This document shows, piece after piece, positions 1 through 64,000 of a stretch of DNA of 64,000 nucleotides. The notes beneath the pieces are model-generated. The model was not told the origin of the DNA, made no database searches, and saw only the letters and a list, made by a program, of their open reading frames with translations. The position numbers were made by a program, and so were the translations under genes. The stretch spans positions 83,756-147,755 of the forward strand of contig NW_027271623.1 of the NCBI RefSeq assembly GCF_040938485.1. Direction: 5' to 3'. The DNA comes from Diadema antillarum (taxonomy: Eukaryota). Within the stretch, counting starts at the first letter, position 1, and each line of letters starts with the position of its first letter.

Positions 1-138
1 TCTAACGTTAGGCTCTATCAGTCAATGTTTCCATGTCCACCACTGAAATTTACCACCACAGCACACACACTATTCACTACAGGTGGAGCACAAGCTAAGT
101 GATTTGTACAATACAAACTTGAGGTTATTGACATATTC

Positions 139-656
139 TTATGAAGTACAGTCAACCTTCTGCCTAAGTTCTGGTGTATTATAGTAGACACGTTTACAAT
201 GTACTACCACTAGACTGATCGACCACCTATTTTTATATCGACCACCCTCTCGCAATGGCTTTCTTGTGTATAAAATCAAAAGTATGCATGGGAGGGGGTG
301 CTTCCTTGTAATATGTAAAACCTGACATTTCTTGGGGTTGAAGCTCATTGTCAAAACCTGTTGCCATTTCTCTAGTAAGTTCAGATCTTCCTGCGGTCGG
401 TTGGAATCCTCATGAGACTTGATTTTTTGTTGGTAGGGCATGCAATCATCTGCAAAAAGCCTAGCAGTGGTGTTAACAGAGACATCAGTAGATCATTGAT
501 GGGGACCAGGAACAGAAGCGAACCCAGCACACTACCTTGTAGAACACTGGAATGATACAGGTGATACATCAGATGTCCAGCTCTCAAGGATGACTCTCTA
601 TGTTCTGTTTTTCTAGAAGTCCTTAATCCAGGTGTAGGTGATACCAGTGATTCCAT
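139..656 (-). mobile_element. Degraded non-LTR retrotransposon (LINE) reverse-transcriptase fragment
   Basis: Overlapping minus-strand ORFs 381-656 and 139-441 carry RT motifs LQGSVLGSLLFLVPINDL (cf. GVPQGSVLGPLLF..NDL) and W..VLTMSFNPKKCQVLHI. A frameshift separates them and no endonuclease or N-terminal RT follows. Confidence 0.6.
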
Positions 657-1374
657 AGTAAGCCAGCTTGTACTGAGTCTTCCATGAGGGACTTTATCAA
701 AAGCTTTTGAGAGATCTAATGGGATGACCTCACTCTGACATATTGTCAGCCATTTTATTGAAGTAAAATTAAGGCTTTAGTTTTACCTAGATATAAGACA
801 ATCAAGACACTGCTAGAGGTCTACCTACATCTGGGGGTCTAGATCTAGACTGCCTATTCCCTTTGAATTTGGTTATCCGGTGTTCATTGCCACCACTCAA
901 AAATATTATTTTCAAGCATGTGCCACGGCACTGCCGAACTGGATCTGCTCCACAGATACAGTATTAGGAAGACAATGGATTCATGTCACATAAAGAAAAT
1001 ATGCCAAGTGTAGACACTACTGGGTACTTTCACTTTTCTTGTGTACCACTCACTGGTAATGAAAGCTCTAGCCCTTCTGTTGTACGATGCAGTACAACGG
1101 GGCGACTGGGGCCTTAGGGGAGCTACTGCTGTATATCACCTTACCAATATACTGTATAAACTCGATATTCGCGAGGGTTTAATTTTCGTGAATTTTGCGA
1201 ATCACAGTTGGATTGCAGATTTAACAACAGCAAGCGAGAATGTCTCCATGCGCCCTGTTCAAAGTGCATTAACTTAAAGCGTCGGCGTCAATTCACAAAA
1301 ACAACTTCTCGCGAAAATGTCTATGGCCTTGTCATTTGCAAAAATATCTGTACACGAAAATAACAGCGTATACA

Positions 1375-1739
1375 GCAGGGTGGTCCACGAGGGGTTTTAG
1401 CATGTCGCTGCAACATGCTAAAATTCTTGTGCAACATCCTAAAAAGCCAGCAACATGCTATGCAACATCCTTAAGAATTTGCAACAATCTCAAAGTAAAA
1501 GTATTCAAAAATGTGCAAAACATGTGCATAACATAAGAAACATCAAACTACCAGGTACTTTGATATTTGTGTGCAAAACATGAGAGAGAACATTGAATGT
1601 AAGCAGCACAAAGAGAGATAAGCAGCAAAATATTGCGCACTACGTACTCATCGTGTGCGCTCCACGCATATTCAATTTCTGCAATATTCTCAGATTCTGA
1701 GCTTGCAACATGCTAAAATTTCAAGTTGCGGACCACCCT
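1375..1739. mobile_element. MITE-like TIR element, family A, full copy
   Basis: 11-bp terminal inverted repeat CAGGGTGGTCC (1375-1385) / GGACCACCCTG (1729-1739). Direct ATACAG lies immediately outside both ends as a candidate TSD. There is no coding capacity. The internal sequence is shared with 7708-8005. Confidence 0.5.
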
Positions 1740-2282
1740 GATACAGTACTAGAGGCTCTACGGGTTATTATCATCGCTGCGAATCCAGTTGAGGGCAGCA
1801 CGGAAGAGCCCTTGACTTGCCTCTGAGAAGTCAGGGGTAAAAGTAACTGTTATCCTAGCGGGCCTAAACACACGTCAGTGACAAGTTGAGAGAATGCACA
1901 CTTTTTTCAAAACGAAGTTTGTAAAATTTTCTTTGTATAAATTTTCCCCATGTCATTGTATGCATGTGACATAGACAAAAGTTTCTCATCCAGTAGTGAC
2001 TGTGCAGTGTGAGATTCTTTTCAAACTTTCACTATCATGTGTTCTACTAAATAGTATTAGAATAGCTGCATTCATTCAATCCACATGAATACATTAAGGT
2101 GAACTTCTCTTTTAATAAAAAGTCAGATTGTGTTTGTACAATGTATGCAATATTTCTGAGAGTAACAGCAAAAAGAATAGCTTTACAAGCAGTTTTGTCA
2201 TCACATTTTGTACTAATGTACATAGATGTTCCCAGTGACAAAGATATTATGTTTTCCGTCTTGAGGGATTGTAAACTAAATA

Positions 2283-2815
2283 CAGTGCACTCCCGTTACA
2301 ACGAACACGGTTATAACGAAATTTCGTTATAACGAAGTAAATCTTCTGGTCCCAAAATTATCACCATTAAAGTCTATGGTACAAAATTCGCTTATAACGA
2401 ACGCGGTTATAGCGAAATTTCCGTTATAACGAAGTCTTTTCCGAGCTCCACAGACAAAGAAAAACAAAAGAAATGTGCTCCGTTATAACGAAATGCGAAT
2501 TGCTTTCGAAAATACGTAGCGGAACAAGCATTTATAGCGTCTCTGCATGGGTGAACGCTTCACACCACTGTGTGTTCGCTCGTGTCACGCACAGTTTCTG
2601 AGGGGAACTTGCGTTTATTATTGTAATACAGTTATCCCATCACATTTCACATAGCTTTCCAGTGTATGATGACTATTCAGCAAACATAATAATGATATCA
2701 CAATACGTGGTTCCTTGTTGTCGTAAGATATTGTATTTGTTCGGTTATAACGAAATTTCGTTATAGCGAAAGAAAACTGCCGGTCCCGAGGATTTCGTTA
2801 TAACGGGAGTGCACT
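2283..2815. mobile_element. Tc1/mariner-like MITE, family B, copy 1
   Basis: About 23-bp TIR CAGTGCACTCCCGTTAYAACGAA at 2283-2305, with its reverse complement at 2793-2815. TA sits directly outside both termini (TA target duplication typical of Tc1/mariner). Internal GTTATAACGAAATTTCGTTATAACGAAG sub-repeats. No transposase ORF. Confidence 0.55.
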
Positions 2816-5607
2816 GTATATATTTCAAACTGTTTCAATTTTTGGAAGGATAAACTCTTACCCTCTTTTATGAAACATTCATATCCCACTATACATAATT
2901 ATGATGAAATAACATGACAAACATCCTCAGTTTGAGAGCGCTTCCTCACCAAAAAACGTGTCTCATCTTTTGTATGATAATGAGATGATGCAAACACAGC
3001 GAAACAGCACGACTTGCATGCCATTGATCAAGCTAAATGTGGACAGCTTTTCATGTAAAATCACTCATGAAAAATTTTAATGGAAGGATTCATTTTTGCA
3101 AATTAATGCAGTTTTAGTGGTATATGATAAATATATTCGGATTTCTACAGTATTGTAGGTTTAGGAAATTATAGTCTTGGAACTTGGGTACCACCATGCC
3201 AGTTTAATGTTGTTTGTAGATAAACTAGGAACAAGGAGAAAAATTCAGACATGTTTTGGCTGGGTTGTTTTCCAATGACGCTGCTACTTGACAAGCTTGG
3301 CTGGGTTTGTTACGTGTAGAATGCCACTGCACGTGTGATTTTAATCTTACCAAAATTCTTTGGTATGCTACAAACACTTCAAAGATGAATGTATTGATAA
3401 ATCTGTGTCCATGAAGAGGAAAATTGGTTTCCCTTGTTGATTTGTACATTTTCATCTTCTTCTTGAAAACAACACAATGGATTTTCACCAAACTTGGCAG
3501 GTAGCATTCCTTGGGGAATAGGATCTCAATTTGTTTGAATGGGCACCATGCTCCCCATGGGGGCCTCAGGAGCCAAAACCTTCCAAATTAAGCAATATTA
3601 GAAAATATTCTTCTCTAGAATCAGAAGTGATAGAACTTTAAGTCTTTTATTTCAATGCATCTATTCAAACTTTCTAAGTACAGTTTACTTGGCAAGTATT
3701 ATTACCAGTGTGATAGATTATGCAAATGGACATCATGCTCCCACCTCTCAAAGCTGCCCCTGCCTTTCAAGTTTGCAATGTTTTCAGGTAAGAGTCTACA
3801 AGAATTTGTGGAAGGTGAGCTTGTAATACTCTGGTGAGCCTGAGACCCCTGGTCTCTTGTTGAAAAATGGTGCATCACGCATTACTCCGGGGTAATGTAC
3901 ATGTAGTACCCTGTTTTACTGCGTTGTGTAGCACCATCTCACGTCCACTCGAGGACAGCCGCAGAGAAATGCAGGCACTGTGTGTGCGTGTACATAGTCA
4001 CTCCCATGCCGCTGCATGTTATAAAATAGCGGATTTCAAGCATGGTAATTGGTCAAAACGCGTCACGTGGCATTCAACTTTTTTCGCGCACTGCACGTGA
4101 GTGCAGATGTCTCGCAAAAAAAAGTGATGTACCACACTCGTGAATTTGCGTAGAGTTCGTGTATCATTCATCTAACGAAGTAGGTCTAATCATGGAGCTA
4201 CAATCGAAGCTCATGTCTAATGATGTACCGAGCGATGCTACATGCATCCCATCGTATCGCAAGAATTGCAGTCGGAGGCGGCCTTTAGACTGCTGTTACC
4301 TGGCGTTATCGCGTTGCCGAAATTTGTCTATCAATAAATCATTCATTGTGTATTATGCTGTTTCCATTTTTTTTTTTTTGGGGGGGGGGGTATTCATCAA
4401 AAACCGCTATTTTATAAAAGAAATAGCGCACTTGTTCCATTGTGCGACAATGTAAGTGCAGTGGACGCTCGGTTTCTTCAGATGGTGTGCACTGCGTACT
4501 CACCTAGCGGCTCGTACGCAGAGGCGGCACCAAATTTAAGAAACCTTGCGTGCACTGCACTAACACTATCACTGTCCGTGCCGTGCGCTAATTCTATATT
4601 ATACTATGCATGCATGGCACCCTGTGCTAGCAATAGTGTGTGCTTCAATGCACTGCAGTGCAGTGGCTAGTGCGCGCTAGCTCCAGCACCAAAATAATTT
4701 CCACTTTTTGGCAACCCAGGGTACAACCTTTTTAAAAAAATAAATAATTCAACAAAATGGCTGATTTTTTTGGTACCCCGGGATACCATTTATGTCATCA
4801 AATGTACAGTCATGCATGGGAGGAATGTGTCTCATGGTTGCTTTGGATACTGGTTAGCAATGATGACTGCCTGGATGGTCTTAGCTTTCAAACATTGTTC
4901 TCCATCATACATTGTACAGATTGTACATGCTGGCTACAAAACACACTGAGTGTGCCATGGCTGGACCGATTGTTTGCACTGAACACTTGGCCATACAGGT
5001 AGTCTTGGCTGTGCAGGTGAAATGTGGTTATTACTGAAGCTAAGTCTCCTCATCCTGCATTAACTTGTTGAGGACGGACTAATTTTGCTGCAACACGCAT
5101 TCATCAACTCCCGTCCTCAACGGTTAATGCTCATTTATAGATTTGATAGACTGTTGAAATTTACTTATTTTTTCCAAGATCTGTGTCATGACATAGCACA
5201 GTCCACTTCTGCAGCCATATGAATGTCAAGATTCTACAATGTCTGGATGTAAAGATCTATGTTGTAGTCACAAACCTGAACATGCAAGTAGTCATTTGCA
5301 TTTTCAGTAAATTGGGTAATATTGTTATTTACATTGCTTGCAAAGCATATTGAATCATGCATGCCCCAAGAGACATTTGGGAGAAAAACTAGTTTCCTTT
5401 GACTGAATTTCTACAATTCATGGATGACTCCCTTTGTTTTACTTTTACATGATGTGTAAACCAGCATACACAATAATGAACTTATCACAATGGATTACTT
5501 CAAAAGTACAGCATATTGTGCTTTTGAACATTTTGTACTAGTCAAGCAAAATCTGTTTTCATATATGCTTTTGATTAGTTTCTTTGCTTTGTTTTTTACA
5601 CCTTCAG

Positions 5608-6721
5608 ATTGATCAGCTGAAAGAAGAGGCTCGTCAGATTTCTGAATTGCCCGAAAAGGAGTTTGATGTGCTAATCACCAGTCTGAAACCTGACCTGAGC
5701 AGACATCAAACAGGTTTAGAAGAACCCTGTTCTCATTTCTCCAAAGAGGAAGAGTCTGCTCCATGCCACATGGCTGCCACAGATGCGGCTGTGGAGACCC
5801 ATGGTAGACCACATACATCGAACCTGACAACAACTCCCAATGACACTGATGCACAGGCAAAACCTGGAGCTAGCTGCGAAGCAACTCTTCGAGCTGCCAG
5901 CCATGTTGCAAGAGAACATTCTACAGACCCGTGTAGCGATGAGTGTGTGCTATCTGTAGGGAATGAAGTCACTACTGCCGTTGTTGAGATGACTCGAGAG
6001 GAGGTGAAAGGAGCTGAGAGCATGAACAGCCATGCTGCTGATTCGTGTGCAGACTCAGGACATCGTGCAAGTAAGCGCAGTGTTGAGGAGGTTGGTGCTA
6101 TTCTCTCATTTGGACTAAAAGAACAGCCTGTGACAAAAAATGTCAAGGATCAGCTAAACCTTGTGCAGGGAAATGCAGAGAAAAAGACCAACTCACCTAA
6201 AATGCCTTTATACAAGACAAGCTCCTCTTGCAGTACTGTACAGGACAAGTCAACTTTGCTCAAGTCTGCAGCAAGCATTCTTGATGGCTGCAAGTTACCA
6301 AACAGCTCAACATGTCCAGAGCCGGAATATTTTAGCAACCACTATGATGCTACTGCTCTAAATGTTTCAGACCACAGAACTCTGCCTGAGGAGAGGACCA
6401 GTAAGGAGTGTGTTGTTGAACGTGAGATGCTTCCCCTCACTCCAAGTAGCAGGAGAAAAGAGCAGCCTGGTGAGCCAGGGATGCAGCTTCTCCCCAATGG
6501 TATCAGTCACAAAAGTTATGGCAGCATAGACTCCACTGATGCTACTCTTCCACTCCCTTCGGTCTCGTCTCCTGAGGAGGATTCATCCCCAGCCCCAGCC
6601 CCAGCCCCAGCCCCAGCCAGTAGTACTACCGACGCCCTGGAAGGGCCCACTGCCCAGACCAGTCAAGACACGCCAGAGGAAACCACCAAAAAGAAAAAGA
6701 AGCGAAAAAAGAAAAAGAAAG
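5608..6721 (+). CDS. Internal coding exon of a Ser/Thr-rich low-complexity (intrinsically disordered) protein gene. It begins at acceptor ccttcag|ATT and ends at donor AAAG|gtaattg in phase 1.
   Basis: Long open frame (TTG-initiated in the ORF track, so the start is not real) preceded by a Py-tract plus AG. Encodes IDQLKEEARQISELPEKEFDVL... then S/T/P-rich sequence, SPAPAPAPAPAS and KKKKKRKKKKK. A GT donor follows at 6722. Phase is consistent with the downstream exons. Confidence 0.55.
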
Positions 6722-7707
6722 GTAATTGTGTGACTCTAGGTGAAAGGGAGTAGGACATCCAGATCGATGGTTTGTGGTGGGTACATAAAGTAGTAGAGTA
6801 GAGAAATGTTTGTGAATAAATCGTGCAACTTTACATGTATTGAGAGACTTTTCAGGCATTCCAAGGTGCTACATACATACAATAAGTCCTTGCCGGATTG
6901 CTTGGGCAAGATGGGCAAGTGTTTCAGAACAGTGAGAAACAATGCTTGCCCAAATTGGGCACGCAAAAAGTCTTAAAAGTCACCTTCCCCCCTTCAAACC
7001 CATGAAGTCAGCCATACAAAAGGCAAAAGATAATGACTGCTTAGTGATGCAATGTAACATTTCATTTGAGCAACTTTCCAAGACTTGCATGAAGAAGCCC
7101 CAATGCAATGCAACACCAACAATTGATCAAACCAAGTTGTTACTCATGTGAATCAATGTATGCTGTTTATTGATGATTATATTTTATCAAGCCCTTGACT
7201 TGAGTGGTTTTCTTTATCATTTTCTTATAATTTTAGACTTTCTTTCATGTTTTCATGTTTGGGCAAGTGTTCTGCAACAATTGAAAATCTGCTTGCCTGA
7301 CTGGGCAAGTAGTAAAAAAAAAGAAGTTATGTAGCACCCAGCATGCATCTCTTTATTGTAAATATTTTGGGTTTCACCTTGTTTTATCTACCAAAAAGCG
7401 AATCTTGAATAGCAAAGTTTGAAAACTAATTTGAGGTGGTACAGTGGAAACTCAGTATAATGAGATCCTTGGGACCAAGCCTATTTGTTCTTTATATCAA
7501 ATATTGTGTTATATCTGTGGTCAATAAACAATACAAATTAAAGGAACAATTGCCAATTAATTGGGACTAGAGAAATTAGTTTGTTGATATATTTTGTTAC
7601 ATCAGATCTTATAACGAGTTTCCGCTGTAGTGGTTTTATATTTGGAAATGAGCATTGCTTTACTCATACATTGTAGGATAGCACACATGTAAATGGCAGG
7701 ATAGTCC

Positions 7708-8005
7708 ACAATGGGTTTGAGCATGTCACTGTAGTATGTTGGAATTCTTGTGCAACACCATCAAAAGCAAGCAATATGCTAAGCAACATCCTCCAGAATT
7801 GGCCATGTACTCAAAATTAGATATAATCAGGCATGAAAAACATTTGCATAACTTTTAGAGCTAAACATCAAATTACTTCCCAAGTTTTTGTGCAAATCTT
7901 GAGACAGAACATCAAACGTTAGTTGCACAACAAGAAAAAAGTTGCTAAATGTTGAGCGCTACAATGTATGCCCTTTTGATGTGTGCTGTGCGCACATGCA
8001 GTTTC
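7708..8005. repeat. 5'-partial copy of MITE family A
   Basis: Begins CAGGATAGTCCACAATGGGTTTGAGCATGTC..., homologous to 1375-1700 (GCAACA(T/C)CCT / TGCTAAGCAACATCC blocks), but lacks the 3' TIR. Confidence 0.45.
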
Positions 8006-8462
8006 CCCAATCAACAATGATTGTACAGATGATCAAAAATATTGAGATCTATAGCATGCTGTAGAGGAGTTGTGCATTGGAAAGAAATGCATGCTTCATT
8101 ACAGTTCAAGTAGAAAAGTGACCCCTTAATGTGAAAAAATAAAAACAAGAATAAAACAAATATAACCTTGCTATATTGAATTCTACGTGCTCGATTACAC
8201 TTGACAGAAATACATTGAGTTTTGTACATTATTAAGGAGAGCAAAATGCAGAGATGTTGTAAATACACTGTATACATGAGGTGTTCCTCTGGGCCTGAGG
8301 TGCAGGGTCTCTAAAGGGCCATAACATGTTCAAGTATTCAAGCCTTTGTCTGGATTCTAGATAATTTGTGCTTCAAAATGGAGAATAAGAGGAGGGCCAA
8401 AATGGTGACCTTATTGTTTCATGTGGGTAGTCTGTGCACAGATCAGTTTCATTGTGCAGCTT

Positions 8463-8510
8463 CCCTTCATCATCACACTTAATAACTCTCTCTCTCTCTC
8501 GCTCTCTCTC
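8463..8510. repeat. (CT)n microsatellite
   Basis: ctctctctctctcgctctctctctc run, read directly. It forms the polypyrimidine tract just upstream of the exon at 8552. Confidence 0.8.
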
Positions 8511-8551
8511 TCTTTGCCTGTATCTGTGAACTCCTCTTCTCTGTACCCAAG

Positions 8552-10762
8552 GTACATCTGAAGGTGACCCAGGCGGGGCTAACTGCTCAGACCATGAGAG
8601 TAAAGTGCTAACTTCCCCTGGAACATCAGGAGCAGAGGATTCCAGCAAGCCCTTGACCCCAGTGGACGTTTCAAAGCCAGTCCCACCTCCAAAGGCCACT
8701 CCTGCTAATGGACCCAGTGCACCACAGTCAAAGACATCTGTATCAAGCAAAAACAAAAAATCTGACAATAGATCCGATACTTATTCAAAGAAGCAAATAA
8801 ATAATGGGAAGAAACTCTCAGGAGCAGTAGCCGAGGACAGCAAGTCAGTTGTTGCTACAGAAAGACTGTCAAACAAGCCCACTACTGTCAGCAATGGACC
8901 CAAAAAAGTAGACTTATCAAATGAGATTGATCCACGCAGGACTGTAGATGAGGTATGCCATGAGAGGAAAAACACTTTAAAGGTGGAAAGTAAAAAGTGG
9001 AACAGCAAAGAAGACAATACTTCCAGCAATGAATCAGATAATGGACTGGACATTGAAAAGAGCAGTGAGGATGCCAGTCTTGCAGCCAGCAAAGACAGTT
9101 CAATAGATGAAACCTACCAGGACGATGATGATAGTAATGGGAATGAGTGGCAGACGTATGGTCAAAAGAGGAGTAAAAGAAGAGCTTATGCTGCTGAAGA
9201 TAGAAACAGTTTTTTCCCCCGACCGTCTTACCCAGATGGATATCGCCGTTCTTACTATACTGGCCCTTTCGATCCACAATTGCGGAAATCTAGTAGTGAA
9301 CCATCAGGCATTTCCAAGTTTAATGACGTCAGTGATAGCAAGCCTATTTACAGGCATTCTTCTTTTTCTCGCCACTCTCTCTCGCGAGAAGAATATCATG
9401 GTTTCACTCAAAAGCCAGACAGTGCCCCTGCAGTGGAAACTGTTCCAAAACCACCCATGCCTATCTCTGAGAACTCTTATGCTGCCAAGTTAAAATCTAA
9501 ACCACCAATTGTACCGAATGGGAGCAGTAAGAAGAGTCAAGAAGGTGTAGGAAATGTGCCAGACGTACAAAGTGCTAGTAGCAAGACGGAGGAAGGTAAA
9601 CCTAATCTTGCTGGCGTGTCTTCTCTCAACAAAGAAGAGCCAAAGATGGCTGAGGAAAAGCCAGTTGAAGGAGAATCAAGCAAACCGTGTGAAAGCAACG
9701 TGAATGTATCATCCTCAACAACAGATATGAGTAGAGGACTAGCAGAGGGTCATGTTGTCATGAGCAGTGTTCCCCCAAGTGCTTGTGGTGGCATTAGTGC
9801 TGCCACAGCTGCTAAGTCTGCTAGCCTTCCTCGTGATATGGGACGCAAGCCAGGCACTGATGTGCCAAAGATGGACAACACTAGTGCAGATAATGTTGTG
9901 CAATATCTAGACTTAGAAGACACATATGCAGCACGCCTTAAAAATAGTCTAAGTAAGCCAAGTGATACCAAACTTTCAAGTAGGGCATCAAGTCAGCATC
10001 CTGAGAAACTGCATGGCAGTGAGTGCACCAAGCCGCCACGGTCAAGTAAGCTAGAAAGTAGCCACAAAGCTGTCAGTCTTGACTCAGCTCAGCCTGTTCC
10101 AGCCGTAGTGCCAAAGAAAACTGGCATTGCCAGTAGCAAAGACAAGGACAACATACGATCTGTCAAGTCAGAAACAAGCCTTAATCTGACTTGTGAAAGT
10201 ACTCCAGTCATCCAGGATAACTCCTTCCCATTTGAAGCGGAACCAGCAGCAAGCTTTGACATAATATTTGGCTCTGTGAAATTTTGTGAGAGTGATTTTG
10301 AACTTATTGATGAAGTTGTGCAAAGTGGACAGCAGCCAGAGCCCAAGTCAGAGGCAGAATCAACTGCTGACTTTGTCCCTCCAAACAAACCTGTGATACC
10401 TAGAACACAAACCTCACCCTCTGCAGGGAAACAGGTCAGCTGTGAGGAGCTTGAGAAGGCTTGGATTGCTAAGAGTCCGTTGTCTGAAACCAAAACTGGA
10501 GATCAGAGCAAGAAGCCAAGTACAAATAACACATCTGCAGTGCCATTAGTAGGATCCAACCTTGTTGCAATTTTGTCTGGTGGTAAGACTAACAACACTC
10601 CACCCCTAAAAAGGAATCACACCAGTAATATGAAGGGTTCTGGAATTGACATGGTTCCTGGGTCAGTGGTGCAGAAGGAGTCTTCTTCCACACTCCGCAA
10701 CCAGAGGCCACACTGGTCTGCAGGCTTCAACCACACAGAACTGGCAGACATGCTTCTCAAAG
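8552..10762 (+). CDS. Large coding exon (737 codons) of the same disordered-protein gene. Acceptor cccaag|GT at 8550-8551 (alternative acceptor ctcag|AC at 8589-8590, same phase). Donor CAAAG|gtgagag at 10763.
   Basis: The 2.2-kb open frame continues phase 1 from exon 5608-6721 (G + AC/GT completes the codon). It is extremely Ser/Thr/Lys/Pro-rich with no recognisable globular domain. A strong GTGAGA donor follows. The track's M at 8605 is a GTG, not an ATG. Confidence 0.55.
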
Positions 10763-11195
10763 GTGAGAGTCAGAAAACAGAAGTGGGCAGATAATTTGAA
10801 GTGGGGGGGGGGTGGGGTGGGGGAGACTTGTATGGCTTGGAACATGAAAGCTGAGTGCAACAGCGGATATAATTCACCAGTTACTAGTTATACCTCCCTT
10901 CACTTTTTGGAAGCAACATTTTATTCTTCTGGTCACCCACTGAAGGGAATTATATCGGCTGAAGCTGATTTGTGTTGGTTGAATATCAGGTCCATGCCAA
11001 ATGTGTTGGGAGTGATCCAATGAGGCAAGGTCTTCTGATGAATGAACTAAGCTTCGCTTTCTGAGGCCTTTTTTGGTTGCAAGTTGAGTCAAGTGTGGGA
11101 TAAGTTTTGAGTTGGTCTGTTATGTTGTGCTGCCATCACTCAATTTAATTTCATGTCGGCATTGTTGCAATACAATGTTTACTCTTATGCTACTA

Positions 11196-12119
11196 CAGTT
11201 AAACTCGCCTAAGTCGACATCGCATATGTCAAATAATCGCGCAAGTCGATGATTTTAAAAAGTCCCGATTTTTCCCCATTGACTTACGTGTATTCACTCA
11301 CAAGTCGAATTTTGTAAGTCGAATACTCGCCTAAGTCGATGAAATATCCAAGAACACTTTCACGGAAAAACCATTAAATTCACTGTGCCTAAGTCGAATA
11401 AGATTTTATTGTGCAATAAATCACTGTCAAAATCACGAGACGCCAGTTTTTGTTTACAGAAGAAGTAGCCCGACCAGACAGGTGACAAAAAATGATCTAA
11501 AGTATCAAAATTCAAAGCGATCGCATGCGATTGTTGAACTCTCTTCGTGTTTGGAGGTCCGCTGGTACAGCCCTGTCGCGCTAGCGCTACGTAGTACGTA
11601 CAGCGAGTGGGCTGTGTATAGTTGTGCGTACAGCGACTGGGCTGTGTATAGTCTGTGTATATTAACAGTCTGCGCTGTGCAGTGGATGGATGAAGCTGCT
11701 GAGTTTTCAAAGCGGAAAGTAGGGGGAAAGTTACGGGCACGGGTAAATCAGAATTACACCTCTACACGCATTTCAAGCCACAGTATGGTAAACTGGGATC
11801 AATCACTGCTCAAATATTGTTCATATTCACTTCCCCAAGGTTTAACAAGGGTGTAAAGTAATCGGACCTGTGCCAATACTAATGCACTGTCCATGCAAAG
11901 TTAGCCGCGGCCCTGCCGGGCGACCCGTGCTGCGGCACACCTCTCCAGCTCTCGGCTCCAGAGTAGACAACATACATGTACATGTACATTTATACATAAT
12001 GTACGTGTGGTGTAACTGTTGTTAAGTCGATTTTTTTCGACTTACGCATAAGTCGAAAATCGTCTAAGTCGATGTGTTTTGCTCAGTCCCGAGAAGATTG
12101 ACTTATGCGAGTTTAACTG
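11196..12119. mobile_element. Non-autonomous Tc1/mariner-like TIR element (924 bp)
   Basis: TIR CAGTTAAACTCGCCTAAGTCGA (11196-) with reverse complement ...GCGAGTTTAACTG (to 12119). Both are flanked by TA (11194-11195 and 12120-12121). Internal TAAGTCGA sub-repeats and a tandem GTACAGCGA(G/C)TGGGCTGTGTATAGT duplication. No transposase ORF. Confidence 0.5.
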
Positions 12120-12781
12120 TACCTGCAATGTGCATGTATGTGATCACAGAGGGCTGTAGGGTTTCTGAAAGGAAGCAGAAAAGATGCTATCAAAACAGTT
12201 ACTATATTTTCAATAGTAAAGAGAGAAAGAGTTTAAATTTCACTGTACCTAGTCTTGGAGTACACTGATTGGACAAACACATGTTTGTATTACTGCGAAA
12301 TGACAGTTTTAAACACAAAGAATTGAAGCACACAAGGCCATTGTGTTGCGTATTGTACTTAAGTGGCAATGTGGAAATTAAAAACTATGATGAAATGCTA
12401 GATTATTTTTCATAATAATTGTTCAATATCAATATCATTTTGTAGTATCAGTCTGGAGCTAATGCAACTTTAACTGTTGGTGTACCTGTACCCATGCAAA
12501 TGGTATGCAAGTGAATATACTGGAAAATATTGAATTCATATAAAATTTGGATTTTAGATTCCTACAGAGATTTTATGATGGTAACCTTTGCCCTTGGTCC
12601 TACTTAGCATTGCCCCTTATTGAGGAAAAGACTGTTTGCGTATGATTCAAATATGATCTTTTCGCACTTCCTCCATCTAACCAACTGTGGGACCTCTTAT
12701 TGCTTTACGTGTAGATGATGTGAGACAAGTATCTGTCATACTGTCTAAACCTGTTCTGTCTTTTCTGTGTCTTTCTGCAGA

Positions 12782-12849
12782 CTGGGAGAAGCTGAACTCG
12801 GAGCTGACTAACCAGTCCTCTCACGTTGTCTTCTATGAAGAGGATTAGG
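12782..12849 (+). CDS. Terminal coding exon of the disordered-protein gene (..DWEKLNSELTNQSSHVVFYEED, stop TAG at 12847-12849)
   Basis: Strong acceptor tgtctttctgcag|AC at 12780-12781. Phase-1 entry matches the donor at 10762 (G+AC=Asp). A short ORF ends in TAG. Confidence 0.5.
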
Positions 12850-15800
12850 AGAAAGAAAATCATTTTCTCTGCATTGTGTCAGTGAATTTTATATCATCTT
12901 GTGCATTAATTTTGTATTGTTAGAATGGAGTTATTTTCTGATGAAATCGGATTATTAATATTATGTGACAAAAGGTTTCCTTTTTTATCATGATGATTTA
13001 CGATAGTATTTGGGCTCATGTGCAAGTGACCTTCTTGTTTTTTTTCTCATTACACAGTGATTATTTTCAAATACAATGCTCCAGTTGTGAAAACAAAATA
13101 TTTTTATGTGAAAGGCCATTAGTGAGATTTACTACTGTAATCACTCTATTGTTTGCCAAAGATTTTGTTTGTTGTGCCCTGAAGTGAGTAAGACCACTGG
13201 CGCTGTGGACAAACCAATGTGAACCACCGAGACACCCTTATCTCATACGTAGGAACAATGTCTTGTGACATGGGATGCTTGTCACCTTTTTCTCTCACTC
13301 ATAAATCAAAGAGCATAGACAGTGCCAATCAAGTCAACCTGAGCATTTGTGTGTAGTACCCAAAATGATTAAATTTAAGCAGTGAATATTTTCCTAAAAT
13401 AATGGAATTAACTCTAGAGAGCCAGAGCAATGATGATCACAATGTCTGAGGGATGTACGACTTAATCTTTTAGGAGTTTGATATACCCTTATATGAAATG
13501 GTACTTAAACCTTCATTACTACTAACAAATATTGCAGTCATAAGGGACAAACCAGGTGCCAGTTTGAATGTATTTATCCTTGAGGTGTAGGGTGATATTT
13601 GCTGGAACTTGTACAAAGATTTCCACATGAATTAACAAGTAACTTGTGAGGTGATTTCAAGAAACATTCTGATGGAAGTGCATTGAAGTCACCATAGCTG
13701 CAGCTCCTGTCAGTCCCATGCTGAATTGAGACCACAAGATTCAGCTTGTGTCCTCAAAGGTATGTGGAAGGTGGAGATTTGGGGGCTCTTGAGCAAATTA
13801 CTAGTAACTTAAACATACATTGTATAATGCTACGTTTACACCATGCTATCAGCGGCCATGGCAGTCATGTTTCAGGCCACTGTGGACAAAACGGATGGAC
13901 ATGGGACGATATGGGATGGGCAAATGTAGCAGACTGTGGCTGCCATGAATGCCATATCAGATATTTGAACTGTCAATAAAACATTTGCCATGGTAGTCAC
14001 TGTGCTGATGATAAACCTAGCAGACCGTAGTAATAGGGGTGAACGCAAGAAAACGTGACAGCACTCAAGAGGCCGTATCTAACATGGAGACAGTCTGTAA
14101 TGGGATGCCACAAGAAATATGGTGTAGTTTAGCCTGACCTGACCAGACGCAGTGAGAAAGGCATCTGATAGCGGCATGTTAACTCAAGCAGAGACTGAAA
14201 CGAATAGGCTAGAATGCGGATTGGGGGGGGGGGGTGAAGATAATCCATGATGTACTTTGTTTCAGGCAAATGGGGCTGCCATGGCTGCTGGGAACATGAT
14301 GTAAACTTAGCATTACTACCTAATATTCAGAAAGGTTGATCAAAGTGCTGGTAAAGTGAATGCAATGACACAACAGCACTCAAATACTTCTCATTCGTCA
14401 TGGAGAGGCAATTTTGCCCACATTTGGGTTTTTGAACTCTTTACTGCTCCAAGAATACCTACCAACTGCCAGGTTGACTGACAGGTTAACACTGATTACT
14501 AGTGGAAACATCTCCTTCATAGTGGGAGCTTATTTTCTCACTTAAACCAATATGCCCAAGACTATTACAATGCATTATATGGCATGCTGCAGAAGTGAAG
14601 GTTCCCTCTTAAAAGGTTTTCAACTCTTAGACAGATAGGATTACTTTTGTTTTCATCTTTTTGTTGTGTGTAAAATGTTCTCATGTTAACACAGTACAAG
14701 CAAGAATGTATACCAACCAGATGGTCATTATACTAGAGTGAGGGTAATATGTTGATCAAGAATGCATACAGAAATGCCAGCTGTTACTTTTTTGTGGTAT
14801 TTAGTAAGTTTTTTTTTGCCCCAAATACTTAAGTTTCATGGTAAATACCTTTTTTTCCTCCAAATTCTATAATGACAAATGTAAAAAAATAATATTTTTC
14901 TGCTGAGAATATGCTTTTTCAGTCATCAGAGTACTGTAATGCCATTTACAAGGTTGGCATCTCTGTCTATGAGAAGGATTAATCTACAGTCATGTAAGAG
15001 AGGATGTATCAAGTACAGCCCTGAGTTGGATTACTTTTCCTCCTGTCACACAACTAGTGCTATCCTTTGCTGGTAGTGAACTCTCAGAGGTCTTCTGCAT
15101 CTTGTTGATTGATGCTCATCAGCCAAGCATGACAAGTTGCCAAGTACATGGGAACATCTTTACGGTATTATGAGCTGCTTTGGGACCAGTGGAATGTCCT
15201 CCTTATATCAAGTATCTTATTATATCAGTGATATAAAGAAATATAAGGGGAATGGGACCTGCAGAGTACCTCATTATGTCAGGTATCTTGCTATATCTGA
15301 CCTCGTGATAACAAGGTTCCGCTGTAGTTACTGTCGATTAATTAGAACCGATATTTCTTCTGTGTAACTTACCATAACTCTCTGCCTCTTAAAATTTGAA
15401 TTACTAAGGGGACAAAACTTTCTAGCATCCGTGACTTGACTTAGGATTTCCAAAAGGTGTCTTCTCTTTTAATTCATTTATGGGATGTTTGCAAGAGAGG
15501 AAGGTTTTGCAATGAAGTGAGTACTATTCAATGCTATCTGTCATTTTCAGCATGCAAATAGCGAAGGTAATGGGAAAAGGTTTTGTAAATATAGAGTTCA
15601 CATCCTGACCTGATGTACAGTACAGTGTCTGTGTCTGTGTGTAAATGATAATGTATCAGAGTTTGGTAATCAAAGAATTGTGGATGTCTCTGAAGTAGAA
15701 GGGTATGAGATACGGTGAATGGAGGGACAGTGTATTGTAGGACAACTGTATAAAGAATCTTCTATTTCAAACACACACTAGCATATGTTTGATATGCCTC

Positions 15801-18800
15801 CCTTAAGTGTTGTTATGTAGCATGCTTCTGTAAATTTTACACATTAAGAGTTATGTGAATAGTTTAATTGCACTCATTAAAAATGAAAAAGATTTTTTTT
15901 TTCAAAAAAAAAAAGATAATTAAGAGTTAAAAAATGTTTATACAAAGATTTGACACAAAGTGTGTGTGATTTGGAAGGAAGAGCAAAGGCATATATTTTG
16001 ATAATTATAGAAGGAAGAAGAGATTTATTACTATGTAACTTTGATCTAGAGTTTGATGCACAGCTTGGCTATGATGCTCTCTTTTCTTTGATATGTGCAT
16101 CAAGACACAGACCGGTCCAATGGCTATCTACAGGCAACTCACAAATGTGATATGAAACACTCTGTCTTTGATGAATTTAATATTTTCCTTCCTTTTTTTC
16201 TTCTTCTTTTTTTCAGTAGCATCAAACTTTTTTTACTTTGAAGCCTGAAGCTGAGCATAAATTGGTCAATGATTAATGCCATGGAGTTCAGTAGATGGCA
16301 TGAACGTGGGAGGGTGGTTTCATTCAGTGTTCAGACCAATTGACTCACTCTTGACCTTTGTATACATGTCTCTGTGAGAGAGAAACAAAGCCAGATTTGT
16401 GTGTAATGAATGTAAAGTTGTTTTTTGACAGCTCTAGGGCACTGTGTGCTAGGTGGTCAATCAGCAAAATGACATGCCTATTTCAAATTGTCTTATTGGT
16501 TGTCATTGCACAGCCATGACCCAAGTCATTTGAAACTGATGATAAGGGAGGCTAGTGCTGCTTCTCCTCCTGAGTGGCAGCATGTGTTGTGACTGTGTTG
16601 CTGGTGTTTGTAGGCCATGTTGAGAATCAACCTGCCTGGTATTAACCCATGGGTTTGTATGTTATTATGCCATGTTTGCTTGGCAGGGATGCTGCATGGG
16701 ATGGATCAGTGCTGCTGCCCTCTCTTGGTCTCCCTGAAAGCAAACAAAAAATGACTTTTGTAGGGCAACTACATGCCATGATGTCATAAGTTGATATGCA
16801 GCCATTTTCCTTGACATGGGACAATCGTTGACCAGTTGGAATCCAATATTGTCACCTGACATGTTTCAAGCTACTCAAAGAATAAATGATAAAAGCTCCT
16901 GTGCTGTTTGTGAAAAAAAAATGCACTTTTTGGTTATACGCAAAACATCACCACAACCACTGATATCATTTTGCAGTGTGTAAGAAAAGTCCATACTGAG
17001 GTGGATGATAATGCATGAAGAAATTTGTTTGTTTATAACTTCAACCTCAAAATGAACAGCCATTTACACATATTCCTTATAGAGAGTGGGGTAACTAAAA
17101 TTTGTTAGAGAGAGAAAAAACAACAACTAAACAAAACAAGTGATATATGACTGACAGAAGTCCACTGTGTAAACTAACCTCCCACTCAGCTTCAGTGTAT
17201 TATTCCCAAGAAATGAAACGTGGCCTACGCTGAATGTGTGGACTTCTTTCAGTCAGCCATTAAAGACTGTTGGGAAACGGATGAAGCAATGTCCTTGATA
17301 AAGAAGCCTTTATAATGGTGATATTTGATTTCATTTGGGACTTTCAATACTGGTTCCCAACATAGTTTACTGAGCACCAGTACTTGTCATGCACTATAGT
17401 AGTATCCCTGGTGTAGACAGGTGTGTTTAGTAATCCCCATTCAGTGAGTACAGCAGTATGGCACTATGACATGGAAGTGGATAAGACTCGAAATTCATTT
17501 CACATGGAAAAACAAGACAAAACAAAAAGGGAGAAGTGTGATACTGTATTTGAGTCTTATTCAGGAGGAGGCTGAGTACCTGAAGTTTCTAAATGCTTGA
17601 CTTCCAAGTGATAGAAGATTCTTATCATGCAGGTGACACACTATGTTTGTTGGAATGGCAGACGCTGTCGACTTTGGAGCCATTACCATTACATGAAAGG
17701 CTGTCTGTGAATGAAAGCAAATGTCCAAATATTCTTCTCTACTGAACTATGAGTGTGTGTGGCGACTGATTTTGGATGTGGAACTGAAATTGTAAGAAAA
17801 AGCATTGACGATAATGTCTTTTGTAACTGATTTCAAAATGGAAGAACCATGGTTTACTGATAAACCTTATTATGTTTGACCCACTAAGCTCCTCTTATGA
17901 CCACTCATTCAAATACAACATGTGTGTCCTGAATCTGTGCCCTCAATTTAAAGTCCGTCATGTTGACCCACACTGAAGAGAATTCCCGATATGTGTAGAA
18001 GACTAAGTCATGATGGATTTATAGTTTAGTGCACACAGAGAAGTCTAAGATATGAGACTATGAGCATATTTTATCTAGAGCTTGAGGAGTCAGCCACATG
18101 ATGTGGGCCACTCTTTGTTATAGAAGATACTGAGACTGTTAAAGACTTCTTGAAATGAGCCTAAATCCACAGGAGTACTAGAATGTCAATGAACCTAAAC
18201 CAATCTGGCAGCAAACAAAGAGTTATAGCATGTCCATGTTTACCTGTCACACGTTGTGCTATTAGTGTACTTATGCCGTGATATCATTACATGAACTTTA
18301 TTTGGAAATAATCATCCGCAGTTGTGTAATTAGAAAAAAAAAATGAGATCATGAGAATGAGGTGAGGTTGAATCTTATTTGCATGTTTTGTTTTCGCTGA
18401 TTGTAACAACCACAAGTGGGTTTAATTGACATGCAACCCTTCCTGAGACTGAATGTATTGTAAGAGTGAGATTTACTGCCAGGAAAGTGAAGTAAATGAT
18501 AGCTCTTGACACAATCTTCATTACAGCTCTATTTTGATTGACTTTTCACTTTCATTCATATATCCACAAAACACACAGTTTAAGTTACTGGAGGAAAAGG
18601 AATCAGGGTGTTTTACACTTGATGAAGGAAATATCTTAATCTGTACTTCAATTTTGTTTTCATCTATCTTGGTGGGAGTCTAAATTACTAACTGCATTTT
18701 GAAATAAGTGATATTTCGTAAAATATTCACCTTGACCACAACCATCAAACTCTAACTGTCATCCCAGTACACTGTATTCTATACCCCTCCCACTATTACC

Positions 18801-19660
18801 ACACATGCAATTTGTCCATTGTCAGTGTATCACATAATGTTGCAAAATTTCAGTGCATCATATTTTGTAGCAACGAAGAATGAGATGGTGTATCACATTG
18901 TGTTGCTACAGGTCAATGTATCACTTTTTTTGTAGCATCAAAAGTGTGTGTCAGACTGCAATGGACCGTAGCCAGTACTAGAGACTGGATAACACCTGTC
19001 GAAGTGCCAGCATACATTTTTTATCCACACACTACAAAACTGTATTGTACTACTTACAGGAGTCAGTTGTGTGGATTTGCTCATTGTTATTCCAGTGAAA
19101 GTGATAACTGTCATTGGCAAGGTCTATAAGAGGATATGAAAGTTATTATCGATACTTCATGAGTTTTGCATAATTAACAGCAATTGTCTAAATAAGACAT
19201 CACCCCATTGTATGTGTAGATTATCCATACATGGTTATTTTTTTCATTTGCAATTTTTTTTGGTCATATTTTCACTTCACCTTCTGCATTTAATGATGCA
19301 TTTTTTTTTCCTGTTTGTCTAAAATGTTATGAATACAAAGAGTTTGATGACTTCAAGTCATCTTCATGTTTACCTTCAGTGATAAAGTGAGTGGACTTCC
19401 ATGACACTCCTGCATTCTGAGTGTTGTACTTAATGTCAACAATGCAGCAGGATTAATCTCATTCATACTGTCAAGCCAAGCAAATTAATGACCTAATATG
19501 TTTGTTGCAGTGAGTGTTTCCCAATCTTTGTAGTGTTTTGAGTTGCAACAAAGGTTTAACACGCCATGTACTCTTTAATACACTTGTAATAGGAATTTTA
19601 GATGCTGTATTAAATGTACTGCATCGTTGTATTTTATTTTCTTTTATTTGTGTGTGTTTG

Positions 19661-19687
19661 TTTGTGTGTGTGTGTGTGTGTGTGTTT
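19661..19687. repeat. (GT)n microsatellite
   Basis: Read directly. Confidence 0.8.
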
Positions 19688-20808
19688 ATGGTTGTGTTTT
19701 GGAATAAGTAACAAGCCACTTGAAGCAAGTGTGTAATCTGTTGGCTTGAAAGAAAACTTGGAGAAAGGAACTTATAAGAAAGGCACTCAAAAATAAACTC
19801 GATACATGAGTTGAATATCATAGGCTTTAGTCCTGAAGTATGTGTCAACATCATTTTTTCTTTAATTGCAAGGGCGTTTGTGTAATGCAGATGACTGAAT
19901 GTTATGTTGCCTGTTTTACATGCATACTGCAAGATTCCATTGTCTTCAGCACTTTGCTAGTTCATATTATCTTCACCTTCAGTTCTGTTAAATTGTATGC
20001 AGAACATGAAAGTGTAGACATGTGTGGCAAATGCAAGACTATCCTATTGCAGTGGTACAGAGCAAGCAGAGTGACTGAATAGACTGTTCTTTTCAAGTCA
20101 TTTGTGTGTTATTTTGTTTAAAAATTGAAATCTTGAATGAAGTGAAATAAAATAAATGTACACTGTAAACACAGAAATTATCAGTACATGTACATGTTTT
20201 GAAATTTGAAAAAAAAAATGTGTAGTAATCTACATCGTGAAGCAGAGCTGCAGTTGTGAGCATGCAACTGAAATGTTCTGTGATAATAATAAGTTATATT
20301 TGGTGCACACTGGTATTTGTTCAGCTGTGAGGGGTCTCCTATTTGAATTGAGACATACACTGCATAAAAGGATAATTATAGTGTATTATACATGTTGCTA
20401 AATTGCTTAACTGAACTCCTTGTGTGGGTACACACAGTGTGTCCTCATCTCTAACAGGTGGTGGGTGTGTTTGATTTACTGAGAAAACTTGACTTCCACT
20501 AGATCAAGGCTTTTCTTCTAATGTTTTGAGAAATCTTGACACACATCTTGAGCTTGCTTCTCATACACAACCTTGTTTGTCAAAAAGGTTAATAAAGGGC
20601 CCTATGTTTAATTACAATGCTTAACATTCCTTGTATGAGAGATGTACAACTACAATGAGCCTCCACCCAGTCAGCTGCAAGCATTTTATTTGTTGCCAAA
20701 GATGGTATTAAAAGAAGCATCAAATTGGGCCAAGGTTCCGCTGCAAAACCACATTCTAACCTGGATGTAACATATCATTTGAACATCATTGAGTGACTGA
20801 AGTATTCA

Positions 20809-21053
20809 AAGAGTTTGTTTGCAAAAACCGTTAAGTCCATTTTTGAAGATTTTGAAGTACGGTCTCTGTCATAAAGTACAAAATAATACCTTTTAAATGA
20901 TACATTGGTCACTACATATAAAGGTACATTTGTGAAGTTATGGTCAAAAGAAGCAAAAATTTCTTATTACTCTCTTTATTTTTCGTGACCATTAATCGCA
21001 AATATCTTCATTTGGCAAATATGGACTTGTCGGTTTTTGCAAACAAACTCTTC
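20809..21053. mobile_element. MITE family C (TIR AGAGTTTGTTTGCAAAAACCG), copy 1
   Basis: About 21-bp TIRs, AAGAGTTTGTTTGCAAAAACCGTTAAGTCC ... GGACTTGTCGGTTTTTGCAAACAAACTCTT. About 90 percent identical to the second copy at 43341-43596. Confidence 0.5.
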
Positions 21054-22224
21054 ATTAGATCCCCTAGGCAGCAGTCGTGGCCTGTCTGTTCTTTACCACC
21101 CGGTGGTCACAATGTTACAATCTTCTTTACTTCAAGTTTCTTACAAAATATGGAAGGCCAACACATTGCTTTCTGTGTATTCAGAACGTAGTTGAAATAC
21201 AGGTTGTGTTCTGAGGTATCTCCAGTCCCAGATGAAGGTGTACTACACAAAGTGTACGTCAAGATGTCAACTTGCAGGAAAGTGTTGACAGAACACCTAA
21301 TGTAGATCCCTCGTTGGGGAACTCTTATTCCCCTCTCAAATGATGAAGAAAGTGCAGCTATTTTCATGAAAGTATACAAGTTACAGTGTAAGTAACTGTC
21401 ATGCTGATCATTTCAGCCCCCAGCTTTAGGAAAGAGTTGTTGCAGATTTTGTTCAGAGGTATTTATAATGAATGCTAAAATTAAGGTTATACATATTATA
21501 AATATATATGAATATATACATAGTCTTCTAGGTATCGCTTTTAGTAAAAATGCACTGTTCAAAAAGTAATTGAATTTTTATGTTGAAATTGAGGAACATG
21601 GAATGTGCTCCAAGTGAGAGCATTTATTGTGTAGGTTTTTGCAATCTGTTACAGTGTAGGTATTTTGCTTCTGATTTTTAAGCAGTTCTTGAGTTAATTT
21701 TCTATAAATATGATTTGAATGGCTACACCATGGGCATGTCATGTGGGTTCAAAGAAGTACAAATCTGGCAGGTGACTGCTGAAGAGTTGAAAACAAAGCT
21801 TGTTTTCTGTGTATTCATTTCACTGGTTGTATGGGTGTTCAGAGAGGTGTGTGAAAATAGTTCTTTTAATTTTTGCAAAAGTGACAATGCTACATACTGT
21901 ACATGCCAAATATTTTTGTGAGATTTTTATTTTCGCGAGTCGGGTGCTATTCGTAAAATTAAAGACACAGGAAAATATTGACTCTGATCACGCTTTGAAT
22001 GTGACGTATGCGTATACATTTCTCCATTCAGTAAAGGATTCCATCATCGCGAATTTAACCACTGGGGAAATGGTCGGGAAGTTCCGATTCTCAAAAATTT
22101 AGACTTGCTAAATATATGGCATATACAGTACGTGGTAGTAGTCACATCAATAGCAGTGGAATCTTGTTACATGTGCAGTTATTTAGAGGTCCGGTGTAAC
22201 AAAACCCTTGTTCAACTAAGTGAT

Positions 22225-22495
22225 TTTGTAGGTCCTCACTCTCCATCAAAGTGATTTTGTAGGTCCCCACTCTCCATCAAAGTGATTTTGTAGGTCCCCA
22301 CTCTCCATCAAAGTGATTTTGTAGGTCCCCACTCTCCATCAAAGTGATTTTGTAGGTCCCCACTCTCCATCAAAGTGATTTTGTAGGTCCCCACTCTCCA
22401 TCAAAGTGATTTTGTAGGTCCCCACTCTCCATCAAAGTGATTTTTCAGGTCCCCACTCTCCATCAAAGTGATTTTTCAGGTCCCCACTCTCCATA
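22225..22495. repeat. 31-bp minisatellite, about 8.7 tandem units (CCCCACTCTCCATCAAAGTGATTTTGTAGGT)
   Basis: Near-perfect direct tandem copies with period 31, read directly. No spacers, so this is not a CRISPR array. Confidence 0.85.
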
Positions 22496-24197
22496 TTTCT
22501 TTGTCTTTGTACCCTAATACACATGGACATTACATGTATGCCCTTTGGTCTCATTCAGGGTCATAATTTACCTAAATATGAGCATGCACAAGACAGCAAT
22601 GTCTGTTAAGATCAGAACATGATAGAAAAAGAAAAAAAAAAGCAAAACAAAACTCATTTCCAAGATGATAAAGAGCTTTATTTCCTCTTGACAAGAAACA
22701 ATAGGTTCTATATAGTCACTTTCTCATAACAAATATGTGTATGGGCAATAAATCTCAAATAGAAAAATACATAATTGCAAAGTGTCAACAAGATACAAAA
22801 AGATATAGATTTCTTCAAAGAAACCTCACAAATAGAATAACAATGATACAGAAAATATAACCTGACATTCTCATGTCATGAAAATTAAAAAAGCAACCAT
22901 GTGCATACTCCATATTCAAAATATCGTTCAGTTTTAAGCTGAACATCTTTTACATGATGCCATAGAACTTCCTACTGTAGCATCATAATTAAACAAAAGA
23001 CACACACCACACACAGATGGCAGCATATAACTAACAGTAAGTCACACATTACAGATTGTGTTCTACACAAAACCTATTAGCACAGAAATGTATTTAGATC
23101 TCACCCACACATATATTACTTTGGTCTTTTCCTAGAAACAAAAACATTTGCAAGGCACGAGTCTACACAAAGTTTGTTTTCTACCTTAATTGTGCCATAT
23201 TTGCATGTTTCTCTCCTTATTCACTCAAATTGGTACACCTTATATCCTGAATGCATATCATGCTGGTAAGATCTCGGTTTCAGCTATGTTATGAAAGACT
23301 AGACAGACGAGTATATGCATATAATATAGCAAATTATGATACAAATCATGTTGTATTACCTAAACTTTCACTGGACAGCAGAAGACTGTATACCTGAAAT
23401 CCTGAGTGCCCTTATTTCTATGTTGAAATAAAGTGAAGGTATGTTGTCTAAGCATCTTTTCAACTTTCTTCACAAAGCACGAGGAGCTGCGGTTCCATCT
23501 CTAGCACTGATCCTTCCTGTTACTGAGTTTTGAACAACATTTCAGCAGAATTCTATCCTACAGCAAGCAGGTACAAGTATCACTGCTGCATACGCCATTT
23601 TTCGTTTGGGGTATTTTCAAGACTGAATACGTGAAGTGTTTTGCAAAAGTGATAAAGAGCCAAAGAGAATATGTATCAAGCTGTAGCGTAGAAACTCAAG
23701 GCATTAAAATGCTATTTGTGTTTTCAGCATTTATTCCATTAAAAATAAAAAGAAGCATAGAAACGTCTTTTTCCAAGCATTCTTTGGATCACATATTCTC
23801 TCTGGCAGTTAAAAAAAGAGAGAAAAAAAAAAGATCTTCAAAGAGTTACGCAGACTTATTCATATCTTTTGTGTCCTGAACACAGACCATTCACTTTATT
23901 TCAGAGAATTTGATTAAGCAGAAAAGACCTTATTTCCGATAACGATTCTTATAGGATATCATTCCCATTTACTGACACCACCCCCTACTGTCCATGGACT
24001 TTCTTTCCACATTGAAAGTTAGTCTAACTATAAGCTTTGCAAGTATACACACCACATGTGTTTCTGTATTACACATTAATAGTTATGCTAAAGCTAACAT
24101 AAAGAGTAGAAGAGGTTCCTGGGAGCTATGTTCCTATATTGATATAGGAGCTTGTGATGTAGTTACTCTGACAGTTAACTCTTCACTGCAGCAAAGC

Positions 24198-24341
24198 TCA
24201 CTCATCAGTATCAACCTGCTCAATGCCTCGCTTGGTGGCAATGTTACCCAGCAGGCCATGTGCAGTGTTGAAAAGGTTGATGGGTGTGGTACCATCGGTG
24301 ATGAGTGTAGACTTCAGACCCAAGGAGGACAGCAGCTTCAC
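24198..24341 (-). CDS. MVP: Major vault protein exon 14 (last; [47 protein letters not shown], stop TGA at 24198-24200)
   Basis: Strong similarity to the vertebrate MVP C-terminus ([32 protein letters not shown]). Acceptor ttgttacag|GTG. Confidence 0.85.
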
Positions 24342-25065
24342 CTGTAACAAGCAACAAAAAAGTTATCAAGATTACTATCTATATAAGGTATTTTTAGAGG
24401 TGCATTAATGAATGCATGTTTTGGTCCCTAAATTTGCCTGTGCAATATCTAGGCATGTCCCAATAAACACGATGACAAGAGTATTAATTCCTCATACATT
24501 GTAGGTTACTGTCAGTGGTAAATAGTCGTGCTGTAATACGCTGTATTTTGCCTCATCTGTTGCATACACATTTGCCTGGTGTGCAAACTCTGGCTACAAG
24601 TGCAAGTCACAGCTTAGTGCAGAGTCTACTTCAAATGGAACAATATGGAAAACTGCACTTGCTAAGACCAATATTTCCTGGTTTCCCATGCATTGCCATC
24701 CGAAATGATATCATCATTAATTGAAACTTCTTCTTCCACTGTCTCTCCGTGGTCATTGAGGCCATGTGCAGTATCTTTCTAGTCTCTTACAAAAACGATC
24801 AGCTCATCAACTGAGAATTTAATAAGTTAAAACTTGCATAAATTTTCATTAAAAAAAACCAACTAGAATTTTTACTGTTTTATTCACACTTCTACAAATT
24901 GTCCCATCCACTCGGTGTCAGGCACGAGACGTTTTTGATGTATCTATAAACAGACAGTAAAACATCATACTCATTCTTACAAATAAATCCTTGTATGAAA
25001 TCACTATATACATGGTGTATACAGACATACTTCTGTATCCTTCTGGACACTCTACACACAGTTTG

Positions 25066-25090
25066 GACACACACACACACACACACACAC
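25066..25090. repeat. (CA)n microsatellite in MVP intron 13
   Basis: Read directly. Confidence 0.8.
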
Positions 25091-25122
25091 ATAGTGAGAA
25101 GGAAACTCTTCACAAAACATAC

Positions 25123-25311
25123 CTGCATCTCTGGCCCAGCAGTGGCGATGGAGCGGATGGTGTCGGCACCGATGGCCTGAACCATGTTCCTGAATTTCTC
25201 AGTGTCAATGTCTGCCATCTGTTTGGCCTTGGTCACCTCCAGAGTGTTCTGCTCACGGATGTACTTAGTCTCAGCCTCCCGGGCACTGGTCAGACGCTGC
25301 AACTCAGACTC
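25123..25311 (-). CDS. MVP: MVP exon 13 (ESELQRLTSAREAETKYIREQNTLEVTKAKQMADIDTEKFRNMVQAIGADTIRSIATAGPEMQ)
   Basis: Acceptor cctctgtag|GAG and donor ATGCAG|gtatgt. Matches human ...[26 protein letters not shown]. Confidence 0.85.
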
Positions 25312-25984
25312 CTACAGAGGGACATCAAGAATTAGAAGTCACAGATTAAGATACATGCAAGGATAGCACGATACTACATAAAATAATATACATGTAATTA
25401 TATTTTTTCTAGAATTTGTCTGCTGCCCCCCTATTGTTTGTCATTTTTTGGTTTGCACATGTCTACAAAATTGTATCAGGGCAATTAACTCCCGGCTAAA
25501 TACTGGTTAGTGATAAGGTTACAGTAAAGATTAGGGTTAGGGTTACAATTAGGATTAGGATTAGGGTTAGGGGAAGGGTCTGGGGGTAATTGCCCAGGAC
25601 ATGATTGCCCAAGACCCCTACAAAACCTACCTCTGCATTCATGAAAAAATTCTATTATCTCACATCTTTTTTGTAAATCCTACAGTTTCTTAAGTCAAAG
25701 CTGATGGTTACTGGGTAAATAACAATTCATCATACATAGCTTACATCTTTACCTCACACATGAACTGTGTTAGTAGCTATTCACTTCCTTATCCACAATC
25801 AAAACCAAAGTACATTTCTTAATGAAAGGTGTTGTGTACATTTAGCATCTTACATGCAGGTGTACTTCCTATTACCTCAAAGAGTGTTCGCTACTCTTTA
25901 AGGGTTTTAGTCTGTAGCCAAGGCAGTAGTCATGTGACTTATGATTACTCACTAAGCTTCCCATACAATCTCATCTCCACTCAC

Positions 25985-26228
25985 CGACTCAATCTTGGCT
26001 GCCTCAGCCTTCAGCCTGGCTTGTTCCACAGCAGCCTCTCCCTCAATCCTGGCTGCTTCAGCCCTGGACTGAGCCTCTGCCTTGGCCTGCCCAGTGCTCT
26101 CCACTGCAGCACTGTTGGCCTGCAGCTCTAGCAGCTCCTTGCGGGCCTTCTCTGCCTCGGCTTCGTCCAGGATCTTCTGACGCTCTAGCCGGCCACGGGC
26201 CTCCTGCTCCAGACGCTCTGCCTCGTGC
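25985..26228 (-). CDS. MVP: MVP exon 12 (coiled-coil cap helix: [36 protein letters not shown]...AEAAKIES)
   Basis: Near-identical to human [37 protein letters not shown]. Donor TCG|gtgagt. Confidence 0.9.
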
Positions 26229-26651
26229 CTGGTAATTGTTGGAGAGAAGATGCCTGGTAATGATTTCAGATCAATCAGGAGTGTCATATATATCCTCATT
26301 TTCCCACAGTAGATGCAACAATGACATAAAATGTAGCTTTTAGTTGATTGAATAATACTTTGACACTTTCAAAAACCAATACAATGATAAAAGATGATTA
26401 ACCCAAACTTTTTGGATACTGCCAATTCCAATATAAATGAACACTTGTCCCGGTAATTAAGTCATAGCATCTCATCTTGGTCTTATATTTTAAAGTAGTT
26501 GTGAAGAGGCTTCTGTGTCACCTTCCATATTTATCTGCTGCTTTTGAAGTTGTTCATAGTCAGAGTTTGTAATGATAGAGCAATGGGTATGGTATTGGTG
26601 TAAGGTGTATGGTGATATAAGAGTATGAAAGGAGTAGCCAGGTTTGCCTAC

Positions 26652-26863
26652 CTGGCAGCAGCTTCCTGTGAGTTGGTTGTGATCTCAATGGCTAGCTGCA
26701 CAGATTTCTGCAGGGCATCCCTGGTCCTCTGGTCTACTGGCTCCACAGACTGGATGTCAATGGAGGTGATGACAAGGTTGTTTTGGGGGAACAGGAACTT
26801 TTCGCGAACCTTCCTGTTGTCATCAAAGCCAAAGACGGAGGCACGGATGATTTTAGCCGAGTT
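26652..26863 (-). CDS. MVP: MVP exon 11 (..[60 protein letters not shown])
   Basis: Matches human [37 protein letters not shown]. Acceptor ctgcag|AAC, donor CCAG|gtaggc (phase 2). Confidence 0.9.
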
Positions 26864-27064
26864 CTGCAGTTGGGGAAGAATGACGAGAATGATACCGTGA
26901 TGAATGAAAATCAAATGTAGAGTTTTCTATGGAGTCTTTTAATAGAAAAGATACAGAGTGTAGTCATATTCACTGGATTTCACAAGCAAAGATTGACATC
27001 TCTGCAATCAAACCAATAATTGATGAAATCACCAAAAGAAGATGAAGTGAAGTGTATTCAGTAC

Positions 27065-27209
27065 CTTGTGGAAGTCATCAAACTGGACTCCGGCCACAGC
27101 ACCCCTGACCCGCGAGGCAATGGCTTTACAGGCGTCTCCCACAAAGTCTGGCACACTGAAGAGTTTGGCAGCAGCCGCTGGGTCCTTCTTGTCAGGCACA
27201 TCAAAGTGC
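27065..27209 (-). CDS. MVP: MVP exon 10 ([48 protein letters not shown])
   Basis: Matches human [48 protein letters not shown]. Acceptor gatgcag|G, donor AAG|gtactg. Confidence 0.9.
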
Positions 27210-28223
27210 CTGCATCATGGAAACATACAAACAGGCTGTCATTTCATATCACATGTGATGATACAGTATATATGCAAATTCTGTGTGTGGTCATCAATTT
27301 TTCTCAAATACAATTTGACAATCACAGTTCTGACCGGACAACATACAAATCTTTGTTTTTCAACTTTTGTTTTTTCATTGGAAATTGTCACTGACCACTT
27401 TTCTACCATATAGCACAAAATTAATCAATGAAAGTGATTAATTGTAAAAATAATCAGGTTTTTATGACTTTCATGACAGAGCACTGTTTTCCATAGGAAA
27501 TGTACACAAAATCACAAAATTGTGCCCGTTTTGGGGCGACATTCCGTTACAAAAATGGGCGTGGCTTCGCAAAAGTATGCGCGGACGTTGCAAATTTGGT
27601 CTCAAAAGTTGCGCGAGACTTGAACAAACAAAGTCGAGAAGCCTCGCGACGAGGCCTTCTAACGTTACAGAATTATAGCGCGAAACGTTGAGGGGGGGGG
27701 GCGGATACCCCGGCCCTTTTAGGGTTAAAGGTGACCAGAGTATCTTAGATTGTCACACACAATTCTTTGATGGTGGATGAAAAAATGGTGGACGACTCCC
27801 ATTTCCCGGGAGCACATTTAAAAGCTTTGACAACTACAGCATAACGAGACACACAAACTTTTTGAAATGCTTGTGGGGACAATATATGGCACCTGTCTAA
27901 GAAAGGATAGATCACCAAGAACAACATCCCTACATACCCCTGTAAAGAAACATTCCTGACACAACAAATATCAAATGGTCTCAATGATTGCCTTTTAAAT
28001 TTCTCCTAATAATAATTGCATAAACTGAAAATATATGATTTCAGGTACTGTGATGGCTTTAATTGTAATTGTTCACACCATTTGAATGATTGATATGGAA
28101 TTGGGAGATCTCTATTATAGAGCTGTATTAACTACCTTCACAGTGCTCCTCACAGAATTTACATCAATGCACCAACCCCTCTCAGAATTTATAACAAGTA
28201 TACATTGGAGAAAAGATTCTCAC

Positions 28224-28421
28224 CAATTGTATGAGAGCTGCAGCTGGAGGCGGGCGTGGTCAGCTGTCTCTATGGTGATGATGTCAGTGCAGAAATCTGG
28301 TCCAAGGAGGAGGCATAGTGCCTTGATAACATTGGGTCTCTTTGGCTTGCCTCCAGACAGACTCAGCTGGGTGAACTGCTCATCTGGTCCAAGCATGACC
28401 AACTCTGGCCCAAAGACAACC
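28224..28421 (-). CDS. MVP: MVP exon 9 ([66 protein letters not shown])
   Basis: Matches human [66 protein letters not shown]. Donor TG|gtgaga. Confidence 0.9.
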
Positions 28422-28797
28422 CTAGAGGGCAGCACAAAGAAGAAATGGCATTTTTCTTTCTTCACTATCATTTTGGCTGACAGTGTGGAGAATGACATAA
28501 CAACTGTAAACATTACGTAACTATGTGCTCCTTCCGTGCAATATCTAATATCTACATGTTTATGTAAAATACAATTTTTGTAATGTCAATATTGCATCAC
28601 AATAGATCTGCATGTTTTGTCCACAACATATTTCTCATCCATATAAATGTTCCAAAAATTATTGTTCAATGTACATGGAAGTTACTGTCTAGGTTGTCTC
28701 AAAAGAGAATGAATAATTCAAGTTCATGAATGTGAGTAAATATGCAGTACCCACTGCAAACTACAAGGATTAGAACCAGCAATGGCTGTTGGTTTGA

Positions 28798-28870
28798 AAC
28801 TTGGTTGTCTAGTGGATAAGATGCCTGTCTGGAGATCAGGAGGTCATAGGTTTGAATCCTGCCCAAGTAC
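28798..28870 (+). tRNA. tRNA-like cloverleaf (tRNA-Arg-derived), probably a pseudo-tRNA or the head of a tRNA-derived SINE, inside MVP intron 8
   Basis: A 6/7-bp acceptor stem (ACTTGG/CCAAGT). D-arm GTCT-AGTGGATA-AGAT resembles the AATGGATAAC D-loop of tRNA-Arg. Anticodon arm CCTGT-CTGGAGA-TCAGG resembles tRNA-Arg CTGACTACGGATCAG. B-box GGTTTGAATCC is present. However, the T-stem is weak, C56 is mutated (TTTGAAT), and the anticodon reads GGA with no long variable arm, so it is not a functional tRNA-Ser. Confidence 0.4.
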
Positions 28871-29034
28871 CGGGGATGTATAATGCCCATGATTTCTTTT
28901 GTCATGGCTACTATTACACTAAAACACTGATCAAATCAGTGCTTATTTATGTCCATGTACGGCAATTTGCAAATCAGTTGCAGGAAAAAAGATAAGTTTA
29001 AAAGTTTGTGACAAAGAGGTTCAAGCATTCTTAC

Positions 29035-29270
29035 CTAGCCTTCTTCTCCTTGTAGTCATAGATCTGTACAGCTGCATTGTGGGGAACTCGGAAGGAGACA
29101 ACACGTGTCTTCTCCCTGGGGCGGGGCTGGCCCCCACCCCTCCTGTCACTCCGGTCTGCAAGGGGGTCCCGGGCACTCTGTAGGAGTTCCTCCACAGCAG
29201 GTGGTAGCTCCTTAGACCACAGCTCCTCATCCTGGTTCAACATGTAGGTCTCTCCAGTGACCGCACGCAC
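29035..29270 (-). CDS. MVP: MVP exon 8 ([40 protein letters not shown]...[24 protein letters not shown])
   Basis: Matches human [40 protein letters not shown]...[24 protein letters not shown]. Donor AG|gtaaga (phase 2). Confidence 0.9.
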
Positions 29271-29848
29271 CTTAGGTCAGAGGTCAAAAGTTACCAATCA
29301 AAACATGTGGACTTCAGGAAGTCACATAATGCATGTGATTTCACAAATGTATTGTCAGAGGAATTACCAATTGCTTACTCACTGGAAATTCCCCAATAAC
29401 CAACAAAACACACACACAAAAAAATCCTACGAAAGCATCGCAAATGAACATACAATCTCCACTGACATTGCATCAAAATACAAATAACTGATTTCCTTTA
29501 TTTTTTTTCAGATTCATGCAATACATTTTCTTTTTTGTTGTTGTTGTTGTCATGCTTAAAATGCTGAAATAAAATCTGCACCATGTTGTCAGTGGTTTAA
29601 TACATGACTTAAAATGTCTAGGCTTTGCCAAATTATGTCAGAAAATAGGTGAAAAAAGCATGTCTTGCTCCACACCAATGAAAGCTTCGTTGTGACCCTC
29701 TGTCATCTGACTAGACAATTTAGCTTTAGGAGAAGCCAGTATTTGTGACTTCAATTTAGCCTACTATGTACTCACAGACATGCTGGCCATATGCTAAAGA
29801 TGTGGGTGTGTTTACACCAAAACTCTAAGTTCTTGATATTTTCCTCAC

Positions 29849-30001
29849 CTTTCCTGTCTTTGTGTCTCGGATGTAAACTCCCTCGTTCTCATCCAGAGGG
29901 ATGGCCTTACGCCTGGTAACAACCTCCACCTTCACAGGGGGCACATACTCACAGGGACCACGGATCATCCACCTGTCTCCGGGGTTACGGACGACGCCCT
30001 C
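29849..30001 (-). CDS. MVP: MVP exon 7 ([51 protein letters not shown])
   Basis: Matches human ...[44 protein letters not shown]. Acceptor tttcacag|GAG, donor AAG|gtgagg. Confidence 0.9.
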
Positions 30002-30963
30002 CTGTGAAATTACAAATTATCAGCCTAGTTATCATCGTTTGTTATGACATAGGAATTGCTCACTTACAAATGAAATATAAAAGCCAATCTTACAGCATAG
30101 GAAAATAAGCAAAAACAAAAGTTATAAGAATGCAATAAGAATTGATGTCAAATGTCCCTGTCTGTAGTATAGTGATGGTCAAATGTCATTATAAATTATG
30201 GTTAATTTCATTCTCCAATCAATCTATTGTACTGTGTGAAAGATCTCCTTACAATACATATCAAAGTAATGGCACATACCAAGTACCATGATATAGGAAT
30301 GTGTTCTGTGTCAATATAATCATGAATCACTTCCACTGAAGTAGAGTGATGTCGGGACAAAACTTGTGAGAGTCAATGAAGTTATATACTCACTGCCTAC
30401 AGAGGGCTAACTATGTACAACATCCGTCATCACAAGGATATGCAAAAGTGCCCTACCCAGTAATGGTGGACTTAGCTTCGTCCGTGTGTGTGCTCTGCGC
30501 ACTAACAAAACTGCACAGGGCGTACTGTGAGTCCGCACTCCTAGGCTGTTAGAATATGCTAGCAAGGAGCACCTTTTACCATGATGGCCCCGGGGGCAAG
30601 CCTGCCGAGCGCCTCCCTCCATACACTCCACACACTGGAGCGTAAGCACTCCAATAGCTACTTATCGTCGCTGGGGCGACAAGACCTGGTATCTACAAAA
30701 TGTCAAATGTTCAGGAGAGCCAATAAACATGGCGGCCAAAGCACTGTATCCAATGGGATAGACATTCCTTTGACATGCCGTGGTGGCTTAATTATTTTGG
30801 GTATGATTGACAGTTCGGATTTTGACAGGACATCCCTTAACCGATTATTTGACCATTAATCCAAAAAAGTCATTTTCACCAAAATTTCAGATACAAGGTC
30901 TTGTCACCCCAGCGACGTTATGCATGTGTGTAACCTGTTAGGTTAGAGTCTAGTGACACTTAC

Positions 30964-31089
30964 AGCATTGACATCTTTGAAGGATTCCTGAGCCCTGAGG
31001 ATGAGTCCCTCATCTTCTCCCAGGATGAATACTGCCTGGATACCCTGCTCTAACCTCTCACCAGGCTGAAGGAAGAAGGACACCTCACC
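30964..31089 (-). CDS. MVP: MVP exon 6 ([42 protein letters not shown])
   Basis: Matches human [36 protein letters not shown]. Donor GCT|gtaagt. Confidence 0.9.
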
Positions 31090-31593
31090 CTGCAGCAGAA
31101 CATAAACATTGACAGCAGTTAAATTGAATCTCATTGAGAGCTATATACATCTCAGTTTGTGACAGATAAGAGGAAAATCGGTCATAATATACTGGCAGCA
31201 GATGAGTAATACACACTGGACATGTAATTAAATATTTTACTTTGGTTATCATACACATACTAAAGTTCATAACTGCCCTTATAAACCACAGCATTATGAG
31301 AAAGTCTTCACAAACTGCTCTAACAAGTCTTTCATGAAAATGAAAGAATATCCCTTAAACGAAGCTTGGTAACATCAATGCAACATTCTGGTAATAAATT
31401 TACTTTTATGCATTTATGGAATGGGTTCATCTGTTCATGATAGAGTGACCTAGAAAATGTTTTTCCCCATAAAGGAAAGTGTATCCTATTACGTTTACAA
31501 TCAGAAGAGACAAATCAAGACTAAGTCCACACAGGAAAGACTTTTATTCATTTGAAAAATATGTTTATCAATGGCAACGACTATCTTTCTTAC

Positions 31594-31704
31594 CTTAACC
31601 AGCTTCTTCTGGCCCAGCTGTGGCTTCCCATCAGGCCCGACGGGGTCCATGATGACACAGTACTGGCGATTGGTCAGAGTGTTGATGTTCACAACTCCAA
31701 TAAC
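31594..31704 (-). CDS. MVP: MVP exon 5 ([37 protein letters not shown])
   Basis: Matches human [37 protein letters not shown]. Donor AAG|gtaaga. Confidence 0.9.
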
Positions 31705-32495
31705 CTATCGGAAGAGGCAATATATGCATACATAATATAAATACATAAATGGTGAATACTGAATGAGTGATTCTGACTGATGCGATATGAGAAGCACATG
31801 GAAATAACAGTGACCTTTTTTTTCTCTCTCTCTCTAAGCTGGTCAAGCACTTGTTTTCAAATTGACGTAATGCATGTAAGCTGGGATGAAATTCATGTTC
31901 AAATGAAAGTTCATCTTAGCTAAACCAGGTGGTCATAACGGAATGTCACCAAAAACTTAAGGTAGCATCCATTTCATTCTTTGTTTTGCTTCGTTTTCAC
32001 ATTGAATGCATCAACAAACTTGTTCTATTACTAGTCATATCATCATGCATTAAGTTTGCTGTCAGGCTGAAGTGCTGGCAAGCACCATTCAAGAGGATGA
32101 AATGATCTGTTATTACATCACAGATGCTAATCTCAGGAAATTTAAATGTCGAAATTCCTTGATCATACAAATTGCCCTTTTTTAGTAAAGCAAAAGGCAA
32201 AACTATGAACTGGCCTACTGTGGAAACTGAAATGACATACTATACTCACTTTTTCAGGTGCCAAATGACAACTATCAAAACTCTCCAAGTGTTAAGAAAA
32301 AAAATGCTGACAGAAAATGGAAACTAAACAAACCATTTTATGATTTTACTGAGATTGAAAAAAGTGAAAGAGTGTCTATGGGTAAGTATCTATGAATCCC
32401 ACAAATGTTGTTATCAGACATAACATGTGATATTAAGGAAAAAAAGGGGGGGGGAGAAATACTTCTACAGTTGTTACACAAGACAAGTTTCTCAC

Positions 32496-32621
32496 CTCTT
32501 CATAGACGTCTGGAATGTGTGCATCAGTGTCTTTCATCGTGATCAGCCATTCCTCACCGTTCTTTCTGGTCACCTTCTTCATGTCCGTAAAGGTGCGTGT
32601 GGCTCTCACATGCAGAGCATT
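32496..32621 (-). CDS. MVP: MVP exon 4 (NALHVRATRTFTDMKKVTRKNGEEWLITMKDTDAHIPDVYEE)
   Basis: Matches human [42 protein letters not shown]. Acceptor gttttcag|AAT, donor GAG|gtgaga. Confidence 0.9.
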
Positions 32622-33595
32622 CTGAAAACAAACAAACAAAAAACCAGTCACATAATCATCATTATTTAGTTCTGATTCACATATGTGTCAGATAATGATG
32701 GTGGCTAGATATCCCTCACAAACAGCAAGCGCTCTCACAGCTTCTCCCCATCTCGCCCAATTCAGGGCATTGTCCTGCTTCAAGCAAACCCTCCCAAGCT
32801 CCCACTCCACCTGTCTCTTCCACTCCTTCTTTGGTCAGCCTTGCTTTCATGGTTCATTCCCTTGAAATACACTTGACTACTTTCCTAAGAACATGATCTT
32901 CATCCTTCTTCAACACATGTGTGTACCACTGTACTCTAATTGCCCCTACAGTGTTCATCAACTTGTTGAGGATGAGGCCCGAGCACACATACTCAAGCAG
33001 GTGTCTATGGGAATGCGTGTTGTAGCAAAATCAGTCCGTCCTCAACAGGTTAACAAGTCTTTCCACGTTGACAACAGGAAGAGTAAGGTGCACAATTCTC
33101 CCCCCTTTTTGAATCACATAATGAGAAAATGGCTTTTATCTATTTCTTTATATTTCACACGCACTGCTTTCTTCACACTTTGGCAGTAATGCATATCTTT
33201 GTCTGAGCATTGTAAATCAAAATCTGTATGAAAGCCTCTTGTAACACGGACACACTTATTTAAGTATCATTCTGCTTCTCAGCTCACAATCACATGATTT
33301 TTATAATATTGCCCCCCCCCCCAAAAAAAAAAAGATTTCTATCATATTGCCTTCAAGAACATGTGCTGCCTGTACCATCATAGAATGAGGTTAATGGTAT
33401 TGATTAGTTAAGGTCTTTTCCACACCAAACTTCCTCTCTAGAACCTTGTTCATTTCCTCTGCTTGGAGGTCACAGGCGGAGGAAGCACGCTAGTAATCAG
33501 CCGCTTGAGCTCTCGGTTCTCTACTTCCTGCTTACAATGATGAAGTAACCAGCCATAGACACTCATCTAACGCTGTTTTATAGCTTTCTGGATAC

Positions 33596-33789
33596 AGTAC
33601 ACTCCCGTTATAACGAGCACGGTTATAACAAAATTCCAGTCATAATGAAGAAAAACTCAGGCCGCAACATTATCCACTCTATGTATTTTTATCCTTTATT
33701 TATTCAGTTTTTTAAAGAAATTTCGATATAACAAAAAAGAATGCCATTCTGAAGGACTTCGTTACAATGGGAGTCCACTGCACTGGTAA
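33596..33789. mobile_element. Tc1/mariner-like MITE family B, copy 2 (short, inside MVP intron 3)
   Basis: TA + CAGTACACTCCCGTTATAACGAG ... CTCGTTACAATGGGAGTCCACTG. This is the same TIR as 2283-2815, and the 3' TIR carries a CAGTG duplication. Confidence 0.5.
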
Positions 33790-33817
33790 TTAGTATGGTC
33801 TAAATACGCTACTAATC

Positions 33818-34165
33818 AATGATTTACCTTCTCTGTCAGAACGTAAGCATTGACCGTGTCGACGACCTCCTCGTAGGCCCCCGGGAGGTAGGCACCAATC
33901 TTCTTGACCTGCCACTCCTCACCAGTCACCCTTGGGTTGCCCTCCCTGTCCTTGGTCTCCTTACGGGCCCGAAGCTTGATGGCCTGGTTGGGTCGGATAA
34001 TGGTTGCTCGGATCGTCTCATCCACAACCACCTCCTTACGAGGGATGTAGGTCCCTGGTCCCTCAAAGAGCCACTCGTCGCCAGCGACGCGCTTCTTGTC
34101 CCCGTCCTCAAAGTCAAGCACAGCTCGCAGTCTGAGGGCACAGTTTGCCTGGACTACTTTCAGAG
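33818..34165 (-). CDS. MVP: MVP exon 3 ([49 protein letters not shown]...[17 protein letters not shown]...YVLTEK)
   Basis: Matches human [62 protein letters not shown]...[36 protein letters not shown]. Confidence 0.9.
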
Positions 34166-34619
34166 CAGTCACAGCCTGCAAGTTTAGGATTCACAGACGG
34201 GAGTATTAGTGGCCTGGCATGAATGGAAGAACTCTGCCTCATAATGACAACAGTATCTATGAGATATTCGACAGCATATAAACTTATCACACTGCCGAAA
34301 TTTTACCCGAGACCATTATGCCACTTGAAATCTTATCTATTCTTCTGTATTTGAGAGAAGCTGTATTTTTAAACTTATTTAGTGTTGCATCTTAATATGT
34401 CTAGAGGAGAAAGTCAACATAAAACACTTCATACAGCAATGAAGGTATTTTGTGAAGGTGATGCTAAAATATCTACACTGGCTGTGCCAGTGCACAATTG
34501 GTTGATATCATCAACTCCAACACTTGACACCATTTGTTCATTCTATCCCTTATTGCTCAATTCAAACCTTTTCATCACTGGACGGATTAAAATTTCTGCA
34601 AGGCATTTATGAGTCTCAC

Positions 34620-34815
34620 CTGTTTCAGGATCTCTCCAGGATAGAGAGGGAAGGGTTCCCGGGCAAGCCTGATCTCCTGGTCAGCATGGCTTAGCTTGAC
34701 CTGACCATTTTCATCCACCATCACCTGACCAGCCTCATTCCTGACGGCAGGGTTCTCCACAATGCAGTAATGCCTGGGAGGCACGGTGATCATCTTCTCA
34801 GGCCCAAAGATGACC
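34620..34815 (-). CDS. MVP: MVP exon 2 ([65 protein letters not shown])
   Basis: Matches human [65 protein letters not shown]. Acceptor tgtcatcag|G, donor CAG|gtgaga. Confidence 0.9.
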
Positions 34816-34834
34816 CTGATGACATAAGTAGTAG

Positions 34835-35260
34835 TACAAGATGATGAAGTGATAGTTACATGTGATGATGTGGTGGTAAGAAATGAAGTAGTCATATGAA
34901 ATAAAGTGGTAGTAAGAGATGATGAAGTGGTAGTAAGAGATGGTGTAGTGGTAGTAAGAGATTATAAGGTAGTAGTAACAGATAGTAAAGTGGTAGAAAG
35001 ACATGATGGAATGGTAGTAAGAAGTGATGGAGTGGTAGTAAGAGATGGAGAAGTGGTAGTAAGAGATGGAGAAGTGGTAGTAAGAGATAGTAAAGTGGTA
35101 GTAAGAGATGGACAAGTGGTAGTAAGAGATGATGGAGTGGTTGGAAGAGATGATGGAGTTGTAGTTAGAGATGGTGAAGTGGAAGGAGAAGACAATGTAA
35201 TGGTAGTAAGAGATGAAGTGGTAGAGAGATGATGAAGTGGTAGAGAGATGATGGAAGTTC
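34835..35260. repeat. 21-bp minisatellite (GTGGTAGTAAGAGATGGAGAA-like units, about 20 copies) in MVP intron 1
   Basis: Period-21 purine-rich tandem array, read directly. The long ORFs on both strands here (VVVRDGE.. / YYHFTIS..) are repeat translations. Confidence 0.8.
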
Positions 35261-35689
35261 AAGATATGATGACATCTCCAGTTCTGTAGCTTGCACATTG
35301 TGAAATGTACATATGTGACAAAATTATGACATTTTGGCATAATATCAAGAGTTTAGAATGGGGAAAAAATCTGCGTAGCTGCAGGCTTGATGTGAGTGGT
35401 AGAAGGATAAACACTTATTCCTCTCTATCTTTATTATGAGAATAAAGCATTTTTGGCTATATCACTATCTTTTGGTGGCACATTCCATGCTACCACATAA
35501 CTCATTTTCATCCCCTTTAAAATCTTAGTTGGTACATCTAGTTTGTCTAACAAATCTATCACATTTTGATAAATATCCAGACATAATGGTTATCTTTCAG
35601 AAGCCATGAGAGATGTCATTTTCTCAAAATGGTAAAACATGTGACTATTGATTCAAAGTATTGACGTTATTGCTTTGGGAATTCCATAC

Positions 35690-35847
35690 CTTTCATGGTC
35701 CTGGCGGATGTAGGTCTTGGGACCCACAACGACCTTGGTGACGTTGTCATTGTGGTCCAAGACATGAATGTAGTAGTAGGGTGGGATGCGGAAGATGGAC
35801 TCCTCCTGGCTCCCTCGCTTGGCAGAACTCATGATGGCTGAGGTCAA
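35690..35847 (-). CDS. MVP: MVP exon 1 (coding part): [52 protein letters not shown].. ATG at 35845-35847, with an alternative second ATG at 35830-35832.
   Basis: Matches the human N-terminus [42 protein letters not shown]. An in-frame TGA lies 18 nt upstream of the first ATG. Donor AAAG|gtatgg (phase 2). An acceptor-like cccctgcag sits about 47 nt upstream of the ATG, so an upstream non-coding exon is likely. Confidence 0.8.
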
Positions 35848-38800
35848 AGGTCACTTGCTTCAAGGAAAGAATGAGATGTGGTCTGCAGGGGAGGAGAGCA
35901 CATCGTTTACACTTATTACAGTTATTGAAAACACAAACTCCTATGGTATCTCTATGTGTCAAACTGAGAGAAGCTAATAGGACATTTAAAGGAACCTAGC
36001 TTGCAATGTCACTTTCTATTATATCAATGGGCAGAAGATGGTGTAATATATCTTTGGCCAACAAAGCACTAACACACACACACACTAAAAAAACAAAAAA
36101 CAAACACACACACACAAGCTGACATATAGGCCTTATGAAGACATGTTGCATGTTTCCACGTAAATTGAGACGCTGTATACTGATGATCAAGTTAATCATT
36201 GACCAATGACAGGGAACAGAGTCGTCTCTACTCCACACCCTCTATTTGGTGGACTCAACATGCAATGTGCTAATACAGAGCCTGTATACAGACAAAGCAG
36301 TGTTGGACAGACAACTCACCTACAAATGTATACAATGATTTGCCATTTACCTTCAGATCAAAGAATCTCATCATTGTTCATTTCTATGATATAATAAATT
36401 TCTCATATACACCAACTTCACACTTCTGTCATATTATGGTATTAATGATAAGGCTAAAACACTGGTTTAACAAAGCTTGTATAACATGTCTTGTTACTCA
36501 TTTTACTCATCTTGATATCATGTAATCAAATGAGAGGATGTTTGCTTTGTGTCTGAAAGGTACACAAACCAACCATGTCTTAAGCTACAATGTATGTTTG
36601 TGTATCATGATATCAATCAGTTTTTATATCATCCGTCTGCAGATGGATTTTATCTCACCAACCATTAAAAGAGCTGCTGAGGTCAAAGAGCAGAGGTGTG
36701 ATATTTTGTGGCCTATCATTCTTGGGAGTGGGCCAGGAGAGCTTGTGGGGTGTAACCAGCTGTAATATTTTTAAGCTGTAAATCATGCAATCTCGTACAA
36801 ATACAATATTCTGACATATTGTGGTAAAAGAAAGATTGCTCCTGATAGTATACAGTAATGGGACTTTTGGTGTCAGTTGGATATATAATATCCTTTTTTT
36901 TGGGGGGGGGGAGGGGAGGGTGGAGTTGTTTTTTAATAAGGCACAAGAAAATGCTTGTCAGGCATGTGAGCATGACAAGACCCCTGAGAACAATGTAGGC
37001 CATCAGTCTTTGTATGAAATGCTGACATTGTTATAAGGAGGCGGTCCTGAAGAAGTTAAACTGCTTTGTGAAGGTGCACAGCACAGTGCAGTGTGATGAG
37101 GAGACATGTCACTGTCAGACAACAACTGCACCCAGGGGGTTTGAACTGGGCCTGCACACAATATTGTAATTGACAGTTGCTTTTTGAGCTGCAGCACTGC
37201 AACAACTGACTGTGGAAAGGGTATCACAGTTCAATGTGACACACTTCTTGCTGAAAATCAATCTTCTCACTTCTGTCTGCTAGCTGACAACTATGCACTA
37301 CAGAAAGATAATTCTTCTTAGAAATCTCTGCAGTAAGGTCTGAACTAACTAGTGTAAGCCCAATATCATGAACACCCCCCCCCCCCACACACACACACAC
37401 ACTCACCTGCACACATCATGCACATATACACAGAGATTCCACAAGGTACAGTGTTAGAAGTAAATTTTAGTACAGTGCTCAGCAAACCGCAGTAAGTTTT
37501 GAAGCAGGAAGTCCTCTTAAAGAATTGGATCGGATCAGATGCAGAATAAAAGAGAATTAGTGTTCAAAGCAATGTGATGCAATGAAAAAAAGGCAAGAAA
37601 ACTAGCCATGGAGAAAAGAGAAAGAGAGAATGACAGAGAGAGATAATACAACTAAGATGACATCAACTGGTTTGAGGCTGAGAGATAGAAGGTGAAATCT
37701 ATCTAGGCACCTCATCCTGTTTACCACTGGATTATCTCCAGATGATTCATGCAGCTAGGACTCATATTCACCAGTGTACTTTAAAGATTTAAAGGGTGGG
37801 TGCAGGGGAGTGGTGAATACAGAGAGCACAGATTCCATCTCTCCCATTTTGAAGTAACTTCTGCTATATTTCTCTCACACCCCCCCCCCCCTACTTAAAA
37901 TTTGAATTTCTCCCACCCTAGATGTGAGTCTCCTGCTTAACACACATTTTCTACTACCACAGTGTATGAACATTTAGCTTTCTCCGGCCACATTTAGCTT
38001 CTTCAAAGATACAACTCTTTATAAAAAAAGTTCAGATAGCACTAGAGAGAGAGAGGATCCATAACCCAGAGCTTCAAGTAATTTTGAATCTGAAAAATAG
38101 AGGTTTTTTTTTTATTAGCCAACTGAAATACAGCATTTAACTAGGCATGCAAGGCAGTGACTTACAAGTTGTACATGAGAGTTTCCTTGCCTTATCACAG
38201 GCTGAAATTCATAAAGAGATCTGCAGATATAGTCATTTACAAGACAGACTCTATCAGTTACACACTGGATTGCTGAATACCTACTGCACTTACTGTGACA
38301 GTTGGTCTCGGACAATGTATTTTTATGTCCAGTTGTAATTGAAGTTGGCCCATTGAACCTATTGAAATGTACGCTATGGTCTTTGTACTTCCAGTTTCAT
38401 AAATATAAGCACAGCATTATGAATATTCACTGAGTAATGTAGGCATGAACACAACAGTTTAACAAAGAATATAATGCTATGTAGGTTCATTTGTGTTTCT
38501 TCTACTGCACTTATAAAACTACCAGCATTTATTGTCATAAATCGAAGTGTGTAATGTAACTGGATATGTGCACATTGTACTATAAACTCAGTAAGCCCAC
38601 TCTTAAAATCGAGACTATCGATACATTAGCCATTTGATGACTCACACACCAACAGCTGATATGATTTCATGATGTCAGGACTGCAGCTTTTCCTGCAATC
38701 AAATCCTGTACATATTTTTGTGAAAATACCTTGAGGAAGGGGTCTATACATCTGTACCCTGACACATAATGCCATTTCGAACTACACTGTATTGCCTGTT

Positions 38801-41469
38801 TGCAAGTCCAATGGTTTATGGTCATTTCAATGAAATGTTGGTACATTTCTTCCTTCATCAGAGCAAGGTTGCCTTCACGTATCTACCACTGCAGAGAGTC
38901 ATTACATTTCTGTTAAATTACTGTAACAGCTAGTAATATTGATGCCTGTCACCCAGAGCTAATCAGCTAAAATTGGCTGAGTTATAAAAGGAAAATGTTC
39001 CTAAAAAGGAAAGAAGAAAAAAGAATAAACCAGCAATACACTACATACAGAACATAACCACAGACACTGAAAAAAAACTCATGAAATCAAGAGAACAGGG
39101 TGGTTTCCTTAATCCCTGACACCAATCTTCTGAGGACTTGATAACATTAACAAGCTACTATACTCCCTCATGTACAATTGTACATGTACGTGTTTAAGAA
39201 TGCATGGAATCCACTTCCATTTGAAGTGGCTTCACTACCTCTGTGACCTCTGCGACAAGAAAATATATGCATTAAGACTATGCAGTGGTGGATTCAGAAG
39301 GGGGCGCACCGGGTGTGCTCCCCCTCTTTATTTTTGGTTAAAAGAAACGAAATAAAAAGAAAAAAAAAATGGGAGGAGGGTGCATGAACCCCCTTTTTTA
39401 ATTTGGTAGAGGAGCACCCCCCCCCCCCCCCCTTTACAAAATTTCTGGATCCGCGATCAGTCTGTATCTGGTCGTTTGGGAAATGTTCTGCGGAGACTGC
39501 GTCTGGCTTCATGGGAAGAGAGCAAGAACGTCAAAAAATAAAAGACTCCTCCGGACAGACGGATTCTGTTTAGATCCGCCCCTGGCCCTGCAATAAGTAT
39601 GCTAAATTGTTAACCAGTCTTTTGGTATATAATCTAGGGCTTGGCCTTACGGCTACTGCGCTACAGTTACAGGTTTTTCAATAGCAGCTAGGGCAGGTGT
39701 CACAAGGCATGCAGGATCTTTAATGCAGAATAAGCAATGGTTAATAAACTCTCCGGTATCTTGTTAAATCTAGATACATTGCAGTCCACTCTACTGCCTC
39801 GACCATTAGGTCTAATTATTGACATTCGAGATTTAGCGTACTCTACTGTCTCTATTGCAGTATAGAGATTTGATGCGTGTTGACAACAGTAACATTTCAA
39901 ATTTAGACACCTATCAATAATCAAACCGGTCGAAGAGAAAATAAAATGGCACGCCAATAAAATATTCAGCATCAAATCTTCTTATCGACAGCTGAACGAA
40001 AACGTTCTCCCCATCATTGCTTACAACACATTGTAATTGGGTTGTCACGTTAACAAAACGTAAATTTGCAATACATCATGATGATGAGAAAGTAATTTGG
40101 TGTCTACTTACGTCAATGGAAGGTGGACAGCGTGAAGTTACCACAGTCCGGGGCAGTAGCACTCTAAACAGTACTTACTTCAGCTTCATCTTGCACTAAA
40201 TTGCACTAAGACTCTCGCAACGAAACACAACCCCTTTTTATAGTATTCCACAGTTTTACTTACCGTCAAGGAGCACTGCTGTTGCAACGTCCCTCGCAAT
40301 GTTCTTGTGAATGAAACAGGCGTAGGCTTAAACTATTGCATGTCCTGTTGCAATCCTATAACGAGCGCTGAGTACAGTATTCTCCCACTCGACTCAGGTT
40401 TCCTCTTCCGCCCTATAGAAACGTCCATACGCACCTGTCCTGTGGGCCTGTACGATCTATAAATAAACATTACATAATTTGATTTTACGAGTCGTGTTGC
40501 AACAACAGACCAATCGCTGGGCTGCATTTGGCCCCCAACCCCTGGGAACGCCTCGCTCATGCTGAAAATTAAATAGCAATTTGCATAACAAATGAGATGA
40601 CGTTTTTCTGATGTCACAGTAGGTGACGCGACGCGGGCCTCGAAACCTGGCAAATGGGGGACACTGGGGGAGCAGCTGTGTTAGAGTTCTAAGTGAATTT
40701 TGAAGTGTGCATCGACATCAAAGAATTTTGGTTGACATATCTAGCTTCAGGTTTCTATTCTTTGTGAGATGATGACAAACCTCATATGAAGTGTGAAAGA
40801 GCATGTAACTCTAACAGGAATTCAACGTTTATTTGAATTAAATTAGTTTTGAAATGGCTGAGATATCGAAAACAGAGCGATCCTAATAAACGGTAGGACC
40901 CACATTTCATTACGATCACTTTGTTTTACTTTGTTTCATTTGGGGATGTCTCAGCCACTCCGTAACCGATTTTCATCAAATAGACTTTGAATTCCTTTTA
41001 GAATGGTATGCTATGTACTATTTCATACTTGGTTTCTTTTTATCTTGCAAAATGTTGAAGGCCCAATAATCATCTCAATCACTACTATACCTTACACGTG
41101 TGTGCATATATTTCTATTACCCTATAAGGTTCATATTCATGTTTTCAGAGTGAACCCAGTGTTAACCAATATGCTCAAGCTGTCATTGCTGGTGTATTGC
41201 GTGAGATTATCAATGGACCCCACCCCAGCACAACCGGACAGTTTGCAGTTATTTGTGTGTTTCGAGTGTCGGTTAAAAAACTCCACAATATACTGCACAC
41301 ACTCTCCAAAAATACCATATAAAGAAAGAGTTTAACAGAAGCAATATTATCCGTGACTTAATTCTGAAATGTGTTGTAAACTATAAGCCAGCTATGTAAC
41401 AGAATGAATCTACATAATCAAACCTTGAAAACAGAGTATTTTACAATAATTTACACAGGAATCCTCTCT

Positions 41470-41581
41470 CAAGACAATAATAATAATAGTAGTAGTAATG
41501 ATGTTAAAAATAATAATAATGATAATAATGATAATGATGATGATGATGATAATAATAATAATGATAATAATAATAATAATT

Positions 41582-41619
<38 letters not shown>

Positions 41620-41625
41620 AACAAT
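41470..41625. repeat. Imperfect trinucleotide (AAT/GAT)n array
   Basis: aataataatagtagtagtaatgatg...ataataataat, read directly. Its translation gives the spurious poly-N/poly-I ORFs 41404-41710. Confidence 0.8.
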
Positions 41626-41746
41626 TATGATAAGTGGGACATCATGCGGTACTTGTAATGCGCCATCAACCTATGTTGCCTATTCAAGTGAGGCGCAGTG
41701 GGGCATATAATTATGAGAGTGGGAAGAAAAAGGGAGCGATAGAAAT

Positions 41747-41769
41747 ATCTATCTATCTATCTATCTATC

Positions 41770-41818
<49 letters not shown>
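41747..41818. repeat. (ATCT)n followed by (TA)n microsatellite
   Basis: Read directly. Confidence 0.85.
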
Positions 41819-41820
<2 letters not shown>

Positions 41821-43084
41821 CTATTTTTATTTATTACAAGCAATCCAACAAATATCCAACCACAGAAAGATGTAAATGTTGTAGTGTATCGGTGTAACTA
41901 CTCGGGATCGATATGTTCGTTGTTTGATGTAGAGGCATCATCCAGTCCAGGGCTATGTACAAGTAGACATCAGAGAAACATAAGCTCCTCCTGAAACTGG
42001 ATTTGTAGTTCAGAGTACGTAGCTTTATTTCTTGAGTTTAAAGTTTTGACTCAGTTATATAAGTAGATAGATAGATAAGTAAATAAATAATAGTGAAAGT
42101 TTTATCATAAAGAATTCGTACAGAAACAAAAGGTGATCTGTGATCTTTCACGAATCACTTAATAAAAAAAAAAAACTAACCACACACACACACACACATA
42201 CTCACAAGCACTCACACACAAGCACACACATGGGATTAAACCATGTTTTCGTAGATGGCGCCATTTCGAAAATACCGCAACCGCACTGTTGGTTTGCATA
42301 AAAGACTTTTTTTTTTGCGCCACAATTAATAATTCGACCAAAATAGACATTTCCTATAATAACAGCATTCTGATTTGCTTTTAAGGCAAATTGTCAAAAT
42401 CGACCTCTCGACGGGTTGAAAGCGAGGAATTTCAAAACATAAGAATGATGAAGAAGGCAACAATTTCAAATCATTCAAATGGTTACGCAAAACAACAGGA
42501 ATGAACATGATTATCATAAATATGAGAAGAACAGCAAGATACATATTATAGGATCAAGAGTGAGAAAAAACAAAAAGATAGAGGAAGAGAGAGCAAAGGT
42601 ACTCCATCTGTGATTCCGCTTTTGCTCTTTATACTATTGGGGACAAACTTAGATGAAGAGTAAAATGAATTATGGAAATAAGTCTAAAATGCGAAGCATG
42701 ATCACATTTCTGAATGTTACAATGTGATAGAAGCTTTTAGATCAAATGTCATTCAACATTCATAACAGTGAAAACGTACTTTACATTATTCATAATCATG
42801 TAATCACCATTTTCCAAGTCATGTTAATTACTTCTCAAATAGTTGTCTGACGTTCAGCCTTGTACCATCAACACCTGATATAGTAGCGTTTCCCACAAGG
42901 GTGTTGTATAAGGCACATGTTAACATGTCTAATGTCAGCATCGTATGAAAGATAGATTGATGAATATAATTACTGGGTAACAAGACGCCGACAGTCGTAC
43001 CATGTCAATGTGGTTATTTTGTGATTCATAATTATCTACGAAGTAAATCAAGATTTAATTACATACCCTTATGCCATGTACTAA

Positions 43085-43105
43085 CACACACACACACACA
43101 CACAC

Positions 43106-43160
<55 letters not shown>
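43085..43160. repeat. (CA)n followed by (TA)n microsatellite
   Basis: Read directly. Confidence 0.85.
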
Positions 43161-43340
43161 CGTATTATCACAAAAGACTCAACAAAAAAGAATGTGAAGT
43201 AGCATTTTTCTTGGAATGCAGAAAATATCAAAAGACGATTTGGGACTATTGAATAGCGACGAATATCATCACGAGTGTACTTGTATGTTTGTATATGACA
43301 AGCACAAAGGAAACGGGAGTGTTGAGTCACAAGTACAATT

Positions 43341-43596
43341 GAAGAGTTTGTTCGCAAAAACCGATAAGTCCATTTTTGAAGATTTTGAAGTACGGTCTCT
43401 GTCATAAAGTACAAAATAATACCTTTTAAATGATATATTGGTCACTAGATATGAAAGTACATTTTTGAAGTTATGGTCAAAAGAAGCAAAAATTTTTTTT
43501 ATTATTCTCTTTAGTTTTCTTGACCTTTAATCGCAAATATCTCCATTTGGCAAATACAATTGTATGGACTTATCGGTTTTTGCGAACAAACTCTTC
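43341..43596. mobile_element. MITE family C, copy 2
   Basis: TIR GAAGAGTTTGTTCGCAAAAACCGATAAGTCC ... GGACTTATCGGTTTTTGCGAACAAACTCTTC, flanked by AATT on both sides (candidate 4-bp TSD). Homologous to 20809-21053. Confidence 0.55.
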
Positions 43597-44282
43597 AATT
43601 TGTGTGTATTAGGCGTAATATTGAATTCTCTAGATTTATATTTCCGAGTCTAATTGAGCAAATGTTGTGTATAATCATACACTCCCCTCTAGTAAAAGGC
43701 AAAATACTCTGTCGTTCATATAGGACATAAAATGGAGATCCATTACAACTCATGTACGTAAAAATCCCGCTTCATTCATTCATTTCAAAGAGCAGGATGC
43801 ATATCCCGGTGATTACAAGTGGTCCCGCCTCACATCCCACTGGACCCCATGTATAGAAGACCACGCGCGCGATAAAATGCAGCTGAATATAGGCAATCAA
43901 TCCATCGCTATGTCAAATATAATCATATCATGTGTTGTCATCGAACTGATCAATTCAATATTTGAATCTGTAGACCTATTTCAATGCAATGCTTTTTCCT
44001 TACTTCTCAATCACAGTTCGCGGTAATTAAAGCTCTTTATCATACTGTACCTGCCAATTTAAAGATAATTATCATGGTTTGTTACATTACTTCAAGGATC
44101 TTTCAGATGAAGTTCTTATCATGTTTTCTATATTTTTCTATATTTCTTTCTACAGAGTTTCTTTGTCAAGCACAACAAAAAATATAAAAAAGAACAAGAT
44201 AAAAGGCTAATTTCTGGTGCCCCCTCCGGACAATCGAAATAAAAGGTTACTGTCGAGCGTTGCCATATAGTTATATATATCT

Positions 44283-44286
<4 letters not shown>

Positions 44287-44330
<44 letters not shown>
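44287..44330. repeat. (TA)n microsatellite
   Basis: Read directly. Confidence 0.85.
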
Positions 44331-44334
<4 letters not shown>

Positions 44335-45341
44335 TGATCATGTTGGTTTTATTCCTGATTTTTTTTTCGTAAAATACAATGAGAAATTGCTATAAAACAA
44401 TAATGCAGATAAAATTCAAATAAACGTAGGAATTATCAGTTTCATAACAAGACTGCACTTGATCAGTTTTGCTGATAAGATAATATAAGAAGAAGCGACA
44501 TTACATCGTATATAATTATGTAAACGAGGGAGAAAGAAAAAAAACCCAATAAAAGTACAGCTTAGATGGAGCCTAATCATACATTTACAATACTTTGTAT
44601 ATTCTGTACATACCATCATGTACATTTACACCACAATATACCATTATTCTGTACCATCAATACATGCCACTGTGGTCTGTACATTTTAAGCACAGCATAT
44701 CTAGGAACAGACAACCTTTTGCCTAAGGACTGTGAAGAGTAGCACAAACCCTTGTCATTGGCATATCAGTTTATGAGATGTTTCTATGAAGTAATAATCG
44801 TACGTTCGGCTTACAGAGACATGCAGTTGATACACATTACATTTACATGCATCTCAGTTCACCTAGCCTCAAAGAATGTATATTCTCAAAATTTTACATG
44901 CAATGAATGACGGTGATTAGTATTTCACCAGCCTGAAGAACAAAATATTATCGGCTTGACTTTATTAGACTATGTTGTGATATGCAATGTGCCCGGAGCG
45001 GAATAAGAATGCGGAATGGTTCTTTATGTAATAAGAAATGACACAAAAATAAAAATAACATCGGAAAATACTCGCTGTGTAACATAGTTGTGAATTGTGA
45101 CTATTTGAAAGACAAGTACCATCCCATATGATACAAATTAGGCAGTACCTGTCAGCAAGTGCCAAGAAATGACAAACCTTTTGATATGAGCATTCATTTA
45201 GGCACGTGTAGCACAGATGAAGCCCATGACCATTATTATATGTGAACTTCAGTGATCTATTATTCAAGTCACAATTTCCCATTAAAATAATCTTTTCCCC
45301 AATAACTTGATGCTCAAAACCTCAAATCACGATTTCCATGT

Positions 45342-47066
45342 TTATTTTGCCTCAAATATGTATAGTCTGTCTGAAGTGCAGAAAGCTACCTCACCGCTCT
45401 CAAACTCTTGTAGATAGTACCAATTTCGTTTCATTGGTTTTTGTATTTTGAAGTCAGTGATGATACTACTCAGGTGCCCCAAATCTCTCGTGTAGCGATC
45501 GATACTGACGAGATCCTCCTTGAACCTCACCCAGGCTACAATGACTGAATCATCTCGACAAACAGCCACGAGGGGAAACATACCCTTCTTCTTCAAGACA
45601 TTCTCCTTCTTCCCGTCACCATCAAGACACACGACAGTTGAGGAATCTGTCAGTAACAGCTTCCCAGTGGTGCTTGGAAAGGAGAAAAATTGCTGAGGTG
45701 AATATCCATCACATGTTATTTCCCGGATTGCCTTACCACCCTGTGGGGTAAACACCTGGATATTTTTGAGCTTCATATAACCCACGTAGATATTATCGTC
45801 TCTACCCAGAGTGAGACCACCCGGCCCTCCTTCATCGAAACTCATCGTCTCGAACGTGACGTCAAGGTTCCCCCACTGAGGAGTGTACAGCACCATCTTA
45901 TTATTTTTATCACGTACAACACTTCGACCATCAGACAGGAATCCTAGGTTAGCCACACGGACATCCTTTAGCACGGTCTGCTGTAACTTGCCATCATGGG
46001 AGTAAAGATGGATTCCTCCTTTCTCCGATCCCACCGCCATCTTACCGTCTGGTGCACTTGTGATACAGTTCATGCTGCTTTTGACTCCGAGCTGTACGTC
46101 TGCTTTGACATCCCACGTATAATCTTTCAACTCTCCTAGACAAAGTTCATCGACCTTCACGCATCTACGGAATGAAATCTTCTGAGCTCGTTCTGTCACA
46201 CCTCTCAGTGATTGGTCGTCAGGATCATCTCGTCCAAGAAAGCTCTTCAAGTTCTCACACAGTGTGTCGTGTGCAATTAAGGTGTCTTTCTCTAGCGGTA
46301 CCCCCATACCGTTAGTTACCAGCTCTTCCATTGCGTTCATATGACTGATTGTTTGCCGACTCTCTTCCTCCAAGACTTGTAATTCTTTGTCGAATTTTTC
46401 AGACCATCGTTTCACTTGACATTTCAGCACTTCTCTCCTGTCTGACAACACTTGCATGTATTCCTCGAACGTCTTGTCGATGTCATCATTAAGATTTCTC
46501 AGCATAATTATTACTTCATTTCGTTTTGTCTCTATGACCTTCATATGGTTTTCAATTGTTGTTTTCTTTGATTTTACTCTTTCTTTCAACTCCCTGATAG
46601 TTTGAATTAAGTTCTCTTCATGTACTGCTGATTCTTCCAGCTTGTGTCCTTTTTGAGAATGCTCTATCACCCCGCACGTACTGCAAGTGTAGATCCGACA
46701 TCCGGTGCAGAAAAAGTCTTCATCATAATTAGGGTGTTTCGTACACAGTCGTCGCCTCTTACGCGGAACACTTTCCGAACACTTCTCGTCCGTGGGTATC
46801 ATTGAGTGGCTGGTTTTCGCTTCCTCCACGAGAGAACTCAGAGGTATGTTTGTTTGTAACTTATCCACATCTCCACTGGATAGGGACGTTCTTTTCCTGC
46901 ATACAGGGCATGTTATAGTTTGTTGGTTTGGCTGAGTTTGTAAGAAACTTTCCAGACAGTCTTTGCAGAAGGTGTGAGAACATTTCAGTAATTTCGGTTG
47001 GTCGAAGAGTGACAGACATATTGAACACTTCAAATTCTGGCTGCTGATTTGATGAAACGTTTCCAT
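45342..47066 (-). CDS. TRIM-family E3-ligase-like protein with RING (C3HC4), B-box2, coiled-coil and C-terminal NHL-like beta-propeller repeats. 574 aa, CDS uninterrupted.
   Basis: RING CSICLSLFDQPKLLKCSHTFCKDCL...CPVCR. B-box2 CTKHPNYDEDFFCTGCRIYTCSTCGVIEHSQKGH. About 150 aa of heptad-rich coiled coil. C-terminal repeats with NHL signature (DDNIYVGYMKLKNIQVFTPQGG, GIHLYSHDGKL, LGFLSDGRSV). Kozak caccATGG. AATAAA overlaps the TAA stop. Confidence 0.85.
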   Translation of the reverse strand: METFHQISSQNLKCSICLSLFDQPKLLKCSHTFCKDCLESFLQTQPNQQTITCPVCRKRTSLSSGDVDKLQTNIPLSSLVEEAKTSHSMIPTDEKCSESVPRKRRRLCTKHPNYDEDFFCTGCRIYTCSTCGVIEHSQKGHKLEESAVHEENLIQTIRELKERVKSKKTTIENHMKVIETKRNEVIIMLRNLNDDIDKTFEEYMQVLSDRREVLKCQVKRWSEKFDKELQVLEEESRQTISHMNAMEELVTNGMGVPLEKDTLIAHDTLCENLKSFLGRDDPDDQSLRGVTERAQKISFRRCVKVDELCLGELKDYTWDVKADVQLGVKSSMNCITSAPDGKMAVGSEKGGIHLYSHDGKLQQTVLKDVRVANLGFLSDGRSVVRDKNNKMVLYTPQWGNLDVTFETMSFDEGGPGGLTLGRDDNIYVGYMKLKNIQVFTPQGGKAIREITCDGYSPQQFFSFPSTTGKLLLTDSSTVVCLDGDGKKENVLKKKGMFPLVAVCRDDSVIVAWVRFKEDLVSIDRYTRDLGHLSSIITDFKIQKPMKRNWYYLQEFESGEVAFCTSDRLYIFEAK

Positions 47067-47110
47067 GGTGTTTGTCTATTAAAGGAGAAACACAGAGCGG
47101 TAAATATATC
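47067..47110 (-). promoter_or_regulatory. 3' splice acceptor of a 5'UTR intron, 9 nt upstream of the TRIM start codon (gtgtttctcctttaatag|ACAAACACC ATG)
   Basis: A Py-tract plus TAG acceptor read on the minus strand. The same arrangement is conserved upstream of the paralog at 62096-62130. Confidence 0.4.
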
Positions 47111-47578
47111 AACCAATGTGAGCAGAATTAATCGCATGGTTTAATAGAAACGGGAGGATCAATGCCAGACATGCTCTGACATTCTTTGCATTCTGTAAAA
47201 CACAATGAAGCAATGAGGCACAAGTTAGCATAATTGCGTGATTGCCGTTTATCACTTCATCGTGGTGTTATTTTAGGATAAATACTGTATTTTTGGGCTC
47301 AATGATACTGATTTATGGCAGTTCATTTAAGAAAAGGAGGTCACAACCTGTCATAAAATGCTTCATCTTAGAATGAATGTCATATTTTTTATTCTTAATG
47401 AAGACTCTGTGGGATCACATTTCGTAAAAACAGTTCGTAGAAACAAATCGTAGAAATCAAAGCGAAAAGTAAAAAAAAAACAAACCCGCATTTTCTTCAA
47501 GAGTCCAAATTCAATAAAAAGGAAGTCTCGCAAAACGCAAATCAGAAATTGCAAACTTGCTGTCTATATATGTGTATG

Positions 47579-47614
<36 letters not shown>

Positions 47615-47773
47615 CACACATACAACGTAATAATATATTTTTGTTATACAATTGTTTGTATTTGTATTTGCTTCATGACATGTCTTTTTCATGTACAAAT
47701 CGTTTTTTGATAAGGAAATGATAAAAATGAAATAAAATGAAATATATGCGAATCTATGTATATAGTTTGAATG

Positions 47774-47776
<3 letters not shown>

Positions 47777-47816
<40 letters not shown>

Positions 47817-47840
47817 AGAGAGAGAGAGAGGGAGAGAGAG
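47777..47840. repeat. (TA)n followed by (GA)n microsatellite
   Basis: Read directly. Confidence 0.85.
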
Positions 47841-49439
47841 TGCGAGAAGGAGTCCCGACCGCGTACAGAACCAGTGTAGCTCCTTCATTATTTATTCAGT
47901 GCTTTGCAATAAACCACGTTGAACTATAGCTACATCCGTTGAATGCTTCATTTCTCGCACTATATGTATTATATATAATACTGTAAATACACATTTTTTT
48001 TGGTTTCTTTTTCCAACAAAATCACCTAATTTCATTTTTTTGTTGGCCCAGCAATGAAATTCTGTGTCCCGAAAAAAAATAAAAGTAATTATCAATTATA
48101 ATCAAGTGTAAGTTAGCGGGTATTTACAGCTTCAATATTACATAGAATTGAGGTATCACATATTCATATTTATAGCATATTATAGACCTACTTCTATCTT
48201 CGGTAGAACAAACTTGGTTATGGAATCTGACAGTGAAAAAAATTTTGTTTGGCAAAATTTGGCCGTTAAGACATACCATTGGTAGCCGTGATATCTGACA
48301 TTATTGTAGCAGCATCTAGCTTAAATGCACGCAGTTAATAAGGTGCGAGTTTTTCTACCTTTATTTGGACGAGAATTTAAGAGCACATAAAAGTGTTCGA
48401 AATATCGCAATACAACAGAGAGTTGTATTGCGAAAAATACATGGGGTGATTCGAGCATCTAATGAAGGGATGTCTCCTTGAATCCTTACCCTATAGCTGT
48501 ATTTTCAGAGTAGCCAGATTTTCAAAACGTCGATAACACTTCAATTTCAATTTCAAAGCTTATTTCATTTTTCGACAAAACATATATGTTTGACTTCCTT
48601 TGATAACAGAGAACAAGGTAAACAGAACATTGTGAAATGAAAAGACTGTATACAATAATTGAGGACCTTATAATAATTATGCATTGTAGTAAAAAAGAAA
48701 CAGAAGCGATCGAAGTGAAGTACATGTATAACCTTGCTTAGAGCGCGAAAAATGGAGGGACCCACTAAAAAGACAGAGCTAGTAGATTGTGGGCCCCTCT
48801 TGAAAAGAACATCGATGGAAAGATAAATTGAAGCATCGTAAATATAAAAAAAAGAAAGAAGAGGAAGAAGTCTGGAAGCCCACTGAAAATTATAGATTTA
48901 CAAATAAATACACTTTAATACTCGCGAACAAATATGAAACATGACTATAGACAACAAAACAACTACTGAATAAACATTGTCAATATATCATGCTATTTCT
49001 GATGCAATCGCAACGTAACACTATGACTCGTGATACTGTTAAGCGTATCTTTTAGTAGTAACCGGTAACGATGCGAGAGTGTAACATGTACTATATGAGT
49101 GGGGGTCTGTTATGTCTTTTGAACAACGTGCTTCACGTCATTACTTAAATGGCCAAATGTTACAAGTACGAATTCAAGAACAGGCACTACTGCTCGTGAT
49201 AATGATAATGATTATGATAATGATTATGATAATGATTATGATAAAAATGATGAAAATGGTAATGATAATGGTATAATGGCTATATAGAATAGCAAATATA
49301 CACACAGACTTGCACTCATATATTCTCTAAAAATGGATAAATTCAAATTCGTAAATAACTATAAAGGATACATACTGTATTTATAATAATATGTATACAT
49401 AAGAAACATTTTGGTGACGAATATGACCATGCATATTTT

Positions 49440-50160
49440 TCAAGAAGGAGAGGAAAATATAAAGATTAGCCCCCAATTTGTTCCTCACCCACCCCCGGCC
49501 CCACCCAATGTCTCCCATGAACAAAATATAAACTATACAGTCACCACTCTACTTACTCATAGCACCAACTTACTTTATCAATTCTGGTTAAAGAAAAGAA
49601 GAGTTCTTCAAGATTCCTTAGTTTTCGGGGTTGTTTTACCCCTCACCCCCCCCCCCCCCCCCCACCTCACTCCCTCACTCCCGCGGGCCCCAAGTGAGGA
49701 ATGGTGCCCAATTGTACAAAGATATTCTATTATCTTGCAATAATATCTGCTAAGTTTGGTAAAAATCTGACCATGCGCTTTCAAGAAGATAACAATTTGA
49801 AAATTTGGCCCCTATTTGATTCTCAACCCGCCCATGCCCCGATATGCCATGAGCAAAGTTATAAGTACAGTCACCAATCTATTTACTCATAGCACTAACT
49901 TACGAGGGAAGAAGATTTGTAACGATTCTTTAGTTTGGGGGCTTTGTCCAATAGCCCTCACCCCACACCAGGAGCATTCGATCACCCAGTGATGATGCCT
50001 GCCAAGTTTAGGAAAAGTTTGACTGGGCATTTTCAAAAAGAAGAAGAGGAAAATGTTAAATTTGCGCCCCAATTTGGATCCTCTACGGTCCCATAAGGGG
50101 ACACTCCGGGATACGCTGTGAACAAACCTGAAAATACGGTCACCATTGTATAAGCGCTAT
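49440..50160. repeat. Diverged tandem array, about 3 units of roughly 230-270 bp (CCCCAATTTG..CACC..CATG(A/C)(A/G)CAAA.TATAA.TA.AGTCACCA.TCTA(C/T)TTACTCATAGCAC.AACTTAC...)
   Basis: Units recognisable at about 49455, 49775 and 50035, sharing ordered sequence blocks. The ORFs here (49411-49743 etc.) are spurious. Confidence 0.5.
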
Positions 50161-51142
50161 ATTAAAAAGGTCTATCACATCTTGTTCTGTATATACGTAT
50201 ATAGATAGATTTTTAAAGATTCCTTAATGGGATTTTGGCAATAGCTCACTTGAGCTTTTGGCTCAGATGAACTAACAAGAGTCGGTTTTTATATGGTGGT
50301 TATTCTTTGTATTAACAGCCCATAATATGTTGTATAAAGGGCACAACTAACATGCAAAGTATATATAGTGAAGGGGAGTTATGGTTATCATAGCATTAAC
50401 TTATAATCATTACAAAATAATTTCCATGAAATGTTCAGCAAAAATACCAACTATGAAAATTTTGATCATAATACCATGGTGATGCCAATAATGATAACAA
50501 TAGCAATGATGACAACAATGCAGACAATTCAGATTCATCAGCATTAATGTTGTTGATATTACGAGCTGGAACATTCCTTGGCTTGGAAGTGAGTTTTGAT
50601 AGGTTGAAGGTATAGGGTATTATATACTACACATCATGACACATATACAATTTTGAATGACAGAAAGTATCCATAAATGTTCAGTTGCTAAACGGAAAGT
50701 CTTGGGTTAGGAGGAGCTGACGGGGTAAAGGGGTTGGTCATGTTGGTTGCATGAGGCCCATAGGACACGTAGGAGGAACGCAGAGGGCTTCATCTTAGAT
50801 AGTATTTACTTGTTGTTGTTTTCTTTGGGGGGGGGGGGGGGAGGGACAAGATGCAAAAAAAAAAAGAATTGGGGATTTCAAAGTAGTAATAATGATGATA
50901 ACTAGAGTTCTACGAGTAGCTTGCCATCACTGAAGAGTCACCGAGACATGCTACAGCACTGAAGATGAATGAGACGAAAAAAAAAATATATATGAAAAAA
51001 ACTATAATCATGATAATGAACACTATGATATTGGATATACAATCAGCCAGTGGTACTAAAATTTGAGGTTGGAAATTGACTCTAAGACACCTGAGGAAAT
51101 ACTACGCGACAATTAGGCCTACCACATCCCAAAGAAACCTAC

Positions 51143-51144
<2 letters not shown>

Positions 51145-51188
<44 letters not shown>
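51145..51188. repeat. (CA)n microsatellite
   Basis: Read directly. Confidence 0.85.
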
Positions 51189-51195
<7 letters not shown>

Positions 51196-53362
51196 AACAA
51201 ACAGACACACAATAGAGAGTAACGGTTAAGTGTAATTTGTAAACTCGTACATTAAAAAGGTTTGCAAAATAAGCTGCAATATATAGCAGGCCCAGGTTAG
51301 GTACAACGGTGTGTATTAACGTCCCCATGCTTACCATGAAAGGTTATACTTCCGGGTTCAATATCACTGATAAATGCCGATTGATTCATGCGGAGTATTC
51401 ACAAACTGTTGTCAGTTGTTCTTGTAGGATGGCATACTTACGGACGCAGTCAGATTGGAAGGCCCTATGTAGTATATCGTATCACGAAGCACTACCAAAT
51501 GGTCAGACGTTCAGATAGCTATTGGGAGATATCTCTGTTTACGGTCATCTTTCACAGAAGTGGGTATTCCCCACAAGGTGGCGAAGAACACTGCTGTCTC
51601 TTGGTTACTGCGTCTAACAATGTGTCATGAAATCCAAACTAACAATGCTATATCGCCCTCTATAGAGATTTTTTTTTTGTTGCCATAACTAAAAAAAAAA
51701 AAATAGAAATCGTCATCTATTAAGAAAAGTTTTCTTGTTGTTGTTGTTGTTTTATTACAATGGCATTTTCACGGTGAATAATGTGCATTAGAAGCAAGTT
51801 TTCTCACACGCTTGCGACGACTTGAGTATACTGGGATTGCTAGCTTTGGCTATAGCATGACTAGCATTCTCTTTTTATTCGAAATTGTATTTCAGGAAAA
51901 TTTGAGGCTAAAAAATATTATGAAATGAGACTACCTTGATAAACTAACATTCAAACTACAAAAAAAAAATAACACTCAAACGATAACGTGAGATAAATCA
52001 CACGAATGTTCAGAAACTAATGATAGACTGATAGAAAAACTTAAAGGCCATAACTGGGGTCATTGCAAAGTCAGGCACTGTCGTCGAACAACGAAATAAT
52101 CATAACATATGGCAAACCAAAGGTATTCATCCACCTTCGTATGTAAACTGTACCGCATATAATCACTGGTATTTACTGCACTTGAACTGTTTTGGAAATG
52201 CATGATATCACACACCCACACACACATGCGCGCGAGCGCACACACACACACATCGAATTCTGACTCTATTGTATGCTATATCTCTCTTTCATAATGTTAC
52301 ATGTTTTATCACATTGTAGTCTTGTGCTGTTTCACCAATTGGTTTATTACATTTCCAATTTAGTCTTCATTATTATCTTTGTCATTATTGTCGTTCAACT
52401 TCATGCTGTATCGTGTATTCTTTACTTTTGAGTAATGGTAAGCTAGTCAAAGAAATCACATTTTGACCAGTATATATCATATTATATATTCAATATAAAG
52501 GTATCTTTTTGTATCTTGTCCCCAGTCTTGACAAAGGGCAGGAAGCCCGAGAGCTTGAGTAAAGTCACTTGTGAGGATTAAGCAACGTCTTCCGCCTCCT
52601 TACTCTCGTTTACATACACACTCCAAAAAGATGCGACGACTCAGGGGTTCATCATTAGCTGAAGACACACGACTCACACCATTCAATATAAAGCTATATA
52701 TACTGTTACATTGTATATTGATACAAGTGAAGAAGAGTTTACTGAAGATCGGACAACATCACAGAAGTCATAATGATCATTACTGGTTTACTACAGATAG
52801 CAAATTGGTGATATGATATGCCGATTCCTTTATTTGGATGACCCACAAACTGTTGTTACATGTCCATCTTGATAAACTTGATTAAAGTCATGAACATCTG
52901 CTTAATATTGCAAAAATGCACAGTATCTTGAAAGTACAACATTTCACCGAATCCTGCAGTAAAGTAAAATAATTATCATAATTGAATTAAGCGATTTCAA
53001 TTGAACATTTCTTTTTTCAACCTGTCACCCTTACCCCAATATCTGATTTTATTATACAAAACAAGCTAATCACATGAATGTATGCTTACTGCATTTACTA
53101 AAAGAAAACAAACCATATTCTCTACTTAACCATCTAACAAATCATTACCCTTTACCGCCCTAAGTACAACTACCAATTTAACCCCGTTCCCATGCACGTG
53201 AAATATCTCTACACACACCGAACCTACCCCCTGTTCACCTCCATCCACTCACCAAGCAAATTGCACTTCCCCCAGAAAAAAGAATACAAAAACCAACAAC
53301 AAAAGCGAAATTAGAGCAACGTTATCATGTTTTGAGGGGAAAGGATATTACAAGCTTCCTCA

Positions 53363-54046
53363 ATGCCTTCCTCAATGGCCCTCAATTCACCACCTTCAAC
53401 CCGACAGTCATCAGCTCTTGTTTGCAATGTGATAAAGGAACTTCTGAAGAATGGCGACTACATTGAGATGCTCGATGCTGCCATCAGCAAAGCTGTGGAC
53501 AAGGCTTTTGTCAAGCTCAATGACCGCATTGAAGCTCTTGAAGGTCAGATGCATGATCTTCAAACAGACTGTGACAACAAAGCCCACCAAATAACTGTCC
53601 TAAAGAAAGAGATGAGCAAGCAAGCTGACCGCATTGACACTTTGGTTCAAGCACAGTGGGACATGGAACAATACTGCCGGAGAAACTCCATCCGCATATT
53701 TGGAGTGAGAGAAAGAGAAGGGGAAAGCACTGATGACATTCTTTGTGACATCGCCAAGAAAGACCTTGGGCTTGCCATCAATCCTGAAAAGGACATCGAC
53801 CGTAGCCATCGCACGGGAAGAAAGAAGGCATATACAGCTGCACCCAGGCCCATCATAGTCAAGCTGACCTCCTACAGAAAGCGACAAGAGATCTTGAAAA
53901 GAAGAAGACATTTGAAAGGAAGCGGAGTTTCAATCCATGAGGACCTCACAAAGCGAAACGTTGACCTGTTACGCAAGGCATCCCAGCACACGAAAGTGAA
54001 AGTGAAGAAATACCAGCCACAAACGGAAGGACAGTCAAGAAACTGA
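53363..54046 (+). CDS. LINE ORF1p-like protein (227 aa)
   Basis: An N-terminal heptad coiled coil (LDAAISKAVDKAFVKLNDRIEALEGQMHDLQTD..) followed by CRRNSIRIFGVRE...IDRSHRTGRK...RPIIVKLTSYRKRQEILKRRRHLKGSGVSIHEDLTKRN. This mirrors L1 ORF1p (RRNNLRIIGVPE..IQRAHRIGK..RHIIVRFT..LKGKPIRLTADLS). Confidence 0.7.
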   Translation: MPSSMALNSPPSTRQSSALVCNVIKELLKNGDYIEMLDAAISKAVDKAFVKLNDRIEALEGQMHDLQTDCDNKAHQITVLKKEMSKQADRIDTLVQAQWDMEQYCRRNSIRIFGVREREGESTDDILCDIAKKDLGLAINPEKDIDRSHRTGRKKAYTAAPRPIIVKLTSYRKRQEILKRRRHLKGSGVSIHEDLTKRNVDLLRKASQHTKVKVKKYQPQTEGQSRN

Positions 54047-54406
54047 TCAGATGTGAAAGTGACTTAAAGAATTTGTGATCTACAGTTAATTTCATTCACT
54101 AGTGGCCCCAGAATGTAAAATTTTGATTGTAAACATGTAAACACTGTACTGCATTGATATGTATCTTCTTTTGCTTCTATGCATTGTAATATAGTATCAT
54201 CACTGCTGAATTCCTCCTAAAGGTAATAATACATTGTAATCAGGCAATGACTTGTTTCTAAATCTGTTGTTATCAGAAATTTGATTTGGTTATTTTTTTT
54301 TCTTTTGCCCGTTCTAATATCAGTGTATAACTGAGATAAGTTATTGTGATAATTGTATGTGAATATATGTTCTCTTTTATGTTTTATACGTTATATCTTA
54401 GGATAC

Positions 54407-57394
54407 ATGTCTGTAAATAGTAAGTGTGCATTATGTAACAACCAAATACTGCGAGATGGCATTTGTTATACGTGTAAAACCAGGAAGTTAAATCAGAATA
54501 TGCAAAACACGTTAGATGAGGAATGTGTGACAACTACACGATATTACCTTCCAAGTGAATTTAAGAATGAAATGAAACAATATAATACTCCTGCTATGAT
54601 GACTTGTGTTCATTTTAATTGTAGAAGCCTTAAAGGAAATTATGATAATTTCGTTTCTTGTTTAAACTCTTTAGATTTAGATTTGTCTGTTATTGGAGTG
54701 TCGGAAACGTGGATGCAGGACAATGATAATGTGTTATTTTCGTTACCTCATTACAATTTTGTTGGAAAGGGGAGGTCAAATAGGAGAGGTGGAGGTGTTG
54801 GCCTTTTTGTACATAGTAAATGATGTTTTTTTGATGTTTTTAATGAATGTATTGAGTCTGTGTTTATTGAAATAGCCAACTCTCAAAATAATCTTATTGT
54901 AGCTACTGTTTATAGACCCCCTAATCAACCAATTCAGTCTTTTATTGATATGCTACAACCTGTATTCCACAAAATATCTCAAGAAAGGAAACAATGTATT
55001 ATAGTAGGTGATTTTAATGTTGATCTATTGGTTGATATCAATGTGACACATCAATTTTTAGATTTATTCATTTCATCTTCTTTTTCTCCTATGATATTCA
55101 AGCCGACAAGAATAACGAACTCGTCAGCTAGCTTACTCGATAATGTTTTTATCAACCGCTCAGAAAATGTTGTCACAGCTGGTATTCTCATTTCAGATGT
55201 CAGTGATCACTTATCTCCTTTTATTGTGTATAATGGTAGTCGAGTATATAACGATGATGTTAAGCATATATACAGAAGAGTTATTAATGAGGTAAATATA
55301 GTGAAATTTCTTGGTTTGTTACAGTCTGTTAAATGGAATAATCTTGTGGAAGTTCCTACGGTTGATGAGAAATATGAATATTTTATGCGCATATTTTTAG
55401 ATACGTATAATGAATGTTTTGTTTTTAAAAAAGTAAATATCAAGAAAAATAATAATTGTCAAACTTGGTTTACTAAAGAACTGAAAAAGATGTGTCACAA
55501 AAAGTATATATTGTATAAAAAATATTTGAAAAATCCCACTCAATATCGTAAACACATTTACAAGCAATATAGAAATACTGTTAACAATACGATCCGTGCA
55601 GCTAAACGTGCCTATTATCAAAATGTCTTTGACAAAGTGAAGAGTGATTTAAAAGGTACATGGAGAGTAAACAATAATTTGTTGAATAAGAATTGTAAGA
55701 AAGATAGTTGTGATTACATTGAGCATAATGGTGTAGCAATTGATGATAAGAAAAGTATTGCTGATACATTTAATGATTATTTCAGTAGTATTGGAACTAA
55801 GTTAATGAATAATTTGCCGCATTCTTCCTTAGATAAAGATTTCTCACATTTTATGAAAGATAATTTTTCTCAATCTATGTTTTTTACACCAATTAGTGAA
55901 GGAGATATTGTATCTGTTATTATGAGTTTAAGTGCCAACAAATCTCCTGGCCATGATGGCGTTGATTCTTCTGTTTTAAAACGATGTGCCCATCTTATCT
56001 CTTTTCCCTTGTCACATATTTTTAATACTTCAGCTGAACAAGGTATATATCCCACAGATTTAAAATTAGCGAAAGTGATACTCGTATATAAAAAGGGAGA
56101 TAAATATTCATGTTCAAATTATAGACCTATTTCAAATTTGTCAGTTTTTTCTAAAATATTTGAAAAACTTGTTCATGAGAGATTGACAGCTTTTTTAGAT
56201 AAAAACAATATTTTATATAATAAACAATTTGGTTTTAGAGAAGGTTTTAGTACAGATATGGCACTTTTAGAGTTTGTTAATAATGTATCTTCAGCATTTG
56301 AAGAAAAGAAAATAATTCTGGGTTTGTTTTTAGATTTATCAAAGGCTTTTGATTCTATTAATATTTCGATTCTTTTAAAGAAAATGTATCATTATGGAAT
56401 CAGGGGAAATGTTTTACAGTGGTTTGAAAGTTATTTAACAGACAGATAACGATATGTATTTATTGATAATCATTACTCGAAATATAATTGTATAAATGTT
56501 GGTGTTCCTCAAGGTTCTGTATTAGGACCATTGCTTTTTCTGATATATGTAAATGATCTGTGTTTTGTGAGTGATATTTTAAACCCAATTATGTTTGCAG
56601 ATGACACCAATTTATTTTTATCTGGCAAAAATATACATGATATGACAGCATTGTTGAATACTGAACTAAAGAAGGTGTGTGATTGGTTTGTAGTCAATAA
56701 ACTTACACTAAATTATGAAAAAACTGTTTATATGGTATTCAGACCAAACAATGTCAAAATAGATACTAGTTCATTGAATATAATGTTGTATGAAAATAGA
56801 ATAACAGAGGCTCAGAATGTTAAATTTTTAGGTGTCATAGTTGATGAACATTTGAGTTGGAAATATCACATTAATGATATATCTTGTAAAATATCTAAAG
56901 TTATTGGTGTTTTAAATAGGATAAAAAGTTTTTTACCACTGCGCATTTTAGTGAATTTATATAATACTATGATATTACCACATATTTCATATTGTATTTG
57001 TGCATGGGGGAAGTGTGCAATGTATTTATTGAATAGAGTATATATCTTGCAAAAGCGTGCAATCCGTGTTATAACGAATTCATCTTTTTTAACATCTACT
57101 GATTTTCTTTTTAAGAAGTTGAATATGCTCAAAGTAAATGATGTTTATTTGATTCGAGTAGCCAGTTTTATGTATAAACACTCTAAAGGTTATTTACCTC
57201 AAATTTTCCGCAGTTACTTTGCATTTAATAGATCTATAAATTTTTATGAAACCCGAAATTCGTGCAATATGTACGATCCATTTTACCGATATAAGATATC
57301 AAGAAGTAGTATAAGATTTTTAGGTCCATCTCTTGCATCATTCAGAAGAAAATATAAGTTACAGCTTATTTCAAATTATTGTATAAATGTGTAG
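54407..57394 (+). pseudogene. LINE ORF2 (endonuclease + reverse transcriptase) in one continuous frame, interrupted by two in-frame stops (TGA 54821-54823, TAA 56447-56449)
   Basis: APE motifs (VHFNCRSLKGN, GVSETW, GDFNVDL, SDHLSP). RT motifs ([74 protein letters not shown]). All three ORF-track pieces (54353, 54860, 56531) are in frame 2, so there are no frameshifts. Confidence 0.75.
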
Positions 57395-58424
57395 TCCGAT
57401 CTGGCTTAGTGCTACATAATGTCCCGTTTTGTAGACTGTTTTTGTTTTGTAATTTGTGTCTTATTTTGTCCTCTGTAAGTGCATTTAGTACTTGTAATTG
57501 TTTTATGTGCTTGTTGTTAATTATTCTGTAATGTTTTAATTGATAACTGTTAATTATGATATCATTATTTTAAATGACTCTTTTTTTTTGTCTATGGGGT
57601 TCGGCCTCGAAAGGTCAATGGCCTATTGCTGTTCCCCTCCACACTCGCCACATATCCCGAGTCACAAACTCTGGTTTTTGTACATGTGCGTTATTTTGTT
57701 ATTGCTTGTTTTTTTTCTGTGTGTACATTTTTGTTATGCTCACATGAAATCACATTGATTTCATTTTTCTTTTTATGAGATGTGGAAAATAAACTTGAAA
57801 CTTGAAACAAGCTCTGCTTTTTGGCTTCCCTCCGTTTTCAATATTACACAGCAAATAACATGTAAACGTTTTATTTATTTCTTCCTTAAATCAATACATG
57901 GTATTCATAAGATATTTCGACCTGTTAAGAATATGTATTTTAACTTTCATATTAGTGTTCTTTTCTAGTGATAAATTTGTACACTGTCACTCTTTGTTCA
58001 AAATGAATAAACGAAAAGAAGAACAAAAGGCAAAGAAAGCCACACACACACACATACCCTCATACACACATACACACGCACTCGACAATACACACGTACC
58101 CATACAAACACTCGACAAACGACAATATACACATACGCACACACACCAATGCACCTAATCACACTCTGGCATATGGTTACCCGTTTCCTATGACTTACAC
58201 CAAAAACCGACTTTGAGAGAAAAAAAATGAAAATGATAAACAAAATATGTTCTTGACTGAAATATTACAAATTTTAAAAATCATCAAAGCTATCACACAC
58301 TTAATTCCATTTGAACTACCTTGGAAGCCTACAAATATTATCCCTCCAGTCCATGTCCGCCATTAACCCAACTGAATAATCAAAACGCTCAATATGAAAC
58401 TGCCACATCGGCTTAAGTCTAACA

Positions 58425-58466
<42 letters not shown>
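58425..58466. repeat. (CA)n microsatellite
   Basis: Read directly. Confidence 0.85.
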
Positions 58467-58468
<2 letters not shown>

Positions 58469-59957
58469 GACCGAGACATGGAAATTCAAATTCAAATTCA
58501 AATTCAATTTTTTTTCACTTCCATCAAATAAACAAATAAATCATATACAATGTATATGCACAGGACATTTGTAATAATTGCAGAATGTGATTAAACAAAG
58601 TACAAATGAAAAAATGCACAACTATATCTTTTTTATATATAGGCCTACATAAAGCATGTAATACAAGTTAATACAATATTGGGATGGAAATGAAGAGTCC
58701 CACTTAGGGCAAAGCCTGTTCAGTATGGGACCCTCAGAAAATACACAAAACAGCGATATAAAACAAAATTAAACGAACCAATGTCAACTGACACGAAATC
58801 AAAATAACTGGGAAGGAAAAAAAGAAAGAAAAAAGAATAAGAAAAAGAAACTACAGTAAAGGAAACAAAGTTTTCAAAATATATCAGTAATCTAGTAAAC
58901 ATTTGCCAATAAATAACTACAAAGAAGTGAAGAAGAAAATGGTGCCTATAATCAATTTGTGATTGCAAACATCCAATGGCGAACATAAATCACAAGAATT
59001 TATTATGTAGAAGAACCAGAGTAGTGTGAATAAAACAAAATTTCAAGTTATTTTAGCTTACATGCTCCTGTTATGCAAACATACACTGGATGCAACGCGG
59101 AACTCTAAACTTTTTTAATTTCTTGCAGAGAAAGGAAAGAGAAAAATAGAGAGTGCAAACAAGACGACGGCAAATAATAGTGTTTAATGTAACGTGGTAG
59201 ATGGACGATCAAATTGATAGGTTTTATATAATGTGGAGGAAGTCATCATAACGAAACAATGAAATTTCGGTCATGCAACAACGAACAATACACAATAAAT
59301 TGTAAATTTATGCACTGTATAGATCTAAATCATGTCGCTATTGATTTTCACTCGAAGTACAAATAAAATCTCTTTCTAACATGAAACAGTTGATGGATAC
59401 TGTAATGATCTAATTAAGTCTGTACCAGAATATCCATGATAATTATGAATATACAAAGTAAAGCAAACTCTATACCACCAGCACTAGTAACGTCTTGTAA
59501 ACACCAAAGTATAAACGATATTGTATGTAATTATTTCATAACATAATCAAATTGATTTTAAATTTAAACCTTTGAAGTCAACTTACAAACTTACATTTTT
59601 GCTTTGCCACTAATATTCAGAAAATGAGTGAAAACTATCTTACAGTCCTACCATGGTAATCTCCTTATGATAAGTCGCATCACATTTATTATTCATTGTA
59701 TGCTACGAAAAATGAACTTCAGACCTCTTTTACTGCTGTTTATACACTGCTTCTCATTATAATTCAATCACAATGTTTGACAAGCAAAATTTTGATGTGC
59801 ATGACCTCAAACAACTGCTTTATAATAAATAAATACATCAGTGAAATTTGAGGAAATTCGAACAATTCATTCAAAAGTTATATTTTTTGCTTTTTCTCGA
59901 TATGAAGACTACAACAATTAGCTGTCACCGTAAGAGAATGGTACAATAGAAATATTT

Positions 59958-59975
59958 ACAAATATTCGGTTTTGT

Positions 59976-60006
<31 letters not shown>

Positions 60007-60032
60007 GTTTGTTTTTTTTTTGGGGGGGGGGC
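59958..60032. repeat. (GTTTT)n microsatellite running into poly-T and poly-G tracts
   Basis: Read directly. Confidence 0.8.
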
Positions 60033-60220
60033 GGAAGGAGGTTGTTTTTATAGCATAACACTAACTAACCTCCTTCAGAAGACAGGGGGTAATAACCATT
60101 GAGGCAAGTCAGTTCTTAAGAATAATAGAATTTTGTAGAATATGATCTTGTTTTAATATACAGATTGGGCCTACCCGCTTCAGTGCAAGCATTACTCTTC
60201 CATAGGGCCCTGCAATAAAG

Positions 60221-60222
<2 letters not shown>

Positions 60223-60270
<48 letters not shown>

Positions 60271-60290
60271 GTGTGTTTGTGTGTGTTTCT
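60223..60290. repeat. (GT)n microsatellite
   Basis: Read directly. Confidence 0.85.
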
Positions 60291-60895
60291 CTCGTTGAGA
60301 CACCTTTATTGGAACTGATTTGATTTGCTCAAGCATTTCACTCATCAAATATAAGTAGAGTGTAAAACCTAAAATACGGAGGACAATACATTCAGGGAGA
60401 TGAGAATACAGTCCTTTCATGAAATTAAACACAGATCGGGAAGTTGGAGGCTCGTGTGCACGCCCCACTCGTTCGAGGGAGGGCGCTCTTCAGTATATGA
60501 CAAGCTGATGAACTGCACTCCAAGTCGTATCGTGTCACTGCCAAGCCTTTTAACATGTTGCACAGTTCGTATTTTGAGCTCATCACTAACAACAGGTATA
60601 TTCCATTGAAAACAAAAACAGCATCAAAGCCACACATTTTTTTTTTTCATCTGACAACTCAGAACAGTAGCAAAATCAAAAGTGATGGATTGTTAATATT
60701 GCATATACACGTAACCGTTTCATGAAATGATTCTATAATAATGGAACCTACATGTATTGGAGGAGTGATAATTCATAATGAATATAGCAGTTAAGTAGTA
60801 GCCCATCACACGTAAACAGCGGTGCAAGTCATGCATCTTCTTGGTATCACGAGCTTGAAGGAACACATGAAACACTTAAACCGGCAAAAGGAATC

Positions 60896-61279
60896 CAATT
60901 CCATTGATGTTGATATGTTTTAGCCCCCTTTGTTGTAACTCGCCATCAGGGGAGTAGAGATGTATTCCTCCTGTAGACGATCTCACCGCCATCTTACCGT
61001 CTGGTGCACATAACAAGTCATACAAGTCATGTTGTTAGGGGGAGCTCTGTCATGTGCTTTGACATCGTATACTCACTTGTGATATTCCTCATCATAGAGA
61101 GAGAGAGAGAGAGAGAGAGAAAAGTTCATTGAACTTTGAGTATAAAAATCTGGGTTCGTTCTCTCAGTGATTGATTGTTAGGTCAGATTGATTGTCAAAA
61201 AGCTCTTCAAGTTCTCGCACAGCTGCTGGGTCGTGTGCAAACATGACTCTCGATTTAGCTTACTTTCTTCCACTATGAT
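60896..61279 (-). pseudogene. Remnants of the deleted linker/NHL region of the truncated TRIM paralog
   Basis: 60896-61090 aligns to TRIM 45975-46150 (..accgccatcttaccgtctggtgcac.. = GEKGGIHLYSHDGK region). 61196-61250 aligns to 46240-46290 (aagctcttcaagttctc(g/a)cacag). The pieces are out of frame, separated by a (GA)n microsatellite, with stops. Confidence 0.55.
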
Positions 61280-62095
61280 TTATGATTCCGCCTCGAAATT
61301 TCCACACCATTCTTGGACTTGATGTTTCAGAGCCTGTCTTCTAGCTAACAATAGTCGCACATGTTCCTCGTACGCCTTGTCTATATCATCATTGAGCCTT
61401 CTCATCATGTTTGCTATTTCATTGCGTTGTGTCTCTATGACCTCAAGGTGGTTTTCTACGGTTTCTTTCTTTGATTTTACTCTTTCTCTTAACTCACTGA
61501 TATTTTTCGTTAGTTTCTCCTCATGAATGGATGCCCTTTCCAGTTGATGACCAGCTTGCGAGTGCTGTACCATGCCACACGCACCGCAAATGTACTCCCG
61601 GCAATGGTTACAGAAATACTCTTCATCAGCGCTTGGGTGTATCTTACACTTTCGTCGCCTCCTTATGAGAACTTTTCCCGAGAGCACCTCGCTCATGGCT
61701 ACGACTGAGTGGGCAGAGAATGGTGTCCAGATAGAGTGTGTTTTCTCACAAGATGTGCACATATTTTGCCCACAGTCCTGACAGTAGGACACAGCTGGTG
61801 GCTTTTCATGTATGTTACAGAGTGTGCAGGCTGGACTCTTGGTTCTCATTTCTTCCAGGAGAGAACACAGCGATACGTTTGTTGGTAACATACACACGTC
61901 TCCATTTGGTACCGGCGTTCCATTTCTGCATACAGGGCATATAAGAGTTTCTTGGCAGGGCTGAGTTTGAAAGACACGTACCAAACAGTCTTTGCAGAAG
62001 GTGTGTGAACATGCTAACAATTTAGGTTGCTTGAAAAGCGTCAGACAGACAGGACACTCCAAATTCTTGCTGCTGTTTTGATGAAACGTTGCCAT
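61280..62095 (-). CDS. Truncated TRIM paralog with RING, B-box1, B-box2 and coiled-coil. 271 aa; the open frame ends before any NHL domain.
   Basis: RING CPVCLTLFKQPKLLACSHTFCKDCL..CPVCR. B-box1 CTLCNIHEKPPAVSYCQDCGQNMCTSCEKTH. B-box2 CKIHPSADEEYFCNHCREYICGACGMVQHSQAGH. Coiled coil about 75 percent nt-identical to 46380-46700. Kozak caccATGG. It may be an RBCC-only gene or a pseudogene. Confidence 0.65.
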   Translation of the reverse strand: MATFHQNSSKNLECPVCLTLFKQPKLLACSHTFCKDCLVRVFQTQPCQETLICPVCRNGTPVPNGDVCMLPTNVSLCSLLEEMRTKSPACTLCNIHEKPPAVSYCQDCGQNMCTSCEKTHSIWTPFSAHSVVAMSEVLSGKVLIRRRRKCKIHPSADEEYFCNHCREYICGACGMVQHSQAGHQLERASIHEEKLTKNISELRERVKSKKETVENHLEVIETQRNEIANMMRRLNDDIDKAYEEHVRLLLARRQALKHQVQEWCGNFEAES

Positions 62096-62398
62096 GGTGA
62101 TTGTCTATGAAAGGAGAAACACAGAGTGGTAAATGTATCAGTCAATGCAAGCAAGATTAATACCACGAATATACATCGGACAGAAACGGGATGGCAATGC
62201 AATGCTTGCTCTGACATTCTTTGCATTTTGTAAAATTCAGTGAAGCAATGAGGCACAACTTTAGTGTTCGTGTGTGTGAATGCAGTTTCCCCATCTTTAA
62301 CGAATAATGCTTATTTTTGAGAGTGCAGTTCATTAAAATGTAACAGATCACACACTGTTATCTTGTGAGCCTGTCTTAAGAAGCTGCAAGTTAGAATA

Positions 62399-62642
62399 CA
62401 CTCTAAAAACATCCGAGTCAGAACTGACCCGGAACTGGGTCCTTTGGGGTCATACACCGTTCCGGGTAAAAAAATGACTTGGAATTTGGTCATGAGGACC
62501 CCGAATGGGGTCACCCTGACCCAATTCATGACTCTGAATGGGTCATATCTGACCCCATTCCTTGTCATTTCTGACCCGGAACGGTGTATTACCCCAACGG
62601 ACCCAGTTCCGGGTCAGTTCTGACTCGGATGTTTTAAGAGTG
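62399..62642. mobile_element. Foldback Tc1/mariner-like MITE (244 bp) with perfect 44-bp TIRs
   Basis: CACTCTAAAAACATCCGAGTCAGAACTGACCCGGAACTGGGTCC (62399-) with the exact reverse complement ending at 62642. TA flanks both ends (62397-62398 and 62643-62644). The interior is also largely palindromic (CCGGAACGGTGTA / TACACCGTTCCGG). Confidence 0.65.
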
Positions 62643-64000
62643 TAGACGCCACATTATTTACTATTAAAGACTTACAGTAAACCTATAAACAAGTCAAACA
62701 AGAAAGAGATTCGTCACTATATCCAGCACTCTAATGATCACTGCGAATCACCTCTTTGCACCTTCCCTCTTGGTTTGTGTGTGAATCCTAGGCTATAGCT
62801 CAGGGTTTTTTTTTTTTTTTTTGGTCGTTTTGTCACGAGGAAAGGGTTTTTATCTCATCCCTTTGTGATCAAATCCTTAGACCTTGATTTACTTTCAAGG
62901 CAGACAGTGATTGATATCTTTATTCAGATATAATAATACAAAACAGGCAACACCAGTCTTTCTTTTCGGGACATTATTAACTATATATATGGGGATAAAC
63001 TTGTTCAACAGAATTTAGCAAAATCATAGCAATACCAAAAGAACATGGGAGAATTAATTCTATGTATATTATTTTATTGATCATGCCTTTGTAAACCAAA
63101 CTCCGTGTCAGGCAACAGTATCATGCGTATAATGTATGGCTATCGTTTTATATGCTTACCAAGTATGCCGCACTTCCGGGTTCAATATTGCTGATTTACG
63201 TGTGACTCCGAAGTAAGCTACGGCATGAGATCACAACCTGTGTAATCTGTTCAGCCTGTATAACGGTGAGAGTACAAATTAGATTGAATGTGGTCTTACT
63301 CTGTAAACCCAAAAAGAGTGCTGGTAGTAAAAGGTAATAAACAACAAAGATGCATTACGCAGCTCTCACAAAATGGCGATTCGAGCAGCTATCAATATTC
63401 AAAGGGATATGTGTATCCACCGTGACCTTTTCACTGTGACCCTTCAGAGCTGTTATAGCGGGGTTTTCCCCACATTTCGAATACTGTATGTCTTTCTGAA
63501 AATCACAGCACCCAATGCAAGTCGCCTCTTACGGCGAATCCTTTTTTCTTTTCTGATATTGCATGTGGGGAATTTACTGCAATGATTTAAACAAAAGTAC
63601 GGTAAAGGACCTCATGAAAGATAATCTGAGGAAAATAAGACATTTATTTCATTTCATTTCTTTTTTTTAATGATCTCCACTTAACTGTTGGCATGTCATG
63701 TAACACGGCGTACACTATATAAAGATAGCATAAACTTTGCCCCTTTATGAGGGCAACTTTGCACCTTTCTGACAAGTGTCACACTGGATGTACCTTTGAA
63801 AGTGATACTGGGCACCTTTCTGTTCTGAAAGGTACAATTTAAGGTACCTTCCGTAAAGGTGTTCTTAGTGCTAACTTTGCACCTTTACCACTGTCCGTGG
63901 TAAAAGGGCAAAGTCGAACCTATATCTCTTTGAGTGTACGTGCACTCTATTCAAAATGTCACCACAAATTATACTGGATTTTGCTTTTCATTCTATTAAT

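Follow-up and report, generated by a model that had tools for sequence, protein, structure and literature searches.

The 64,000-nucleotide stretch of Diadema antillarum DNA analysed here (the window) carries two neighbouring TRIM genes, A and B, each of which lacks a different domain of its family. The initial annotation interpreted them as paralogues with reciprocal domain loss, which raises the question of whether they have divided an ancestral protein between them or have decayed separately. The best overall explanation is very probably that of independent lesions in birth-and-death turnover, with gene A intact and gene B an old casualty. Both open reading frames (ORFs) lie on the minus strand where they had been placed, and Pfam domain searches and nucleotide alignment agree that gene A is without B-box1 and gene B without the propeller (Table 1).

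Table 1. Features of genes A and B in the window
Feature	Position	Strand	Basis
Gene A CDS, single coding exon, 574 aa: RING, B-box2, coiled coil, NHL-like propeller	45342..47066	-	ORF and Pfam
Gene A RING finger (C3HC4), residues 14-56	46899..47027	-	Pfam zf-RING_UBOX E 1e-10, zf-C3HC4 E 5e-9; ligand pattern intact
Gene A junction of in-frame 126-nt (42-codon) deletion removing B-box1, after codon 84/85	46809..46814	-	Alignment to D. setosum orthologue
Gene A B-box2, residues 108-141	46644..46745	-	Pfam zf-B_box E 6e-5; C-x2-H...C-x2-C...C-x2-C...H...H intact
Gene A coiled coil: helix H1 (146-255), then H2/H3 (260-295)	46182..46631	-	AlphaFold2 full-protein model, family-profile match
Gene A C-terminal six-bladed beta-propeller, NHL-like, residues 298-571	45354..46175	-	AlphaFold2 and Foldseek
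Gene A polypyrimidine tract and AG, ending 10 nt before ATG	47076..47089	-	Conservation
Gene A upstream block, nearly invariant among A, B and their D. setosum orthologues	47172..47226	-	Alignments
Gene B ORF, 271 aa: RING, B-box1, B-box2, partial coiled coil	61280..62095	-	ORF and Pfam
Gene B RING	62056-61928	-	Pfam
Gene B B-box1	61828-61709	-	Pfam
Gene B B-box2	61648-61547	-	Pfam
Gene B coiled-coil helix H1, first 84 of about 110 residues	61534-61283	-	Comparison with gene A AlphaFold2 model
Gene B premature stop TAA, opposite CAA (Gln230) in gene A; one C>T nonsense substitution	61280..61282	-	Alignment
Gene B remnant 1: coiled-coil/L2 continuation, same frame after stop, 19-codon deletion, ends at another stop	61196..61279	-	tblastn and blastn
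(TC)n microsatellite within decayed linker of gene B	61096..61122	-	Read from sequence
Gene B remnant 2: frame-shifted propeller blade 1 relic (APDGKMAV..GIGFL)	60864..61064	-	blastn and tblastn
Gene B acceptor-like TTTCTCCTTTCATAG, then Kozak-like CACCATGG	just before 62095	-	Alignments
Gene B upstream block, homologous to gene A block	62207..62261	-	Alignments

An expanded TRIM family with an NHL-like propeller

Genes A and B are members of a hugely expanded, echinoid-specific invertebrate family of TRIM E3 ubiquitin ligases. Such an expansion had been annotated, and searches of Diadema setosum and D. antillarum yielded over 100 members; the best matches of the window genes are Diadema proteins. 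Strongylocentrotus and Lytechinus relatives match at 36–41% identity and have the same “TRIM45/2/71-like” labels. Ancestrally, the proteins consist of RING, B-box1, B-box2, coiled coil and NHL-like six-bladed propeller, and a domain census finds this set complete in 104 of the 132 retrieved family proteins. The propeller is absent in about 14 of these proteins, the RING in 7 and B-box1 in 2 to 4, and truncated members of 172–430 aa are annotated in Diadema. Incomplete members of these kinds are common. The birth-and-death frame of the initial annotation is borne out, and the domain losses at A and B are ordinary turnover of a gene family. Family genes hold their whole CDS within a single exon, which probably sits behind a 5′UTR intron. 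The propeller is the more conserved part of the proteins, with 72–75% identity to paralogues compared to 55–58% for the RING, B-box and coiled-coil (RBCC) part. When the family profile is compared with solved structures, the best sequence match is the TRIM3 RBCC (8amr, E 4e-27), and the TRIM28 and TRIM25 RBCC are also matched. RING, B-box and coiled coil occur in the fixed TRIM/RBCC order in both window genes, with the coiled coil of B only partial; the RING of each gene scores above the Pfam cut-offs.

The B-box of gene A is a single stretch (residues 105–143) that scores 23.5 bits, just below the Pfam cut-off of 24.1, with 8/8 zinc ligands present. In the AlphaFold2 model, H1 is a 110-residue helix that is followed by two short helices; the model then runs directly into the propeller, and Pfam finds no filamin repeat. 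The propeller is modelled with 24 strands (pLDDT 94, pTM 0.90). Its top Foldseek matches in the PDB are the NHL domains of TRIM3, TRIM2, Mei-P26 (TM 0.80) and Brat, with TM scores of 0.70–0.80 and E about 1e-11, together with that of Lin41, and WD40 and other propellers appear further down the list. The “NHL” label in the initial annotation therefore holds for the predicted fold and fails for Pfam PF01436, which has no match in gene A at E<=1; Pfam gives only a weak PF08450 (SGL) match to the propeller (E 6e-4), below the cut-off of that family. The modelled C-terminus is NHL-like at the fold level only.

Sequence upstream of the coding exons is also conserved. The polypyrimidine tract and AG recur in A, B, both D. 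setosum orthologues, the P0039 gene and the S. purpuratus P0096 gene, and in gene A they are likely to form the acceptor of a 5′UTR intron. The upstream block, acceptor-like site and Kozak context of gene B are all conserved.

Recent loss of B-box1 in gene A

The D. setosum orthologue of gene A is P0002, a single-exon gene of 616 aa with 90% identity, gaps excluded. B-box1 is present in P0002, and alignment shows that exactly 126 nt are missing from gene A, in which 7/8 of the B-box1 zinc ligands are gone. Because P0002 still has B-box1, the deletion is recent and specific to the window lineage, arising after the split from D. setosum; its derived state follows from the presence of B-box1 in both P0002 and the 104 relatives with full architecture. 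The deletion ends, as read from the alignment, have no GT..AG and no clear microhomology. A clean in-frame genomic deletion of this kind would have turned gene A into a RING, B-box2, coiled-coil, propeller ligase. A RING, B-box2, coiled-coil and C-terminal-domain layout is common to many vertebrate TRIMs, and by this analogy gene A has most likely remained functional as a dimeric E3 ligase with the propeller binding its target. The dN/dS ratio between gene A and P0002 is 0.40. It is quite improbable that the gap stems from misassembly or a rare allele instead of being a fixed species feature. Gene A is represented by a single sequence, and its RBCC half differs unusually strongly from that of P0002, with a dS four-fold above that of the C-terminal half, which counts against the present account of the gene. 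However, the gap is exactly 42 codons long, is in frame and leaves a 574-aa ORF uninterrupted, and relatives of 573 aa without B-box1 are annotated in D. antillarum.

An old truncation in gene B

Pfam recovers a RING and two B-box stretches in gene B (E 1e-13, 51.7 bits), and 24/24 zinc ligands are kept; the last 26 residues of H1 and all of H2/H3 are missing. Blastn aligns the two loci in collinear blocks: A 47226–46811 with B 62261–61840 (78.7%, E 2e-99), A 46809–46359 with B 61712–61262 (70.8%), A 46276–46202 with B 61240–61161 (76.5%, E 6e-10) and A 46057–45967 with B 61009–60919 (84.6%, E 1e-24). About 127 extra nt in B (61839–61713) encode B-box1. Coiled-coil nucleotide identity, annotated as about 75%, is 72.6% when measured. 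The last two blocks lie in the remnants behind gene B, which do align to gene A as annotated; their description as out of frame is correct for remnant 2 and incorrect for remnant 1, which keeps the ORF frame. Tblastn reads through the gene B stop down to 61196, and it matches remnant 2 to gene A at 65% identity (E 1.5e-10). In blastn comparison with the P0039 gene, remnant 1 is 87.5% identical and the alignment of remnant 2 reaches codon about 428; with the closest full-length paralogue as reference, the remnants span 61243 to 60864. Because all family homology behind gene B ends at 60864, propeller blades 2–6 are deleted. Relative to functional relatives, gene B thus has a nonsense codon, a 19-codon deletion, a frameshift and the loss of blades 2–6 as disabling lesions.

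The syntenic D. setosum locus L001 holds orthologues of both A and B, and the exon of the gene next to them shares 98% identity with the corresponding D. setosum exon. The gene B orthologue (L001 935–1750) has the same length of 271 aa and the same stop, with 15 amino acid differences and no indels, and the end point of the remnant is identical. Since D. setosum shares the ORF, the stop and the truncation, the gene B loss is evidently older than the split of the two species. Before that split, gene B would have gained a CAA>TAA nonsense mutation two-thirds along the coiled coil, taken small deletions and frameshifts, and lost blades 2–6. The initial annotation had raised the possibility that gene B is not truncated and that splicing across an overlooked intron joins it to a propeller exon further away. 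No evidence for such an exon was found, and we regard it as highly implausible: tblastn with gene A finds propeller-coding sequence in the window only at A itself and at the blade 1 relic, and a search with A residues 378–574 across the window finds no second copy. Moreover, family genes keep the whole CDS in one exon, and the relic is collinear directly behind the gene B ORF, as in-place decay predicts.

Relationship of the two loci

Complementary degeneration, in which A and B are recent tandem duplicates that divide the ancestral domains between them, would explain why the two genes are neighbours with a shared orientation, at a distance of 15 kb, and why about 165 nt of upstream sequence is common to both. 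Several observations argue strongly against it. A and B are separated by a dS of 0.58, well above the 0.05–0.2 of orthologue pairs (0.06–0.12 in the comparisons with the D. setosum orthologues). Each gene is closer to 75–95 other family members than to its partner: the gene B protein ranks about 85th among matches to the RBCC of A, the gene A protein ranks about 96th among matches to the gene B protein, and the gene B protein is 68% identical to P0039, whose gene lies 33 Mb away in D. setosum, compared to 47% identity to the gene A protein. The losses are, moreover, of unequal age, and similar ones recur in many unlinked members. Recent tandem duplication with division of domains is therefore very improbable, and the “reciprocal” loss of the initial annotation does not stand. 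Because A and B are each closer to dozens of other paralogues, their lesions read as independent events of different age in distantly related, non-sister members that are adjacent by coincidence.

Is gene B still a working gene?

Whether the truncated gene B retains a function is more evenly balanced. We give a little less than an even chance to gene B being a dead pseudogene, with a 271-codon ORF that survived by chance in a little-diverged region. The 180 nt directly after the stop differ from D. setosum by 1.7% and the ORF by 3.2%; because this post-stop sequence has diverged even less, the low divergence of gene B is partly regional and could stem from a shallow coalescence. The synonymous excess (10/26 substitutions) is not significant with the empirical spectrum (P=0.10) and has P=0.03 with site counts, and 26 random substitutions would leave the frame free of new stops with a probability of 0.29, a value that is far from negligible. 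All sequence past the stop is clearly decaying, and no conserved AATAAA was found after it. Neither a similarity search nor an exact look-up found the D. setosum orthologue in the protein collection, so it is probably not annotated as protein-coding. Against a dead gene, the 813-nt ORF contains none of the 8 gap opens in the 1541-column alignment of the locus, whereas about 6.8 would be expected in it from the intergenic indel-to-substitution ratio (P 0.001 to 0.0025). Every zinc ligand is kept, as are the upstream block and the acceptor-like site, and the dN/dS ratio to D. setosum (0.41, not significant) is similar to that of intact gene A.

Continued expression of gene B as a propeller-less protein thus has slightly better than an even chance, and conservation of the ORF together with its upstream elements hints at a retained RBCC-only protein. 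The stop would lie in the last exon, where nonsense-mediated decay should spare the transcript. Although it would have no domain for binding targets, the product could still ubiquitinate, or it could form pairs with full-length relatives, and ORF conservation may lend some support to the decoy or dominant-negative idea. Dimerisation is uncertain on the modelled fold because the end of H1 and H2/H3 are missing. A more specific proposal is that gene B is a conserved, expressed RING, B-box1, B-box2, short coiled-coil protein that has been retained from before the split of the Diadema species and that modulates full-length NHL-like TRIM paralogues, for example through mixed coiled-coil dimers, B-box assemblies or as a free E3 module. 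We consider this tentative and rather unlikely; if it is true, the many truncated Diadema members would imply that “headless” TRIMs are a recurrent regulatory layer of the family.

Comparison with known TRIM systems

The Diadema genes resemble TRIM-NHL class VII proteins (human TRIM2, TRIM3, TRIM32 and TRIM71/Lin41; fly Brat and Mei-P26) in combining RING, B-box, coiled coil and a six-bladed propeller. They differ in that the Diadema propeller is only 12–17% identical and is not seen by Pfam NHL, in the absence of a filamin domain and in an ancestral form with two B-boxes. A filamin/ABP280 repeat between coiled coil and NHL is present in TRIM2/3/71 and absent from TRIM32. The family also comprises more than 100 single-coding-exon copies per genome compared to a few conserved developmental TRIM-NHL genes. 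For gene B, a parallel can be drawn with the TRIM5 gamma/delta isoforms, which lack SPRY and interfere with TRIM5alpha: both keep the RING, B-box and coiled coil (partial in gene B) and have lost the target-binding domain. Interference by TRIM5-type RBCC-only products would run through coiled-coil pairing. TRIM5 gamma/delta arise through splicing from an intact gene and their coiled coil is complete, whereas gene B is a locus of its own that bears a nonsense mutation and retains 84 of about 110 H1 residues and no H2/H3.

The sea-urchin TRIM repertoire of S. purpuratus belongs to the same family as Diadema A and B. About 140 S. purpuratus genes are annotated as TRIM, and TRIM45-, TRIM71- and TRIM56-like genes are induced in coelomocytes after UVB (PMC13043383); that study covers expression in S. 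purpuratus and describes neither domain-loss variants nor the Diadema loci. In teleosts, the finTRIM and bloodthirsty-like TRIMs are likewise large families that arose from tandem duplication, with the C-terminal B30.2/SPRY domain as the diversifying part (PMC2657112, PMC3137616). In the Diadema family, by contrast, an NHL-like propeller occupies the C-terminus, and it is better conserved than the RBCC part.

Domain losses in genes A and B

Two minus-strand TRIM open reading frames (ORFs), gene A (protein pA) and gene B (protein pB), are confirmed at the positions proposed in the initial annotation (see table). Both encode RBCC regions (RING, B-box or B-boxes, coiled coil) of an expanded echinoid TRIM family with an NHL-like propeller. 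In gene A, Pfam detects a RING (E 1e-10) plus a single B-box stretch (residues 105–143; 23.5 bits against a cut-off of 24.1), and in gene B a RING with two B-box stretches (51.7 bits). A pattern check of both proteins agrees: C3HC4 RING and B-box2 ligands are complete in each, and a full B-box1 occurs in pB only, as first described.

Features of the window and their positions
Feature	Position	Strand	Remarks
Gene A ORF	45342–47066	minus	574 aa
Gene B ORF	61280–62095	minus	271 aa
Near-invariant upstream block, ~55 nt	47172–47226 (A), 62207–62261 (B)		A, B and both orthologues compared
Acceptor-like sites	near 47076–47089 (A), 62104–62118 (B)		polypyrimidine-AG
Degenerate non-LTR retrotransposon (LINE)	53356–57807	plus	between the TRIM genes; absent from the syntenic D. 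setosum site
Retrotransposon ORF1-like ORF	53363–54046		
Retrotransposon endonuclease and reverse-transcriptase ORFs	54860–56449, 56531–57394		
Palindromic MITE-like element	62397–62644		arms of 77 nt (94% complementary) with a 94-nt spacer
258-bp element with 34-nt terminal inverted repeats	43340–43597, 20809–21054		two window copies, 90% identical
Large ORFs, serine/proline/lysine-rich protein, probably disordered	5584–10794	plus	
ORF of ISYYHF-like repeats	34798–35340	minus	180 aa

Alignment with the Diadema setosum orthologue P0002, a single 1851-nt exon, shows that exactly 126 nt (42 codons) are missing from gene A after codon 84/85, and with them seven of the eight B-box1 ligands. B-box1 is present in P0002 and retained in nearly all relatives (104 of 132 in a family census), so the deletion is derived: a recent, in-frame loss after divergence from the D. 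setosum lineage. An exitron origin, in which a spliced-out segment was copied back, was considered and rejected; the D. setosum segment is not GT..AG-bounded and no clear microhomology is visible. Two D. antillarum gene models, P0006 and P0010 (573 aa), also lack B-box1, with gap boundaries slightly unlike those of gene A. Judged from these models, which may be artefacts, B-box1 loss appears to recur in the family. Gene A would encode a coiled-coil-dimerised RING E3 ligase with an NHL-like propeller that binds its target. Without B-box1, its predicted layout is RING, B-box2 and coiled coil, as found in many functional TRIMs.

Gene B is truncated. Pairwise blastn yields four collinear blocks: 47226–46811 of A with 62261–61840 of B (78.7%, E 2e-99), which includes ~165 nt upstream of the ATG; 46809–46359 with 61712–61262 (70.8%); 46276–46202 with 61240–61161 (76.5%); and 46057–45967 with 61009–60919 (84.6%, E 1e-24). 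B-box1-coding positions 61839–61713 of B face a gap in A, and the last two blocks bear out the claim that the gene B remnants align to gene A. At codon level the RINGs are 78.4% identical and the coiled coils 72.6%, the latter close to the first estimate of about 75%. The gene B stop (TAA, 61280–61282) lies opposite CAA (Gln230) of gene A, and is thus one C>T nonsense substitution. Past it, homology goes on in that frame with IIVEESKLN, a 19-codon deletion, RESCLHTTQQLCENLKSFL and a second stop; the remnant region contains a (TC)n microsatellite (~61096–61122), and a relic of propeller blade 1, APDGKMAVRSSTGGIHLYSPDGELQQRGLKHININGIGFL, is in a different frame. The remnants had been described as out of frame, which is correct for the blade-1 relic and incorrect for the first stretch past the stop. 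A comparison with the closest full-length paralogue extends the relic to 60864, at about codon 428, and tblastn finds no further copy of gene A residues 378–574 in the window. Displacement of the rest of the propeller beyond the retrotransposon was considered and rejected; no propeller-like sequence occurs there, and D. setosum lacks the LINE and is equally truncated. Right behind the relic end, 486 bp (60377–60861) are absent from D. setosum, single-copy in the window and without a Pfam match; they reflect either an insertion here or a deletion in D. setosum.

Ages of the two losses

In D. setosum, the region around P0002 (L001, OZ188189.1) is collinear with window 63332–39094 and contains orthologues of both genes; a large exon (8605–10794) of a neighbouring gene is 98% identical to its counterpart. 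None of the window's proteins has an exact match in the collections, and the window is accordingly from a diadematid near to, yet distinct from, the D. setosum reference. The gene B orthologue (L001 935–1750) has 271 codons, an identical stop, 15 residue differences and no indels, and shares the blade-1 relic and the end of homology. The truncation is therefore older than the species split. Gene A and P0002 (616 aa), its best match, are 84% identical by BLASTP and 90% in alignment. Their divergence (P0002 at L001 10001–11851) is very uneven: dS is four times higher for the RBCC half (0.21) than for the C-terminal half (0.05), and the 1.7-kb 3' flank has likewise diverged little. Gene conversion, deep coalescence or constraint could produce this pattern. 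One-sided gene conversion is not supported as the source of the high dS in the RBCC half; judged by eye against a family consensus, the two species carry roughly equal shares of the derived residues.

Coding status of gene B

Several observations are consistent with continued function. Of the 26 substitutions between gene B and its orthologue, 10 are synonymous and 16 non-synonymous; dN/dS is 0.41, the same as that of intact gene A (0.40), and all zinc ligands are retained. All eight gap openings in the 1541-column locus alignment fall outside the 813-nt ORF. At the intergenic ratio of 172 indels to 658 substitutions, the 26 substitutions in the ORF should be accompanied by 6.8 indels; P(0) is 0.001. 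Against function, an empirical mutation spectrum (ts/tv 1.1) gives a synonymous excess that is not significant (P=0.10) and a probability of 0.29 that no new stop would arise. The 180 nt past the stop are 1.7% diverged, less than the ORF (3.2%), so the low substitution is in part regional; intergenic divergence averages 8.2% and varies widely. The D. setosum orthologue has no protein record in the protein collection, and polyadenylation signals are uninformative, with no conserved AATAAA after the stop. On balance, we lean slightly towards gene B encoding a maintained protein.

The ~55-nt upstream block hardly varies among genes A and B, distant paralogues, and the orthologues of each, and is thus more conserved than the coding sequence. 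Its preservation and that of the acceptor-like site also count in favour of continued function of gene B. The polypyrimidine-AG 10 nt before the CACCATGG start is also present in the gene of P0039, a full-length D. setosum family member, and in a Strongylocentrotus purpuratus family gene. The block is likely a regulatory element common to these genes and the polypyrimidine-AG a 5'UTR-intron acceptor, and recurrence of the latter in these genes suggests a 5'UTR intron with the entire CDS in the last exon. Under the exon-junction rule, the premature stop of gene B would then escape nonsense-mediated decay. With a stop at residue 230 of the gene A AlphaFold2 model, gene B keeps 84 of ~110 residues of helix H1 of the coiled-coil region and lacks H2 and H3. 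If translated, its product would be a RING/B-box module that lacks the target domain and has a shortened coiled coil; it could ubiquitinate itself or interfere with full-length family members. The absence of a quarter of H1 and the whole of H2 and H3 makes its dimerisation uncertain. If expressed, truncated copies of this type would be natural dominant-negative candidates in an invertebrate immune-related gene family.

Other elements in the window

The MITE-like element lies ~300 bp upstream of the gene B ATG, is absent from D. setosum and has no second copy in the window. The 258-bp element also occurs at the syntenic D. setosum site (L001 13734–13982). The large serine/proline/lysine-rich ORFs are 98% identical to an uncharacterised D. 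setosum protein (P0133, 1186 aa), and a Lytechinus label reads "dentin sialophosphoprotein-like". The 180-aa ORF consists of ISYYHF-like repeats and is therefore more likely a tandem repeat or minisatellite than a gene.

Family turnover and the propeller fold

The expanded family and its birth-and-death turnover, both proposed in the initial annotation, are supported. Gene A has >100 relatives in D. setosum and D. antillarum, typically of 610–620 aa; those in Strongylocentrotus and Lytechinus are 36–41% identical and labelled TRIM45-, TRIM2/3-, TRIM71- or TRIM56-like. S. purpuratus has ~140 TRIM-annotated genes, many induced in coelomocytes (PMC13043383). Domain-loss variants are common: among 132 retrieved family proteins, ~14 lack the propeller, 7 the RING and 2 to 4 B-box1, and many RBCC-only members of 172–430 aa are annotated. 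No publication on sea-urchin TRIM variants with lost domains turned up in a literature search. Three D. antillarum models (P0001, P0003, P0004; 823–910 aa) fuse adjacent members, as propeller plus full RBCC-propeller or the reverse, which reveals tandem arrays and annotation problems in the family.

Reciprocal loss within an A/B pair, in contrast, does not stand. A and B are separated by a dS of 0.58, compared with 0.06 (B) and 0.12 (A) for the orthologue pairs; the losses differ in age and each gene has many closer paralogues. pB ranks ~85th among matches to the gene A RBCC and pA ~96th among matches to pB, and pB is 68% identical to P0039, its closest full-length paralogue, encoded 33 Mb away on the same D. 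setosum chromosome, but only 47% identical to pA. A and B are thus not a duplicate pair and, with domain-loss variants so common, the reciprocal pattern is coincidental adjacency amid ordinary turnover. On present evidence, the locus represents ordinary gene-family birth-and-death. It is a clean, datable case in a large lineage-specific TRIM family, which pairs a recent in-frame B-box1 loss with an older truncation whose RING/B-box frame is open in two species.

The NHL assignment of gene A holds for fold and not for sequence model. Pfam gives no NHL (PF01436) match at E<=1 and only a sub-threshold SGL match in the C-terminal half. An AlphaFold2 model of residues 310–574, built with 66 homologues, has 24 strands (pLDDT 94, pTM 0.90), and its top Foldseek PDB matches are the NHL domains of TRIM3 (7qrw), TRIM2 (7qrv/7b2r), Mei-P26 (7nyq, TM 0.80), Brat and Lin41. 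The modelled C-terminal domain is therefore NHL by predicted fold. The full-length model places H1 at 146–255, H2 at 260–277, H3 at 284–295 and the propeller at 298–571. The Pfam NHL model thus misses the propeller of this echinoid family, and loci of the gene B type are easily overlooked or mislabelled.

The family profile best matches the TRIM3 RBCC (8amr, E 4e-27), followed by TRIM28, TRIM2, TRIM72 and TRIM56. The gene A propeller is only 12–17% identical in sequence to the NHL domains that it resembles. Within the family, the propeller is the better-conserved part, with 72–75% identity to paralogues compared with 55–58% for the RBCC, which is the opposite of the pattern in antiviral SPRY-TRIMs.
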